IMG/VR virus record: IMGVR_UViG_3300027486_000276
Location: 1-64,000 of that record
DNA length: 64,000 nucleotides
From: a virus
Taxonomy: Duplodnaviria; Caudoviricetes
Direction: 5' to 3' (one strand)
Each line of letters opens with the position of its first letter. The first letter of the stretch is position 1. The position numbers were made by a program, and so were the translations under genes. The notes below the pieces were generated by a model. That model made no database searches. It worked only from the letters and a program-made list of their open reading frames with translations, and had not been told where the DNA came from. Shown piece by piece: positions 1 through 64,000 of this stretch.

Positions 1-1
1 A

Positions 2-865
2 ATGCTTGGAATGACCTCTTTAAATGTCGCTTATGTTGGTCCTTACAATACATCAACTGATGGCAATGCTCCATCAACGGTTTTATTTAATCATGGAGCT
101 TCCGTACAGCAAACTTATTTCTATTCTAGCGGCAGAATAGCGATGGTTCTTAACAAAGAAGGTCGTTTAAATATAGCAGGAAATGCTGGAAATACTCCGC
201 CAGCTTTATTAAACGTAGGCCCAACTTCCTCTGTGACCGCTGTAAGTGGAATGAGTTTTGGTAATGATGCTGAAGCTAATTTTTACAGATCCGCAGAAGA
301 CACAATTAAATCAGATGGAAATTTAATAGTAGTAGGAAACGTTACTGCTGCAAATCTAATCTCTGGTAATGGTACTACGAATTATGTCACAAAATGGAAT
401 GGAACTAAATCAGTAACAAATAGCCAAATCTTTGATGATGGTACTTATGTAGGCATAAATACAGTAAGCAATACAACTTATAGACTTCAAGTCAATGGTA
501 GTTTTGCTGCTACAACAAAGAGCTTCGATATAGTTCACCCAACAGTTTCTGGCAAGAGACTAGCTTATGCTTCTCTAGAAGGTCCAGAAAATGGCGTTTA
601 TTACAGAGGCCAAGGTAATAACAATGAAATAAACCTACCTCATTACTGGTCAGGATTAGTTCACGAAGACTCTTTAACTGTCAATTTAACAGCAGTAGGC
701 AAGCGCAAAGATGGAAGAGTTAGAAACTATAGTGTAGATCAAATAGGCCACAACAAAGTGTACATTTATACAGATAGTGATGATAATATATATAATTATT
801 ACTATACAATTTTTGCAGAGCGTAAGGATGTTTCTAAACTTGTAACTGAAAGGTATACGGAATAA
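2..865 (+). CDS. Tail fibre protein, C-terminal part (probably truncated by the window edge)
   Basis: G/T/N-rich beta-fibre repeats (YVGINT, LQVNG) and a C-terminal KSFDIVHP..LAYASLEGPENGVYYRG domain typical of phage fibre ends. The ORF runs off the left edge. Confidence 0.75.
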   Translation: MLGMTSLNVAYVGPYNTSTDGNAPSTVLFNHGASVQQTYFYSSGRIAMVLNKEGRLNIAGNAGNTPPALLNVGPTSSVTAVSGMSFGNDAEANFYRSAEDTIKSDGNLIVVGNVTAANLISGNGTTNYVTKWNGTKSVTNSQIFDDGTYVGINTVSNTTYRLQVNGSFAATTKSFDIVHPTVSGKRLAYASLEGPENGVYYRGQGNNNEINLPHYWSGLVHEDSLTVNLTAVGKRKDGRVRNYSVDQIGHNKVYIYTDSDDNIYNYYYTIFAERKDVSKLVTERYTE

Positions 866-869
866 AAAT

Positions 870-3800
870 ATGGGCGATATCGTAATTACACCAGCATCTA
901 ATGATGTAAATTCAACAGCAGGGACGCTGACGGTCAGAACGTCTGACTCGCAGCCCATTTCAATAAAGACTAATGATGTAAATAGACTTTATGTGACTTC
1001 TGCTGGAAATGTAGGAATAAATACTACTGCCCCAGTAGAAAAACTACAAGTATCTGGAAATGTTGTTGTAGGGCATGATGTTTACAATAGCTCATATGGT
1101 CAATACTTAAGATTTCCATTTGCTGGATTCAATTTGACAACGGGTACTTTAAAAGCTTATTTACAATTTGATTCTGTTGAGGATTACTCTGTTAATCTTG
1201 GCGATGCTTGGAAATGGAAATTGGGAACAGTTGCAAGGGCTGGAAATGATGGAAATTACAATTCACAATTTGAAATACTTAGAAGTACTAGAGCTGGAGT
1301 TACAGACAATACTGATTTTGCTATAAGCAGAGATGGGCGCGTTGGAATTGGAACGGTATTGCCTTCTGGAGGTTTGCATATTAATAATGCTCAGGGAGCT
1401 TTTTCTGAAGTAGTAAGACTTCAAAGAAATGGTGGAGTTTTTTATTCTGTTGGTCTTGATACTAACTTTTTAAATATTGCTTATAATGGAAATACAAATG
1501 GAAGTAATATTTTCGTTCTTAGAAATAATGGTTTTTTAGGTTTAGGAAATCTACAAACTGCTCTTTTTAATTTAGACATTGCTTCTACTCAAGGGCAGGG
1601 TATTCAATTAAGATATGATACTACTACTGGTTATCGCGCTCAAATTACTCCTTATTGGAATACTACCGCAGACACAAGAATAGACTTTGCTATTAATAGA
1701 TCAGCTAATCTAGTAGCTGATGTAATAATGTCGGTTGGTTATGCTAGTAATGTTGGCGTTGGCACGACAAGACCTGTACAAAAACTTCAAATTGAAGGTA
1801 CAGTTGGAAATCCTGCTTCTATTGCCACAACTCAAAGTGGAATTTTCAGAATAAGCAATACTACAGACAATGCTGTCCTAGATTTTGGCATAAGGGCTGG
1901 CGGAAATGGTGCTTGGATTCAATCCACGGACGAAACAGATTTAAGTGCAAACTATCCATTGTTATTAAATCCAAATGGTGCAAATGTTGGTATTGGAACT
2001 ACTATTGTCACAGGAAGATTAAATGTTACTAGAAATTCAAACACTTCTCAGCCTATTGGCTATTTTTCTGAATTATTCACAAATCCAGCGGCTACAAATA
2101 TAATTTTATTAGAAAGAGGTAATAACGTATCCGCAGCAAATCAATTAAGTTCAAACGCCGGTTTAAGAATTAGAGATCACTCATCAAATTATTCTTTATC
2201 TGTAGAAGATCATCTTAGTAATTTAAATTTTGCAATAAGCGGATCAAGAGTTTTAATCGGCACAAGAACTACAAGTTCTCTTTTAAATATTGGCGGAGTA
2301 GGTTCAACAGCCCCAGCAAGCGGTATAACACTTGGAGGAGATGCTGTCGCTAATCTATACAGAAGCACGGCTTCTCAAATAAAAACAGATTCTCAATTAG
2401 TCGCTGCTGGCGGATTTTATTCTACTAGCACTAGCAACTTCATGGAGAGTCTTTCTATAGGCACTTCAATAAATATAGAAGGTGGTCCAAACGAAGGTCT
2501 ATTTTTAGGAGATACAAGCAGATGGTACATTGGTACAGCAGATAAGACTTATACTGTTAATGCGGATGGCGATTTACATTTTAGAGATAGCACTAATTCT
2601 ATAACTAGAATGATAATTCAATATGCTAATGGTCACGTTGGCATAGGCTCAACAGATCCTGCTTATAGATTGGATGTTTATGATACTAACAAAAACATTG
2701 GAAGATTTTACAATAATCAAACTTCTCTTGAATTCTTTTTAGGAAGTACTAATAATACATTATATACTGATCTCTTCTTAGTAACAAGCAACGGTAACGC
2801 TCAAATTTTTAAAAATAGAAGCAATGCGGGTTGGGGAGGAGTTGACTCTCTTAACATTTATACAAGTATTGGACCTATAGCATTTCATCCGTCAGGCGTA
2901 CAAAATGCATTATATTTAAATGAAATTGGTAATGTTGGTATAAATGTAGCAAATCCACCTAATAAATTGGTTTTATATGATAACAAAAATACTAGCACTT
3001 GGAATAGTAATTCTGCCGGTAATATTTCAAATATACAAGTAGTAAATTATCAAACTGGATTAAATATACCTGCGGTAATTGAATTAGTTCAAAATGATCA
3101 TTCTTCTGTAAGGTTGGCTGGTTATAAGGTTAATGCAACAAGTTATTGGTTAAGTAATTTTGGCATTTCTGTCAGAAAAGCTGACACTAATATGCATCAA
3201 GTTTTTACGGCTCAATATGATGGGAATATTGGTATAGGTACAACAAATCCATATAGTTTATTAGATGTTCAATTAGCTTCTGCTGCTACTAGATATTTGA
3301 CTTTATCAACTAATGATGGACAAGGTAGCTTTAATGGATTCGGATTAAACTTCAGAATAGCAGATACGGCTCATGATATTGCCCAAATTAGAGGAGATTA
3401 CGAAAATAGTAATGGAGGTGGCTATGGAGGTTTATTTATTGCTACTAGATTTTCAGGAACTCTTTACAATAGACTTGCTATTAATGACAATGGAAGAGTA
3501 GGTATTGGTGTTAGTTATGGAACCACTTTGTTAACAGTTGGTGGCGCAGGCTCAACAACTGCGGCAAGCGGTATAACTTTTGGAGGAGATTCCGTAGCTA
3601 ATATTTATAGATCAGCCGCAAGTCAACTTAAAACAGATGGTGGATTTGTAGTTTCAAATACTTTAGTAGTAGGAGGCGGAGAAAATGGAATAAGAATTTT
3701 TAAAGATGGTTCTAATTCTATATCTTCTACATTGTATTTAGCAAATGCAGCCAATACTAGAGCGTACAATTTCCAACAAAATGCCGCAGGTACGAATTTG

Positions 3801-6629
3801 GCTCTTTGGGGCTATAATTCTTCTAATATTTGGCAGAATTTGGTTAATTTTAATTACAATGGTAGCGTAGGTATTGGAACGACAACTCCATCAGGAACAC
3901 TTCACATAGTTTCTTCTGTCGCTGGCGAAACCGTTTTTAGAGCAGATGGTACAAACGGAACACTTTTATCAGTAGTAGATGACCTATCTGATTCATTAAT
4001 GTCTGTAAATAATAGCGCGGGTTTGCCTGTGCTTGAAGTATTTGCAGATGACAGAGTAGTTGCTGGTCAGTATGGCAGCGGAGATTTCGTTCTAACTAAT
4101 AACAAAATAGGTATTGGAACGACTAATCCTGTTAATAAATTATCAGTAATTGGAGGAGCGAGTATTGGTTCAACAGCTTATAATATTTCTGCTCCAACTG
4201 ATGGTTTAATTGTACAAGGAAATGTTGGAATAGGCACAACATCTTCTTCTTATAAGTTAAGAGTTTATAATGCTAATAATACCACTCCTCTAAGTATTGA
4301 ACCCGGAGCTAATGCTGCTTTTAGATTTGCAGGTAATTCTACAAGCGTATACACTACAACTTTTAATATTAATGATACTGCATTATATATTGGACATGAT
4401 AGCAGCGTTAGATCTTTCAATTTACAAACTAATAGTACCGATAGATTAACAATCAAAGGAGATGGAAATGTTGGTATTGGAACAACAAATCCCTCACAAA
4501 AATTAGATGTTCGTGGAAATATAAAGTTAGGCGCAGACGGTGCAGGTAACTATATTTATTATGTAAAAGATAATGAAGGTACAATAATTAGAACTACAAG
4601 ATCTGATGTCACTCAAGAAGGTTTGTTTAGATCAGATGGTTGGGGTAATTTTACAGTAGATAAAAGTATTGGTGTTGGATATAGTTTAGGATCTTCATTT
4701 CCTTCTTCTACTATTGGAAATGGTAATTTATATGTTGCTAATACTATAGGAATAAATACGACAAGTCCAGCCGCAGCACTAGATGTTAGAGGTGGAATCC
4801 TAAGAACGAATAGTAGAATTAATAATTCTGAAGGTTATCCGCTTGGTCACTATTCTCCCGGAGAAACGGTATTTGAAATAGACCCCACATGGAGCCAAGC
4901 TGAACTTCAAAAATATTTTAATAGTAGTAGTGTCACTTGGGTAGCAGTAGCTGATGCTCCCGGGGGTTATTGTATTTATATTGATGGAGGAGTTAATGTT
5001 GGTGGATTTGCTGATTCTGGCTTCCCTTATATTCCAGTAGATACTAATGACATTTTCTACATGGAATGTTGGATTCAAAATGTAGGAACAAATCAAGCTC
5101 ACTACATGGGAAGCCAAGATTTCGATCAAAATCTCGCTAGTTTAGGAGGTAATCCCGGTTCTTATGGTTATTGGGTAATGAGTAATTATAATCCCGGTAC
5201 TAGCTGGACTAAAGTAAGTGGTTATATTACTGGATTTGGAAGCTCAGTTGGTCAATTTGTATCTGGTACAAAATACTGGACTCCTCAAGCTTTATTCAAT
5301 TATACAGCAGGAACCGGAACAAGAGCCTGTCGTATTTCTGGATGGAAGATTATAAAAGTTTATCACCCCGGCAATAGAACTTTTACAGGAAGTATAAGCG
5401 CAGGTACAAGTATTAGTGCCGGTACTAATCTTACTGTTGGTGCCGATCTTTATGTTGCTGATGAATTGGGTGTTGGAGTGCCAATTGCAAATAAGAGATT
5501 AAATTATGGAGCGCAAATAAGTGCAGCTTCAGCTTCTATTCAGTTAGTTTTAGGAAGAACTACAAGTTCAACTGGACAAGGCGGAATTGGAGCAGATGAA
5601 AATAGTACTTTCGCAGTATGGAATGTAAGTGGGCAAACTACAAGGCAATTTGCTATTTCTCAAAGAGGCAATTTAGGTTTAGCCACTTCAACCGCTGCTC
5701 CTAGTTCAAGATTAACAATTGGTACAGATTTTGCAGGAGCTTCTGGTATTTCTATTGACACAAATGGCACTTCTAATTCTGCATTTGTAGCCAGAAAAAA
5801 TTCTAGTATGACGGCCTATGGAATCCTTCCTTGGGATTCTCAAGTTTATATAAGCGCAGGAATATACTATAGAGAAGGAACTTGGACTCATCATAATGCT
5901 AATAATAATAATCAATTGTTTACGATGAATCCCGGAGTAGGAGTTACATGGTTCGCTTCAAATAATGGAACAGCTTCTTGGAATATATCAAATGGTGTTA
6001 ATTTATGGGATGATTCAGCTAATTGGGTATCCTCAGTAAAATATGCTGGGTCATCAGATAATTATTTTAGTGCTTCAAATGTTGGAATAGGAACCAACAC
6101 TCCTAGCGGTAGACTTCATATTGGTACGGCTTCTTATTCTAGTTCAAACAGGCCATTTATCGTAAATAATGGTGTTCAAACTGTAAATGCTAGACTTTAT
6201 GATACAGCAGTTATACAACAAGATGACGTAACAACATTAAGATTAGTAGAAAGAAACCCTTCTGTTGCAAATCAAATACTTTCTTTTTCTATTGGTGATG
6301 GTGTTGCAAGAATAGCTTGCACTGCTCAACCAATGCAGTTTTATGTAAACGGTGGAGACGCTATTGGAGATTATGGTTACTTAGGCTTAAACGGAACAAA
6401 AGCTATTGAAATTAGCACATCTGCAAACGTTGGAATTGGCAACGTAACTCCAAATGCCGCAAGATTACATATTAAAGGCGATGGCTTTAACCCTGTTTTA
6501 AGAGTGGAAACTGCATTATTAGCAGGAGCAGCAGGAGGAACGGCTGGCAAAACATTTGTTGGTTGGTTGCCAATTCAAACTGGCGCACTTAGTCCCGGAG
6601 ACACAGTTTACATCCCATTATATAAATAA
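870..6629 (+). CDS. Long tail fibre protein (1919 aa)
   Basis: Many GNVGIGTTxP repeats separated by variable knob-like domains; sits among virion genes. Confidence 0.85.
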   Translation: MGDIVITPASNDVNSTAGTLTVRTSDSQPISIKTNDVNRLYVTSAGNVGINTTAPVEKLQVSGNVVVGHDVYNSSYGQYLRFPFAGFNLTTGTLKAYLQFDSVEDYSVNLGDAWKWKLGTVARAGNDGNYNSQFEILRSTRAGVTDNTDFAISRDGRVGIGTVLPSGGLHINNAQGAFSEVVRLQRNGGVFYSVGLDTNFLNIAYNGNTNGSNIFVLRNNGFLGLGNLQTALFNLDIASTQGQGIQLRYDTTTGYRAQITPYWNTTADTRIDFAINRSANLVADVIMSVGYASNVGVGTTRPVQKLQIEGTVGNPASIATTQSGIFRISNTTDNAVLDFGIRAGGNGAWIQSTDETDLSANYPLLLNPNGANVGIGTTIVTGRLNVTRNSNTSQPIGYFSELFTNPAATNIILLERGNNVSAANQLSSNAGLRIRDHSSNYSLSVEDHLSNLNFAISGSRVLIGTRTTSSLLNIGGVGSTAPASGITLGGDAVANLYRSTASQIKTDSQLVAAGGFYSTSTSNFMESLSIGTSINIEGGPNEGLFLGDTSRWYIGTADKTYTVNADGDLHFRDSTNSITRMIIQYANGHVGIGSTDPAYRLDVYDTNKNIGRFYNNQTSLEFFLGSTNNTLYTDLFLVTSNGNAQIFKNRSNAGWGGVDSLNIYTSIGPIAFHPSGVQNALYLNEIGNVGINVANPPNKLVLYDNKNTSTWNSNSAGNISNIQVVNYQTGLNIPAVIELVQNDHSSVRLAGYKVNATSYWLSNFGISVRKADTNMHQVFTAQYDGNIGIGTTNPYSLLDVQLASAATRYLTLSTNDGQGSFNGFGLNFRIADTAHDIAQIRGDYENSNGGGYGGLFIATRFSGTLYNRLAINDNGRVGIGVSYGTTLLTVGGAGSTTAASGITFGGDSVANIYRSAASQLKTDGGFVVSNTLVVGGGENGIRIFKDGSNSISSTLYLANAANTRAYNFQQNAAGTNLALWGYNSSNIWQNLVNFNYNGSVGIGTTTPSGTLHIVSSVAGETVFRADGTNGTLLSVVDDLSDSLMSVNNSAGLPVLEVFADDRVVAGQYGSGDFVLTNNKIGIGTTNPVNKLSVIGGASIGSTAYNISAPTDGLIVQGNVGIGTTSSSYKLRVYNANNTTPLSIEPGANAAFRFAGNSTSVYTTTFNINDTALYIGHDSSVRSFNLQTNSTDRLTIKGDGNVGIGTTNPSQKLDVRGNIKLGADGAGNYIYYVKDNEGTIIRTTRSDVTQEGLFRSDGWGNFTVDKSIGVGYSLGSSFPSSTIGNGNLYVANTIGINTTSPAAALDVRGGILRTNSRINNSEGYPLGHYSPGETVFEIDPTWSQAELQKYFNSSSVTWVAVADAPGGYCIYIDGGVNVGGFADSGFPYIPVDTNDIFYMECWIQNVGTNQAHYMGSQDFDQNLASLGGNPGSYGYWVMSNYNPGTSWTKVSGYITGFGSSVGQFVSGTKYWTPQALFNYTAGTGTRACRISGWKIIKVYHPGNRTFTGSISAGTSISAGTNLTVGADLYVADELGVGVPIANKRLNYGAQISAASASIQLVLGRTTSSTGQGGIGADENSTFAVWNVSGQTTRQFAISQRGNLGLATSTAAPSSRLTIGTDFAGASGISIDTNGTSNSAFVARKNSSMTAYGILPWDSQVYISAGIYYREGTWTHHNANNNNQLFTMNPGVGVTWFASNNGTASWNISNGVNLWDDSANWVSSVKYAGSSDNYFSASNVGIGTNTPSGRLHIGTASYSSSNRPFIVNNGVQTVNARLYDTAVIQQDDVTTLRLVERNPSVANQILSFSIGDGVARIACTAQPMQFYVNGGDAIGDYGYLGLNGTKAIEISTSANVGIGNVTPNAARLHIKGDGFNPVLRVETALLAGAAGGTAGKTFVGWLPIQTGALSPGDTVYIPLYK

Positions 6630-6635
6630 AATTCT

Positions 6636-6911
6636 ATGGAAAATATCGAATATAAAATATACAAATATGAGTTATGCCCAAGTGAATCTCCAAATTCTAC
6701 TATTGTAGGATTTTTAATCACGGACACTAATTCTAGCAAATATACAAATATTGAACATACTTTGCCATTCTCTGAGACCAATAATTTAACTGAAGAAGAG
6801 ATCTGCCAAATGGCATTTAATAAATTAAAACCACAAATTGATGCGATTATTACAAGATTCCAAACTGCAAATAATCCAGTAATTGGAAAAGTGTTCTTAC
6901 CTTCTGCGTAA
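6636..6911 (+). CDS. Small hypothetical protein, possible fibre assembly chaperone (91 aa)
   Basis: Tightly packed directly after the long fibre gene. Function inferred from position only. Confidence 0.5.
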   Translation: MENIEYKIYKYELCPSESPNSTIVGFLITDTNSSKYTNIEHTLPFSETNNLTEEEICQMAFNKLKPQIDAIITRFQTANNPVIGKVFLPSA

Positions 6912-6929
6912 AAATAATTATTATAAAAT

Positions 6930-8681
6930 ATGGCAGTTCAACACGCAAACAGAGGTATAGTTAAAAAAGATTTGCAGTTATATTATAACCGCGAATATAT
7001 TAAAAGCTTTAGAGGAGAAGCTGCTACAAACTATGCTGGAACGGTAACTGCTAATCATGAAAGTGCTGCTGCTTATTGGGTGTCAACGGTAACAAAAGAT
7101 ACAAGCACTGGCTATACTGCGTTTAAAGTAGTTCCATTGGCGGGAGGGTATCAAGCTTCAACGGGATTTTGGGTTTCTTGTGGAATTATAGCTGGAAATG
7201 GAGGGTTTCAACCTCCGGGGACTTATAGTTTATCTGCAAAAGTTTTATTACCGAAAGGGTCTGTTTTTACTTTTGGGTTTAGAGCTTATCCTTTTACAGA
7301 AGAATTTGCTGTAGATGTAACTGGAACGGGCACTTGGCAAACAATAAAAAGAGAAAACTTTACTTGTACTGGATATAACTATTTACAACTTCAAATGATT
7401 AGAAGAGTGAATGGTGGTACTGGAGGATCTTCTCCTATATATCCCGGTGATCCATTTTGGGTAAGAGATGTGATGATTAATTCTGGTTCTTATGCAAAGC
7501 CATTTGCTTCTATGGCAAATGAATTAAGCGCAAGACCGGAGAATACCACAAACATAACAAACAATGCAAACTTTGCTTCTGCTATATCTGGAACAGATTC
7601 TGGAGGAACGCAGAATGGGTGGACTTTTGGATCTTGGAGTGGAACAGGAAATTCTTATGTTACTCAGTCTTCAACAGTGATTTATTCTTCTGGAAGTACA
7701 TCTTATAGCGCAATACCTCTAAGAGTAACAAGAGCAGCGGCTGGTGCTATGGATTTTTTTAGCTCTAATTGGAATACTCTTACAAATGGAGTAGTCTATA
7801 CAATTTCATTTTGGGCAAGATCAAATATCACGACAACGCTAAATATAAATCATCAAAATTTAGGAACTATAAAATCCTATTCTATTGATGCTGCTGCTGG
7901 ATGGTATAAATACACTGGAACATTTACTCATGCAGGTGGAACTCAATATCCATATTTAACTCATGCTGGTGCTAACGGTACTTGGATTGAAATTGCAAAT
8001 GTACAATTAGAAGCGAAATCATTTCCTACAGATTTCACGACAACAAATAGAACAAGCGTAGCAAATACTGCTGCAAATGGTGGTGGCTTGTTAGATTTAA
8101 GTGGAAATCTTTATGATATTAATTTAAATGGTGCCAATGTTTTGTTTGATAGTGGCGGATTTTATTTTAATGGAAATACGGCGGGACCATATATTACTCC
8201 TGTATCTAATTCTACTTTAGATTCTTTGAGTAATAATACTCATACTTATGAAGTGTGGTTTAAATTATTAGGAACTCCTGCTGGATTGTATGATGGTTAT
8301 TTTTTTGGTAGATCAGGATTTCATGAAGGTTTTGTTCATTTAAAATCTTCTTCTAATGTTATTTATGTAATTACTTGGTATTTTGATAGTACAAATGCAG
8401 CGTTAGGAGCTACGCTTTCATTGAATACTTGGTATCATGGAGTATATGTTGCTAATGTAGAAGCTGCAACTAGGCAATTATATATAAATGGATCATTAGT
8501 AGATAACAATACTTTGACAAAGCAATTAAGACAATACACATCTGCGTATTATATTGGCGCAGCGAGCGTAGATTACGCAAGCAATTCTATTGTTTCAACT
8601 GCAAGAGCTTATAATAGAGCATTATCTGCCACAGAAATACAACAAAATTTCAACGCAACACGCAAAACTTATGGTGTCTAA
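6930..8681 (+). CDS. LamG/concanavalin-A-like lectin virion protein with inserted carbohydrate-binding-like domains (583 aa)
   Basis: C-terminal LamG motifs (TYEVWFK, WYHGVY, LYINGSL, YNRALSATEIQQNFNA) and CBM-like motifs (YTISFWARS, WYKYTGTF, VQLEA). Confidence 0.75.
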   Translation: MAVQHANRGIVKKDLQLYYNREYIKSFRGEAATNYAGTVTANHESAAAYWVSTVTKDTSTGYTAFKVVPLAGGYQASTGFWVSCGIIAGNGGFQPPGTYSLSAKVLLPKGSVFTFGFRAYPFTEEFAVDVTGTGTWQTIKRENFTCTGYNYLQLQMIRRVNGGTGGSSPIYPGDPFWVRDVMINSGSYAKPFASMANELSARPENTTNITNNANFASAISGTDSGGTQNGWTFGSWSGTGNSYVTQSSTVIYSSGSTSYSAIPLRVTRAAAGAMDFFSSNWNTLTNGVVYTISFWARSNITTTLNINHQNLGTIKSYSIDAAAGWYKYTGTFTHAGGTQYPYLTHAGANGTWIEIANVQLEAKSFPTDFTTTNRTSVANTAANGGGLLDLSGNLYDINLNGANVLFDSGGFYFNGNTAGPYITPVSNSTLDSLSNNTHTYEVWFKLLGTPAGLYDGYFFGRSGFHEGFVHLKSSSNVIYVITWYFDSTNAALGATLSLNTWYHGVYVANVEAATRQLYINGSLVDNNTLTKQLRQYTSAYYIGAASVDYASNSIVSTARAYNRALSATEIQQNFNATRKTYGV

Positions 8682-8684
8682 AAT

Positions 8685-10814
8685 ATGAGTACAGTAAACA
8701 ATGGGCCACAAATAGTAAAAAATTCATTAGCTTTCGTTTTAGATCCTACGGTTAGCGCAGGATTTATTAAAACGCCAAGACAATTGAGTAATTGTCTATT
8801 ATGGTTAGATGGAAGCGATACTTCGACTTTAAGTTTATCTTCTAATATAGTTAGTTCTTGGTCAAGTAAAGGGACTTCTGCACTTGTAGCTCTTCCGCAG
8901 CAATTATCAAGTTTACCAGCTAGTAATTTTTCTCCACTTTATGTAGCGGGTGCAGTAAATGGATTAGGAGCTATTTATTTTGATGGATCTAATGATTATA
9001 TGTATGTAGGTTCATTATCTGCACTAGCCAACATACCGGGATATACAAGTTTTATCGTTCTTTCTCCTATTTATTTAAATGCGACACAAGTTTTCTGTGG
9101 ATTACAGGCAAGTTTTTCAAGCGGAACTTATGATTTTTTTACATACTATCTGTCATTAGATACTTTAAGAACTGGATTTGATGGTGGTGGTAATGGAGCT
9201 ACAAGTTATACTTCTAGAAATGATGGTCAGAAAATAATAATATCAACAGTAAGAAGCGCAGGAACAGCAAATACATTTGTTAATGGTTATCAAATACAAA
9301 CAAATGGTTCTGTGAACGCAAATACAGACGCTGGAATAAGCATACTAGGAATAGGAGCCAATACATATTTATCAGGAAGTCAACCTTATAAGGGTTATAT
9401 TTGTGAAATTGTTATTTATAATAGAGCCTTAACTACAAAAGAAAGAAGGCAAGTCGAATATTATTTATCAAATAAATGGAGAATTCCATTCTTGCAATCT
9501 TCATTATCAAATATTGACTTAGTATATGCAAATTCAATAACTGCTCCAAATAGCAATGTTCCAATTATCGACAAGAGTTACAGATTAAATCCTGCGGATG
9601 CAACTGGATCTCCAAAAACAAGTAATTTTTATGCAACGAATGCTATTTCTTATTTAGCTTCTTATATTACAACATCCATAACAATGGAAGCTTGGGTTAA
9701 ACCACATAATTTTGCGTTTGCTGGTAATAATACTGATATTGGTGCGATAATGATTGCTGGTGGAAATTTTTATTTATCATTAGATAGTAATGGGAAATTC
9801 AATTCTTTTATGTATGGATCTAGTGGCAGCACAGGAAGTCATTTACCTAGCACAACTTCTGTTACTAGAAATGCATGGAATCATGTAGTATGGACTTATG
9901 ATGGGGCTTATATTAGATGGTATTTAAATGGAGTTTTAGATAAAATTTCTTCTCAAGTTTATACTCTAGGCACGTTGACGGTGAGTAGTTATATTGGAAT
10001 TGGTGCGGAATCTAATTCTAATTATGGTAGAATGTTAGATGGCTATGTTTCGGGATGTAAAATATATGGAAGAGCCTTAACTGTAGATGAAATATTACAG
10101 AATTACGAATTATCTAAAACAGAGTTTTCTAATTTACCAAATATCGTTACTTCAGGATTAACTATTTATTTAGATACAGATGTTTATTCTAGTTACATTG
10201 GAAGCGGAACAACTTTTAATGATTTAACTGGTAATGGTAATTATTTTCAATTAACAAATAGCCCAACATACGTTTCAACAGAGCCTAAAAATTTTAGTTT
10301 ATCTGCTGCAAGTAGTCAATATTTTCTATACTATGTATCAATAGGAAATCCTACAGGAAATACCGGTCTTTCTTTGCCCAGTGCAAATTCTTGGACTTGT
10401 TCTTTTTGGTTTAGGACAACAACTAATACAACTTATAATCCATTCCTATCTCATATGGGAAGCGGCCCTGTATATTGTTTAATGGGTACAACAGGAACAA
10501 CTCTTACTTATTATCATTATAATGGTGGATGGTTTTTTAAAAATGGAACAACAAATATTTTAGATAATGTATGGCATCAAGCAGTTTTTGTTAATGCTGG
10601 TAATACAATGATTATTTACTTAGATGGCGTAGTAGAAAGATCGTCATTTGATTCTACCGTTAGTGGTGGAAATAATTTTGTTAATGGATTTGGCGGAAGT
10701 TGGGCAGGAAATTTCACAGGCAACTTAACTAATTTTATGTATTATAATACAAACTTATCTGCGGCCCAAGTATCGCAAAACTATAACGCACAAAAACATA
10801 GATTTGGAAAATAA
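8685..10814 (+). CDS. Multi-LamG lectin virion protein (709 aa)
   Basis: Repeated LamG motifs (TMEAWVK, WNHVVWTYDG, YLNG, YGRALTVDEILQNY, LSAAQVSQNYNA). Confidence 0.8.
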   Translation: MSTVNNGPQIVKNSLAFVLDPTVSAGFIKTPRQLSNCLLWLDGSDTSTLSLSSNIVSSWSSKGTSALVALPQQLSSLPASNFSPLYVAGAVNGLGAIYFDGSNDYMYVGSLSALANIPGYTSFIVLSPIYLNATQVFCGLQASFSSGTYDFFTYYLSLDTLRTGFDGGGNGATSYTSRNDGQKIIISTVRSAGTANTFVNGYQIQTNGSVNANTDAGISILGIGANTYLSGSQPYKGYICEIVIYNRALTTKERRQVEYYLSNKWRIPFLQSSLSNIDLVYANSITAPNSNVPIIDKSYRLNPADATGSPKTSNFYATNAISYLASYITTSITMEAWVKPHNFAFAGNNTDIGAIMIAGGNFYLSLDSNGKFNSFMYGSSGSTGSHLPSTTSVTRNAWNHVVWTYDGAYIRWYLNGVLDKISSQVYTLGTLTVSSYIGIGAESNSNYGRMLDGYVSGCKIYGRALTVDEILQNYELSKTEFSNLPNIVTSGLTIYLDTDVYSSYIGSGTTFNDLTGNGNYFQLTNSPTYVSTEPKNFSLSAASSQYFLYYVSIGNPTGNTGLSLPSANSWTCSFWFRTTTNTTYNPFLSHMGSGPVYCLMGTTGTTLTYYHYNGGWFFKNGTTNILDNVWHQAVFVNAGNTMIIYLDGVVERSSFDSTVSGGNNFVNGFGGSWAGNFTGNLTNFMYYNTNLSAAQVSQNYNAQKHRFGK

Positions 10815-10817
10815 TAT

Positions 10818-12853
10818 ATGTCTCTCCAATATAGCCCCAAAATTACAACCGATGGTTTAGTGATGTGTTTAGATCCATCACAAAATAAATCATATCCAAC
10901 TGATTTGCCTGTGAAAGGCGGATTGGTTATGTGGATGGATGCGGCAGATGATAGCACATTTAGTTATAGTTCTGGAACTACAGTGAGCCAATGGAGAGAC
11001 AAGAGTGGATACAATTATCACATGGTTCCTGTTTCTGCTGGACCAACTAGAAATGCTTTTTTGAATTCAAGAAAAGTATTAGCTTTTACTAATACTCAAG
11101 ATATACAAAATTTATCTATTGATTTAAGAACTTCAGCTTATAGCGTTTTTGTAGTTGATAGATATACAAGCCCATCTTCTGGGACAGGGAGAATATTAAC
11201 ATCGAATTCAGGATTAAATAATTGGTTATTAGGTCATTGGGCGAGCGAAGTTAATAAATATTATGCTAATGGATGGGTGTATCAAACATATGCTGCAATT
11301 GATACAAATTGGAAATTATATTTAGGTGATTGGGGTGGGTCATCTAATAATGTGGCAAATTTTTATGGAGCAGGTACTGCATTAGCTACAAATAGCACAT
11401 TCGCAACTGCTGGTCCTTGGGGATTAGGAATAAACGCTAATTCAGGCGAAAGATCAAATTGCGAAGCAGCAGAAATTATTGTATTTAATAGGCTTCTAAC
11501 AGCCACAGAAAGAAGATTGGTTCACACATATCTCGGACAAAAATGGGGTATATCTAATACTGATAGAAGTATAGTTGATTTAGCGGGGAATGATGATAAT
11601 GGATTATTAGGAAATGGAACTGTGGCAAATATGCCTGTTTATAATTATTATAATAAAGGAGGATTGAGATTTAATAGCAGTTTTTCTAATTATGTTATTG
11701 GTCCAAACACAACAATCTCTGGCAGTCAAACGTTTTGTGTTTGGGCGGTTATGACAGGTAAACAAAATAGTCCTACAGGTGTTTTATCTCAACATGATTA
11801 TGTATCGACTGCTAATTTTGGAATAAATATATTAACATCAAATCAATTAGCTCCTTCGATTGGGTATACTAATGGAACTAGAGAATATCAAGACAAAACT
11901 ACAACTGGTGTTATATCTTATAATCAAATTTTTAATGCTGTTTTAGTTTATAATGCTGGTATATTAATGGAGTTTTTGATTCTGAGTACAGTTTATCATT
12001 GACTCCAAAATCAACTAATTGGCCTATTGGTTTAGGAAGATGGGATCCAAGTTATGATAATTATTATTTTGATGGTACTATTTTTTCAGCTCTGGTTTAT
12101 AATAAAGCTTTGTCACCCATTGAAGTCGCTCAAAATTACGAAGCTCAAAAGTCAAAATTTGCAAATACAATTGTACAACAAGGATTAGTATTAAATCTTG
12201 ATGCTGGTAATCCTTATAGTTATGCTGGATCTGGAACTACTTGGTATGACGTTAGCGGAAATGCTATAAATGCATCTGCGAGTGGAACATCTTCTTATGT
12301 TAATTCAAACGGTGGGTTCTTAAGTTTTCCTAATAATAATAGTTATTATAATACTTCAACAGTTTCTGCGTTGAATTTAGGATCAGCTTCATTTAGCATG
12401 GAGTGTTGGGTTTATTTAGATGCGGCAACTGCATCAGATAATACTTATAGAGGAATAATAAGCTTAGGCACAAATGCAAGCAATTATGTTTATATTGCAA
12501 AATGGCGTTCAGGTTTGTATTCTGGCTTATATGTTCAATATGTTGCAGGAGCAGCTACAATAACAGGAGTTTATCAAGCTAATGAATATAATCCGGTTTC
12601 AAAATGGACTCATGTTATAGCAACAAAATCTGGTAGTTCTTTAACTCTTTATGTGAATGGTTCTATCGTATATACAATAAATGATTTAAATACAACCTTT
12701 ACTGGAAATAGCTCTGTTTATGTCGCGCAAGCGCATGGTGGCGTTGCTTCTTTATATGGTTATGTTGGAGAATCAAGAGTTTATAATATTTCTTTATCTG
12801 CTGCTCAAGTATTGCAAAATTACAACGCTACAAAAGGAAGATTCGGATTATAA
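10818..12853 (+). pseudogene. Multi-LamG lectin gene interrupted by a frameshift near 11954-11960 (ORFs 10818-12002 and 11999-12853)
   Basis: The first ORF ends VLVYNAG followed by an aberrant tail. The frame of the second ORF is open from 11954 and reads YINGVFDSEYSLSLTPKSTNWPIG, the natural LamG continuation. Confidence 0.7.
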
Positions 12854-12854
12854 A

Positions 12855-12866
12855 GTGTAAAAAATA
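12855..12866 (+). promoter_or_regulatory. GTGTAA motif (candidate late promoter)
   Basis: GTGTAAAAAATA in the intergenic gap upstream of 12901; the motif recurs in other gaps. Confidence 0.45.
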
Positions 12867-12900
12867 TTAGAATAACTTAATTTTAGATTAAAATAAGAAA

Positions 12901-13728
12901 ATGAATACAATATTTATCCCCGTTTATCCAAAGCCATCTGGCGCAAATGTGACGCAGCTTTGCGTTGACTTTAATGCATTTGATCCTCATGAAGGAGTGA
13001 AATTCTCTGTTGTGATGAAAAATCCAGCAGGTCTAGTATTAGATAAAACTTTTACTAATCTTGCAGGAGACGACTGGCAAGACTGGCCACCTGAGCAAAC
13101 TGCTACAGCCGATTATGATTATGTAAAGAATGTGATATTAGAAAATTTAGGATACACTCAAGCTATTGCTCCATTTATTACTTCTCAACCAGTAGATCAA
13201 AAAGTTCTAGATGGACAAGCTGCTGAATTTTCCGTAGTGGCAAGCGGTGATTCTCCATTAAGTTATCAATGGGTTAAAAATGGATCAGATGTCGAAGGGG
13301 CGACTTCTTCAATTTATTCTATACCAACTGTTGGAACTGGAGATTTGGGTTCTTATAATGTTAAGATCAACAATCCAGCAGGTTCAATTACTAGCTCTAA
13401 CGCTTCATTGAATTTATTCCAAGCTCCAGTAATTACATCTCAGCCACAAAATCTTGACTTGATGGTCAGTGGGGTTGGCTACTTGAACGTGGGAGTTATG
13501 GGAGATCAGCCATTTGCTTTCCAATGGGATAAAAATGGTGAGATTATTCTAGCTGCCACTGGAAGTGCTTTTGAAATTACGAATGCTCAAATCTCTGATT
13601 CTGGAAATTACTCTGTAACAGTTAGCAATGTTGCTGGATCTGTAAAGAGTGATCTTGCTATCGTAACTGTAAATGAGCCAACTCCTCCACCTCCTCCTCC
13701 ACCAGTTCCAACTGGAGATAATGCTTAA
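12901..13728 (+). CDS. Immunoglobulin (I-set-like) two-domain virion protein with poly-Pro tail (275 aa)
   Basis: Two repeats of APxITSQP...SVxxxGxxPxxYQWxKNG...DxGxYxVxxxNxAG; ends PTPPPPPPPVP. Confidence 0.8.
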   Translation: MNTIFIPVYPKPSGANVTQLCVDFNAFDPHEGVKFSVVMKNPAGLVLDKTFTNLAGDDWQDWPPEQTATADYDYVKNVILENLGYTQAIAPFITSQPVDQKVLDGQAAEFSVVASGDSPLSYQWVKNGSDVEGATSSIYSIPTVGTGDLGSYNVKINNPAGSITSSNASLNLFQAPVITSQPQNLDLMVSGVGYLNVGVMGDQPFAFQWDKNGEIILAATGSAFEITNAQISDSGNYSVTVSNVAGSVKSDLAIVTVNEPTPPPPPPPVPTGDNA

Positions 13729-13748
13729 TTTTTAAAATATCTCTTCTC

Positions 13749-13771
13749 AAGCCCCGAAAGGGGCTTTTTTT
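13749..13771 (+). terminator. Rho-independent terminator
   Basis: AAGCCCC-GAAA-GGGGCTT hairpin followed by a T7 run, downstream of the Ig gene. Confidence 0.9.
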
Positions 13772-13781
13772 GTGTAATAAT
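13772..13781 (+). promoter_or_regulatory. GTGTAA motif (candidate late promoter)
   Basis: GTGTAATAAT immediately after the terminator and before the next gene. Confidence 0.55.
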
Positions 13782-14160
13782 GTGTATGAATTTAACAGGT
13801 ACACAAGGTAACTCTTTTTATAAGAGACTTGTTGCCCGTGACTCTGATGGAGTTGTAATGAACTTATCAGGCTTCACGGCTTCTGGATATGTAAGGGCAA
13901 GTTATGGCGCAGGATACACAAACGATAATGTGTATGTGCCAAGCTCTGGTATTTTATTAGACTTAAATCCAAAAATCATATCAGGATCAGCAGGAGAAGC
14001 TTTTGTTAGTGGATATGTTGATATCAATGTAGGAAGAACAGGAATGGCGGCTTTACCTTGCAGTTACTTACTATACGATGTTCAAGTTTTCTCGGGAGAA
14101 GATTATGCTCGTACTATTGAAGGCGGCTATTTTATAATTAATCCAGAAATAACATACTAA
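13780..14160 (+). CDS. Hypothetical virion protein (BppU N-terminal-like beta sandwich); true start may be ATG 13786
   Basis: Pattern MNLSGFTASGYVR...YDVQV...EGGYFIINPEIT resembles small phage structural adaptor domains. Confidence 0.5.
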   Translation: MCMNLTGTQGNSFYKRLVARDSDGVVMNLSGFTASGYVRASYGAGYTNDNVYVPSSGILLDLNPKIISGSAGEAFVSGYVDINVGRTGMAALPCSYLLYDVQVFSGEDYARTIEGGYFIINPEITY

Positions 14161-14161
14161 T

Positions 14162-14656
14162 ATGAAAATCGTAGACATGGCTCAAGAACTCTATTTCGAA
14201 TTAGGTCAACCAAGTGATCTATCCGTACCAGCTATCAGTTATTGGCTTAGGAGCAATATAGGTATTCTTAATAACAAGCTAAACAAAGACATTATTATAG
14301 ACGACACTTCTTTGGAGCTTTTGCCCAATTTGGGAGAAACAGAGAAGTCTATTTACAAAAAGATCTACGAATGTTATTTCTATGATCTAAAAGTCAAACA
14401 AACTTTAAATGCAATAAATGGAGATAGTTTGTTGGAAGTTACAGATGGCGGCGGAACTGTCCGTAGGATTAACAAAAATGAAACCAGCAAAATATACTTA
14501 GAAGCTAAGAAAAATATGCTTAATGAATTAACTATGATGATTAATGATTATAATATCAACGACGTTGGTCCTTTGCAAGTTGCTGGCGACGATACCGTAG
14601 CTGGTTCTTATATTACTGATAAGTATTATTCAATCAGACCATTTAATAGAGTTTAA
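14162..14656 (+). CDS. Putative head-tail connector/adaptor
   Basis: Helical 164-aa protein at the start of the neck-tail block. Positional inference. Confidence 0.45.
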   Translation: MKIVDMAQELYFELGQPSDLSVPAISYWLRSNIGILNNKLNKDIIIDDTSLELLPNLGETEKSIYKKIYECYFYDLKVKQTLNAINGDSLLEVTDGGGTVRRINKNETSKIYLEAKKNMLNELTMMINDYNINDVGPLQVAGDDTVAGSYITDKYYSIRPFNRV

Positions 14657-14658
14657 TT

Positions 14659-15099
14659 ATGGCATCTTTAATAACAGACGCACAAAGACTTAGTTTTGGA
14701 TCAAGTTATAATGATCTTTTTGATACATTATCTAGGGATATTGTCGTCTACAAAGAGCCTATTAAAAATATAACTTCTGTTAACGAAACTCCAGTATTTG
14801 GTTATCCAACAGATCAACTGCCTGATAGCGTAACTTATACGCCAGTCTCTGGTGTTTATAAAGCTAGAATATTTTATGGTAGCCCAGACGAAGACATTGT
14901 GTCTTTAAACTCTCAAATTAAAAACCCTAATACTACTGCCAGAATTAGAGTTCGTTTAGACGCTAAAGATTATATTGAAAACGGCAAAACAGAAAGAATA
15001 ACTTTCGACAATAAATCTTGGAATGTACAATATGGTTTTGTGGTCAAAAGATACATCGATGAATCTTATTATGAGTACATGATGAAGGAAATAATGTAA
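14659..15099 (+). CDS. Putative head closure/stopper protein
   Basis: 146-aa beta-rich protein; canonical synteny before the tail completion gene. Confidence 0.45.
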   Translation: MASLITDAQRLSFGSSYNDLFDTLSRDIVVYKEPIKNITSVNETPVFGYPTDQLPDSVTYTPVSGVYKARIFYGSPDEDIVSLNSQIKNPNTTARIRVRLDAKDYIENGKTERITFDNKSWNVQYGFVVKRYIDESYYEYMMKEIM

Positions 15100-15713
15100 T
15101 GGCTACAATAAATAAAACAATTCTAAATAGAGAAGTCAAAAAACTTCTTTTCAGTAAAGACGTTCAAAATTTAGCCTATCAAAAAGCCGAAAAAGAATTT
15201 CAAAGACTTAAAAATCAAACAATAAAAGAGTTCGATCAGCATCCAGTTACCGTAGAATTAGAAATGGGTGCCGAAGGAAAGAACATATCAAAAACATTAC
15301 CCGGAACAAAGCCTGACTCTAATTTGTTTTCATTTATTGGATTTGATCAAGACTCTCAGCCTACGCAACAGGTAAGGCAAGTTTTAGAAGAAGAAATTTT
15401 ACTAAATAGAATTCCCAAAACAAGAACAACAGAAACAGGCGTTCGATTTGAATTCCCTGTTTCAGTTCCCACTTTAAAGTCAATAGAGCAAAAAACTCCA
15501 TTGCCTTGGGAAACTGGAAGAAGCTGGATCAGAGGAATTGAAAGAGGTATTTCTGGATTGGGTTATTATTTGTCTGGAAAATTTAAGTCTCCTGAACCTA
15601 GCCGATCTGGTGGTGGTATTCAAGCAGAAGATAAAGTTAGATCGGGTTCTTTCTCTACTGTAAAATACTTGAGTACAATACTAAAAAATCTAAAAGATAA
15701 ACTCAAACAATGA
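15099..15713 (+). CDS. Putative tail completion/neck protein
   Basis: Basic 204-aa protein with start/stop overlaps on both sides; synteny. Confidence 0.45.
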   Translation: MATINKTILNREVKKLLFSKDVQNLAYQKAEKEFQRLKNQTIKEFDQHPVTVELEMGAEGKNISKTLPGTKPDSNLFSFIGFDQDSQPTQQVRQVLEEEILLNRIPKTRTTETGVRFEFPVSVPTLKSIEQKTPLPWETGRSWIRGIERGISGLGYYLSGKFKSPEPSRSGGGIQAEDKVRSGSFSTVKYLSTILKNLKDKLKQ

Positions 15714-16558
15714 AACCGCAATTTGACAACCAAATATCTTCATCGTTTTTAATGTGGTTTGATCACACTCTATTATCCAAGGGTGAAGCTTACTATAATG
15801 TAACCACTGCATTTCCTGCTAATTCTTCTTATGTGAATGGCTTTTATGCTTATAACGGACCTTACAAAGGTTTAGTTTATGATTCTTCTATTGCTGGAGC
15901 GACGGTAATGACAGGAGTTACCATAAACGGCGCAAATTATAATCTAGGTCAAAATCCTTTAAGTGGTATAAACTATTCAGAAGGGCAGATTTATTTAAGT
16001 TCTGGATCTTTAAATGTTTCTGGTACTTATTCAGTTAAAGAATTTAATGTGTTAATGACATCTCAACCAGAAGAGGTGCTACTATTTGAAACTCAATATG
16101 TTAGAAGAAATAAAACTCCTGCTGGATCTTTAAAAGACTCTTTAAAAGAAAACACAATAACTTACCCTGTAATTTTCATCAAAAATAATGGAAGCACAAA
16201 TGATCCTTGGGCTTTCGGCGGCACAGATGAAACAAGGGTAGATTTTAGAGCTATTGTTATCGCTGATTCGCAATATACATTAGATGCAGTTTGTTCATTA
16301 TTTAGAGATAGAAATTATGATAATGTTCCTCTAATTGATACAACATATAATCCATTTAATGTTTTGGGAAGTTTTAAGAGTGGAGTAGTTTTTAATTATG
16401 ACAAAATAACTAGCGGAAAAGACTACTGCATGATAGATAGAGTTTCCGTCTCAAAGATTGCAGGTGTAAGAGATAGGGAGAACAACATTAATCCCGGTTC
16501 TTATTATGGGTTGATTGACTTTGAATTAGTTAAATTTAGACAACCAAAACAAACATAA
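15710..16558 (+). CDS. Putative tail terminator protein
   Basis: Directly precedes the tube genes; C-terminal TYPVIFIK...DFRAIVIADS alpha/beta pattern. Positional inference. Confidence 0.5.
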   Translation: MKPQFDNQISSSFLMWFDHTLLSKGEAYYNVTTAFPANSSYVNGFYAYNGPYKGLVYDSSIAGATVMTGVTINGANYNLGQNPLSGINYSEGQIYLSSGSLNVSGTYSVKEFNVLMTSQPEEVLLFETQYVRRNKTPAGSLKDSLKENTITYPVIFIKNNGSTNDPWAFGGTDETRVDFRAIVIADSQYTLDAVCSLFRDRNYDNVPLIDTTYNPFNVLGSFKSGVVFNYDKITSGKDYCMIDRVSVSKIAGVRDRENNINPGSYYGLIDFELVKFRQPKQT

Positions 16559-16564
16559 AAATAT

Positions 16565-18226
16565 ATGCCAAGAAATAGAGTAATTTACCAAAATGAAGCG
16601 TTATATGTTGGTCCTTCGCCAGCTATATCTGGTCACTATAAATTCGTGACAGGAAGTTATATTAACGTCCCTACTCAAAAATTAAATCAATTAGACCCTC
16701 TCGCTTCAAGAACTTTAGCTTCAGGAAATAGCACTACTAACGCTACTGTTGCTATTATGCAAGGAGGCTTGGCTCCAAATTTAGCTAATTTAGATCGTGT
16801 TCAAAGCATTAATTATAACTTTAATGTAGCAAGAAGAGACGTTAATCAATTTGGAAATTTAGCTGCAATAGATAGGGTTATTATAGATCAGCCAGTAGTA
16901 AATATTGATTTTAATTATTTACAAAATGGATTTAAGAATGAAGAAGAATTAGGTTTTCAGGTTACTACTTTAAAGAGAAGCGCGGCAGTAAATTTAACAA
17001 TAGTTGCTTCTGGGCAGTCAGAATATGGAATAACGGCTGCTTCTGTCGCTGATGGAGGTCAGGGATATTTAAATTCGTTTACATTAACTCTTCCTCAAGC
17101 AGGTGGGAATGTGCCTCCAGTTCTTTCTTTTGGAGTTGCTACTGGAGGATTGTACGCAGGTCAAGCTACAGGAGTTTCTATTACAAATCGAGGATCAGGG
17201 GTAATCTTTATAAATTCATCTCAAGTCGCTTCACCAAATTCTTACATAAATGTTCCTGTTAATGTTGGAATTGGTGGAAGTTCTGATGGCAAATCTTTTT
17301 CTCCAACACTCGCTAATAACTATCCAGAAGGTACTTCTAGCATTGTAGATGTAACTTGCTTGAGCGGAATACTTACAAAAGCAAGTGATGAAAGGAATCT
17401 ATTTGTAAGAACTGTTCCTCAAGGAAATGACGTTAGCATTGCAACAACTGGCACATTAGATCAAGCAATTATTGCTTTTGGAAATACGGTTATTACAAAT
17501 TATACTATTAATGCAGCAGTAGGAGATATTCCAAATGTAGCAATTAGTAACGAAGCTAGAAATTTTTCTATAGTTACTGGAGATAATGATTTCAAATCTA
17601 GTGCTGCTGGTAAACGTTATCCTTTACCTTCAATAGATGAAGATGGCACAAGAGTAAATGGAACATATTCTCTTCCAGATTTTAATAGTAGATCAGACCT
17701 ATCACAAAATATATCTGCATTTAGACCCGGAGGCATTATCCTTGATTTAACTCCATTCTATGCTTCTGGAGGATTAGGAATCGATACAAGAACGTCTTCT
17801 TTAAATGCTCAAAATTTCACTTTATCAATGGGTTTATCTAGAGAATCTTTAAATAAACTTGGAAATACTTTCAATTTTGCAAAAGAAATTACTTTCCCAA
17901 TTAGCTACAGCTTCTCTGTAAATGTTTTAGTTTCAGAAATAGCAACAGGTAATTTGGTTGATATAGTATCAAATAGAGATATTAAGTTTGACACTTCAGT
18001 ATCTTTTATCAAGCCCGGAACTGAAAATTCAAGTTTTGGAAGAATAACGGGAGTAAAATACGTTATTAAATCAGCTCAATTAGAATCTTTGGATTTTAGT
18101 TCTTCAATTGGAGCTAATAAAACAGCCACTTTAACCTTTGGAGGTCAAATGAGTTCTCCTCAAGATTCCACTAAAGGTGTATTTATGCAGGGAGATTATT
18201 GGATGCAAAGACAAGAAATCATATAA
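16565..18226 (+). CDS. Tail tube protein paralogue A (553 aa) with a ~120-aa inserted decoration domain
   Basis: Near-identical N-terminus to the next gene (MPRNRVIYQ; RVQSxNYNFNxARRDVNQFGNLAAIDR; SSSIGANK). Confidence 0.7.
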   Translation: MPRNRVIYQNEALYVGPSPAISGHYKFVTGSYINVPTQKLNQLDPLASRTLASGNSTTNATVAIMQGGLAPNLANLDRVQSINYNFNVARRDVNQFGNLAAIDRVIIDQPVVNIDFNYLQNGFKNEEELGFQVTTLKRSAAVNLTIVASGQSEYGITAASVADGGQGYLNSFTLTLPQAGGNVPPVLSFGVATGGLYAGQATGVSITNRGSGVIFINSSQVASPNSYINVPVNVGIGGSSDGKSFSPTLANNYPEGTSSIVDVTCLSGILTKASDERNLFVRTVPQGNDVSIATTGTLDQAIIAFGNTVITNYTINAAVGDIPNVAISNEARNFSIVTGDNDFKSSAAGKRYPLPSIDEDGTRVNGTYSLPDFNSRSDLSQNISAFRPGGIILDLTPFYASGGLGIDTRTSSLNAQNFTLSMGLSRESLNKLGNTFNFAKEITFPISYSFSVNVLVSEIATGNLVDIVSNRDIKFDTSVSFIKPGTENSSFGRITGVKYVIKSAQLESLDFSSSIGANKTATLTFGGQMSSPQDSTKGVFMQGDYWMQRQEII

Positions 18227-18251
18227 TAATTTCTCAAAACAGAATAAAAAA

Positions 18252-18261
18252 TGTAATAATA
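18252..18261 (+). promoter_or_regulatory. Variant TGTAATAATA motif (candidate late promoter)
   Basis: Lies in the gap upstream of tube gene B. Confidence 0.45.
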
Positions 18262-18286
18262 AAAAGAAATTTAAAGGATTAAAAAT

Positions 18287-19471
18287 ATGCCAAGAAATCG
18301 TGTAATTTACCAATCAGAAGCGTTATTCAACACAAAAGACAGTGTTGACGTAACGTCTTCTACACCACCACAAACTGGAGCTTTATATATTAACCAGTTT
18401 TCTCGCGTCCAATCTTGTAATTATAACTTCAATATTGCAAGAAGAGACGTTAACCAATTCGGCAATCTAGCCGCTATTGATCGTATTATTCTAGAGCAGC
18501 CCACTGTAGGAGTTGATTTTACTTATTTGCTAACAGATATGGCTAATGAGAAGAATCTTGGCTTCTCGGTTATTGACGCTGGCATTACTGGTATTGTTAA
18601 CATAACTAGTGCTGCTGCTACTCAATCTTGTTTGTCTGGAATTCTCACTAACGGATTTGTTAATACAAAAAATTATTTCATCAGAACAGTTACCGAAGGT
18701 AATGACGCTTCTTCTTTTGCTGGTGATACTGCCGCTAACCAAACAGTAGGAAGCACAATTGGGTTAGGAAACGGTTTCTTAACTAATTATTCGATTAATG
18801 CCGCTGTAGGAGATTTCCCAACTACTTCTGTTAGTTTGGAATGCTTAAACATGAATTTCAGCAATGGAAATTCAGGCGCAGCCCCCGGAGTCACTTCTGC
18901 TGGAAACGTTGCTGGAGGAACTTTCGTTCTTCCTCAAGCTACTGGTAATCCAAATGGCGAAAATCCTCTTGGAAAAGTCGCTGCTCTTAGACACGGAGAT
19001 ATCTCTTTCTCTCTAACAAAGACTCAAGGTCAGTCTTATGGTGGTACAGATTTAACTACTTCTGCCGCTATTCAAAACTTCTCTATCTCAATGGGTTTAA
19101 ATAGAACTCCATTGCAAAAGATCGGAAGCAGATACGCTTATTCAAGAGAAATTGATTTCCCAGTTACCGTAACTCTTTCTGTTACAGCTTTAGTACAAGA
19201 TCTTACTACTGGCAACTTGGTTGATCTAGTAAATACAGACGGTCTTTATGATGCCGTTATTACTCTTGCTGCCCCTGCTATTGCTAACACAGATTTAATT
19301 GCCAGCGAGGGAGTTGGTTACGTTATGAAGAGACTTAACTTGGATTCACAAGACTTCTCTTCTTCAATCGGAGCTAATAAGCAGGTCACATTGAACTTCT
19401 CTACTCAAGTTGGTTCTCCTCAACAAAACGACAGAGGATTGTTCATGCTTGAGACATTGCCTCTCCACTAA
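18287..19471 (+). CDS. Major tail tube protein, paralogue B (394 aa)
   Basis: Own upstream motif, downstream terminator, followed by chaperones and the TMP; S/T/G-rich beta protein. Confidence 0.75.
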   Translation: MPRNRVIYQSEALFNTKDSVDVTSSTPPQTGALYINQFSRVQSCNYNFNIARRDVNQFGNLAAIDRIILEQPTVGVDFTYLLTDMANEKNLGFSVIDAGITGIVNITSAAATQSCLSGILTNGFVNTKNYFIRTVTEGNDASSFAGDTAANQTVGSTIGLGNGFLTNYSINAAVGDFPTTSVSLECLNMNFSNGNSGAAPGVTSAGNVAGGTFVLPQATGNPNGENPLGKVAALRHGDISFSLTKTQGQSYGGTDLTTSAAIQNFSISMGLNRTPLQKIGSRYAYSREIDFPVTVTLSVTALVQDLTTGNLVDLVNTDGLYDAVITLAAPAIANTDLIASEGVGYVMKRLNLDSQDFSSSIGANKQVTLNFSTQVGSPQQNDRGLFMLETLPLH

Positions 19472-19490
19472 TTAAATAAATATCAACTTC

Positions 19491-19521
19491 AAAGCCCCAG
19501 CCTAAAAACTGGGGCTTTTTT
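19491..19521 (+). terminator. Rho-independent terminator
   Basis: AAAGCCCCAG-CCTAAAAA-CTGGGGCTTT hairpin plus T run. Confidence 0.9.
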
Positions 19522-19531
19522 GTTTTTATGC

Positions 19532-19543
19532 GTGTAAATATTA
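19532..19543 (+). promoter_or_regulatory. GTGTAA motif (candidate late promoter)
   Basis: GTGTAAATATTA about 10 nt after the terminator. Confidence 0.55.
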
Positions 19544-19569
19544 TTGGATAAAGGTATTTCAAAGGTATT

Positions 19570-19788
19570 ATGGCTATGGATATAAAAATGAAAGAGTTTG
19601 TTCTCTTTCAAAATCGGCGTAAAGTTATTAATCTATATAAAAACTTTTTAATCTTACTTGAAGATTTAAAAGAAGATGGTTATAATATAACTGAAGATAA
19701 GTATCAAAGGCTAAGAAAAAAAGTTCTTGATTCTGGCAATGATACTATCAGACAGTTCGAAGAAGAACTAAATAATATAGATTTATAA
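19570..19788 (+). CDS. Small hypothetical helical protein (72 aa)
   Basis: AAAGGT repeats upstream; stop overlaps the start of the next gene. Confidence 0.6.
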   Translation: MAMDIKMKEFVLFQNRRKVINLYKNFLILLEDLKEDGYNITEDKYQRLRKKVLDSGNDTIRQFEEELNNIDL

Positions 19789-20528
19789 TGAAAACGATAT
19801 ACGAATTTGCAATAAATAAAGAAGGCGTTGTAAAAGAGACAGAAGAGTCTGTAAACGAGGCTGGTCAAAAAGTCACGATTACCAAAGATGTAACTACTCA
19901 GATTCCTCATAACTATTTTATCAAAAAGCCTACTAGAGCTTTGTTTGACGAAGCTGAATTGTTTTATGGCGTTAAGCTTTCTGAAGGAGTAAAAGCTGGT
20001 CTTCTTACTCGTACACTACTAAACAAGAGATACGTTGATGATGGCGGAATCTTAGCAGACAAGACTAAGAATGCAGAAGCCGATGCTTACAAGGATCTCT
20101 ATGACGCTCAAAACGAACTACAAAGACTTCTTGCTTTAGAAGAAAAAGATCGACCAGATTATTTTGCAGCAAAAAAAGAAGAGTTAGAATCCAAGATTAC
20201 TGTAATTAAAAACTCTCTAACAGAACTAGAGATGCAAAAAGAATCCTTGTTTGATAATACCGCAGAAACAAGGGCGCGTAATAAAGTAATTACTTGGTGG
20301 ATATTATTTTTGTCATACTATGAGAAAAACGGGGAGAAACAACCATTCTTTGGTGAAGGAGATTATGAAACCCGAATGAACAGGTATGACGAAATTTTTG
20401 AATCAGAAGATCCTCATCTAGTAAAGGTGGCTAATGCTTTCATTTACTTTATTAGCTTCTGGTATGTTGGTAGAGCAAATTCGAAGGAAGACTTCGATGT
20501 ATTAAAGTTAGAACAAAAAATCTTTTAA
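19788..20528 (+). CDS. Putative tail assembly chaperone 1
   Basis: Charged, helical protein between the tube and TMP genes (lambda G position). Confidence 0.55.
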   Translation: MKTIYEFAINKEGVVKETEESVNEAGQKVTITKDVTTQIPHNYFIKKPTRALFDEAELFYGVKLSEGVKAGLLTRTLLNKRYVDDGGILADKTKNAEADAYKDLYDAQNELQRLLALEEKDRPDYFAAKKEELESKITVIKNSLTELEMQKESLFDNTAETRARNKVITWWILFLSYYEKNGEKQPFFGEGDYETRMNRYDEIFESEDPHLVKVANAFIYFISFWYVGRANSKEDFDVLKLEQKIF

Positions 20529-20549
20529 TTTCTTGCATTAATTAATCCT

Positions 20550-20575
20550 AGCCCCTGCGCGAGCGGGGGCTTTTT
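20550..20575 (+). terminator. Rho-independent terminator
   Basis: AGCCCCTGC-GCGA-GCGGGGGCT hairpin (GNRA loop) plus T5. Confidence 0.85.
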
Positions 20576-20580
20576 AGCAT

Positions 20581-21597
20581 ATGGACATAGAAGCCTTTAA
20601 TAAAAATCTAAAATCCCTTTACTGGGACATAATAAATGGTTCGTCTTTATTTATATTAGATGGTAAAAATTACTATGTTAAGCACATGTCTCCTAAAGAC
20701 GCTGGTACGATAGAAATACAAGAAAATTACTATTATAACAGAGCAAAGTCTCAAGGTATCCAAACAAACGAAGAGAAGATACAAGAATTAATAAAAGAAA
20801 ATCTTTACAGCAAAAAAGATGATCAAAAGATAGAAAATAGCAAATTAACTCTTGCGAATTTAGCAAAAACTCGTCGCAAATTATACTTAACTAGAGACCT
20901 TGATAACATTGATAAACAAATGAAAGAGATCTCTGAAGAGATACGAGTTCTAGAACAAAAGAAAAGCGACTTACTAGAGAATACTTGTGAGACATATTCT
21001 GCCAAGCGAATGAATGAGTTTTACATTTATTACTCAGTATATATTGATGAAAAATGCGAAAAACATGCTTTTACTTTAGAAGAGTTTGAGGATATAGATC
21101 AAGTTGAGTTATTTAATTTAGTTAGTGCGTATTCTAAATGCGCCCAAAAATTCAATAACCATAATATAAAAAGAATAGGAGTTAGCGGATTTTTCCTTAA
21201 TTATTTCTATTTGTCTGAAGATAATCCCTATTTCTTTTATGGTAGACCAATTACACACCTAACATTTTATCAGGTTGAGTTGTTTGGTTATGCTAGATAC
21301 TTCAAAGACTTAATGAGCAAGTCTAGTGTCAAGCATCCTGATGAGTATAATAATGATGTAGATAAGATTATTGATTGGTATGAGTCTAGTAGCAATCTTG
21401 AAAAATTACATGAAGATAAGAACGCTGCTTCAGGTAAAGAAACAGCGGTTCAGGCAGTTTCTGTCATGGGAGCTACCAAGGAAGACCTAAAGAAATTAAA
21501 GCAAGACAATACTGGAGCCATCTCTCTAGATGAAGCCGCAAAGAAAAAAGGCGGCTCATTAAGTTTTGAAGATTTAATCAAATTACACGGCGTTTAA
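20581..21597 (+). CDS. Putative tail assembly chaperone 2
   Basis: Charged, helical protein immediately upstream of the TMP (lambda T position). Confidence 0.5.
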   Translation: MDIEAFNKNLKSLYWDIINGSSLFILDGKNYYVKHMSPKDAGTIEIQENYYYNRAKSQGIQTNEEKIQELIKENLYSKKDDQKIENSKLTLANLAKTRRKLYLTRDLDNIDKQMKEISEEIRVLEQKKSDLLENTCETYSAKRMNEFYIYYSVYIDEKCEKHAFTLEEFEDIDQVELFNLVSAYSKCAQKFNNHNIKRIGVSGFFLNYFYLSEDNPYFFYGRPITHLTFYQVELFGYARYFKDLMSKSSVKHPDEYNNDVDKIIDWYESSSNLEKLHEDKNAASGKETAVQAVSVMGATKEDLKKLKQDNTGAISLDEAAKKKGGSLSFEDLIKLHGV

Positions 21598-21608
21598 GTG
21601 TAATTATT
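21598..21608 (+). promoter_or_regulatory. GTGTAA motif (candidate late promoter)
   Basis: GTGTAATTATT starts right after the stop codon, 28 nt before the TMP ATG. Confidence 0.55.
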
Positions 21609-21625
21609 CTTAGGTTTAAGGATAT

Positions 21626-24600
21626 ATGGCTACATCAGCAGGAAATATTCCCATTTCAGCGACGTTTGCTGCCGCGCAGCTTGAAAAAGATGTGTTGTCG
21701 GCGTTGAATCGTATCCAGAGCAAGAGTAATCTTTCTCTAAATACAAGAAATTTTTCTCAACCACTGGGTAAAATTACTGGTCTTGCTAATGAGTTTAATA
21801 AGTCTTTAGAGGCTTCAAACGCCCGTGTAGTTGCATTCGGAGCTTCTGCTGGTCTTATTTTTGCAGTTCAAAAGTCATTTTCCTCTTTAGTAAATACTAC
21901 TATCGAAGTAGAAAAGTCTCTTACTGATATCAATGTAGTATTAAATACATCTTCTAAGGGCATCAAGCAATTTGGAGATCAGTTATTTAGTGTAGCAAAA
22001 AATACTGGATCGGCTTTTAAAGATGTAGCCAGTGCTGCAACAGAATTTTCAAGACAAGGTTTGGGATTAGAAGAGACATTAAAGAGAACAAGAGATGCTC
22101 TTATCTTAACTCGTCTTTCTGGTCTTGATGTCGTTTCTAGTACTGAGGCTCTTACTGCTGCTGTAAACTCATTTACAAAAGAAGCTCTCACTACAACTGA
22201 TGTAGTAAATAAGTTAGCCGCCGTTGACGCTAAATTCGCAGTTAGTTCTAGAGACTTGTCCGAAGCTATTCAGCGTGTAGGTTCTTCAGCCAGCGAAGCT
22301 GGAGTTAGTTTTGATGAATTGTTAGGTATTGTTACTTCTGTTCAGCAAACAACTGCCCGTGGTGGTGCTGTAATCGGTAACGCTTTAAAGACTATTTTTA
22401 CAAGAATAGAAAGACCTCAAGTTATCAGTGATTTGAAAGACTTTGGTATTGCTGTTACTGATATTTCAGGAAATGCTTTGCCAACGATTAAAGTTATTGA
22501 AAACTTGGCTCAGTCATTTCAAAATTTAAATCCTGTTATTAAATCTCAAGTTGCTGAACTTGTTGGTGGTGTTTATCAAATTAACATTTTAAAAGCGGCA
22601 TTAGCAGACGTATCAAAACAAAATTCTGCATTCGCAGAAGCTACAAGAACTTCCTCTAAGGCAGCAGACGAAGCTATATTAAAGAATAAAGCATTAAACG
22701 AAAGCCTTTCTGCTTTACTTAATGAGACAACTATTAATTTCACAAAATTTGCTACCTCAATTGGAGAAGCAAGCGTTGGACCCGGAATTAGAAAAGTTTT
22801 AGGCTATATTAATTCAAGCTTAGAGTCTTACAATGAAAAAGACGCAGAGGGAGTTGGCGAAAAAATTGCGACTGGCGTATTAAGTGGTGTTACTAATTTT
22901 ATAACTGGTCCCGGTTTAGGTATTGGAGCGTTTGCAATTGGAAAACTATTAGCTAACTTTACTAAATTCGCTGGAGATGCGACTAAAAATCTTTTGGGGC
23001 TAAATACTCTTGGAAGGCAACAAGCTGTTTTACAATCAGAAATTGGTAAAATTCTTTCTGATAATCCTGATCTAATTAAAGACATTATCTCTGGATCTAG
23101 AACTCGCTTGCAAGTAGAACAACAAATAAAGCAAACTCTTATAGAACAAGCTGCTTTATCGGAACAAATTAAAAATTCTTCTATTGATATAGGCGGTAGA
23201 TTTTTAGCTTCAGGCTTAAGAGTTTCTGAAAAGAATACTATTGTTGGAAGAAGAAGCGCAGAAGGATACATTCCAGCAAAACAGCAAGCCGCAGAGATGG
23301 TTGGAGCTATGCAAGGTGGTTATACTCCCGGTAGAGTAGTTGCTGCTCCAAAGTCAATTGGCGGAATAATGAATACTGCCGAAACAGTTAAATATATTCC
23401 CGGTTTCGCTCAACCTTATATTTTACCTCCTCAAGGATCTCGCGCAGCACAAGCTTTGGCTTCAAAGTCAATGGCAAAGAATGGAATTAATCCTTATATG
23501 GCTACAGGATTTGTTCCTAATTTTATTCCTATGCCATTAGAAAATGATGCTTATGGATACGGAGATGATGAATGGCTTCGCAGAGCAAGTGATCGTGCGG
23601 TTCCTCTTGCTAATATTAGACTTGATCCTAAATATCAGGCTGCTTTTGATCCATCTAGACCGAAAGGCGAAAGATTTTATAGAAAAGATGGTGCGCCATT
23701 TACAGCGAATGATTTAAATCACTTTGTAAGAGCAGGAGCGAAATATGGAGAAATAAGAGCAGAAATGCCAGCTTCTATTTTGATGAGCGATAAAAGATAT
23801 GGTAAAAGAAAACCAGATGGTACAATTTTTGGTTTGGATGATATTAGAGCTACTTACGCTCCCGGAAAAAAAATAGAAGCTGAACAAAAGGTTAAAGAAG
23901 GAATAAAACAAGTTTATGATCCTTATATTCCCCCCGCTTCAATGCTTGTCTTTGACGCAATGCAAAAGAGTTCAGAGAGGGATGTCAATGAAGATGATTT
24001 GGAAAAAACAGGAGAGATGTCCACTAAAAGAAAAACTTCTGGAAGAATTTTTAAGATTAAATCTTATGCTCTAAATGCTTCAGCCTTAAATGAAGAAAAA
24101 ACTGGACTAATTCAAAAAACACAAGATTTTTCTCGTAAAATGACTAAAGATCTTGCTAATTACATTAGACCCGGAGAATATTCAGACACTTCTGTTGATA
24201 ATTTTTTTGGAGCAGCAGGTAAAAATTATAATGTATTAGCTGGTACAATATTTGAAGCTTCTACAAATTTAGCTGCTAATTATACAAGAGATAAAGCTAA
24301 TTCTGGAGGAGATTTTGACGTAAGAGGCGGAAATATTGGAAACATAAGACAGCTTTTCCCCGGATTTACAGACCAATATGGAGATTATAAATTAAAAAAT
24401 AATGATGAAGCTATAAGATCATTTATTGATAAAGTCACGAAACAATATGGTCAACAGATAGGAAATCACTTTAAAGAGCAAGAAATTAAAGCAGGTAGCG
24501 TTACTAGTGGATTTAAAACTAGTTCTTTTGGTTTTATTCCTAATTTCGCTCCAAAGCCTTTTAATTTTAGATTTTCAAACCTAGGAGAAAAAACAGCCCA

Positions 24601-27600
24601 AATTTCTCCCAAGTTAAGAGATTGGCTCGCTGACAAATACTTCGACCCCGAAATGGCAAGCACAGGAACTTTGGAAAGACTAGCTTCTTTGAATCGTGAT
24701 TCTGGGGCATTCTTTTCTAGTCTTGAGAATCCAAATGCTGTAGCTGGTATTCCTGTTAGAGGTCAACAAGGTTTTGTTTCTAGACAAAATAGAGGAGCAA
24801 GAGCAGGAGCTTTCTTGAATGCTTTAAGGGCAAGATTGCCAGATTTTATTCCCGGATCTTTGCCAAATTTAGCTTCTGGTTTCATTCCTAATTTCGCTTA
24901 TAGGATAAACAAACCAGTATATAGTAAAACATCTACTAGAGAATTAACAGATCCTGAAACAGGAAGTTATTTAAGATATTATCCCGGAGATTTTTATAAT
25001 AAAGAAACAAAATCTCAAGAAAGATCTTTAAATGTCAGCTATATTAGATCCAAGCGGACAGGTCAAGGCCAAGAGATGTTTGATAGGTTTTCAAAAATGG
25101 CTAGGAGACAAAAACTTAAAGGTTTTTCTGATCTCCTCGTAGAACAAGGTGATAGAGTAGGGAAAATAATTCCTAAAGAAAAATATGGTTATTTAAAGGA
25201 AAAACTAAGCGCAGACGAGATAAAAAATTATTCTATACTTGAAGACACTTCGTTTGAAGATATTGTTAAAATGGCATATCCTCAGTTGGCTTACAGACAA
25301 AGAGGTTTGTCTAAAAACACAAAACTATCACTAAACTATCGCGATTATGCTGGATTTTTAAAATACGAGGACCTTTCTGGTAAAGATATCCTCTCTCAAG
25401 TACAAAATAAATTAAAAGATGTTTACGGGAATAATAAAGATACTTTAATCCAAGAGATTTTACATAAAAATATAGGTATAAACGATTTACAAGATACTTT
25501 CTCTAAAGGATATGTGCCTAATTTTTCTTATGCAGTATCTAAACCGGGATTCAATAGATCCGCTTCGAAGAGACAGATTCATGATAAAAAGACAGGAAGT
25601 TATTTAGAGTATACCCCCGGAGTAGTTGACTCAGAAAAAGTTTTAAAATTTGGTTTTATTAACTCTTATGAGAAAGGGCAAGGTCATGAAATGTTTGATC
25701 GATATGGAAAAATAGCTAGGCGTTCGGGACGTAGGTCTTATTCCAGTATAATTCTCCCACAAACAAATAAAATTGTTCCCAAAGAAAAATATGATCTTTT
25801 AAATGAATACCAAAAGAAAAATCGTCATATTCTTGAAGGTCTCTCTCTTAGAGATGCTCTAAAAATATCTTATCCTCAGTTAATGTATAGAGAAAGAGGG
25901 ACGAGTAAAGAGTCAAGTCTGAGCTTCATGAAAATATCTACTGAAAAAAGTCCATTTGAAAAGGAAACTCTTACTGGAAAAAAAATATTTTCTTCAGTCT
26001 TAGATAAATTAACTGGCATATACGGATCTGATGTACCAGAATTCGTAAAAGATGTCGAAGCGCGTAAGATTTATATAAGTGAGTTATATGATACTTTCTC
26101 TAAAGGTCATGTTCCTAATTTTGCTTATAAATTAAAGAAAAGAAAGCAATATGAAAATGATAAAAAGAATAATTTTAGAACATTAACTGATCCTGAAACA
26201 GGAAGCCATTTGGATTACTATCCCGGAAATTTTGTCAATCCAAATACAGGTAGTTACGAAAAGGGTTTAAAAATCAGCTACATTGAATCTAATCAAAAGG
26301 GTCAAGGTCAAGAGATGTTTGATCGATATTCAAAAACCGCCAAACGACTAGGAGTTAATTCTTACTCTTCTGTTATTGTAGCACAAGGCGACAAATTAAA
26401 GAGAGTCATTCCTCAAAAACAATATGCTCTTTTAAGAGACAAAGATAAAGAAAAGCATTATGTTTTAGAAGAAACTTCAATAGAAGATATAGTTAAAATA
26501 GCTTATCCTCAATTGTCTTATAGACAAAAAGGGTTGTCTAAAAGCACAAATTTAAAATTTTCAAATCGTAACTATGTTGGGCGCATGGAAGAAGAGGAGA
26601 TTTTTGGTAAAAATATTTTATCTTTGGTTCAAGGCAAAATTAAAGATCTTTATAAAAATGATAAACAGTCTTTCATTGATGCCGTTATTGACGGAGATCT
26701 CGCAATAGAGGCTTTAGTTGATACTTTTTCTAAAGGTCATATACCTAATTTTAATGCAGTCCAAGAAGCAATAGGAAGAGAGATGGCCGCTGGATACTCC
26801 TCTTCTCAAGTTAAAGTAGGCCAAAGCAGCAAACTAAAGACAAGCTTCAATCCAATGGGATTAGGAGTTTATAACTCCACAGAAGGTTCTCTTAATGGTG
26901 GAATTGGATTAGCAGAAAAAGCTGGAATAGACCCTAAGACAAAAGGAATGTCTTCAAAAGGACATATCCCTAATTTTGCTGACTTTGGAGGCGCAGATGC
27001 TTTTATATTGATTGCCGCTTTTGGAACTCTTAGTACTGCTTTAAAAGAAGTTTCAGGAAATTTCCAGAATCTAAAAACAACTTCAGATAATTTAAAAAAA
27101 TCATATGAATCTGCTGCTGCTAGTTTTGCAAGCGAAATGGGTAAGGCTAAACAATCACTTAATAGAACTTTATCATCTATTGAAAGCGAAGTAAAGAGTA
27201 CTTTTACTAATATAGATCCAAAGACTTTAAAACAAAAAGGTTCTTCTGTTGCTCCTTTAGTTATGGGGCCTCGCGTTAGAGATGCTCTTGGAACATATAC
27301 TAGTTCTCCTCAAGCCGCATCTTCAGAACAAGTAGCAAGATTGGAAGAGTTAAGAAATCAAACCGTTGAGGCTAGAAAACAAGAAGCTAAAAGAATTAGA
27401 GAAGCTAGGGCGGGATTAAGACAAATGCAGGGACAGATAGCCGAAACAGAAACTCCTTTCTTTTCAAGAGGCAGTTTTTCATCAGGAGGAAAAGCAGATA
27501 GATACGTTAGAGGAATGGGCACTCAAATTGGTTTAATCGGCAGTGTTATTTCAAATGTCGCTGGACAATTCATCTCTCCAGAAAACAAAACAGCAAAAGC

Positions 27601-30600
27601 TGCAATGGCCGGTGTAGGAGAAATTAGTTCTTTTGCTGGTTTAGGAGCGCAATTTGGTGTTCCCGGTATGGTGCTAGGAGGAATTGCGGGACTTGGATCT
27701 GCTCTTTTAAAACTTAAAGATGCTAAAGCTGAAGAAGCTATCGATAAAATCAATAAATCTTTAGGAGAGACAAAAGAAAAATCTTCTGAATTTTCTGGTG
27801 CCGCTCAAAATTACTCTACTTCTTTAGAAGGTTTACAAAACGCTTTAAATGATCCTAAGACGAAACCTGAAGCACTATTAAAGTTTCAAAATAATCTAAC
27901 AGAAGCTTTAAATAGTATTCCTGAAGAGTTCAGAAGTAAAGTATTAGCCGCAGGTTCAGACATAACTAAAGTTAGTGAAGCTATTGGCAATATAAATAAA
28001 GAAATGGCTAATACTCAAAAGAATTTGGAGCGTCAATTAGCTATTACAGAGTTTATTGAAAAGCAATCTTCTATTTTTGGCAGAGCCAGTTTAAAACCAA
28101 AAGATCAAGAGGTATTTAATAGACTATTTACTTCTTCTATTAAATCAGAAGAATTAGTTAAAAAATTTACTGGTAAAAATGCTAAAGAAGATTTTGGCAA
28201 TTTTATTGATTCTTTAAAATCCGAAGCGATTTATGATAAAGATATTATCGGGCCTTATAATTCTCGTTTAGGGACTGAGACGCTTGTAAATAAGGAAAGC
28301 GCAGAAAATATAAAAGCGCAGTTAAGGCAAAAAACAATTATCCCAGAAGAAATAATTAATCAGCTTGATAAAGCTTTCGCTGAACTTGATGGTAAAGCAT
28401 TAGGTTCTTTATTAGACTCTATCAAAAAAGCGGGTATAAGCGTTTTTGATTTTACTGAGAAAACAAAAATTCTTGGAGAAATAGCAGCAGAAAATGCAAA
28501 AAGAATCAAAGAAAATGAAGAATCTCTTAAAGCTTTAAATAATCAGTATAATAATATTAATCTTCAAATTTCTAATCAAATTGATATAGAAAAAAATCGC
28601 GCTCAAACCATTAGAGAAATAAATAAAATTCAAGCAGAAGGCGTGGTTTCAATCCAAAGAGCTAGAGTTAAAGGTCTTTTAGAATCAGCTACTCCATTTA
28701 TTAGTGAGTCTTCAAAATCGGACATCCAAAATCAATTAGATCTAAATGAGATAACTTCTAGACAAAATTCTAAAATTCAAGAAGCTTCTAATAAACTTTT
28801 AGATTCTTTTTCAAATACAATAATTAAAAAATCAGAAGAAGCTAGATCAAAAGTTGTTCCTGCTATTGAAGGAGCCAAATCTGAAAACGCTATTCAACAA
28901 GAAAGATTTGTTTTCCAAAATCAAATTCAAAAACTAACTCCTTTAATTACTCAATCATTAAAAGAAATAACTTCTGGCGGAAACATAGGAGATATTCAAG
29001 CAAATTTAATTAAGAGTATAACAGGATTTTCTAAATTCAAGCCTGAAGAAAGAGATGTCCTTATACAGAGTCTTGAAGTGTCTTTTGCAGAATTTAAAAA
29101 TACTCTTGCTGAAATAAAGGCTCAAGGTGATGTAGATATTCAGATTCAAGAAGCTCAAAGAGAATATCAAAAACAATCACTAGCCTTAAATCAAAGACTT
29201 TCTTTTGCTGGTGGCGCACAAGCTTTAAGTTCAACTGGTAAAACAGGGGTTTCTGATCTTTTTGATAATATTTCTGAGTTAGTTTCTGAATTAAGACAAA
29301 CAAATACTATTGGAAATGCTGCTCAAAAAGGATCTAGTGCTTTTAAATTGCTTGATGTGTTAACAAATCAATTGCAGTTAAATAGAAATATTAATGCTCC
29401 AAATCTACCAAATAATTTTATTGGACCAAATATAAGTGGAGAGATGTTTAATAAACAAGTCTCATCTGATTTAACCCCTTTAGCAGCTACAGCAATTGCT
29501 GGCAGAGTACAACAAATAAGAGATAGTTTAGATTTAGCTCGTAAAGTTACTGAAATACAAATAGGAAAAACAGCTCAAGGAACTGCTTTAGGTACTGCTT
29601 TCGATCAAGCAAAAGAAGGAGCAGTAAGAACTGCTTTAGATCAAATTGCTTCTCAGTTTAAGTTAGAGAATATGGGTAATTATCTTGATGTATTACAACA
29701 AGAAGCTAGATTTTTAAATCAATTAACCCAAGATCAAAATTCTATTTTAGAAAGCACATTACCAAAAAGTATAAATGACAATTTTAATACTGTTATTACC
29801 CGAGAAGTAGGTACAAAATTAACTACATTAACTACATCATTACAAAATGTTATTAATAAATTAGCTACCGATACAAAGAGAACAAATCTTTTAACTGAAA
29901 GATCTAATCTTTTGCCAGTTGCAAGCGTAGGTACTAGAAAAGCTATTTTTGATAGAATAGCTCAATCACAAGATTTAACAGATCTTCCTAAAGGAGTAAA
30001 ATTTATAGATGATAAAGAAAGAATATCCTCTTTAAAAACAGAAATAAAAGATTTAGAAAGCTATTTAGAAAGTTTGAAGACAGTTGGACAAGCGCAGATA
30101 CAGCCAATTACTAAAGAATTGCAGAGATATCAACCACAAACAGATATGGATGAAATTTTATCTGGCTTGCAAAGATATCAAACAGAAGAACAGGCAATGC
30201 AATCTACTATTCAAAGCGCGAAAATTTCTTCTGAAGCAGAAGCTAAATTAACAGAAGCTAAATCTACTCTACAAAAACTTAGTAAATATGAAGGAAGTGA
30301 TCCTAAAAAATTAGAATCACTTTTGGAAAGTTTAAAAAGTGAACTAATTAGATTGAACGAACCTACAAAACAAGATTATTTAAATACTACTTATGAAGGA
30401 CTTGCAAAACAAATTTTTAGAGATTTTAACCAGCAGATGTCTATTGAAGACATAAAATCTTTAAAAGAAAACGCTCGTAAAGAAAGAAATTTAGCGACCG
30501 AAAAGCCTTTGATGGATGTAGATGCTAAAGTAGGTACTGGCTCAGGACAAGGTTCAAAAACTTCGACAGATGGTGGTGTAAAACGAGATATTCCTAGCCA

Positions 30601-32338
30601 ATTAAGATTATTAAGAGAAAATTCAGATAGAATTACAAGTTTGCTTGCATTTAGATTACAAAATGACAAAGAACTTATTGACCTTAATGAAAAAGTAAAT
30701 GCACTTTTAAAAGGTGATGCAGTTGACACAGCCAAAAGAGCAGAATTAATTAAGCTTCAAACTGAATTAAGAGCAAAAACTTTAGAACAAGAAGGTAAAG
30801 TCGCAGAAGAGTTATATAATTTATATTATAAAGAGTCATATGGAGAAACTTTCTTTAAGGATGAAAGAGCAGCTTTTGCTAACGCTAAAATCGAAAATGA
30901 AGCTCGTCAAGGAAGAGTAGATATTGGAGCCATAACAGAAAAGAATACTACTTACAATAGAGCCGATTTTGCTAGAGACACTGGTCAATTGATCGACACT
31001 TTCCAAACTGATTTCAAATCAGGTATTGCTAGTGCATTTGGTGAAGCTATCAAAGGAACTAAAACTCTTAAGGATGCATTTAGAGATATGTTCCAAGGCA
31101 TCTTAAATAGAATGCTTGATAAGTCTTTAGAGATGGGAGTTGATGCTTTATTTGCTTTTGGTAAAGCTGCAACTGGCAGAAAAGATGGTGGATTAATCAG
31201 AGGTTATAATTCTGGAGGTATGGTTGTTGGTGGCTCTGGAATGAAAGATGATGTACCCGCTATGATGAGTGGCGGCGAATACGTTATCAAGAAGTCTTCT
31301 GTTAAAAAATACGGTTCTGATTATTTAAGAGCTTTAAATGGAGGTATTGTTCCTAAATATGCAACTGGAGGATTCTCTATAGGCCCATTGCAGAATGAAT
31401 TCTTATACAATGATCCTGATCGTCCAACTTCTGGAGAGTTTGCTATTGATTCTAGACTATCAGCCGCAGCTTTAACTGACGAGAATAATCCTCAAAATAG
31501 ATTAAGACAAGATCGTTATGAAAAGCTTGATCAATACTTACAAGACAGATCTCAATACGAGAAAGACAAACAGCAAGCTATTAAAAATTACAAAAATCAA
31601 GTAAATAGCACTTTCTATTCAGGTTTAACTGCTGCTGCTGTTCAATTAGGTGCTGCTGGCCTTACGGTTGGAGCAGCTAATATGAGAACTAATGCAGCAA
31701 CATCTGCTGCAAGAGGTCTAGAACCCGGAGGCAACTTAACTCAAGCTCAATTAAACGCTCAATATGCAAGAAATCTTAGGTCAAATGGTGGTTATATAGC
31801 TAGATTTGCTGGCGGTGGATCAACAGGTAAAGATAATATTCCTGCCTTGTTAATGGGCGGCGAATATGTCATGAACAAGAAAGCCGTAGATATGTACGGC
31901 AGAGACTTCATGAATCAATTAAATACTGGTACATTGCCTAAGTATGCCAGTGGCGGAATGGTTGGTACAAGCTATACAGCAGGTCAAAATGTACCTGAAT
32001 CTAGCGTGACCGAACTAGTCGCTGCTCTTAATACATTGAATGAAAACCTTTCCAAGGGCAATGACATCACCCAAGCTGAGTCAGGTAAAATTTCTGCTGC
32101 TGGAGCAAATCAAGAATCTGGAATGTCTGTAGTTAATAACATTTCAATTAATGTTGCTCAAAGCGGCGAAGTCACTTCTGAAGCTAATGCTACCACTCAA
32201 AATGGCGGCTCCAATACCAACAAAGATCAAAACAGCATTCAAAACAATGCTAAACTTGCTGAACTACTCAGAAGCAAAGTCGTTGAAGTATTGGTCGAGC
32301 AGAAGAGACCCGGAGGATTACTTTACGCCAGCAGATAA
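21626..32338 (+). CDS. Tape measure protein (3570 aa) with an internal cargo-domain array
   Basis: N-terminal TP901-family-like core (EFSRQG, LAAVDAKFAVSS, RGGAVIGNALKTIF), long A/E/K/Q helical stretches, and C-terminal KDDVPAMMSGGEYVI repeats typical of TMPs. Confidence 0.92.
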   Translation: MATSAGNIPISATFAAAQLEKDVLSALNRIQSKSNLSLNTRNFSQPLGKITGLANEFNKSLEASNARVVAFGASAGLIFAVQKSFSSLVNTTIEVEKSLTDINVVLNTSSKGIKQFGDQLFSVAKNTGSAFKDVASAATEFSRQGLGLEETLKRTRDALILTRLSGLDVVSSTEALTAAVNSFTKEALTTTDVVNKLAAVDAKFAVSSRDLSEAIQRVGSSASEAGVSFDELLGIVTSVQQTTARGGAVIGNALKTIFTRIERPQVISDLKDFGIAVTDISGNALPTIKVIENLAQSFQNLNPVIKSQVAELVGGVYQINILKAALADVSKQNSAFAEATRTSSKAADEAILKNKALNESLSALLNETTINFTKFATSIGEASVGPGIRKVLGYINSSLESYNEKDAEGVGEKIATGVLSGVTNFITGPGLGIGAFAIGKLLANFTKFAGDATKNLLGLNTLGRQQAVLQSEIGKILSDNPDLIKDIISGSRTRLQVEQQIKQTLIEQAALSEQIKNSSIDIGGRFLASGLRVSEKNTIVGRRSAEGYIPAKQQAAEMVGAMQGGYTPGRVVAAPKSIGGIMNTAETVKYIPGFAQPYILPPQGSRAAQALASKSMAKNGINPYMATGFVPNFIPMPLENDAYGYGDDEWLRRASDRAVPLANIRLDPKYQAAFDPSRPKGERFYRKDGAPFTANDLNHFVRAGAKYGEIRAEMPASILMSDKRYGKRKPDGTIFGLDDIRATYAPGKKIEAEQKVKEGIKQVYDPYIPPASMLVFDAMQKSSERDVNEDDLEKTGEMSTKRKTSGRIFKIKSYALNASALNEEKTGLIQKTQDFSRKMTKDLANYIRPGEYSDTSVDNFFGAAGKNYNVLAGTIFEASTNLAANYTRDKANSGGDFDVRGGNIGNIRQLFPGFTDQYGDYKLKNNDEAIRSFIDKVTKQYGQQIGNHFKEQEIKAGSVTSGFKTSSFGFIPNFAPKPFNFRFSNLGEKTAQISPKLRDWLADKYFDPEMASTGTLERLASLNRDSGAFFSSLENPNAVAGIPVRGQQGFVSRQNRGARAGAFLNALRARLPDFIPGSLPNLASGFIPNFAYRINKPVYSKTSTRELTDPETGSYLRYYPGDFYNKETKSQERSLNVSYIRSKRTGQGQEMFDRFSKMARRQKLKGFSDLLVEQGDRVGKIIPKEKYGYLKEKLSADEIKNYSILEDTSFEDIVKMAYPQLAYRQRGLSKNTKLSLNYRDYAGFLKYEDLSGKDILSQVQNKLKDVYGNNKDTLIQEILHKNIGINDLQDTFSKGYVPNFSYAVSKPGFNRSASKRQIHDKKTGSYLEYTPGVVDSEKVLKFGFINSYEKGQGHEMFDRYGKIARRSGRRSYSSIILPQTNKIVPKEKYDLLNEYQKKNRHILEGLSLRDALKISYPQLMYRERGTSKESSLSFMKISTEKSPFEKETLTGKKIFSSVLDKLTGIYGSDVPEFVKDVEARKIYISELYDTFSKGHVPNFAYKLKKRKQYENDKKNNFRTLTDPETGSHLDYYPGNFVNPNTGSYEKGLKISYIESNQKGQGQEMFDRYSKTAKRLGVNSYSSVIVAQGDKLKRVIPQKQYALLRDKDKEKHYVLEETSIEDIVKIAYPQLSYRQKGLSKSTNLKFSNRNYVGRMEEEEIFGKNILSLVQGKIKDLYKNDKQSFIDAVIDGDLAIEALVDTFSKGHIPNFNAVQEAIGREMAAGYSSSQVKVGQSSKLKTSFNPMGLGVYNSTEGSLNGGIGLAEKAGIDPKTKGMSSKGHIPNFADFGGADAFILIAAFGTLSTALKEVSGNFQNLKTTSDNLKKSYESAAASFASEMGKAKQSLNRTLSSIESEVKSTFTNIDPKTLKQKGSSVAPLVMGPRVRDALGTYTSSPQAASSEQVARLEELRNQTVEARKQEAKRIREARAGLRQMQGQIAETETPFFSRGSFSSGGKADRYVRGMGTQIGLIGSVISNVAGQFISPENKTAKAAMAGVGEISSFAGLGAQFGVPGMVLGGIAGLGSALLKLKDAKAEEAIDKINKSLGETKEKSSEFSGAAQNYSTSLEGLQNALNDPKTKPEALLKFQNNLTEALNSIPEEFRSKVLAAGSDITKVSEAIGNINKEMANTQKNLERQLAITEFIEKQSSIFGRASLKPKDQEVFNRLFTSSIKSEELVKKFTGKNAKEDFGNFIDSLKSEAIYDKDIIGPYNSRLGTETLVNKESAENIKAQLRQKTIIPEEIINQLDKAFAELDGKALGSLLDSIKKAGISVFDFTEKTKILGEIAAENAKRIKENEESLKALNNQYNNINLQISNQIDIEKNRAQTIREINKIQAEGVVSIQRARVKGLLESATPFISESSKSDIQNQLDLNEITSRQNSKIQEASNKLLDSFSNTIIKKSEEARSKVVPAIEGAKSENAIQQERFVFQNQIQKLTPLITQSLKEITSGGNIGDIQANLIKSITGFSKFKPEERDVLIQSLEVSFAEFKNTLAEIKAQGDVDIQIQEAQREYQKQSLALNQRLSFAGGAQALSSTGKTGVSDLFDNISELVSELRQTNTIGNAAQKGSSAFKLLDVLTNQLQLNRNINAPNLPNNFIGPNISGEMFNKQVSSDLTPLAATAIAGRVQQIRDSLDLARKVTEIQIGKTAQGTALGTAFDQAKEGAVRTALDQIASQFKLENMGNYLDVLQQEARFLNQLTQDQNSILESTLPKSINDNFNTVITREVGTKLTTLTTSLQNVINKLATDTKRTNLLTERSNLLPVASVGTRKAIFDRIAQSQDLTDLPKGVKFIDDKERISSLKTEIKDLESYLESLKTVGQAQIQPITKELQRYQPQTDMDEILSGLQRYQTEEQAMQSTIQSAKISSEAEAKLTEAKSTLQKLSKYEGSDPKKLESLLESLKSELIRLNEPTKQDYLNTTYEGLAKQIFRDFNQQMSIEDIKSLKENARKERNLATEKPLMDVDAKVGTGSGQGSKTSTDGGVKRDIPSQLRLLRENSDRITSLLAFRLQNDKELIDLNEKVNALLKGDAVDTAKRAELIKLQTELRAKTLEQEGKVAEELYNLYYKESYGETFFKDERAAFANAKIENEARQGRVDIGAITEKNTTYNRADFARDTGQLIDTFQTDFKSGIASAFGEAIKGTKTLKDAFRDMFQGILNRMLDKSLEMGVDALFAFGKAATGRKDGGLIRGYNSGGMVVGGSGMKDDVPAMMSGGEYVIKKSSVKKYGSDYLRALNGGIVPKYATGGFSIGPLQNEFLYNDPDRPTSGEFAIDSRLSAAALTDENNPQNRLRQDRYEKLDQYLQDRSQYEKDKQQAIKNYKNQVNSTFYSGLTAAAVQLGAAGLTVGAANMRTNAATSAARGLEPGGNLTQAQLNAQYARNLRSNGGYIARFAGGGSTGKDNIPALLMGGEYVMNKKAVDMYGRDFMNQLNTGTLPKYASGGMVGTSYTAGQNVPESSVTELVAALNTLNENLSKGNDITQAESGKISAAGANQESGMSVVNNISINVAQSGEVTSEANATTQNGGSNTNKDQNSIQNNAKLAELLRSKVVEVLVEQKRPGGLLYASR
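23501..26977 (+). repeat. Seven G(F/Y/H)(I/V)PNF delimiter motifs and three ~200-aa tandem repeats within the TMP
   Basis: Motif Gly codons at 23507, 24530, 24878, 25508, 26105, 26735 and 26960. Repeat units are 630, 597 and 630 nt. Confidence 0.9.
31186..31960 (+). repeat. Duplicated TMP C-terminal motif
   Basis: GG..GKDDVPAMMSGGEYVIKKSSVKKYG...PKYATGG versus GG..GKDNIPALLMGGEYVMNKKAVDMYG...PKYASGG. Confidence 0.85.
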
Positions 32339-33145
32339 TTCTTTAATCTTAGAATCTATAGTCAGTATAGCCTGATTATAGATTTGCTCTATATTATTAT
32401 CTTTAGCTAGTGGCAGATTAAGAAAAGGGGTCTTCTCTACCTTTACAATGAATGCTTGATTCAAGTATTCTTTGCCTGTTGGTTTATTTAATGTAATGCG
32501 ATATCGTTTTATATATACTTCACCTGTCAGGAAGTTGTCTTTAATCTTTTCGTTTAGAATTACAGTGATCGAAGCCTTCTCTCGCTTTACGTCCAATACA
32601 GAAAAAAACTTGAGAGCCTTTTTATTGTCTTTGCCTAAAATCAAGCTTACTTTTGCGCCTTTACCAGATCCGCCTTCTAATTCTGCTTCACTAAAATCTT
32701 GAGTGAATTTTCCATTGTTAATTAAATTAACTTCAGTAATGCCTCCATTACTATTAACAGCTTTAACTTGGAGAACAGCTTTTTGATTTTTGTCTATAGA
32801 TGATTCAAAGTAAGAATTTTTACCAATGGTTACATATTCATTTACTTTGTATCCAGATCCAGATTCAGTAATATCATTAATTAATGCTGTATAGTAAGTA
32901 GTAAAATAGCAATCAATAGTATCTCCATCTAAGATCAGGTCTCTTACATTGTTGTCAAATTTAATTAATGAACTTGATTCTATAGTAAAAGACTTACTAT
33001 AGTTAATAACATCAGTTCGAACAACGGAGAATTTATCTTCGTTGCCAATGATTTCTATTTGCTTGCTTGGTTCAATTGTAGACCAGTTTGCTAGATTATT
33101 AGAATATATGTATTGGTCGCCAAAAGAAAATAACACATCCGTCAT
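32318..33145 (-). CDS. Hypothetical virion protein (275 aa)
   Basis: Last gene of the inverted tip operon; contains an ITESGSGY...ITEVNLINNG...GGSGKGAKV beta module; 3' end overlaps the TMP 3' end by 21 nt. Confidence 0.6.
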   Translation of the reverse strand: MTDVLFSFGDQYIYSNNLANWSTIEPSKQIEIIGNEDKFSVVRTDVINYSKSFTIESSSLIKFDNNVRDLILDGDTIDCYFTTYYTALINDITESGSGYKVNEYVTIGKNSYFESSIDKNQKAVLQVKAVNSNGGITEVNLINNGKFTQDFSEAELEGGSGKGAKVSLILGKDNKKALKFFSVLDVKREKASITVILNEKIKDNFLTGEVYIKRYRITLNKPTGKEYLNQAFIVKVEKTPFLNLPLAKDNNIEQIYNQAILTIDSKIKELSAGVK

Positions 33146-33148
33146 ATA

Positions 33149-33847
33149 CTACATTATATTGTCAATTACTGCTTTTACAATAGGATGTTTTGCGCTTTCT
33201 GATTCATATCCGCTTATTTTGATCTGTGGATCTGAAATGTAACCGCAACCCAATTTCTCCATTGTTAAAGAAAGTAACTCTCCTTTTGAACCTCTGATAG
33301 CGTGAGCAGAAGCAGTTAGACCATAGTTGAATTCAGTTTCTTCAGGAGGAGAGATGGTGACGCAAGGGACAGACTCTGAGCAACCATAACCGGGGTCAAT
33401 AATTTGTATATCTACTATGTTATAGAAAGCATTAAACTTATGAATCTTTTCGCAGTCATGAACATGGTGCATTTCTGTTCTGCAAGACAACTCTCTTAGA
33501 AACTTTTTGTTGTTTTTAATAACTTCTGTTTGCCTATTATTAGGAGTCTCTAAAGAAATAATGAAGTCAATATCAAGCTTCTGTAATAAAGCATTTCTTT
33601 TTGCAGTCATTTCTTTGACTTTTTTATCAATAAGATTTTCTTTTTTCCATATGGAGTTTCCGTCAGGAAGAAATTTTCTATACTCTAGTATGCTTTGATC
33701 AATATGCTTTTCTAAAGGAACAATGTAATCTACAACTTCATAGTTTATACCTACAAGTTCTAGGCGATCTAAATTTTCCATCAAGTCGAGAGAAGATTGC
33801 ACATATTTATGACTGCCATTTATAAAATATACGATGTAGTGTTTCAT
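33149..33847 (-). CDS. Hypothetical protein, possible fibre-assembly-like N-terminus plus IIDPGYG module (232 aa)
   Basis: KRNALLQKLDIDF...KKFLRELS resembles tail-fibre-assembly helices; follows the J-like gene. Confidence 0.5.
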   Translation of the reverse strand: MKHYIVYFINGSHKYVQSSLDLMENLDRLELVGINYEVVDYIVPLEKHIDQSILEYRKFLPDGNSIWKKENLIDKKVKEMTAKRNALLQKLDIDFIISLETPNNRQTEVIKNNKKFLRELSCRTEMHHVHDCEKIHKFNAFYNIVDIQIIDPGYGCSESVPCVTISPPEETEFNYGLTASAHAIRGSKGELLSLTMEKLGCGYISDPQIKISGYESESAKHPIVKAVIDNIM

Positions 33848-33848
33848 T

Positions 33849-36800
33849 TTAGTAAGTTATTACTATTGATAGTTCTAATGCTTGGATATGGAAATTATAT
33901 AAAGGAAATCTATTACCCGATCTTGCAGATAAATGTGCAAAAGCTAAGTTCTTAGCACTCTTAAATTTCCAGAAAGTTGGATTAGTTATTGATGTATTAT
34001 TACCATAAGAAACAGTATTGGTATAATAATTTGCATAAGGAATATTCTTTAACGTAACCTTAATTACATTATCATCTCCCGGTATTATTTGTGTTTTATC
34101 TACTTCACTAGCAACGAAATCTTCTCCAATGAAGCAATATACTTTTATAGCCTTTGTCTTATTAACACTTCCAATTGTAAAGAAAACAGATAAAGATTCG
34201 CTTTCTAATACTGGAATTCCAGCATAAAAAGTAGAATTTGGTATGCCCAAACCAAATGAAGCTGCTGTTTGTTGGTTTATAGTATAAACAGTAAAATTGT
34301 TTGGTTCTGCATTTATAAGCATCTGAACATTTTTAGTATTAACTCCAAGTTCAGAAAAGTTATTTTCAGGAGTGACATTTATTGTATTAAAAGATGAATT
34401 GAGCAATCCATCATTTAATAGAGTATCAAAAACAGTTTTTGCACTTGCTTCTGTATTTGAATTTTGAGCGTTTATAGGAACTGCATAAAAATTTGTATAA
34501 TCAGGAATTAGACTCTTTATGTTTCCAGTAAACGTGCTGTTGATTAATCTCGTTATAGAGATGTCGAAAAATTCTTCGCTTCCTTCGCCAAAAGAGCTAT
34601 TTGTTATTTTGCGATTAGCCCTAAAGGCATTAGATGCTACTGATTCTGATTCTACTCCTCTTAATAATTGAGGGGTAAGACTTGTGTTAGCAGCTAAAGC
34701 TCTTGTGAAAATCTTATTACCGTTTAGAACATAAGCTCTCTTGCCAGTGGGTATTTTTGGTGATAATGATGCATTTGGTATATTATCTCTATTTTGTAAA
34801 GAGAGTTTATAATAAGCCATAGTACCATCTGGATCTGAAGATAATACTCTGTCGTCTTTAGCTCCTATTGCTAGGTTTGCATTTGTAGTAGGCTTATAAA
34901 TTACACTCCTTCTAGAAATTGCATAAGCTGGTGCAGCAAGCGTATTTACGCTAGTGTCAAATATATTTTCAGTTAGTATAGTCTTATTAATTGTAAAATG
35001 AAGATATCTAGTATCAGCATCTTTCAATACAGACTCTAGAGAGAAAGATAATGGAATAGGTGATTCTTGTTTTATAATAATTGGATCACTAATTTGTGCA
35101 TAAACTTTTCCTACATTATTATCTTTATCAATAAAGCTAGAATAATAATCTAAGATATTTCTTGCTGTTGCTGCATTTGAATTAAATTGCCAAGCAAACA
35201 TGAATGAATCTACAGCTATCAAATAAGCATTATATTGAGTAGAATCAAATCCTTTACCATTATCATCACTTAAATCATTGAAATTAAATATAGATTGGTT
35301 ATTTGGTACTGTTATAAAGTGAGAGTCAGTAATTTCTTTTCCGCTAGTGTCATTGACAGAGAATGGACTTCCATCAGAATTATGATTTATTGAATTTGTT
35401 CCAAATGCAAATTTGTTTTCGCTAGGCATTAATAGCAAATAAAAATAATTAACAAAAGAGCTTGCTGTGTCTTGCTGAATAGTGAATTTTAATCTATTTG
35501 ATCCTTGGGTTGTAACAATAGAGTAATCTGCTCTTGTGTCGTTTAAAATTGCATCTAAAAATCCTTTTAAATTAGTATCTTGATTGTCATAAGTCACTAG
35601 CAAAAATCCATTTACATTCTTAAAATCATTAGAAGTAGATCTCATTCCAGCTTCCGTGAATGTTCTCTTGTCTATCGCTAAAGAGAAGTCTCTATATTTA
35701 GCAAAAACATTTGAAGTCTTATAGTTGTATGTATTATCGTTAGTGTTATCTTCATCAAATGTTAAATAATCTTGCCAGTTTGAAACATTAAGATACTTGC
35801 TATAACTAGTGATAAAAGCTTCTTTTGTATTTACTTTTTCGGGTATTATTACTATTGAATAAGGATAATCAAGATTATTGAATTTGTTTGGATTTTTTAT
35901 GAACTGCAAAGGTAGGTTAAATGATAAAGATTCTGAAGGTTTAATGGATTGAACTTGAGAAGGTATGGCTGGTTGAAAGTATTGTCCCTTTGTTAAATCA
36001 ATTGGAGAAGTAAAAGCGTAAACTTTATTGTTTAAAGTGATTGATGAATTTGTGTTTACATCATCATAAGTAATTGGAACAACTGGAGATACGAATAACT
36101 CGCTTGAATTTTGAGAGTTTAAAGCTTCAACATAAGTTAATGGAGAGCTATTGTTAATATTTGCGCCGTAGATTCTTATAGATCCTTTTATATTACTCTT
36201 GTCCACAACAGTACTTATATAAGATTCATAAATATCAATTGGAACAAATTTAAAATCACTAGAGCTATTTGGATTAAATTCTGATCCATAAAAGGCTTTA
36301 TTAAATATCTTGAAGCCTATTGTAGTGTCTTTTATAGAAGAGTCGTAAAAGATTTCAATCAATACCTTGCTTTGATCTACTACTCCATTAGCCTCTGCAA
36401 CGCCAAGAGTAAATAATGCTCTTGAAGGGGCGGAAGCTTCTGGTGCTGGTGGTTTTGCTGGCGTGATATTTAATCCAGATTCTATTTGAGCATACTTTAA
36501 GTGATACATCTGCGAGCCAATTACTGTATAATTACTTCCTTCTGTAGACTCTTGTATTCTAAATACTCTATAGAAATCATAATCACTATCCGTAGATCCA
36601 TTAAGATTTCCAGAGTTTTCTAAAGCCCAAGTTATTGACTTTGGAGACATTCCTGATGCTCCTGTAAAGTAAGACAAACCAGTTACATTTAACGTAGAAG
36701 CTATTACTGGGGCTAGTCCAGTAATTCTAATTGAATCATAATATTGACCAGTAATTAAGTTGCCGCTTCCTACTATGAATGAATTAGTAAGAGGCTTTCT

Positions 36801-39800
36801 ATAATCATTATAATCAAGGTTACTGGTAACGATACTGTTTCCTGCTGCGTCTTTAAAACTAGGATCTAGATTATACTTGGGAGAAAGTATGGTTAGCTTA
36901 TAATTTTGATTTCCAGAAAAGTTAAAATCAAGTTTTCTATCTAGAGTTAGTATTCCAGTAGTTACATTTGTGTCTCCAGAGATGTTAATATTATTTAATC
37001 TTCCGCCTACTGTTTTATATTTTCTATTATAATCGTAGACTTTAATTACATCTCCGGGTTTTAAGTATACGCATTCTGGGCCAGCTTCAAAAGAAACTGT
37101 TTCTGTTTCATTGTATTCTGAAGCTAATAACCATCTGCCAAGTCTTTGAGCTTGGCCTCTGCTTGTGCATCCAAAGGCAGTTAATTCGGTTTCTTTAAAA
37201 CCAAATTTTCTAACAGCCTCGATATTTTCTACATATTCTACTGCTGGTTTATAAAAATTATTCTTATCAATATATCTAATATAGACCACAGAATTTCTGT
37301 CTTTTAATGATGTAGATTCGTAAGTAAAATTACCATCAGATACATTTGAATTAGTGAAAGAATAAATAGGGGTATCTTCTGGCATATCATTTATGGCGTA
37401 AATGAATCCATTTGAATAATAGAACATTCCTCTAAATACAGAAGCCATATCAGACAATACTTTAAGAGCATCATCTTGCGTTTGTAAATAAACGTTACAT
37501 GTAAATCTTGGTTCTACTCCTCCAAATCCATCTGAGACAAGTTCATCGCAATATTTAGCTATTTGATAAAGAGACCATTTGTCTACGTCATTTTCTGTAA
37601 CATAGTTACCTACTCCATATCTCTTATTTGTTAAAAGATCATAGAAACACCAAGCTGGATTATCTGTCCATTCTTTTTCAGTTTTAAATTCTCCATCCCA
37701 ATAATCATTTGATGTAGAATAAGGCAATACTCCTGCTACGTCATAAACAGTAGTTTTTCTAGAAAGACCTTCTGAGAAAAGATTTCTCGCAAATGATTTA
37801 GCCAAAGAAAGCCTGTCGAAATCAATTTGATTTACTCTAATAGAATCAGCATAACCTTGTATTTTGCCACCGAAGCCAGCGGGTGATGTAAAGATTTCTA
37901 TTTGATTATTATTAGTTATAAAATAAGAAGGAATGAAAGGACCAGTTTTTGTATTTACTGCGTCGTAAATTTGTCCAGCAGCAAGAGGGATAAGCACTTT
38001 AACTTCACTCTGAGAAGAACTTAAGCTTACTGAAGTAGAAGATCCATCGAATGTTTTATGATATTCTAGTTTGTTATAAGCATTTAAGGCTGCTTGAGTA
38101 AGTGAAGCTACTTGCGCTCTTTGATTTATTTCATTTTGCCAATTAGCGTCTGTAGTAGGTCTGTATAAAGCTCCAACACAAAGAGTTTGATAAGCATCAT
38201 AATTTGAAATATTTATATTACATTGAATTTGCTTTTCTAGGTTAACTAGAACATCTATCTCTGCATTTAATATGTCTGGGAAGTATTCTTTAGTAAGCCT
38301 TCTTTCAATAGCGGGGGCATAAATTGGAGTTTTTCCTGCGACACCTGTAGTAACCTGACCTTGATTAAAATTACAGTATATATATTTATAACAAGTTTCT
38401 GGTAAGTTGTTAATATCACTACTATAAGAAGTATCTTCTTTAAAACTTACTGCTTTTACTAAATAAAAATCTTTTAGTTCTTGTGCTAACGCTCTTTCGT
38501 TTCCATCTGTTGTCGTCCTTCTAACCGTTATATAGTCATTAGTCCAAGTTTTATCTGATATATTTATGTTAGTTACTCTACTTGCGTTTGTGGTGTACGA
38601 TATACTTGGTTTTACTACTTTTGGAAGTATATAGAAACTAATTCTTGTAAAATTCGCTTTAAGTTTAGTCGTAGAATATTTCGTTGACTCTAAGGCTTTT
38701 GTAATGGTATAATTTTTGCTTTCATTTGGAGAAATAACTGTAAGTATCAAGCTTACGTTTTCTCCAGATATCGTCATGGAAAGATTAAACTGATTGCTTC
38801 TATGGATTAGAGTATAGTTTCCGTTTCCAATACTGCTTCCTAATTTAATAAAGAAGTCGCAATAAAAACTACAAAATCCTTGGTCTTTTAAAGAAAAATT
38901 ATTCGGGCCATTTCCTTTCCAATATCTTTGTGGTATTAAATCCCATTCATAATAGTTGTTTTGAGCTAAATTTCCTCCTGTATAATTATAAGCCTTTGTT
39001 CTTTGACCATTAGCGCATAAAGTTTTTAATGGCATTTTTATATAAGTGTCTGACTGCACGTTGAGAACGTTTGTACTATAAGAGCCTACAATAGAACTAA
39101 CGGTTGTTACGTTATTTCTGGTTACGTTCCATTTATTGTTAAGCCAGTTTCTTATTTTAATACCATCTGATTTTGATAGAGCTTTATTATATACTAGTAT
39201 TTCAAATACAGTACATTTGCTTGAAGTTGGTGTAGAATAATTAATAGCTAAACCTTTTGGAGCATCTACTCTATAATATGGTCTTACAAAGTAATTAGTA
39301 TTTTGCCAAAATATATTTACATCTTTTAGATTGTTTACGCTTGCTCCTACTATATATGTATTTGTATCGTTAGAAGTATTCCAATAATTAGAACGATTAT
39401 ATGGATAAAAATTAGGATTCATGACTCCATATATTTGCGCTCCTATTATAAAAGTACTATTAAATTTAGCGTCAAATCCTAAAACAAAAGAATCTGCTGA
39501 AGTAGAAGAAGAAAGTATTCTATTTCTTTCTGTGTTAGTTGCGGTATCGTCCCATTTACAGACAGCAAATACAGTATAATTATTACTAGCATCAGCTAAT
39601 GGAGTTGCTTCAACTTGATAAACAAATTTTGCTTTTTGAGTAGTTGTAAATGAAACACCATAGCTTCCATTTGGACTTTGTTCTGAATATGATGACCCAT
39701 ATGTTGGCCTCTCAGCACTTCCATTTGGAGATGCATAAGTTCCGTTTCCTAAAACGCATTTTATAGTTGATCCAGCTACAGTATTGGGCCAATTAGTCAC

Positions 39801-41234
39801 TGCTCCTGCTGAAGTAGTAGTTAAAGAAGGGTTGCTTGCATCAAATTGAGCAATTAATCCATCTGTAATTGGAGGATTAACATTGTCTGAATTTGTATAT
39901 ACATTGTTTTCTCCAACAAAGAAATCTGTTGTGATTACTTTATCAGTTTTAGCGAATGAATTAGTAGCTGTAATTGAAAGTGGAGTTGTATTTCCATAGG
40001 TTTTTGTTATTGGATCATAATTAGCAGGAACCTTAACCTTTAATAATTTGACATCATAAGATCTTTCTGGAATCTTTGAGAAATACGCAGCGTTAAACTT
40101 AGAAGTTACAATAGCGGAATTTGTATATCTAAACGAAGAAGAATATATTTCAGTAATACTTTCTAAACTTATGAAAGAAGCTCTTGAAGAATAAGTGTCT
40201 TCTGGGGTGATCTTTAATACTGAAATATCCCAACCTAACCAATTTTCATTTTCATTCAATGAGAGAAAGTTGGAAGAGGTATCAAAAATAATTTGTTTAG
40301 AATATCCTTGAGTAATTTTTCCTTTTGATTCTAGTTCAAATATTTGAGGGAAAGTGTCCACTGTGACAGCTAAGTCTTTAGAATCATCAATTACTTTGGC
40401 TTTATCTGAAATTAGATCAAGTACTGCGGAGTTGCCATTGTAGCCTTCTTTGTAAATTGGCGAAATTCTTATTCTTATTTTAAAGTTGTGACGAATTACA
40501 GAACCCACACCAGCATCTAATGTTTGTCCATTCGTTAATTCAGTATCTCTACTTGTTGGATCTAATGTGAATGTAGCACTGCTTACGTTTGCGCTTGTTA
40601 CTCCTTCTATTTTTAAACCTCTTTCTGATATTGCTTTTAAATCTTGATATTTTAAGCTGATATAAAGAGAAGAAACTCTAAAATTAAGAGAAATCTTTTT
40701 GCATTCTCTGTTTAAAATGCGATAAGTCCTCTGATAATCTAACACTTCGTCTTCGGTTGCGGCTAGTAGATTTGGTCCTCTGAGCCTCTCTCCTATTGAA
40801 CGGATGTAAGAAACATTGTCGAACTCTCCTCCTGACGAACTTCCTTCTGGAGTTCCATTAGTTGTTTGGATGTTTATTTGTTGGAAATTATATTTATCTT
40901 GGCTATCTAAAAGAGGGGTTTGATTCCATTGAACTGATCTTAAATATTTTGATTCTCCATCGCTGCCCACAACTGATGGGTATTCATTATAAGTGACTTT
41001 TTTAAATCCTAGGTCTCCAACTTGCCCTGAAAAACTATATTGCCCCTCAAGAAGACCTCCAATTGGTCCTTCTGACAAAAGATCTTTTACTTTGGCAAAT
41101 TGATATACGTTATAAGTAAGTCCATCATATACAAATCCCTCGACATCTTCATATGCAGCAGTTGGCGTTGGAGCTACGCTTGCTCCACCTCCACCAAAAC
41201 CTTTTATGTATTTAAAATCTTCAAGATTGTTCAT
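33849..41234 (-). CDS. Central tail tip/host-specificity protein, lambda gpJ (TipJ)-like (2461 aa)
   Basis: DLLSEGPIGGL, KVKVPANYDP, WDGEFK..WTDNPAWCFYDLLTNKRYG, EPRFTCN, AFGCTSRGQAQRLGRW and LKPGDVI are all gpJ-family motifs. Confidence 0.92.
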   Translation of the reverse strand: MNNLEDFKYIKGFGGGGASVAPTPTAAYEDVEGFVYDGLTYNVYQFAKVKDLLSEGPIGGLLEGQYSFSGQVGDLGFKKVTYNEYPSVVGSDGESKYLRSVQWNQTPLLDSQDKYNFQQINIQTTNGTPEGSSSGGEFDNVSYIRSIGERLRGPNLLAATEDEVLDYQRTYRILNRECKKISLNFRVSSLYISLKYQDLKAISERGLKIEGVTSANVSSATFTLDPTSRDTELTNGQTLDAGVGSVIRHNFKIRIRISPIYKEGYNGNSAVLDLISDKAKVIDDSKDLAVTVDTFPQIFELESKGKITQGYSKQIIFDTSSNFLSLNENENWLGWDISVLKITPEDTYSSRASFISLESITEIYSSSFRYTNSAIVTSKFNAAYFSKIPERSYDVKLLKVKVPANYDPITKTYGNTTPLSITATNSFAKTDKVITTDFFVGENNVYTNSDNVNPPITDGLIAQFDASNPSLTTTSAGAVTNWPNTVAGSTIKCVLGNGTYASPNGSAERPTYGSSYSEQSPNGSYGVSFTTTQKAKFVYQVEATPLADASNNYTVFAVCKWDDTATNTERNRILSSSTSADSFVLGFDAKFNSTFIIGAQIYGVMNPNFYPYNRSNYWNTSNDTNTYIVGASVNNLKDVNIFWQNTNYFVRPYYRVDAPKGLAINYSTPTSSKCTVFEILVYNKALSKSDGIKIRNWLNNKWNVTRNNVTTVSSIVGSYSTNVLNVQSDTYIKMPLKTLCANGQRTKAYNYTGGNLAQNNYYEWDLIPQRYWKGNGPNNFSLKDQGFCSFYCDFFIKLGSSIGNGNYTLIHRSNQFNLSMTISGENVSLILTVISPNESKNYTITKALESTKYSTTKLKANFTRISFYILPKVVKPSISYTTNASRVTNINISDKTWTNDYITVRRTTTDGNERALAQELKDFYLVKAVSFKEDTSYSSDINNLPETCYKYIYCNFNQGQVTTGVAGKTPIYAPAIERRLTKEYFPDILNAEIDVLVNLEKQIQCNINISNYDAYQTLCVGALYRPTTDANWQNEINQRAQVASLTQAALNAYNKLEYHKTFDGSSTSVSLSSSQSEVKVLIPLAAGQIYDAVNTKTGPFIPSYFITNNNQIEIFTSPAGFGGKIQGYADSIRVNQIDFDRLSLAKSFARNLFSEGLSRKTTVYDVAGVLPYSTSNDYWDGEFKTEKEWTDNPAWCFYDLLTNKRYGVGNYVTENDVDKWSLYQIAKYCDELVSDGFGGVEPRFTCNVYLQTQDDALKVLSDMASVFRGMFYYSNGFIYAINDMPEDTPIYSFTNSNVSDGNFTYESTSLKDRNSVVYIRYIDKNNFYKPAVEYVENIEAVRKFGFKETELTAFGCTSRGQAQRLGRWLLASEYNETETVSFEAGPECVYLKPGDVIKVYDYNRKYKTVGGRLNNINISGDTNVTTGILTLDRKLDFNFSGNQNYKLTILSPKYNLDPSFKDAAGNSIVTSNLDYNDYRKPLTNSFIVGSGNLITGQYYDSIRITGLAPVIASTLNVTGLSYFTGASGMSPKSITWALENSGNLNGSTDSDYDFYRVFRIQESTEGSNYTVIGSQMYHLKYAQIESGLNITPAKPPAPEASAPSRALFTLGVAEANGVVDQSKVLIEIFYDSSIKDTTIGFKIFNKAFYGSEFNPNSSSDFKFVPIDIYESYISTVVDKSNIKGSIRIYGANINNSSPLTYVEALNSQNSSELFVSPVVPITYDDVNTNSSITLNNKVYAFTSPIDLTKGQYFQPAIPSQVQSIKPSESLSFNLPLQFIKNPNKFNNLDYPYSIVIIPEKVNTKEAFITSYSKYLNVSNWQDYLTFDEDNTNDNTYNYKTSNVFAKYRDFSLAIDKRTFTEAGMRSTSNDFKNVNGFLLVTYDNQDTNLKGFLDAILNDTRADYSIVTTQGSNRLKFTIQQDTASSFVNYFYLLLMPSENKFAFGTNSINHNSDGSPFSVNDTSGKEITDSHFITVPNNQSIFNFNDLSDDNGKGFDSTQYNAYLIAVDSFMFAWQFNSNAATARNILDYYSSFIDKDNNVGKVYAQISDPIIIKQESPIPLSFSLESVLKDADTRYLHFTINKTILTENIFDTSVNTLAAPAYAISRRSVIYKPTTNANLAIGAKDDRVLSSDPDGTMAYYKLSLQNRDNIPNASLSPKIPTGKRAYVLNGNKIFTRALAANTSLTPQLLRGVESESVASNAFRANRKITNSSFGEGSEEFFDISITRLINSTFTGNIKSLIPDYTNFYAVPINAQNSNTEASAKTVFDTLLNDGLLNSSFNTINVTPENNFSELGVNTKNVQMLINAEPNNFTVYTINQQTAASFGLGIPNSTFYAGIPVLESESLSVFFTIGSVNKTKAIKVYCFIGEDFVASEVDKTQIIPGDDNVIKVTLKNIPYANYYTNTVSYGNNTSITNPTFWKFKSAKNLAFAHLSARSGNRFPLYNFHIQALELSIVITY

Positions 41235-41235
41235 T

Positions 41236-41961
41236 TTATATATTATTTATTTGGTCTTTTACGTCTGCTGCTGTTGATTTATTATCTAGCTCAATATTAT
41301 TGACAGATACCTCAACTGTCTGAGATCCTATTTTCATTCTACCATAACCAATTGGAACAGGACCACCTTCTCCAAGAATGTTAGAAGGTCCGTCAAATAA
41401 GTAGTTTGGCTTGCTGCCATCTTCTTGGATTTTTCTAAAATCATCAAATTTTGGAGGCGACATCATTAACAATGTAATACCTGTTACAGCTAATCCTATA
41501 CCTGCTCCAATTAATGCTCCTGATAAAGTCGCACTTGCTGTAGCAGATAGCCCAAGCCCAAACCCAACTGGCGCAAAAACGCCTGTGGCTATTAGCAAAA
41601 CGCCAAGAACTAAAGCTAAGACTCCTTTGGTCGTATTGTTTCCGCCTCCTCCACCAGCACCCCTAATAATTGGAACGATATCTAAGGTTTCTAGCTTTTC
41701 GTTAATCATTACTAATTCAGAATTGAGAATAGAATCTGGTTTTTCTAGAGAAATGCTTTCTGGATTCATTATTTCTCTCTTATTAACAAGCACTTTATAC
41801 TCTACGCTTTTTTCTGCTGCTCCTATTAGATATTTTAGGAGTTTGCCTTTAGATAAGACTTGAATAGCTCGCAATGCTTCCTTTATGGAATTTACTTTTA
41901 AATTCCAATTTTCTCTTCCCACTTGCTCTGCTATTTCTCCGTGTAAGGTAATGCTAGTCAT
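41236..41961 (-). CDS. Tail assembly protein, lambda gpI-like
   Basis: ITLHGEIA, IVPIIRGAGG, Gly/Ala hydrophobic stretch, NYLFDGPSN...GGPVPIGYG. Confidence 0.88.
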   Translation of the reverse strand: MTSITLHGEIAEQVGRENWNLKVNSIKEALRAIQVLSKGKLLKYLIGAAEKSVEYKVLVNKREIMNPESISLEKPDSILNSELVMINEKLETLDIVPIIRGAGGGGGNNTTKGVLALVLGVLLIATGVFAPVGFGLGLSATASATLSGALIGAGIGLAVTGITLLMMSPPKFDDFRKIQEDGSKPNYLFDGPSNILGEGGPVPIGYGRMKIGSQTVEVSVNNIELDNKSTAADVKDQINNI

Positions 41962-42700
41962 AAAGGTGATGTCTCATTATATAAATTACCCATTTTTTGT
42001 ATTGGTTAGAAAGCTTTTCGGTAAGAGAACGCTTATTTCCGGGGTGATGTAAAATAGTATCTTCTCCAAGATAAACAGCGCAATGGATAGGAAAATTATA
42101 ACCTCTTGTTCTCATTATTAGAACATCGTTCTTTTTAAAATTAGAAACTTCTCTAAAACCGTTGTACTCAAAATATCTCTTTAAATAATTATCTTTTTCC
42201 TTTAATGCGGCTTCTTCGTCTGTGAATCTTTTAGTTACTATATCATTATACTCTTGCTCAGATACAGATTCTTTTAGAACCTCTAACTCTGGGCATAAAT
42301 GAATATTTAAATCATGACAGAAATAATCTTTTACTAACCAAAGGCAATCAGCAAAACCTAAAAGAAAAGGTCTGTCTGTATATTGAATTTTATATCCATT
42401 TGGATAATAGATGTGAAAAACTCCACTCTGTTTATTATAAACTATACATGGTAAGCCTAGCCTTTCAGAAACAATTTCGTCTGCATTTGAAATAGCATCA
42501 AAATCTATATGAGAATGATAATAAGCCGCAAAATTAGATTGGCTATAAATATCCATCGCAAATTCAGTAGCTGAATTAATGAGGTTATCTTTCTTTTGTA
42601 CCTCTAGTCCATTATCTGTATGTACTAAAACGCCGCATACTTCATTATTAGAAGTATTAGCGTGTTCTATGATTTTATTTTTAAGCTCTTCTGTTAACAT
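41954..42700 (-). CDS. Tail assembly protein gpK-like, copy 2 (JAB/MPN + NlpC/P60)
   Basis: EVCG...YHSH...S..D (JAB); DCLWLV...HCAVYLG...ILHH (NlpC/P60). Confidence 0.85.
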   Translation of the reverse strand: MLTEELKNKIIEHANTSNNEVCGVLVHTDNGLEVQKKDNLINSATEFAMDIYSQSNFAAYYHSHIDFDAISNADEIVSERLGLPCIVYNKQSGVFHIYYPNGYKIQYTDRPFLLGFADCLWLVKDYFCHDLNIHLCPELEVLKESVSEQEYNDIVTKRFTDEEAALKEKDNYLKRYFEYNGFREVSNFKKNDVLIMRTRGYNFPIHCAVYLGEDTILHHPGNKRSLTEKLSNQYKKWVIYIMRHHLYD

Positions 42701-43452
42701 AATTGTTTACTCCTTGCAAAACAATAGATCCTTCTCTTCTCTGCGTCTGTTAGTTTTTCTATTATTGACTTTTTATTTCTTGGTTGGTGCAAAATATAAC
42801 CTTGTTCAAGGTAAATGCCAAAATGAGAAGGATAGTTATCTAAATACTTGAACACAATAATATCATGTTTTTTAGCGTTTTCTATACCTTCTATTTTGAT
42901 AAAGTTTTCTTTTTCAAAGAATTTGTCAAAGTTCTCTGAATCACAAAACTCTGTTAGTTTATTTTTAACAAAATCTGCGTAGTTTTTATCCCAATCTACC
43001 CCTCTTTCGTAATGGAAAATCTTAATGCCAAATTCTTCATTATAATAATTCTCTACTATTGATAAACAGTCAGATTGATTAATAACAAAGTTTTTGTTTA
43101 TGTATTTATTATAGTAATTTTCAGGAGAATACTCTTCAAAAGAATCTCTTTTTAGTATATAAACGATATTCTTTAGTTTTAAATTAGAACTAATTTGCTT
43201 GTCTAGTTCAGAAAAAGAATTGTCTTGAATACAGTGAGAATGATAAATGCCAGCCACTTTGCCATTCATTGAGGCTTTGAGGTAGTCCATTTGGCATACA
43301 ACGAATTCATTTTCTTTATCTTGAGCAGCATTCCTGCATGGAAATGCTTCTAGGATATTTTTTCTATTTAGAACTAAAAGACCGCAGCATTCTTCAGGAT
43401 TTTCCTTTAGCGCGTGTTCTTTTATTTTTGCTTTTATTTCATCCGAAACCAT
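42694..43452 (-). CDS. Tail assembly protein gpK-like, copy 1 (JAB/MPN + NlpC/P60)
   Basis: PEECCG...YHSH...FSELD; DCLSIV...HFGIYL...ILHQ. Confidence 0.88.
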   Translation of the reverse strand: MVSDEIKAKIKEHALKENPEECCGLLVLNRKNILEAFPCRNAAQDKENEFVVCQMDYLKASMNGKVAGIYHSHCIQDNSFSELDKQISSNLKLKNIVYILKRDSFEEYSPENYYNKYINKNFVINQSDCLSIVENYYNEEFGIKIFHYERGVDWDKNYADFVKNKLTEFCDSENFDKFFEKENFIKIEGIENAKKHDIIVFKYLDNYPSHFGIYLEQGYILHQPRNKKSIIEKLTDAEKRRIYCFARSKQLC

Positions 43453-44573
43453 TACAATGCTCCTCTATTGTAATTAGATACTCCGTAGAATCCACCAAAA
43501 GGTAAAGCGTTTTCTCCAAATCTTATTTTACAACCTTTTATACTCTTAGAGCATTGGTCAGCTATCCAATATTCTCCATTTGGAGGAGGGATATTCATGG
43601 GAACGTTTGTCTTGGCAACGAAATAGAAATTAATGTTTTTCTTATTAATAACTACTACATCGCCTTTGTTATAAGTTGTTGAGAGTTTCCAAGATTCTAT
43701 TTTATTAGTTCCTACTGTTGTGCCAGAAAAGATTGGCATCTTTGAGATTATTTGATCATCTTCAGTGGCGCAAACAGGAGCTTTTTCTCCAGTAGAATCA
43801 CTTTTATTTGGTATTGGGGTTATAGTGCCATGAGTATCTTCAGTTAGTTTTTCTTTATATTCATAGAGACAACCTTCTCCTCTATATTGCCAAGGACAAA
43901 TATAACTTAATACTCTTCGTTTAGGGAGTTTAGCTCTGTCTAGATCTATAGCACTTGATAGTTCAAATTGAATACTATTTTTGTTTTCAGAAGATTTTCT
44001 GTCAAAATAATAAATATCTCTAGGAAACTCGCAATTAGGATCAGGGTCAAATCCTTCTGGTATTATAAGTTTATCTGGCGATAGAGGAGAGGTTCCATCA
44101 TTTTGATAGAAATTTGATCTGTCAAGGAATTTAGCAAATGTTCTAATTCTGGTAAACTTAGCCCCAATTAAATCTCCGAAGTTAACAGTTCCTCTAAAGA
44201 GGCTAAACACATCAAGCATATCATCAGAAAAGCTAATCTGAATTTTAGGTTTAGGAAATACGCCTCTTGAAGCTATTTCAAAACCTTCTGTGGAAAGCGG
44301 AGCAGGTAGATACGCATTACCTTTCCAATAAATAATATTCCTTCCAAGTTTTAAATTGTTGTGGAGGCGAATTACCCTATAATTAAAAACACCAGTTTCT
44401 GCTCCCGGCAATGATATTTGAAAATTCTTAATGTTAACTACGAACTGAGAAGAAGTATCAAATCCAATTTCAGTTAAGTCTACTTCAAATAAAGAAATTA
44501 TCGAAGAAGGCTCAAGAGAAAAGAACTCTCTATTTACTTTTAAAGATGAATCTTTATCTTGTTGAGTAGCCAT
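43452..44573 (-). CDS. Minor tail protein, lambda gpL-like
   Basis: IIWKG-like start (NIIYWKGNAYLPAP), RIRTFAKFLD, FELSSAID, and Fe-S cysteines CPWQYRGEGC...CSKSIKGC..RFG. Confidence 0.9.
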   Translation of the reverse strand: MATQQDKDSSLKVNREFFSLEPSSIISLFEVDLTEIGFDTSSQFVVNIKNFQISLPGAETGVFNYRVIRLHNNLKLGRNIIYWKGNAYLPAPLSTEGFEIASRGVFPKPKIQISFSDDMLDVFSLFRGTVNFGDLIGAKFTRIRTFAKFLDRSNFYQNDGTSPLSPDKLIIPEGFDPDPNCEFPRDIYYFDRKSSENKNSIQFELSSAIDLDRAKLPKRRVLSYICPWQYRGEGCLYEYKEKLTEDTHGTITPIPNKSDSTGEKAPVCATEDDQIISKMPIFSGTTVGTNKIESWKLSTTYNKGDVVVINKKNINFYFVAKTNVPMNIPPPNGEYWIADQCSKSIKGCKIRFGENALPFGGFYGVSNYNRGAL

Positions 44574-44577
44574 AATA

Positions 44578-45132
44578 TTATGCTGGTACTTCTTCGAAAG
44601 TAGCCTTTATAGAGAAGTTATTAAAAAATGGGTTAGCTGAACTCCATCTTCTGCAAACAAACAACTTAGCATCTGTTGGAGCAACTGAATAAGGTGCAGA
44701 TGGGTAATAAATAAAAGCTGTTTTTGCAGATCTAGCACTTAAAAAGTGCAGTATCGCAGTACATTCATCCAGAGTTAATCCATCAAAATTCAAATCAAAA
44801 TTAAGAAGATTAAAGTTAATTTGATCGCTGACTCTTTTTTCATACCCATCTCCGTATTTTATTACGTTAACCTTGGGATCAAAATTCGCTTGAGTTTGAT
44901 AAGAAGGCTTCCAAATAAATAAAGGGTAGTCTTTTTTAACAACTGGATGTTGAAAATATCCTCCCCAATAAGTATCCGCATTAGACACTACGTTAGAATA
45001 GACTGGGGGATTATTTGCAAGTACGGCGGCTTTGGCATAATAGTATCGATTATCTGTATATACGATAATATCATGCTTATTATAAGCAACAGAGTTGCTC
45101 CATGCACTAATGTTAAAAATTGAACTAGACAT
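44578..45132 (-). CDS. Distal tail protein, lambda gpM-like
   Basis: WKPSY...KYGDGYEKR...IN...F...FL pattern; first gene of the M-L-K-I-J order. Confidence 0.85.
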   Translation of the reverse strand: MSSSIFNISAWSNSVAYNKHDIIVYTDNRYYYAKAAVLANNPPVYSNVVSNADTYWGGYFQHPVVKKDYPLFIWKPSYQTQANFDPKVNVIKYGDGYEKRVSDQINFNLLNFDLNFDGLTLDECTAILHFLSARSAKTAFIYYPSAPYSVAPTDAKLFVCRRWSSANPFFNNFSIKATFEEVPA

Positions 45133-45152
45133 ACCTTTTACCTTTTACCAAC

Positions 45153-45183
45153 TTATTATTACACTTTTTTGTGTAAATAATAA
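45153..45183. promoter_or_regulatory. Back-to-back GTGTAA motifs forming an inverted repeat (candidate bidirectional promoter)
   Basis: TTATTATTACAC-TTTTTT-GTGTAAATAATAA sits between divergent genes. Confidence 0.65.
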
Positions 45184-45189
45184 AATAAG

Positions 45190-46008
45190 ATGGCATTATC
45201 TCGACTAAATAAGCAGAACTTGGATTTTTACTTGAATCAAAGCCAAGTTCATGGCGTTCAGGACATTCAGGCTTCCTACCAAATGCCAGTTCAACATACC
45301 AAATACCTTGGTATGAATAGCAGCTTTTATGCTCCAGAAGGAGCAAAGACGGCTACTTTATCTGTAACTAGTTTGCTGACAACATCTAATGACTTTTTTA
45401 GCTGCACGGGAGAAGCTGGAAATTATGGCTTCGTAACTAAAAAAGCTAACCCTAGTTCCAATATCTTATTTGGATTTCAAAGTGGATATTTAACTTCTTA
45501 TACTTGTGGTGCCCAAATCGGAGAAATACCTACTGTTAGGGCTGATTTTCAAATTTTTAACGATGCTGGTTCCATCTCTTCAGCGGGTTCTTTTAATCAA
45601 ACTAGCTCAACAGCTTTGGTGAATTCTAATACTATTGATATAGGTATAAATGATTTTATAACAAATAGAGTCAACTCTTTCAACTTAAATATTGCGGTCA
45701 ATAGAAATCCCACATATTACCTAGGGTCTTCAACTCCTTTTTCTGTTAAAAGCATTTATCCTCTTGAAGTAAGTTGCGATTTTAATATAGCTCAAGACAG
45801 TTATGTTCTTCAAAAACTGTCTGATTTGTCTTTTAACTTGAAGAATATCGGTAATTTTTACATTAACACTAAAGATTTTAATGGAAATTCAGTAAATTTT
45901 AATTTTGGAAATTCGTTATGTTATTTCATTGACGTTTCCGAAGACTTCTCCGCTAGTGTAAATTCTCCTGTAGGAATAACGGTAAGGTATAGGGGTTATC
46001 TGAAATAA
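45190..46008 (+). CDS. Tail-tube-fold paralogue C (272 aa)
   Basis: Aligns by eye with tube B: GYLTSYTCGAQIGEIPTV vs GFLTNYSINAAVGDFPTT; NIAVNRNPTYYLGS vs SMGLNRTPLQKIGS. Confidence 0.65.
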   Translation: MALSRLNKQNLDFYLNQSQVHGVQDIQASYQMPVQHTKYLGMNSSFYAPEGAKTATLSVTSLLTTSNDFFSCTGEAGNYGFVTKKANPSSNILFGFQSGYLTSYTCGAQIGEIPTVRADFQIFNDAGSISSAGSFNQTSSTALVNSNTIDIGINDFITNRVNSFNLNIAVNRNPTYYLGSSTPFSVKSIYPLEVSCDFNIAQDSYVLQKLSDLSFNLKNIGNFYINTKDFNGNSVNFNFGNSLCYFIDVSEDFSASVNSPVGITVRYRGYLK

Positions 46009-46017
46009 GGAAAAAGG

Positions 46018-46821
46018 ATGAAATATTTTAATGAGTGTGAGGTAGTATTTAATTCGCGCTTTGGGTCAGGAGTTGTTCTGGCTCAAAATGCGTCTATTGG
46101 AGTTAATAGGAGTATAAATTCTACTTATGTAATCGGAAGACAGAACTCATCTCAAATGTTTAAAACTAAAGCAGATGAGACTAACATAGACTTTACTTAT
46201 TTTCCGAATATCTCAGATCCTATCTACAAAGCTTTTGATTATATAAAGACGGGCGTATTTTCAAATAGCTTTCCAGAAACAAATATTCCTGTTCAAGTAG
46301 TATTAGCAGGAGTAACTGGTTCTTTTTATCCATCTAGATATTCATTAACAGTAAATCCTAACTCAAGAATACAGGCTTCTGTTTCTTTGTCTAGTTTTTC
46401 TAATCTTTCTGGAAGTCTCAATGACAAAGCTTCCGTCAATAATTTAGCAAGTGGATCTGGAATAGCTCATTCGTGGAATGCTAAGGTTTCAGGGACAGCC
46501 GCCGCCTATAATGTTTTAGACTTCAACTACGGCATTTCCATCAACTGGAACCCAATCTATTCAGTTGGTCAGCAAAGGCCAAGACAAGTTGATTTATCTG
46601 CTGGAGAAGAGACCTTTGATTTTACTGTAGAAAATTTTAATTCAAACTTCTCTAACACAGACTTATCAACAGCAGAAAATGCAAAGATAAATATCACTAC
46701 TTTTGGTAATCAGTCAATAATGATTATCAATACTTCAGGAAGTAAGATAGACTCTTCCAATATGTCAATTAATATTGACGATTTCGCTAAAAATAAAATA
46801 TCATTAAAAAGGAGTTTCTAA
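46018..46821 (+). CDS. Tail-tube-fold paralogue D (267 aa)
   Basis: IGVNRSINSTYVIG; FYPSRYSLTV...ASVSL; GISINWNPIYSVG: same two-lobed pattern. Confidence 0.55.
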   Translation: MKYFNECEVVFNSRFGSGVVLAQNASIGVNRSINSTYVIGRQNSSQMFKTKADETNIDFTYFPNISDPIYKAFDYIKTGVFSNSFPETNIPVQVVLAGVTGSFYPSRYSLTVNPNSRIQASVSLSSFSNLSGSLNDKASVNNLASGSGIAHSWNAKVSGTAAAYNVLDFNYGISINWNPIYSVGQQRPRQVDLSAGEETFDFTVENFNSNFSNTDLSTAENAKINITTFGNQSIMIINTSGSKIDSSNMSINIDDFAKNKISLKRSF

Positions 46822-47901
46822 ATGTTTTTCAACTATAAAAATTGTACATTTAAGCTAAGTGGCGTAGACATTCTAGCCACTAATGTGAATATGTCTCTTG
46901 ATTCAAGCAATACTCCTGTTTATAATGAAGAATTTAAAAAGAACTCTTATAGTTACGCTCCAGAAGATACAGTAGATACAAGTTTTTCTATTTCTTATTA
47001 CTTAACAGGAAAAGACTTTGTTAAGGAATATCTTTTAGGAGCAAATTCTGAGCAAGGCGTATCTGGTAATTTTTGTGGCTTATATTTTCAAAATGGTTAT
47101 GTTACAAACTATTCAATAAAAGGATCTCCAGATTCTTTAGCTAAAGTAGATCTTGAGCTTAAAGTTTTTGAGACATTAAAGGGTTCTTTTTCTCCAACTA
47201 CTCCATCTAATTTACCAGAAATTACACCTTTAAATTTCTCGAATTTTTATTTATCTGGGAATCTAGATGGTGCTGCTTTTGATTCTAATACATATAACTT
47301 TACAAATTTTAGTTATCAATATCAAAGAGAAGTTCAGAAATACAATAAAGAAGGAGCTTTAACTTTTGATCAAAGCGGCAGAGCTTATCTAGGAAAAAGA
47401 TCTCAATCAGTTTCTTTTGAAATAGATAACTTTAATGTTTCTCTACCGTATTCAGGAGTTCCTTGTGATTTTTATATTTCACTACAAACAGGAGCGGCTC
47501 CCCTTGATACGTTATCTTTTGCAGGAATAATTTCTTCTAAGAGATCTTCTGTTGAATCTCAAGGCTACATAAGATCTGAGTTTTCATTAAAGCAAGACTT
47601 TTCTCATTTTAGACCAGCGATAACTGACTTTACTCCAAGAGTTATTTTGCCCGGAGCCACTGTTACTATAAATGGTAGTAACTTTATAAATGTTAAAAGA
47701 ATTCTTTTTGGTAACACAGAAGCTTCTTCATTTACGCCAGTTTCTAATTCTTTATTGACGGCAATTGCGCCAACAACACTAAAAGGTGCTGCTGCCATTT
47801 TCATAGAAACAGAGGAGACGACTTCTTCTTCTATTTTTAACTTTAAAACAAGTGTATCTGTTAATGATATAAGACTATCTACTGAGTTCCAAGGATTATA
47901 A
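46822..47901 (+). CDS. Tail-tube-fold paralogue E with C-terminal IPT/TIG domain (359 aa)
   Basis: GYVTNYSIKG...VDLEL; C-terminal PAITDFTP...GATVTINGSNF...ILFG IPT/TIG motif. Confidence 0.6.
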   Translation: MFFNYKNCTFKLSGVDILATNVNMSLDSSNTPVYNEEFKKNSYSYAPEDTVDTSFSISYYLTGKDFVKEYLLGANSEQGVSGNFCGLYFQNGYVTNYSIKGSPDSLAKVDLELKVFETLKGSFSPTTPSNLPEITPLNFSNFYLSGNLDGAAFDSNTYNFTNFSYQYQREVQKYNKEGALTFDQSGRAYLGKRSQSVSFEIDNFNVSLPYSGVPCDFYISLQTGAAPLDTLSFAGIISSKRSSVESQGYIRSEFSLKQDFSHFRPAITDFTPRVILPGATVTINGSNFINVKRILFGNTEASSFTPVSNSLLTAIAPTTLKGAAAIFIETEETTSSSIFNFKTSVSVNDIRLSTEFQGL

Positions 47902-47902
47902 T

Positions 47903-50900
47903 ATGCCAAGCTACAATACAGGTTTAATCAATCAAAAGATGCGCGTCACGGGCGCGGGTCTTTATGCGGTAAGCGGCTTGCAGCTTCCCGGTGCTGGTTT
48001 TATTGATTTTTCTTATTACGATGCTTCTCCAGAGTATATAGAGTTTAACGTTCCAGAGAATATAGTATTAGGAAAAGCTAATTTTTACTTTATTACTGGA
48101 AGAGAATTATCTTCTCCAATGTATGTTAGTGGAGTTGATTTTTATCCAATTCCAAGATTAGACGCTGTAATTCCACAAACTCAAGAGGTAGGAGAGTTTG
48201 TAGCAGTTAGCGGAAAATCTTTAAGCGGAGTCCAATATGTATCATTCAACAACATTACTGGAACAAACGTCTCTTACCAAGCGGATAGCGGAGTACTATT
48301 AGTTAAAGTTCCAAGTGGATACACAACGGGTCCAATTAGAATTAGCGGATATAACGATACAGGAATACTTTCTGTAAGTAGTGACTTTAACTTTTTTGGA
48401 AGAATTCTAATAAGTGGATTTAGCGATAATATTCCATACGAAGGAGATTTGTTAAAGATTTCGGGCAAGAACTTTAACTTATCTTATGTAAATGAAAGCT
48501 ATTTCCCTGTTAATTTTACAACATCTGTAGACAACCAATTAACTGGATTTGTCACTGCGAGATTCACTGGCCTTGGCGATATAATTTCAGGCATAGTTCC
48601 TCAAAATGCAAATCAAGGATTTGTAACAATAAATTCTAAAGACAATACTTCTTTTGCTTCTAAAACACAAATTACAGTATTAAGGTCTCCTCAAGTATTT
48701 AATGCTTTGAATTTTTACTTAAATTCTGGAGAATCTAATATTGCTATTGGTAGAAATTTTAATTATGCGACTGGTATTGTTTTAAGTGGATTAAATTATA
48801 GACAACCAAAATCAATATTAAACAGCGGAGTCAGAAGTTCTAATATAGGTCTATTTGGTAATTCTTTATTATTCAGCGGCAGTTCTTATTTGAAAATCCC
48901 ATCTCCTTCTGGTGGAGATTTCCAATTTGGAGTTGATCCTTTTACTATTGAATTTTCAGTTAATCCATTGCCATACACCTCAACTCCCAGAATTGATATG
49001 TTCCAAGATCAGGGCTGGGATGGAAATGGATTTTATTTTTACAAAGCCGCTGGAAGCACTAATTGGACTTTTTACGCTAGTAATGTTGCTAAAGCAAATA
49101 TTGCGACCTCTTTGATTCCAGCAAATCAATGGACAAAAGTAATTATTTCTAGAACCTCTGCAAATGGAGATACTTTTGTAGCAATAAGTGGAACCGCTAG
49201 ACAATCTTATTCTACTGTTTCCGTTGGAACTCCTTATCCAATAACAGCAGGAAGTGGTTTATTTATTGGAACTCATAATACTGGATCTTACGGACTTTAT
49301 GGAGTTAATCCATTTTCTGGATATATTGAAGATTTTAGAATTGTTAAGGGCGCGGGATTATACAGCAGTATTAATCAATTAGTAACTGGATCTGGATTAT
49401 TTGATGTTCCTAATACAGTTTTGTTGCTACAAGGGAATTATTCAGATTATGATTATAGAGCAGATAGGACACAAGTATCAAAGATAAGAGATATTTCTGG
49501 TTATGTAGAAGATTACAACTATGGCGTTTACAACAAGATAGTACCAATATCTTCCTTTGTAAAAAACTCTGCTAACACAAGCTTAACCTTTACTGGAACA
49601 AATGCTGATGCTGGTTGTTATGATATTACTATAAAAAATTCTGGAGGAAGAGACTTCTTGTTTAAGAATTTTGAAGTTATCAAAGGCCCTCCAGTAATTA
49701 AAAATATATCTACTTTTGAAAATTATATTGGCGGATTTCTTGAGGTCTTGGGTCATAACATTTATCCAGATTCTCAATTCTTATTTCAAGATACTGGTAA
49801 CGCTGATTCAATTGTTGAAGCAACAGAAAATGCAAACAGCTATTCTTATCAATCCACCTTTAGAACTCAAAAGAATATTTCTTTCTCAAGTTCAGTACAA
49901 ATAAGCAACAACACTTCTAAATATGATGACAGGAGCTTGCTATTTTCTGGAAGCCCCGGTCCTTATATTAATTTTTCGATTACTGGCCGTTCACCAAACG
50001 TGCCTTTAAGTTATGGAAATAGTTTCGCTTTTGAATTAGATTTCAAGCCATTGACGAGCTTCTCTGCTTCTGATAAAAAATTCTTAATCGGTAGCCAAGC
50101 TGGGTTGAATGTATTCGTTACTTCAAATTATCTAGTTGTTTCTGGTATTGACTGGAATGGTTTTAACTCTGTTTTCTCTGGACAAATAAATAGCAATCAG
50201 TGGAATCATTTATCAATCAGCAAGAGTTATAAAAATTCTAACACAATAACTGGCAAAATACTATTAAATGGATCTCCAATAAGTTTAGCTGGAACAAATT
50301 ATACTTTAGACTTTGCAACTTCAAATTTAGATTTCAGTTTAAATTCTGATAAGAGTTTACTTAATCCAACTTTTAATATTTACATAGGAAGAGATTACGC
50401 CAATACTTCTTCTAGTTATTGGAGTGGATATATAGACGAGGTAAGAATAGTTAGAGAAAATCCTTATGAGTATTCTAATTATACTCCAATTAGAAGGGCA
50501 AGGAATAATGCAAACACAGAGATATTAATTCATGCTAATGCTGGTCTTATAGATGATAATATTAGATCTTTCGGCTATCTAAGCCTTAATACTCCTAACC
50601 TTACAGACATCAGAAAATCAAACATTGTATTAGACAATACAAATTCAAGACTAGTTGAAACATTTGATAAAACTTTTACTTTCTTAAAGACTCCAACTAT
50701 TACAGGTATTTATCCAGATCTATTAGTTCAAGGCGGACAAGGAACTGGTTATGGAAGTGATTTATACTATGTAGGATCTATTGATATTGGAGGATACAAT
50801 GTTAATAATTATAATATAACTCAAAATGGTTCTGAATTTGATCAGAAATTAGTGTTTACAGTTCCTGATTTTGCTCAAAGCGGAGACGCTTTAAATATTA

Positions 50901-53410
50901 ATTCAAACTATTACAAATACACTTATCCAAGCGGGTTGTCTATAAAGAGCGGAACTCTCGTAGTTGATGGATTTTCTCCAACCACTGGAGCTACCAATAC
51001 GCTAATTACTCTATCTGGTAAATTCCTAAATACCGTTACTTCTATAGAATTAGGAAGACAAGATGGAGCTTATAAAGTAATTACAGCTTTTAGAAGACAA
51101 AGCATTAGCGGATTAAGTTTCTATATACCTCAAGTATATGATATAGCTGATGGTCCAATTGTTGTGAACGGAAGCTCAAGGGTTACAACTACAGATTCAT
51201 TAATTTTCGTTAATCCCATTATTTCTAAAATTATTCCAAACTCTGCTTACTTTAATGATTCTATAACTTTATCTGGAAGTAATTTAAATGCTCTTGATTT
51301 CTATGGTATTGGATTTAATAATGAAATAATAAAATACCCTCATGTTATACCTCCTACTTCTACTGGAGCCTTAGTAAGAGTACCAAGAGAAGTAAAGAAG
51401 GGTAGTTTTAGGTTTTTTAATTCTGGCACCACTGCTGAAATCAAAGGCTTCTCTCCTTCGTTTAATCCAAGTACAACAATTTCTGGATCAAATGCAGAGA
51501 TTTATAGAACAAGAGATGGCATACGAATTACAGGAATCAATGCTCACAATTTCCAAACAAGAGATTTATACATTAGTGGATTCAATAACTTAACTAATAA
51601 AACAGGCCAATATTTAATTTCTCAAGCAATGTCGGTTGTTGATATTTCAACTGTCTCTGGAATGGCGCAGCCATATACGGGATATGTTGTTCTATCTGGA
51701 AATTTAAACATCATATCGGACGTTTCTTCTCAAATAACAGATTTAGATTTATTAATCAGCGGTTCAGATGCGGTTGGTATTGGAACTACTGCGGGTTCAA
51801 ATAGTTATATTACTTTGGATGGATTTATTGGAAGTGGTCAAATTTTCTTCCAAAGAAATAGCTTCGATGCAGATAATCTATATAAAACAATTACAATAAA
51901 ACCTCCAGTTATTTCCGCTTCTCCTTTAAATGTCTTAACTGGAACATATAGATCTCTAATAACTTTAACTGGTGAAAATCTTAACTATGTAACAGGAATT
52001 AGATTTGATGGAGCCAGTACTCTCATAAGAAGTGCTTCTGGTGCAATTCCTACATCATTTGATTATTTAAAGGCAAACTTTTCATCTGGAATATCGGTAG
52101 TAACTGATGCAAGGGATTTAAATAGTAGTGTTATTTATAAAGATTATAATAAGTTAAGATTTTATCCTCCATCAATGGCAGGAAGAGGCTTGCACGGTAA
52201 AGATGTGGAAGATGTAAGGCCAATTTCTGGAGTATTTTATCTACAAACTTATTTAGCAGAAGAGTATCGTGTAACTGGTAATTTTAATTATATTCCTTTT
52301 ATATCAATCAATGATGCTTACTTAAACAATAATTTATCTTATAGATTAGATGGCACTACTCAAGTTAGTGGTTGGGATGGATCTGTTATTTCATTCAATG
52401 GAGAAGGAATTAGATATCTAACAGGAGTAGACTTCTTTAGTAAGGCAAATGGACAAATAGTAGAGAGCCTCTCTTCTTCGTTCCAATTTAATAAAAAGAG
52501 AGCAAGAATAGATTTTTATAATGCTCCCGGCGGAAGTATTACAGGATATTCTATTATTAGTGGAGGCGCAGGATATACAATTTCTTCTGTGGGAATGAGT
52601 CTCGCTACTAGTGCAGGTGGAACCCCAACTATAAATGCCATAGTTTCTTTTATGCCTCCTTATGTAGGTCAAGTTACAGGAGTTTCAATAGTATCTAACG
52701 CAACTGCCCCAACTCAAGATTTTTGGATTGGAAGTAATGCCACTGTTCCTTTGCCAAGTTCTGGGTTTATACCAAGAAATCCTAACTTGCTTCTTTTTTC
52801 TGGAGATAATTTTGCTACACAAAGTGGAGATGGATCTAAATACTATGCATATTTTACTAATTCAACAACATTCCCATTAGACAATGGGTTCGTAGTTGGT
52901 GAAAAATTAGATATGAAGCTTTATAATTATGGAGCCATATTTGAAACAACAGAACAGCCATTTTTAACAATACAAAATCCAAATAACTTTGCAAGAATAG
53001 CAGACATTATCTTAACTGGAAATCAATACGTTGGAGAAAATAACTTAACAGTTAGATATGATCAAATTTATTCTAATGATGATGCTGACTTCAGTAGTTT
53101 AGATGTACAACTAAAAACCTCAATCCTTTATCCCACTGGGTATAACGGAAAGAGGTTTATGCTTACTACAACTAAGCCTTCCAAAAATGGAAGATATTTG
53201 AGAGTAGATTTTTCTACAAAAATCCCAGAAACAGGAGATTATGTAAACATAAATGATCCAATTGATTCTAGATATTTGAAACTAAGAATTGAAACTATTA
53301 ATTCTGAAGCTTCATTATTTAAAGGATTGGGAACTTCCAGTTCTTTAAATAAAGTGTTTGCTGGATCTGTTGGAGCAGGTTCTAGCTCACCCGGAATAGG
53401 TACATCCTGA
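47903..53410 (+). CDS. Giant adhesin-like virion protein with IPT/TIG repeats and two LamG domains (1835 aa)
   Basis: Repeated P.I....P...G..I.I.GxN motifs; LamG FTIEF...FSGYIEDFRIVKG and WSGYIDEVRIV. Confidence 0.75.
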   Translation: MPSYNTGLINQKMRVTGAGLYAVSGLQLPGAGFIDFSYYDASPEYIEFNVPENIVLGKANFYFITGRELSSPMYVSGVDFYPIPRLDAVIPQTQEVGEFVAVSGKSLSGVQYVSFNNITGTNVSYQADSGVLLVKVPSGYTTGPIRISGYNDTGILSVSSDFNFFGRILISGFSDNIPYEGDLLKISGKNFNLSYVNESYFPVNFTTSVDNQLTGFVTARFTGLGDIISGIVPQNANQGFVTINSKDNTSFASKTQITVLRSPQVFNALNFYLNSGESNIAIGRNFNYATGIVLSGLNYRQPKSILNSGVRSSNIGLFGNSLLFSGSSYLKIPSPSGGDFQFGVDPFTIEFSVNPLPYTSTPRIDMFQDQGWDGNGFYFYKAAGSTNWTFYASNVAKANIATSLIPANQWTKVIISRTSANGDTFVAISGTARQSYSTVSVGTPYPITAGSGLFIGTHNTGSYGLYGVNPFSGYIEDFRIVKGAGLYSSINQLVTGSGLFDVPNTVLLLQGNYSDYDYRADRTQVSKIRDISGYVEDYNYGVYNKIVPISSFVKNSANTSLTFTGTNADAGCYDITIKNSGGRDFLFKNFEVIKGPPVIKNISTFENYIGGFLEVLGHNIYPDSQFLFQDTGNADSIVEATENANSYSYQSTFRTQKNISFSSSVQISNNTSKYDDRSLLFSGSPGPYINFSITGRSPNVPLSYGNSFAFELDFKPLTSFSASDKKFLIGSQAGLNVFVTSNYLVVSGIDWNGFNSVFSGQINSNQWNHLSISKSYKNSNTITGKILLNGSPISLAGTNYTLDFATSNLDFSLNSDKSLLNPTFNIYIGRDYANTSSSYWSGYIDEVRIVRENPYEYSNYTPIRRARNNANTEILIHANAGLIDDNIRSFGYLSLNTPNLTDIRKSNIVLDNTNSRLVETFDKTFTFLKTPTITGIYPDLLVQGGQGTGYGSDLYYVGSIDIGGYNVNNYNITQNGSEFDQKLVFTVPDFAQSGDALNINSNYYKYTYPSGLSIKSGTLVVDGFSPTTGATNTLITLSGKFLNTVTSIELGRQDGAYKVITAFRRQSISGLSFYIPQVYDIADGPIVVNGSSRVTTTDSLIFVNPIISKIIPNSAYFNDSITLSGSNLNALDFYGIGFNNEIIKYPHVIPPTSTGALVRVPREVKKGSFRFFNSGTTAEIKGFSPSFNPSTTISGSNAEIYRTRDGIRITGINAHNFQTRDLYISGFNNLTNKTGQYLISQAMSVVDISTVSGMAQPYTGYVVLSGNLNIISDVSSQITDLDLLISGSDAVGIGTTAGSNSYITLDGFIGSGQIFFQRNSFDADNLYKTITIKPPVISASPLNVLTGTYRSLITLTGENLNYVTGIRFDGASTLIRSASGAIPTSFDYLKANFSSGISVVTDARDLNSSVIYKDYNKLRFYPPSMAGRGLHGKDVEDVRPISGVFYLQTYLAEEYRVTGNFNYIPFISINDAYLNNNLSYRLDGTTQVSGWDGSVISFNGEGIRYLTGVDFFSKANGQIVESLSSSFQFNKKRARIDFYNAPGGSITGYSIISGGAGYTISSVGMSLATSAGGTPTINAIVSFMPPYVGQVTGVSIVSNATAPTQDFWIGSNATVPLPSSGFIPRNPNLLLFSGDNFATQSGDGSKYYAYFTNSTTFPLDNGFVVGEKLDMKLYNYGAIFETTEQPFLTIQNPNNFARIADIILTGNQYVGENNLTVRYDQIYSNDDADFSSLDVQLKTSILYPTGYNGKRFMLTTTKPSKNGRYLRVDFSTKIPETGDYVNINDPIDSRYLKLRIETINSEASLFKGLGTSSSLNKVFAGSVGAGSSSPGIGTS

Positions 53411-54109
53411 TCATTTAGCTTTTTGAATTCTTTCGATTAATTCAAAAATTTTAATCTTTGGAATGTCAGCTATTGACATAAGAGAATCAGCGTTAGTATA
53501 GTTTTCCTTAATCAGCTTTTCTTTAAGCTTTGCAAAAGTAACGCTTTTCTCTTTCATTACTTTTTCAAGGATAGCATGAGGCTCAAAGATTGCTGAAGAC
53601 TCGGCGGAATCATCAACGACATTATTCTTCGACTTGCCAATTTCATCTTGACCAACGATGTTGATCTTTAAGAAATTTCTGACGCAACGGATAAATGCCC
53701 TGTTCTCGGCAATTGGCCCCAAGAAGTGACGAGCAAAATCCTTGGTATTACCGGGAGAAGCGTCTCCAATAGAAGAGAATGAAATACAATTTCCTTCTGT
53801 TTCGTAGTTTGAAATCCAGTCTATTTTACAAACCGCTACTACATAGTCTGGACTTGGACAGGTTACAGTATACTCAACAGAGTAAAATCCTCTAAGTTGC
53901 GCTACATATTTAATTCCAGCTAGAAGAATGAGTAGATCTTTATCTTCTAGCTTGGTTACATCAGTTTCATTAGTCCTGTCCCTGTTTGGGACAAGGAACT
54001 CTGGCTTGATCATTTTTCGCCAGTTAATAGAACCGTCTTCATTAAAGTGGTATTCTACGCCTTCAATGAGACCATCAGAGGAACGAACAAGTTTCTTTAC
54101 AGTATTCAC
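53411..54109 (-). CDS. Hypothetical protein, possible Rad52/Sak-like ssDNA-annealing protein
   Basis: GDASP.NT...AENRAFIRCVRNFLKI resembles the AETRA..RALR helix of annealing proteins. Weak. Confidence 0.35.
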   Translation of the reverse strand: MNTVKKLVRSSDGLIEGVEYHFNEDGSINWRKMIKPEFLVPNRDRTNETDVTKLEDKDLLILLAGIKYVAQLRGFYSVEYTVTCPSPDYVVAVCKIDWISNYETEGNCISFSSIGDASPGNTKDFARHFLGPIAENRAFIRCVRNFLKINIVGQDEIGKSKNNVVDDSAESSAIFEPHAILEKVMKEKSVTFAKLKEKLIKENYTNADSLMSIADIPKIKIFELIERIQKAK

Positions 54110-54115
54110 ATAGGT

Positions 54116-54144
54116 ATACTATGCGGCAACTGGAGACTTATCAA
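54116..54144 (-). promoter_or_regulatory. Sigma70-like promoter
   Basis: TTGATA-N17-TAGTAT ending 7 nt before the GTG start at 54109. Confidence 0.5.
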
Positions 54145-55291
54145 CTCTAAAAATCCAAAAATTTTCAACCTCTTTCCAAAACTCTGGGCAGTCAATCACT
54201 GGTTCCGCAATTTGTTTGGCTTCAATTCCGTTCTTCAAAGAAGACTCGCTTAAATAAACTTTTCCGTTACTAATTAATCGTTTGTTCGATTTATAGAAAG
54301 CATTTGAAGTGTACTCAATGCCGGTTTTCTTTTTCAAGTTAGTTGGCATTTGAGTAATATGTTCTTGATCAAGATACTTAAGTTTAATTTCTTCTAGCTT
54401 TTTACCTTCTAAATAAGTAAATAGCTGATAAGAAATATTACTATAAGCTAAGAAATCTGCAAATGCTATGTTATCATTTTCTTTGATTTCGTAAAAGATT
54501 CTTCCGACATTCTTTCTATTGTTAACAATGATGTTTGGGTCAATTGGTTTATCTGTGATTATAAAACATTGACAGACTTGCAGTTGTTCATTTAAGAATT
54601 TTTCATTGTGTTCCAAGTCCATTCTAACAACAATATTATTAGAATTAAATTGCTTTGGATTTACAATTTGATTGGGAACCATTTCCAATCTCATGTTATT
54701 ATATTCAGCACCAAAGTAAAGGGTTTGAATAGAATTTACATGAGGAATCCCTAAGAGATTTAAAATATTGTTCGCAATTTCTTCTGGCTTTATTGAATTA
54801 ATTGTCTTAGGATTTTCTTCAAAAGAGAATGTTGGCTTGTTCGTTCTCTTTGGTTCAAGTAAAACATGATCTTTAGGATCGCCAAAGAATGGTTTTACAC
54901 AATTGACATAGTTGTTAGAGTATAAAGCAACAATTTTTTTACCATATCCAGAAGCGATATGAGTTGGAAAGCTATCTGCTCCAAAATGAAGAAGAGAATC
55001 TCTTAAAATAAATGCGGTCTGATTAATGTTTGTAAGACCAACGAAGCTTAAAACATTACTGTAAACCTTTTCTTTTTCTTGTCCAAGCTGAATAATCTTT
55101 ATGCCTTTTTCATTTAAAATAGGAGAAATAAGATTAATTACTTCCTGCCAATAATCATAAGTCTTTGAAGGCTTAGAGCTTGGGTGAAAAGTAACATATT
55201 TGTCAGCAGTAACAGGAAAAAATTTTTCGTAGATATAAGGCTTCTTAATTTTAACTCCAGAAGCTAGAGAATATTGCTCTAAAAGGTGCAT
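54119..55291 (-). CDS. Glycosyltransferase, GT9 (heptosyltransferase-like) C-terminal lobe plus extra domain
   Basis: FHPSSKPSKTYDYWQEV...IIQLG...QTAFILRDSLLHFGADSFPTHIASGYG matches the GT9 donor-binding lobe. Confidence 0.7.
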   Translation of the reverse strand: MHLLEQYSLASGVKIKKPYIYEKFFPVTADKYVTFHPSSKPSKTYDYWQEVINLISPILNEKGIKIIQLGQEKEKVYSNVLSFVGLTNINQTAFILRDSLLHFGADSFPTHIASGYGKKIVALYSNNYVNCVKPFFGDPKDHVLLEPKRTNKPTFSFEENPKTINSIKPEEIANNILNLLGIPHVNSIQTLYFGAEYNNMRLEMVPNQIVNPKQFNSNNIVVRMDLEHNEKFLNEQLQVCQCFIITDKPIDPNIIVNNRKNVGRIFYEIKENDNIAFADFLAYSNISYQLFTYLEGKKLEEIKLKYLDQEHITQMPTNLKKKTGIEYTSNAFYKSNKRLISNGKVYLSESSLKNGIEAKQIAEPVIDCPEFWKEVENFWIFRVDKSPVAA

Positions 55292-55292
55292 A

Positions 55293-57200
55293 TTATTTAA
55301 TATCGAATGCGATCTTATCTTTTCCGTTATGAAGATAGTTTAGCATTTTTTGAGTTCCTATATGAGGCAAGAAAGCTATCTCAAAATAACCTTGATGGTC
55401 GCCATGTCCCTCTAGCCATAGTAGACTATCCATTTGAGGAATGTATTCTAGAATTCTATGTATATAAGGATTACCTTCAACTACTGAGAAGTATTCTTTT
55501 TTAGTTGCAAAATATAAATTGTAATTGGGGTATGTTTCTTTTATCGATTCTAGAAGAGAAGTGCAAAGATAAATATCTCCAATGCTTTCTGGCATGACAA
55601 AAAGAATTCTCTTTCCTTTATCAGCAGGATCTAGAATATCTTCGAAATCAATTTTTCTATTTTTTTGATTTTCTTGTGCAGCTACTTGGCGAAAATAGTT
55701 TTCAATATTCTGTCGGCTTTCTCCTTCAGAAAGTTTCTTCATCCAATGCTTGTATCCGTCATCATTCTGATCGACCTGCTTCATCTTCAGAATGTTATGA
55801 TACATGAAGATTAGCCATTCTCCATTTTCAGTGATATTTGGAACGCTGGCATTAGGATCTTTTTCTTCTTCCTTTAAGGAGAAGTCATAAGATGTAAAAG
55901 GAATAGAATCAATGTATTGTTCGAATAACTTTCCAATAACAGGAACAGAGTAATTATCTATAGCCCATTTTCTAGCCTTTTGACCCATCTGCCGTCTTTC
56001 AGACTCTGGCATCTTATAGGCGCGATACAATTGATTTGATATAGAATGGGGATAAGTAGACGCTTTTCTAAACTGAGTACCATGCTCTCTATACTCTGAC
56101 CATTCAAGAGGAATAGAAGCAGCGTCAGGGTGACACATATCTTCTCCGCAACTGTAGTTAGTTACTAAAGTTACTAGTTCGCAATATTTAGCTTCTTGAA
56201 TTGGAATTTCTTGTCCACCGCTAGTAAATGGGTGGCAATACACATCCATCAAATTATAAATCTCACACAACTGCTCTTCGCTTACGCCAAATCCAGTATT
56301 TGTGGTAGAGCAGCTTTTATCAGAATTACAAGCTGGACACTTTAACTCTTGACCTTGGAATGGAGTTACAAAGTAATTTTTACATTTATTACAAACATAA
56401 GTTGTATGGATATCTTTTTTATCTATTTGATATTCGTCTGCAAGCTTATGAATGTCCCAACCTTCACCCCAATGAGTATGGAGTAAGAGCTTTGCGTTTT
56501 TTACATCAGGATGATTTTTAACAAAGTCTCTAAATCCTTCTAAGAGATTAGGTACAGATTTGCGAAGTTGATTTCTAAATACGAAACCTACAACATAAGA
56601 ATCACTGAGACCAAAACGAGCCTTAAGTTGTTTCTTTTTCTCTTCTCCTAAATAGCTGAACTTAGAATGATTTACAGGGCCATGCATTGTTCTGGCATTA
56701 TTGATGCCAATTTTATGCATTTCTTTTGTAGCAAATTCACTCCAAATCCAATATTGAGAAGACTTCTTTGCTTGATTTATAGCTTCATCATAGATTGGAA
56801 GAGAATCAAGAGTAACCCAAAGAAGAGAAGTGATATTCTTGTACCAGTGTTTATTATAGTACTGAGTAAAAGCCCAAGGATCTTGCGCTCCAATCCAAAT
56901 ATCAGGCTTCTCTTCCTTGATTACTTGATCAATGTAATAAGAACCATAGGATACATCTCTAGCGAGGGCGGGATCGGCATTAATCCTATTGATCTCATTG
57001 GGATCGGTAGGGACACTTCCAAGACTCTTCCAAGGAGTCTTAGATAAAGCGGGAGAACCCACTTGGGTTCCCCCGCAGTAATGGATAATATCATACTTAC
57101 CTGTGTTGTACAGATAAGAGACCAGTTCCTTCGCCGCCCTACCGAATCCAGTTTTAGCGAGGCACCAATCCGTTTGAATTACTATCTTTTTCTTTCGCAT
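55293..57200 (-). CDS. GT-B (GT4-like) glycosyltransferase with Zn-finger insert and C-terminal GT9 N-lobe
   Basis: TGFGRAA, VVGFVFRNQLRKSVPNLLEGF, IYNLMDVYCHPFTSGGQEIPIQEA; CNKC..CPAC insert; C-terminal PESIGDIYLCTSLLESIKETYP. Confidence 0.8.
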   Translation of the reverse strand: MRKKKIVIQTDWCLAKTGFGRAAKELVSYLYNTGKYDIIHYCGGTQVGSPALSKTPWKSLGSVPTDPNEINRINADPALARDVSYGSYYIDQVIKEEKPDIWIGAQDPWAFTQYYNKHWYKNITSLLWVTLDSLPIYDEAINQAKKSSQYWIWSEFATKEMHKIGINNARTMHGPVNHSKFSYLGEEKKKQLKARFGLSDSYVVGFVFRNQLRKSVPNLLEGFRDFVKNHPDVKNAKLLLHTHWGEGWDIHKLADEYQIDKKDIHTTYVCNKCKNYFVTPFQGQELKCPACNSDKSCSTTNTGFGVSEEQLCEIYNLMDVYCHPFTSGGQEIPIQEAKYCELVTLVTNYSCGEDMCHPDAASIPLEWSEYREHGTQFRKASTYPHSISNQLYRAYKMPESERRQMGQKARKWAIDNYSVPVIGKLFEQYIDSIPFTSYDFSLKEEEKDPNASVPNITENGEWLIFMYHNILKMKQVDQNDDGYKHWMKKLSEGESRQNIENYFRQVAAQENQKNRKIDFEDILDPADKGKRILFVMPESIGDIYLCTSLLESIKETYPNYNLYFATKKEYFSVVEGNPYIHRILEYIPQMDSLLWLEGHGDHQGYFEIAFLPHIGTQKMLNYLHNGKDKIAFDIK

Positions 57201-57784
57201 TAGAATACGAGTTCTTCTGCTTGAGCCTCTGCTTCCGCTTGTGCAGCAGTTTGATTTAGTTGGATTTTATTATAAGCTGGCTTCTTTGGAGCTTCCTCCT
57301 CTTGAGCCTCCTTTGGGGCTGAAGCAGCTTTGTCTTGAGCATAAAAAGAGTTTCTAATAAACTCTTGCAAGAACTCCTTAACAAGAATTGCCTCTGCAAA
57401 AGTAAAGCCAATCAAAAAGCTTACTTTATTAACTGAATCTCCCTTTTGCTCCTTTGAAGCATTAAAGGAAAATCCAATCTGATTGTTATCTCTGAGATAA
57501 GGGCAAAACTTGCCCATTGCGTTTGAGTTAGGAGCAGTATGGTAGAACTTATATTCTGCATTTCTGTTGATTGCGTCTACAATACCTGCTGCTTCGACTG
57601 CATTAAACTTTAATACAGTAGTCTTTTCTGGGTTCTTTGCGTTCTCACGAAAAGATCCAAGCTTCTTAGCTTCGTTCCAAGAGTGCTGCTTGATAAAATT
57701 AACAAACAAGGACGTATCCTTTGTTTGAAAAGAACAAGCGGTTCCAGTTACTTTTGCATTTCCCTTATAAAATTGTAGGTTCAT
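57200..57784 (-). CDS. Hypothetical protein, possible ssDNA-binding protein
   Basis: Beta-rich aromatic core plus a flexible acidic tail ending AEAEAQAEELVF; lies in the replication block. Confidence 0.4.
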   Translation of the reverse strand: MNLQFYKGNAKVTGTACSFQTKDTSLFVNFIKQHSWNEAKKLGSFRENAKNPEKTTVLKFNAVEAAGIVDAINRNAEYKFYHTAPNSNAMGKFCPYLRDNNQIGFSFNASKEQKGDSVNKVSFLIGFTFAEAILVKEFLQEFIRNSFYAQDKAASAPKEAQEEEAPKKPAYNKIQLNQTAAQAEAEAQAEELVF

Positions 57785-57818
57785 TCAGACATTATTTTGC
57801 CTGAAAAAATGCGATTTA

Positions 57819-60377
57819 TCAATTATTTTTTTCGGCTTTTAATTGAGAAAGTTTAGTGTAAACTGTATGGGTCTGAATAGCGACAAGTCTGGCAAACACA
57901 GAGTCTCCAAACTTCTGCCCAGTAACGATAACGATATCTTCTTCTTTTGGCATCCTATTATTTAGGCTTTGCATATCGTCAATTTTATCTGAGAAGATCA
58001 TGACATTAACCGAAGCGGTTTCGTCTGAGATTTGCATCTTGAAGTACCTAGTCTTCTTCTCTCTTGAAACTCCTGACTTGCACTCTTGAATGACTCCAAT
58101 AAATGAAACCTCGTCTTTCTCAGCGAAATCCGCAATGTCTTTAATGTAGACCAGATCATCCTTCTTTGAAATGAAGACTTCTCTTAATTTATTTCTGACG
58201 CTATATCCGATAATAGAATTCTCATAAAACCAATTAGCAAAACTTTCCGACTTGCTATTAATTTCATAGATCTTTTTATAGGGATCTGCTTTCGTTCGTA
58301 AGGTTTGAAGTCTTGATTCTTTAATATAAGGTTTGCCTTGGATATCTTTATTATCCTTCATGTGAAGAAGAATTTTAACTAAGTCATAATCAAAATTCTC
58401 ACCAAAAAGTTTGGCATTAATCTTTTCCTTATTAGTTAAGACGTTCCAAAGTTGAGCTTCATATACTATTTTACTTCTTGATTGTTTGAAGTCACCATCT
58501 AAAGCACCAGCTTGAATCAAGGCGCAAAGCACTCCGATGTTCAGGTTAGCCTGAGATGCAGTTTCAAAGATATCAAACTTGTTTTGAAATTCTTTCCTAA
58601 ATTCATTGACAGCTTTGACAGTTTTTTCGCTAATTCCTTTTACTGACAATAATCCAAATCGAATATCATCACCTTCAATGCAAAACTCTTCCTTTGATTT
58701 TATTAGATGAGGAGGGAGTAATTTAATATTAAAATAAACAAGTTCCTTTTCAATCTTGGAGATTTCTCCGATTGGATCTGGTTCATGCTTGCTCATCTTT
58801 AGGAGAGACAAGAAGAACTGCTGGGGGTATTTGAATTTTAGATAGATTGAGATTGCGGCAAGAGCGGCATAGGCTACAGAATGGGATTTATTGAATTGGT
58901 AATTAGCAGAGTCGTTAGCAATTCTCCAGAGAACTTCGCCAATCTTGGGATCAAGCTTTTGTTCAGAGATCTTATCTTTAATCTTCTGCTCCCATTCTTT
59001 CATCTCTTCGACCTTCTTTTTGCCTACGCAGCGTCGAACGATTTCTGCTTCATCAAGAGAAAAGCCAACTTTGCTCACCATTTTCATCAACTGCTCTTGA
59101 TACAAGCAAACGCCTCCAGTCACGCCCAAGATGTCATCAAAGAAAGGATGAATGCTTTCATAATGATCATTATTGGTATAGTTGGCGTACTTATCAATGA
59201 ACTGAAGTGCGCCGGGACGAGCAAGAGCCAATACGCCGCTTAATTGCTCAAGGTTCTTTGGCTTTACCTTTTGGCAGACTTTGAAGTTTGTTTCTGCCTC
59301 AATTTGGAATAATCCATGAGGTAATTTGAAATCTTGTAGTTGCTGATATATAAAAACATCATTTACATCAATGTCCTCATATCTAATACCAAGAGATTTG
59401 CAAACGTCATCTACAACAGAAACACCTCTCAAACCTAGAAGATCAAGTTTAATATTATATGCTGTAACATTATTCATGTCATAGCTGGAGACAATCTGCT
59501 TATCAGAAGAAAGCTCTACCGGACAAGACTCTTCAAGAGGAGAGTGGGCCAGCAAAAGACCAGAAGGATGAACGCCTTTATTCTTATTAAGATTTTGAAG
59601 TTTTAGGGCAATCTTATAAACTTCTTCATTATTTCCTGCCCATTCTGCGAACTTTTCGCTCTCTGTAATTGCATCCTCAAGACTCTTGACTTGTCCGAAT
59701 AGTTTTGGAATATAAGATGAAACATCGTTCATCTCGCTTTCCTGCTTTTCTGCCACTACTTTTCCTGACTCCTTGATGCAGAGTTTAGAGCTTAGGGTGT
59801 TAAGGGTTAGGATTTTAGAAGTCTTGCCTTTGAACTTTTCTTCAAGATAACTGATAACTTTGTGACGATTATAATAACAGATATCTAGGTCAACGTCAGG
59901 GAATAAAGATCCATCAAAATAAGTAACTCCATCTATTACTGTTTTCTTTGCTCTAGCTTTAGAGATGAAACGCTCAAAGAACAGTTCGTACTTAATGGGG
60001 TCAATTTTGGTTACGTCAATGAGAAATAAGAGAAGTGAACCAGCGCAAGATCCTCTTCCCGGTCCAGTAGGAATATTATTTTCTCTGCAATAATTAATTA
60101 CATCCCAAATAAGGATAATATAATCAATGAACTCAAGCTCTTGTAGAATCTGTAATTCATAATTAACGCGATCAACATATCTCTTATAAAGCTCACTACC
60201 TTTTTCAAGATTAAGCTTATAAAATCCTTCTCTAGCTAGGCTCCTTAAGAAGTCGTAATTAGAAGTAGCGGCGACTAGATTAAGTCTAGCTTTATGTCTT
60301 TGATCAATTTCAAAGACAGGCATTCTAAGACCATGCAAACCAAGGTCGTATTTTTGAAAGTCTTTAGTAAAATTCAT
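57819..60377 (-). CDS. dnaE: DNA polymerase III alpha catalytic subunit lacking the PHP domain (likely start ATG 60377, ATGA overlap)
   Basis: GPGRGSCAGSL, FPDVDLD, GVHPSG, KLDLLGL, LALARPG, YQEQLM, YQFNKSHSVAYA, IRFGL. Confidence 0.95.
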   Translation of the reverse strand: MNFTKDFQKYDLGLHGLRMPVFEIDQRHKARLNLVAATSNYDFLRSLAREGFYKLNLEKGSELYKRYVDRVNYELQILQELEFIDYIILIWDVINYCRENNIPTGPGRGSCAGSLLLFLIDVTKIDPIKYELFFERFISKARAKKTVIDGVTYFDGSLFPDVDLDICYYNRHKVISYLEEKFKGKTSKILTLNTLSSKLCIKESGKVVAEKQESEMNDVSSYIPKLFGQVKSLEDAITESEKFAEWAGNNEEVYKIALKLQNLNKNKGVHPSGLLLAHSPLEESCPVELSSDKQIVSSYDMNNVTAYNIKLDLLGLRGVSVVDDVCKSLGIRYEDIDVNDVFIYQQLQDFKLPHGLFQIEAETNFKVCQKVKPKNLEQLSGVLALARPGALQFIDKYANYTNNDHYESIHPFFDDILGVTGGVCLYQEQLMKMVSKVGFSLDEAEIVRRCVGKKKVEEMKEWEQKIKDKISEQKLDPKIGEVLWRIANDSANYQFNKSHSVAYAALAAISIYLKFKYPQQFFLSLLKMSKHEPDPIGEISKIEKELVYFNIKLLPPHLIKSKEEFCIEGDDIRFGLLSVKGISEKTVKAVNEFRKEFQNKFDIFETASQANLNIGVLCALIQAGALDGDFKQSRSKIVYEAQLWNVLTNKEKINAKLFGENFDYDLVKILLHMKDNKDIQGKPYIKESRLQTLRTKADPYKKIYEINSKSESFANWFYENSIIGYSVRNKLREVFISKKDDLVYIKDIADFAEKDEVSFIGVIQECKSGVSREKKTRYFKMQISDETASVNVMIFSDKIDDMQSLNNRMPKEEDIVIVTGQKFGDSVFARLVAIQTHTVYTKLSQLKAEKNN

Positions 60378-61012
60378 ATTGCGATCTGGAATTTGAGCTT
60401 GTTCCATACTTTGATGTTTAAATGTAAGTCGTTAAGTGCGTCGTGTAAGGTTTCGTAATCGTGGTCAATATCGTATTCTTTGCCAAGTGCAGTTAAATTG
60501 GTTTTTACTCCTTTGCGTCTTTCATTCAGTATTCTGTACTGATATTCAATCAAGCTAATATCTTTAGAATAAGGGATCTCATATTTGATGCCTTTGGCTA
60601 GGCAGTTTGTGTCGATAACCTTATTAACCAAATGCTTCCATTCTTTTCCGTGCATCTCGTAATAGTCTTTTATCAAGTAAATATCAAAATTAAGAACATT
60701 GTGACCTACGATATAATCGCACTTTTCTAGCCACTGATCAATTGTTTTAATTGCTTCGCTTGAGTGTACTGCAATTTTATTATATTTGTACTGATCAAAG
60801 CGAGTTATTACTGCCGCTTCTTTGCTAACATTAATTGGTTTATCCCATTTGATATGTATGTCAGAGGTTTCTAAAATCTCATTACCCTTAACTCTAATCA
60901 TACCACACTGCCAAGGGCGATTATTAATGAAACTTAGACAAAGATTCTCGGTTTCTAAGTCTATAAAAGTGTAAACTTTATCCTTATCGTAACGAAGTAG
61001 ATTTTCCATCAT
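60374..61012 (-). CDS. dnaQ: DEDDh 3'-5' exonuclease (epsilon-like)
   Basis: ExoI FIDLETE, ExoII GHNVLNFD, ExoIII HDALND. Confidence 0.88.
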   Translation of the reverse strand: MMENLLRYDKDKVYTFIDLETENLCLSFINNRPWQCGMIRVKGNEILETSDIHIKWDKPINVSKEAAVITRFDQYKYNKIAVHSSEAIKTIDQWLEKCDYIVGHNVLNFDIYLIKDYYEMHGKEWKHLVNKVIDTNCLAKGIKYEIPYSKDISLIEYQYRILNERRKGVKTNLTALGKEYDIDHDYETLHDALNDLHLNIKVWNKLKFQIAI

Positions 61013-61761
61013 ACAGCGTTCGCCTCCTTCCAGCTTTCAAAGCTAAATTCTGCGCTACACATATGTTCTAAATTTGGCTTATTAAGAGTCGTTCTGTTGT
61101 TAATGCATCTAAATGTCAAGTAGGATTTAAAATCTTCTCTCGTATTGTAGTAAAGACTTTTTGCAGGAACTATTTCATATTCGTCTTTGCAAAAGTTAAT
61201 TACTTTTTGTTTTACAATATGATCAAAAGGCAGATTGTTATCCTCTACTAGAAACGTAGGTTTAGTAAATTTTAATTCTGGGCAGCACAAAGAATAACTC
61301 ATTGTGTTATTGAACAAGAACGAATCATAAAAAGGCACACACAGCTTTAGGCTAGACTCGTCCCATTCTTGAGTCAAGGTTTTTTCATCTATTCTTGGAA
61401 CATAATAGAAGCCATCTGTGGCGGCAATACTAAATATCTTGATTAGTTTCTTATAGCCGCTTCCATTTTTTGCGAAGACTATAATTTTACTAGACTTTTT
61501 AAGAGACTCTTCTGTCTTGTCGTTGATATCAGGGCATAATTCAAGCCTCAAACCATAATAGAATGGAATCTTAAAGTTCTTAAAAGCGTCAAGAAAAGAA
61601 CTCATATTCTCTTCTACTAAGAATATTTGTTCCAGTTTATTGTCTTTAGCTATGTCTACGATTGAAGAAGATCCTTCTTTGGATGAAGTACCTGCTTTGT
61701 CTAGAGTTAAGATTGACTTACCTATGCTGTAATGGCTTTTAAAAAGCGGTAGTATTTTCAT
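61009..61761 (-). CDS. Stand-alone PHP domain of Pol III alpha (N-terminal part of split dnaE)
   Basis: LFKSHYSIGKSIL...YYGLRL...IVFAKNGSGYKKLIKI: DnaE PHP pattern with degenerate metal ligands. Confidence 0.85.
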   Translation of the reverse strand: MKILPLFKSHYSIGKSILTLDKAGTSSKEGSSSIVDIAKDNKLEQIFLVEENMSSFLDAFKNFKIPFYYGLRLELCPDINDKTEESLKKSSKIIVFAKNGSGYKKLIKIFSIAATDGFYYVPRIDEKTLTQEWDESSLKLCVPFYDSFLFNNTMSYSLCCPELKFTKPTFLVEDNNLPFDHIVKQKVINFCKDEYEIVPAKSLYYNTREDFKSYLTFRCINNRTTLNKPNLEHMCSAEFSFESWKEANAV

Positions 61762-61770
61762 GATTAAGAG

Positions 61771-62697
61771 TTATTTCCATCTAGGGCAACCTTCGTATTT
61801 AAACTTTTTAATGACTTGAGTGTCATCTTTTTTAGCTGCTTTAGCTTCTTCTGCGGTAAAGTAGCTCTTTACAAAATTATCGTCCTTATCGTAAATAGAA
61901 TAAAACCACATCTCATTCTTAAACGGGCAAACCCAAGTAGCTCCTGCTTGGCAAAGCCATTTGCTCTTTACGTCATCTGCGGCAAAATTCTGCTTTGCAT
62001 CTTGCTCAGTGAAATTAGTTACCTTCTCATAAACGTATTTAAGATATGTCTCAAATCCACGCAATTCATCATCAGTAAATTTTACCGGCTGAACTGGCTC
62101 TTTAGGAAATCTGAGAAATACAAATTCTACCTCTGGATCATAGTCAGGCCAATAAATCTTAGAGGCGATAGAGTATAGCATGGCTTGTACATTAGCTGTC
62201 AACTCTTCACCTTTGAATTTTGCCTTGCTAGACTTGTAATCTCTAATTTTACTCTTCTTTTCTTTCTTATAAAGAATAGGAAGGTCAATAAAGCCTCTAG
62301 CCTTATATCCTTCTCTTTCTATTTTAAACTCAAACTCTGGGTTTTGAATATTGCCGCCCTTTGGAAAGAAGTCGCTTTTAAGACCGACAAGAATCATTTT
62401 ATTGATTAAAGCCATGTCTTCAGGATTATTGATGCCTTCCTTTGTAGCGTGTTTCTTTACAAGTCTACTTATTGGAACGCAAGAAAGAGGGTCAGCAGAG
62501 GCAATAATTTTCTTATAAAGATTCTTATGACGAGGATTAAGAAGCAGTTCAAATATTAAATGACAAATTGTACCACGCTTTGCTCCTGAATTAGACTTCT
62601 CAGGAATATTCAAATGATACTTACAATAGTAAGACCATGAACAAGTCTCAAGAGCCTTGATGCGCGAGGCAGATAGGTAGACTTCTTTTTTATCCAT
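61771..62697 (-). CDS. PD-(D/E)xK nuclease (RecB/AddB/Cas4-like)
   Basis: LSASRI..LETC, GTICHLIFE, RGFIDL, IRDYKSS, C-terminal cysteines. Confidence 0.88.
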   Translation of the reverse strand: MDKKEVYLSASRIKALETCSWSYYCKYHLNIPEKSNSGAKRGTICHLIFELLLNPRHKNLYKKIIASADPLSCVPISRLVKKHATKEGINNPEDMALINKMILVGLKSDFFPKGGNIQNPEFEFKIEREGYKARGFIDLPILYKKEKKSKIRDYKSSKAKFKGEELTANVQAMLYSIASKIYWPDYDPEVEFVFLRFPKEPVQPVKFTDDELRGFETYLKYVYEKVTNFTEQDAKQNFAADDVKSKWLCQAGATWVCPFKNEMWFYSIYDKDDNFVKSYFTAEEAKAAKKDDTQVIKKFKYEGCPRWK

Positions 62698-63607
62698 TGA
62701 ATTCCTTCATATATAAGTCTATCTCATTTTTACTCATTAATCCAAAATCTTTTTTGGGAGGCAGCTTTATCTTAACTTGATTCTCGTCAAAGAACATCAA
62801 GAGTTTAGATTTTGCTTTTTTCGCCGCTTCATTACCAGCAGAATTATTAAAAAAATCATTATTGAATGCAATAACTACTTCTTGAACAGACTTCTCTAAT
62901 AAAAATTTTGTTATTCTAGGAGATATTGCTAATCCAAAAGTGATGATTACGTTCTTATAGCCAGCTTGCCATAAAGCTAACATATCTCCAATGCTTTCAA
63001 TCAGGAAAACTCTACCTCTTTCAGATATAGTATCTTTGCTAAAGAACGCTGGGTAAACCCATTCTTTCTTTGTGCCAAGGTGCTTCCATTTGATAAAGTC
63101 TGGACGTTTAGAATCAACTAATGCTCTGCCGCTAAATCCTACAATTTTACCAGATGGATTGTAAATAGGAAAAACATAACGATTAATCATGTTTCCTTTT
63201 TTAGCTATTCCACCTTTAAACTCTGCTACGATCTCTTCTTTGACTCCTCTATTAAGCCAGTATCCATGATTCTTTTCAAGACTGACGAGCATTGATTCAT
63301 CGTAAATCTTTACTTGATTGATGGTATTTTTTTCTTGGTTTACGACAATTCCCGTGAAGTTAAACTTCTCGGCGAGCATCTTATCTGCATAATCTAGATC
63401 ATTTAGATTAAGTGTGATTTGAACTAATTCACTTAACTTACCACCTCGACATAGTTTATAGTCATACCAATAACCAGTATTTTTATTGATTGCTAGAACT
63501 GTATCATTATCTGAACTCCTATAGATCGGCCTAGTTCTGTACCAGCCGCCGAAGTCTTTAAGATTTTGATACCCGATATTTTGAAGTATTTCTTTTATGT
63601 CACTCAT
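62690..63607 (-). CDS. dnaG: DNA primase (TOPRIM)
   Basis: RYVFPIYNPSGKIVGFSGR, KWKH, VFLIESIGDMLAL, AFNND, KDFG. Confidence 0.88.
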   Translation of the reverse strand: MSDIKEILQNIGYQNLKDFGGWYRTRPIYRSSDNDTVLAINKNTGYWYDYKLCRGGKLSELVQITLNLNDLDYADKMLAEKFNFTGIVVNQEKNTINQVKIYDESMLVSLEKNHGYWLNRGVKEEIVAEFKGGIAKKGNMINRYVFPIYNPSGKIVGFSGRALVDSKRPDFIKWKHLGTKKEWVYPAFFSKDTISERGRVFLIESIGDMLALWQAGYKNVIITFGLAISPRITKFLLEKSVQEVVIAFNNDFFNNSAGNEAAKKAKSKLLMFFDENQVKIKLPPKKDFGLMSKNEIDLYMKEFNG

Positions 63608-64000
63608 AACAAAGCACCATCATTGGGATTGGCATCATTCAATGAGAATGTTTGACGCTCTCTCTCAATAATGTTAGTCAAGGAGCCTCTCTCTTCTACG
63701 CTAAAATTATTAATCTGAAAGTTGATAAAGTTTTGAACATAACGCTCATCGCCATGTTCGTTTCTTCTTCTAAGAAGATCTTGATGCCCAGCGGCATCTT
63801 TACCTTGGAAACGGCTTTTTAAGGTTATCAGCTTGTGTGTGCCGAAGTCTGGGGTGTCGCGCTCTATTTCGTCAAGAGTTTTTCTTCGGAAAATTCCGAC
63901 AAAGCTTGAAAACCATTGCAGTCGATCAGATAGAGCAATCGCAGAGCTATCATCAGTTACATCTCCAGCGTTTCTATTAAAGTTTTCGCCAGCCCTATTC
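63604..64000 (-). CDS. dnaB: Replicative helicase, DnaB-like, C-terminal fragment (not in the ORF track; truncated by window edge)
   Basis: My translation of the minus strand from 63999: NRAGENFNRNAGDVTDDSSAIALSDRLQWFSSFVGIFRRK...LITLKSRFQG...DGALL*. The stop overlaps the primase ATG. Confidence 0.75.
   Translation of the reverse strand, partial: NRAGENFNRNAGDVTDDSSAIALSDRLQWFSSFVGIFRRKTLDEIERDTPDFGTHKLITLKSRFQGKDAAGHQDLLRRRNEHGDERYVQNFINFQINNFSVEERGSLTNIIERERQTFSLNDANPNDGALL

Follow-up and report, generated by a model that had tools for sequence, protein, structure and literature searches.

Among the closest described systems is gp96 of Thermus phage P23-45, a giant siphophage tape measure protein (TMP) with a virion RNA polymerase in its N-terminal part (PMC10770324). 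It was proposed that this enzyme enters with the TMP and acts at the start of infection (PMC10770324; Nat Commun 2024;15:317). Sle1-type CIS effectors also have a TMP-derived scaffold with an exchangeable domain inside a tail-like tube, but they have one C-terminal functional domain, belong to bacterial (actinobacterial) CIS and are without PNF fences (PMC13277306; J Bacteriol 2026). In phage T5, the TMP pb2 is cleaved after R1127, between a hydrophobic stretch and the peptidase domain (PMC10038345; Sci Adv 2023). Like pb2, the transglycosylase-TMP YomI of SPbeta and one relative in our set with a VanY domain (P0025), the TMP described here would double as an enzyme carrier. In the T5 pb2 and YomI type, however, a single cell-wall hydrolase lies near the C-terminal or tip end, whereas here six modules are N-proximal and none is recognisably muralytic. 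The YomI-type TMPs share the N-terminal domain, with ~28% identity, and the VanY domain of P0025 (aa 3280-3362) is outside its motif-fenced array.

Another comparison can be made with the polyvalent proteins, reportedly described in 2017 by Iyer, Burroughs, Anand, de Souza and Aravind as giant shuffled conflict-domain proteins of phages and conjugative elements, which are said to enter along with the DNA and in some cases to be processed. By description these are not built on a TMP and have no single invariant fence peptide, but they hold many unrelated shuffled domains, as do the TMPs analyzed here (163 TMPs, with 171 families of units and 100 architectures). Their hallmark domains (DNA methylase, helicase, zincin-like peptidase and others) were not found in the TMP of the window, by which we mean the whole stretch of 64,000 nucleotides (64 kb) that was analyzed. 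Compared with this TMP, P23-45 gp96 has one fixed enzyme and no repeated fence peptide, array or reported cassette exchange, and no sequence relation between the two was seen.

The tape measure gene and its fence peptide

The open reading frame at 21626-32338 (+) encodes a TMP of the TP901 family with 3570 aa. PF10145 (PhageMin_Tail) matches aa 124-310 with 98.9 bits against a cut-off of 33.2 and is the only Pfam domain found in this protein; several PHROG TMP families match as well (E down to 2e-51), and an ENA assembly encodes a protein with the same sequence (P0002). Upstream of the gene there are a tube-like gene and two conserved ORFs, which gave no match in family searches and which are, by position only, candidate tail assembly chaperones; their synteny is kept in L001, L002 and L009-L015. 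Minus-strand gpM, gpL, two gpK and gpJ-like genes adjoin the TMP gene, and the tail-tip module encodes two proteins with JAB / NlpC-P60 peptidase domains. As part of our best explanation, the phage would be an uncultured siphophage from freshwater, large in size and lambda-like in its tail tip. The features are as follows:

19788..21597 (+), two conserved ORFs (246 aa and 338 aa) that separate the tube genes from the TMP gene
21626..32338 (+), TMP gene (ORF; Pfam PF10145, E 4.5e-28; PHROG TMP families)
21626..23263 (+), conserved N-terminal region, aa 1-546, with PhageMin_Tail; 98-100% identical across relatives with different cassettes
23264..23506 (+), opening mini-unit, aa 547-627, with a degenerate left fence (GYIPAK)
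23507..23524 (+), motif 1, GFVPNF, from aa 628; pattern match
23525..24529 (+), unit U1, 335 aa between motifs; C-terminal half with FE ... GDFD ... D-Y-K
24530..24547 (+), motif 2, GFIPNF, from aa 969; left break-point of the L002 block replacement
24548..24877 (+), unit U2, 110 aa between motifs; horizontally mobile, 96.2% nt match in L015
24878..24895 (+), motif 3, GFIPNF, from aa 1085; pattern match
24896..25507 (+), unit U3, predicted GNAT-like domain, copy a (paralogue comparison, fold of the family)
25508..25525 (+), motif 4, GYVPNF, from aa 1295; position of the 678-nt indel (one cassette) against L001
25526..26104 (+), unit U4, predicted GNAT-like domain, copy b (paralogue comparison)
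26105..26122 (+), motif 5, GHVPNF, from aa 1494; pattern match
26123..26734 (+), unit U5, predicted GNAT-like domain, copy c, the copy modelled (AF2 pLDDT 85.3, pTM 0.79)
26735..26752 (+), motif 6, GHIPNF, from aa 1704; L002 homology resumes 10 nt upstream
26753..26959 (+), unit U6, 75-aa closing unit with NPMGLGVYN (library matches, relatives, alignment A6)
26960..26977 (+), motif 7, GHIPNF, from aa 1779; pattern match
26975..27043 (+), hydrophobic segment, aa 1784-1806, adjoining the array end
26978..32338 (+), C-terminal part of the ruler (aa 1785-3570); hydrophobic, glycine-rich segment at aa 2010-2030

A C-terminal motif general among TMPs also occurs twice in the ruler part, with ends GGIVPKYA (31343) and GTLPKYA (31928); mycobacteriophage Douge gp16 (PDB 8zdo) has this motif as well.

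An earlier note on this DNA, made from the letters alone, had pointed to seven motifs separating units of ~335, ~110, 210, 199, 210 and ~70 aa, and both observations hold. Seven G[FYH][IV]PNF motifs lie between nt 23507 and 26977, with motif-to-motif sizes of 341, 116, 210, 199, 210 and 75 aa for U1 to U6, and every PNF tripeptide in the TMP sits in this context. The back-translated pattern GGNNNNRTNCCNAAYTTY has seven matches in the 64-kb window, all in the TMP frame, against 0.07 expected, and none of 100 shuffles of the sequence reached seven; a looser peptide pattern, searched in the six frames of the window, gave no match outside the TMP. At aa 547 there is a degenerate eighth motif, GYIPAK, where relatives carry GYIPNF. 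Based on 732 motifs the extended consensus is [AS]-x-G-[FYH]-[IV]-P-N-F-[A]. The DNA that three of the junctions were said to share, GATACTTTyTCTAAAGG..AT.T.CCTAATTTT, is real and represents the ends of the paralogous units U3-U5. In the literature we found no paper that describes the motif.

P-N-F is invariant across the 732 motifs. In L009, L010 and L011 all four Pro, both Asn and both Phe codons are used while these residues stay unchanged, so the peptide itself should have a function, being conserved, on these sequences, as protein and not as DNA. Such a constraint argues that the motif is not merely a DNA recombination joint. The idea that it is a nucleotide recombination signal (micro-homology or a recombinase site) whose translation is incidental can draw on the mapped junctions, which fall in motif DNA, and on the window's own clade, where the Pro codon is CCT in 7/7, 8/8, 5/5 and 5/5 motifs against a background of 38-47%. 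Yet the codon variation in L009-L011 speaks against it, as does a DNA core of only ~8 nt common to the motifs, and we regard it as very improbable: the codon data largely refute it, and it could be revived only with a site-specific recombinase for CCTAATTT-like sites. In the AF2 model of U5 the motif ends have pLDDT <50 and the core >90, and the modelled fence peptide is thus linker-like and flexible.

Exchange of units among relatives

For the comparison 66, and then 163, giant TMPs were used, and every giant TMP relative has 1-14 motifs. The 163 TMPs contain 621 units in 171 families (123 of them singletons) and 100 architectures, so that the content varies between conserved flanks, as the proposal of a polymorphic cassette array requires. 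Some TMPs with 98-100% identical N flanks have GNAT-like units that are only 24-36% identical. Of 7534 interior BLAST HSP ends, 62% are within 10 aa of a motif, compared with 9% for random positions.

Recombination break-points fall on the motif codons in three natural events that are independent of each other. Upstream, L002 matches with 98.9% identity; it diverges 4-6 nt past the GFIPNFA codons of motif 2, with homology returning 10 nt before motif 6; the right-hand crossover of this mosaic does not fall on a motif but within the ruler, near 30572. At the motif 4 site, L001 carries 678 nt more, a cassette with the direct repeat GGATATGTCCCTAATTT on both sides. In L015, positions 6158-6523 match window positions 24529-24894 with 96.2% nt identity, exactly from motif 2 to motif 3; this copy of U2 is at another array position, and no other strong nt match links the two TMP genes, which share 42% aa identity in their N flanks and are otherwise barely alignable. 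The sequences thus show a hypervariable rack in which whole modules are gained, lost, replaced and moved between distant TMPs at the motif, the junctions falling within the 18 nt of its codons. The suggested role as a joint therefore stands for the break-points, but not in the sense of a mere DNA joint. The break-points could also come partly from selection for intact domains and not from a preferred crossover site; short shared DNA together with such selection would make the peptide the place of cassette exchange.

The array is always inserted at one place, with the conserved N-terminal region before it and the ruler's first hydrophobic segment behind it. In relatives the closing motif is followed by a hydrophobic stretch (median max KD 1.23), while the other motifs are without one (median -0.02). 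An opening unit of ~83 aa comes first in 39 of the 163 relatives, and most of the 285 library matches cover the U6 part only. Since U6 is kept in 103 of the 163 relatives, and is last in 95, this unit is by its conservation a part of the TMP backbone and not cargo, contrary to the view that all units are cargo. Some relatives are without cargo (N-terminal part, one ~80-aa unit, C-terminal part) and still keep the motif pair, which suggests that the motif predates the cassettes.

Fold and residue patterns of the units

All units are basic (pI 9-10.5), and aromatic residues make up 11-12% of U1-U5 compared with 5-6% of the flanks and U6. No enzyme family model in Pfam, NCBIfam or PHROG matches any unit. 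The claim that the region is non-helical holds for U3-U5, where the AF2 model is alpha/beta (pLDDT 85), while in U1, U2 and U6, where Pro+Gly is 14-20% compared with 9-10% in the flanks, it is suggested.

U3-U5 are three paralogous copies, 45-52% identical. As had been proposed as a check, units were modelled in AF2, and U5 came out as a globular, GNAT-like domain with no helical repeat, whereas the U1 model was poor. With the U5 model, GNAT acetyltransferases make up nearly all of the top 50 VIA-align matches (Z 6.1-7.4, alignments of 93-129 residues), among them NAA60 (6tgx, Z 7.4) and AcrVA5 (6iuf, Z 7.3, rmsd 3.2, 93/95 residues). Foldseek also gave AcrVA5 (prob 0.99-1.0, but E only 0.05), phage acetyltransferases in BFVD match the fold (prob 0.93-0.99) and the Atlas gave a weak viral GNAT lead. 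The U5 model thus shows a GNAT-like fold for the U3-U5 family, with middling scores (Z <8; Foldseek E 0.05). No acetyltransferase model in Pfam, NCBIfam or PHROG matched them, even at E up to 1-10, and with the unit profile nothing was significant among PDB sequences, the top one being AcrVA5 (E 0.18). AcrVA5 is a minimal GNAT anti-CRISPR acetyltransferase, and as one of the best structural matches it was covered over nearly the whole chain; U3-U5 have ~10-16% identity to it and an extra helical insert of ~55 aa, and the likeness is at the fold level only. The signature of the acetyl-CoA pyrophosphate-binding loop is Q/R-x-x-G-x-G/A after strand beta4, and at this position the three window copies have KGQGQE, TGQGQE and KGQGHE. 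Across 15 family members one Gly alone is invariant (GDG, GDA and GSM variants occur), and the GNAT-like domains could be non-catalytic.

In U1, 17 relatives keep the residues FE, GDFD and D-Y-K without change, and a second cassette family, found with hhalign at prob 94%, has matched FE / xDF / [DE]-x-K. As a residue pattern (E..D..DxK), the C-terminal half is possibly PD-(D/E)xK nuclease-like. The AF2 model of U1 has pLDDT 46, with the C-terminal part helical at low confidence; fold searches from it were empty, and U1 had no match in Pfam, PHROG or NCBIfam. Domain matches in the relatives were confined to DUF7178 and a weak HATPase_c (GHKL-ATPase-like) in cassettes, and VanY outside the array.

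Another hypothesis is that the modules are structural, as tail-internal plugs, modulators of length or stability, or DNA-end binders, with a variation that reflects neutral drift and duplication. The basic character of the units would favor contact with DNA inside the tube, the opening and closing mini-units are conserved backbone and the absence of enzyme family matches agrees with it too; yet 171 unrelated families in 100 architectures, one cassette that has recently moved horizontally between divergent phages (96% nt identity), and the threefold GNAT fold next to GHKL-ATPase-like and DUF7178 cassettes in relatives make it improbable. The enzyme-type GNAT fold and these cassettes of relatives fit an arms-race cargo better than a structure.

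Proposed delivery, and possible processing or tethering

The explanation that we favor, with moderate confidence, is a rack of six independently folding modules in the ruler that are fenced, exchangeable and delivered to the host as ready-made enzymes. TMPs lie in the tail tube and leave ahead of the DNA, and together with the TMP the modules would therefore reach the envelope or cytoplasm of the host, where they would act as pre-made enzymes. Candidates would be the GNAT-like acetyltransferases and the possible nuclease-like module, and in relatives the GHKL-ATPase-like and other modules. The peptide would be a functional joint that keeps the modules separable, and it would do so as a site of processing, or else as a hinge or for docking. 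Against this explanation, a lumen of ~4 nm has to take up the folded modules of three TMP chains, ~390 kDa, unless they are unfolded in it. Delivery as effectors is what we infer, and the interpretation in the earlier note, of a virion-delivered effector system, is as a whole partly supported.

One option for the joint, which we consider rather unlikely, is that the TMP is a polyprotein and the PNF peptide its processing site, where a phage or host protease, or autocatalysis at the Asn, would free the modules, the cut being made during tail maturation or after ejection, with release of the enzymes into the host. The peptide is invariant, lies in low-confidence linkers and is present at every module boundary, and the two peptidase-domain proteins of the tail-tip module agree with such a cut. 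Yet the motif is absent from every other gene of the window, and the N-terminal region would lose its link to the ruler if motifs 1 and 7 were cut. We know of no protease with specificity for the PNF peptide. Processing of T5 pb2 separates its enzyme domain, and lambda gpH is processed too (PMC10038345), whereas the P23-45 enzyme fused to its TMP is proposed to work tethered. In TP901-1 both ends of the TMP are needed for function (PMC5099701).

A tentative but possible alternative is that the peptide stays uncut and serves as a hinge, or as a short linear motif that docks to the tube lumen, to a tail assembly chaperone or to a prolyl isomerase of the host; it would keep the modules spaced, unfolded or in register while they act attached to the TMP channel. 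This is consistent with the protein-level constraint on an invariant Pro flanked by hydrophobic residues, with motif pairs that enclose no cargo in relatives, with an array that is always at one site adjoining a hydrophobic segment, and with the P23-45 vRNAP, which is proposed to act while on the TMP pore. A periplasmic chaperone, FkpA, is needed for HK97 injection, as cited in PMC5099701. Yet the sequence data do not separate the docking from the cleavage reading.

For the rack of ready-made enzymes, the modules are gained, lost and exchanged exactly at the peptide, and based on these comparisons the tail would probably bring ready-made proteins into the host, as a set that can change. Such a rack would be a variation on known themes, namely TMPs that contain enzymes, the polymerase fused to the P23-45 TMP and the polyvalent proteins.

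The tape measure gene and its surroundings

The array under study lies inside the tape measure protein (TMP) of the window, which is encoded opposite to a tail tip module:

21626-32338, plus strand: TMP open reading frame of 3570 codons, matching Pfam PhageMin_Tail and PHROG tape-measure families
Minus strand, converging on the TMP gene: lambda-like tip module with gpM, gpL, two gpK-like JAB/NlpC-P60 genes and a 2461-aa gpJ-like protein

PhageMin_Tail is matched at aa 124-310 (Pfam, E 4.5e-28) together with several PHROG tape-measure families, and when membership of the TP901-type TMP family was tested the gene was found to belong to it. The tail genes, from tube to gpJ, span 16565-45132. Upstream of the TMP gene there are tube-like genes and two conserved ORFs without family assignment (19788-21597, plus strand), named candidate tail chaperones by position only; a complex prediction of these with the closing unit of the array gave a score of 0.00, which says nothing either way. 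Near-identical contigs of up to 112.8 kb originate from freshwater metagenomes, and the IMG/VR search for related loci returned such near-identical contigs only. Among cultured phage genomes, no DNA matches to the TMP gene and no tblastn matches to the closing unit were found, nor did these searches find any cultured member of the clade that carries the array; cultured phages (Bacillus, Lactococcus and others) were reached only via the TMP N-terminal domain, at ~28% identity. Based on the TMP family matches, the tail-gene neighbours, the freshwater contigs and the lack of a cultured DNA match, the window TMP belongs to a large uncultured siphophage. The sole match in a GTDB scan of 185,579 species genomes was L016 (SIBX01000034.1), 5 kb from a Lake Baikal Candidatus Paceibacterota MAG, which is 91% identical to the closing unit and is probably a mis-binned phage fragment with little bearing on the host.

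Several other features of this region can be described. A 275-aa protein encoded upstream of the tail genes (12901-13728, plus strand) has Ig-like/Hoc-like decoration domains, with PHROG tail protein and Hoc-like matches. Lambda has a single K gene; here the two gpK-like genes are adjacent (41954-43452, minus strand), one with Prok-JAB and NlpC/P60 and the other with NlpC/P60 and an N-terminal part that has a weak DUF4329 match only. The general TMP C-terminal motif (G..D..PA..S.GE[YF]V......V..YG......LN.G) appears in two copies (31190-31370 and 31780-31960, plus strand), both with G-x-[VL]-P-K-Y-A at the end, a sequence similar to the fence peptide described below; gp16 of mycobacteriophage Douge (PDB 8zdo) has two copies of the general motif as well.

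The fence peptide and the layout of the rack

It was claimed in the earlier note that seven G[FYH][IV]PNF motifs punctuate a non-helical part of the TMP, and all of them are present, starting at aa 628, 969, 1085, 1295, 1494, 1704 and 1779 (nt 23507 to 26977). The back-translated motif has 7 matches in the 64 kb against 0.07 expected, and none of the shuffles gave 7; elsewhere in the window, whether in other genes or in other frames, there is no similar peptide. An eighth, degenerate copy (GYIPAK) lies at aa 547, where relatives have GYIPNF. The ~32 nt of common DNA that had been noticed at three junctions is real and represents the ends of three paralogous units. Cutting at the motifs, together with clustering, gives an N flank of 627 aa, units U1 to U6 of 341, 116, 210, 199, 210 and 75 aa, and a C flank of 1792 aa, in which U3, U4 and U5 are the paralogues (mutual identity 45-52%).

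The region search gave 66 TMPs with lengths of 2000-5251 aa, and each of them has 1-14 motifs. Adding the matches of an exhaustive representative search gives 163 distinct TMPs with 621 units (median length 183 aa), which fall into 171 unit families (123 of them singletons) and 100 different architectures, so that cassette content does vary between conserved flanks, the comparison that the earlier note had proposed. As to the position of the rack, the first motif lies within aa 520-660 in 81% of the 163 TMPs, the conserved 75-aa U6 is usually the last unit (95 of 163), and a hydrophobic stretch follows the closing motif only and not the other motifs. In the window this stretch is:

TMP aa 1784-1806: hydrophobic stretch after the array

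These three features indicate that the rack has one fixed site, between the N-terminal region and the hydrophobic segment that comes first in the ruler. U6 is a conserved backbone element of the TMP. An assembly artefact was rejected, as the same architecture is seen in many independent assemblies (JGI, ENA, Logan and NCBI). Homology between the closing unit and the opening mini-unit (~80 aa before motif 1, aa 547-627) was not supported; BLASTP gives no alignment, and the hhalign probability of 94.7% falls below 50% when the shared motif is masked.

The consensus of 732 motifs from 152 large relatives is [AS]-x-G-[FYH]-[IV]-P-N-F-[A]. In three related loci (L009, L010 and L011) the residues stay constant although the motif codons differ: Pro is encoded by several codons (by all four in L010), and Asn and Phe by both of theirs. 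This indicates selection on the peptide sequence. Within the clade of the window itself, the motif Pro codon is CCT without exception, against a background of 38-47%, and this constancy may be due to common descent or to DNA-level homogenisation of some kind; a role of the motif at the DNA level only is, next to the codon variation of the other loci, extremely improbable. A frameshift signal at CCU AAU UUU was rejected since there is no X XXY YYZ heptamer. In some relatives two motifs surround only an ~80-aa mini-unit and cargo is absent, so the fences are older than the cassettes. In the full-text literature we found no description of the PNF motif strings or of PNF together with a tape measure, and no TMP paper that describes such a fenced array.

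Exchange of units at the motif

The proposal that the motif acts as a recombination joint is supported at the nucleotide level by three events, and 62% of 7534 interior BLAST alignment ends are no more than 10 residues away from a motif, where random positions give 9%. Over the upstream 12.4 kb, the related locus L002 and the window share 98.9% identity; L002 departs from the window 4-6 nt past the GFIPNFA codons of motif 2 and becomes alignable anew 10 nt before motif 6; U2-U5 are replaced by a 576-aa unit and a different GNAT-like unit. A second locus, L001, has one additional 226-aa unit at motif 4, with the direct repeat GGATATGTCCCTAATTT on either side. The DNA of U2 is 96.2% identical to a unit of a third locus, L015, over window positions 24529-24894, a stretch that begins around the first base of motif 2 and includes motif 3 up to its end. 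This unit is the fifth in the L015 array and the second in the window, and outside it the L015 TMP is barely alignable to that of the window (N flank 42% aa identity). The converse is also seen, as TMPs whose N flanks are 98-100% identical have GNAT-like units with only 24-36% identity. What is shown is that a TMP carries a rack of modules at a fixed site, fenced by a peptide and subject to horizontal exchange.

The right-hand crossover of the L002 mosaic lies inside the ruler, away from any motif, because identity to the window is 82% from just before motif 6 to ~29880 and is back to 97.8% only at 30572. As a second mosaic block (window 26725-30572, L002 15199-18941), the first ~3 kb of helical ruler is 82% identical and both sides are 98-99%; ~700 nt near 29880-30570 are unalignable between the two, and the right edge of the block is off any PNF motif. 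The 576-aa cassette (L002 12905-14650) has a HATPase_c/GHKL ATPase signature that stays below the threshold (E 4e-5) and, among the PHROGs, a weak match to RIIA.

The cargo and the possible roles of the peptide

Scans of each unit against Pfam, PHROG and NCBIfam gave no significant family. The expectation that the units would not model as ordinary helical repeats is borne out for U5, which has a confident alpha/beta model; the model of U1 is poor. The U5 AF2 model (15-sequence alignment) has pLDDT 85.3 and pTM 0.79, and the top 50 of an exhaustive structural comparison are almost only GNAT acetyltransferases (Z 6.1-7.4), including the minimal anti-CRISPR GNAT AcrVA5, which is covered nearly end to end. 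Foldseek and a viral structure library agree weakly with this fold and the ESM Atlas gives a weak GNAT lead only; acetyltransferase sequence models do not match U3-U5, and the CoA-loop signature is only partially conserved in the family, which is found in 47 of the 163 TMPs. Based on the model, U3-U5 are GNAT-like in fold and acetyltransferase activity is putative.

The U1 family is the commonest cargo (76 proteins); alignments of U2 and U6 have 10 and 107 members. Its AF2 model has pLDDT 46.5 and gave no meaningful match in VIA-align wide and Foldseek PDB searches, and the ESM Atlas has nothing usable for U1 (best score 0.75). The C-terminal half of U1 carries an invariant FE ... GDFD ... D-Y-K set, which is repeated in a second cassette family (hhalign probability 94% to the U1 family); this PD-(D/E)xK-like pattern is a lead to a nuclease-like candidate. 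DUF7178 is found among the cassettes of relatives. Every window unit is basic (pI 9.0-10.5), and aromatic content in U1-U5, not in U6, is twice that of the flanks. It is quite unlikely that the modules are purely structural. In the L010 TMP (P0025) a VanY D-Ala-D-Ala carboxypeptidase domain (aa 3280-3362) lies in the C-terminal ruler, outside the fenced array, so that muralytic and fenced cargo are at different places.

The TMP occupies the tube lumen, is expelled before the DNA and forms the entry channel (reviewed in PMC5099701, PMC10038345), and since it goes ahead of the DNA the modules would leave the virion together with it. In P23-45 a virion RNA polymerase is fused to the TMP, an example of an N-terminal TMP enzyme that is proposed to act on entry (PMC10770324). 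One question is what the peptide does. The U5 model places it in a flexible linker, because the core has pLDDT >90 and the motif-bearing ends <50. One explanation is that it is a hinge or docking site, a reading that is possible but doubtful. Another is that it is a cut site, as cleavage of the TMP pb2 of T5 can free an enzyme domain (PMC10038345); this we regard as rather unlikely. A broader hypothesis, and an unlikely one, is that PNF is a dedicated release signal that makes the siphophage TMP a virion-packed polyprotein, so that the tail lumen of this aquatic clade would be a programmable protein-injection system with phage-traded cassettes, among them a nuclease-like module and injected GNATs that would disable defences of the host in the manner of AcrVA5. 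The arrangement works similarly to polyvalent proteins and polymorphic cargo systems, but their hallmark domains are absent from the window array, which is built on a TMP and has a unique fence peptide.

In the usual view TMPs are rulers and channel formers with at most one cell-wall enzyme aboard. Here one fixed site of the ruler is a plug-in rack in a large uncultured phage clade, with 171 module families in the 163 TMPs compared, all delimited by a single invariant peptide at which natural module swaps are demonstrable. This peptide is a simple sequence handle to mine such cargo in metagenomes, and it marks places where insertions occur naturally and are tolerated, at which phage tails could be loaded with proteins. 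Whether it serves for cutting, as a hinge or for docking is a clear-cut, testable question. If the modules are delivered, the rack would be to phages what polymorphic toxins and T6SS cargo are to other systems, and it would supply enzymes for anti-defence or takeover that are active in the first minute, ahead of all phage gene expression.
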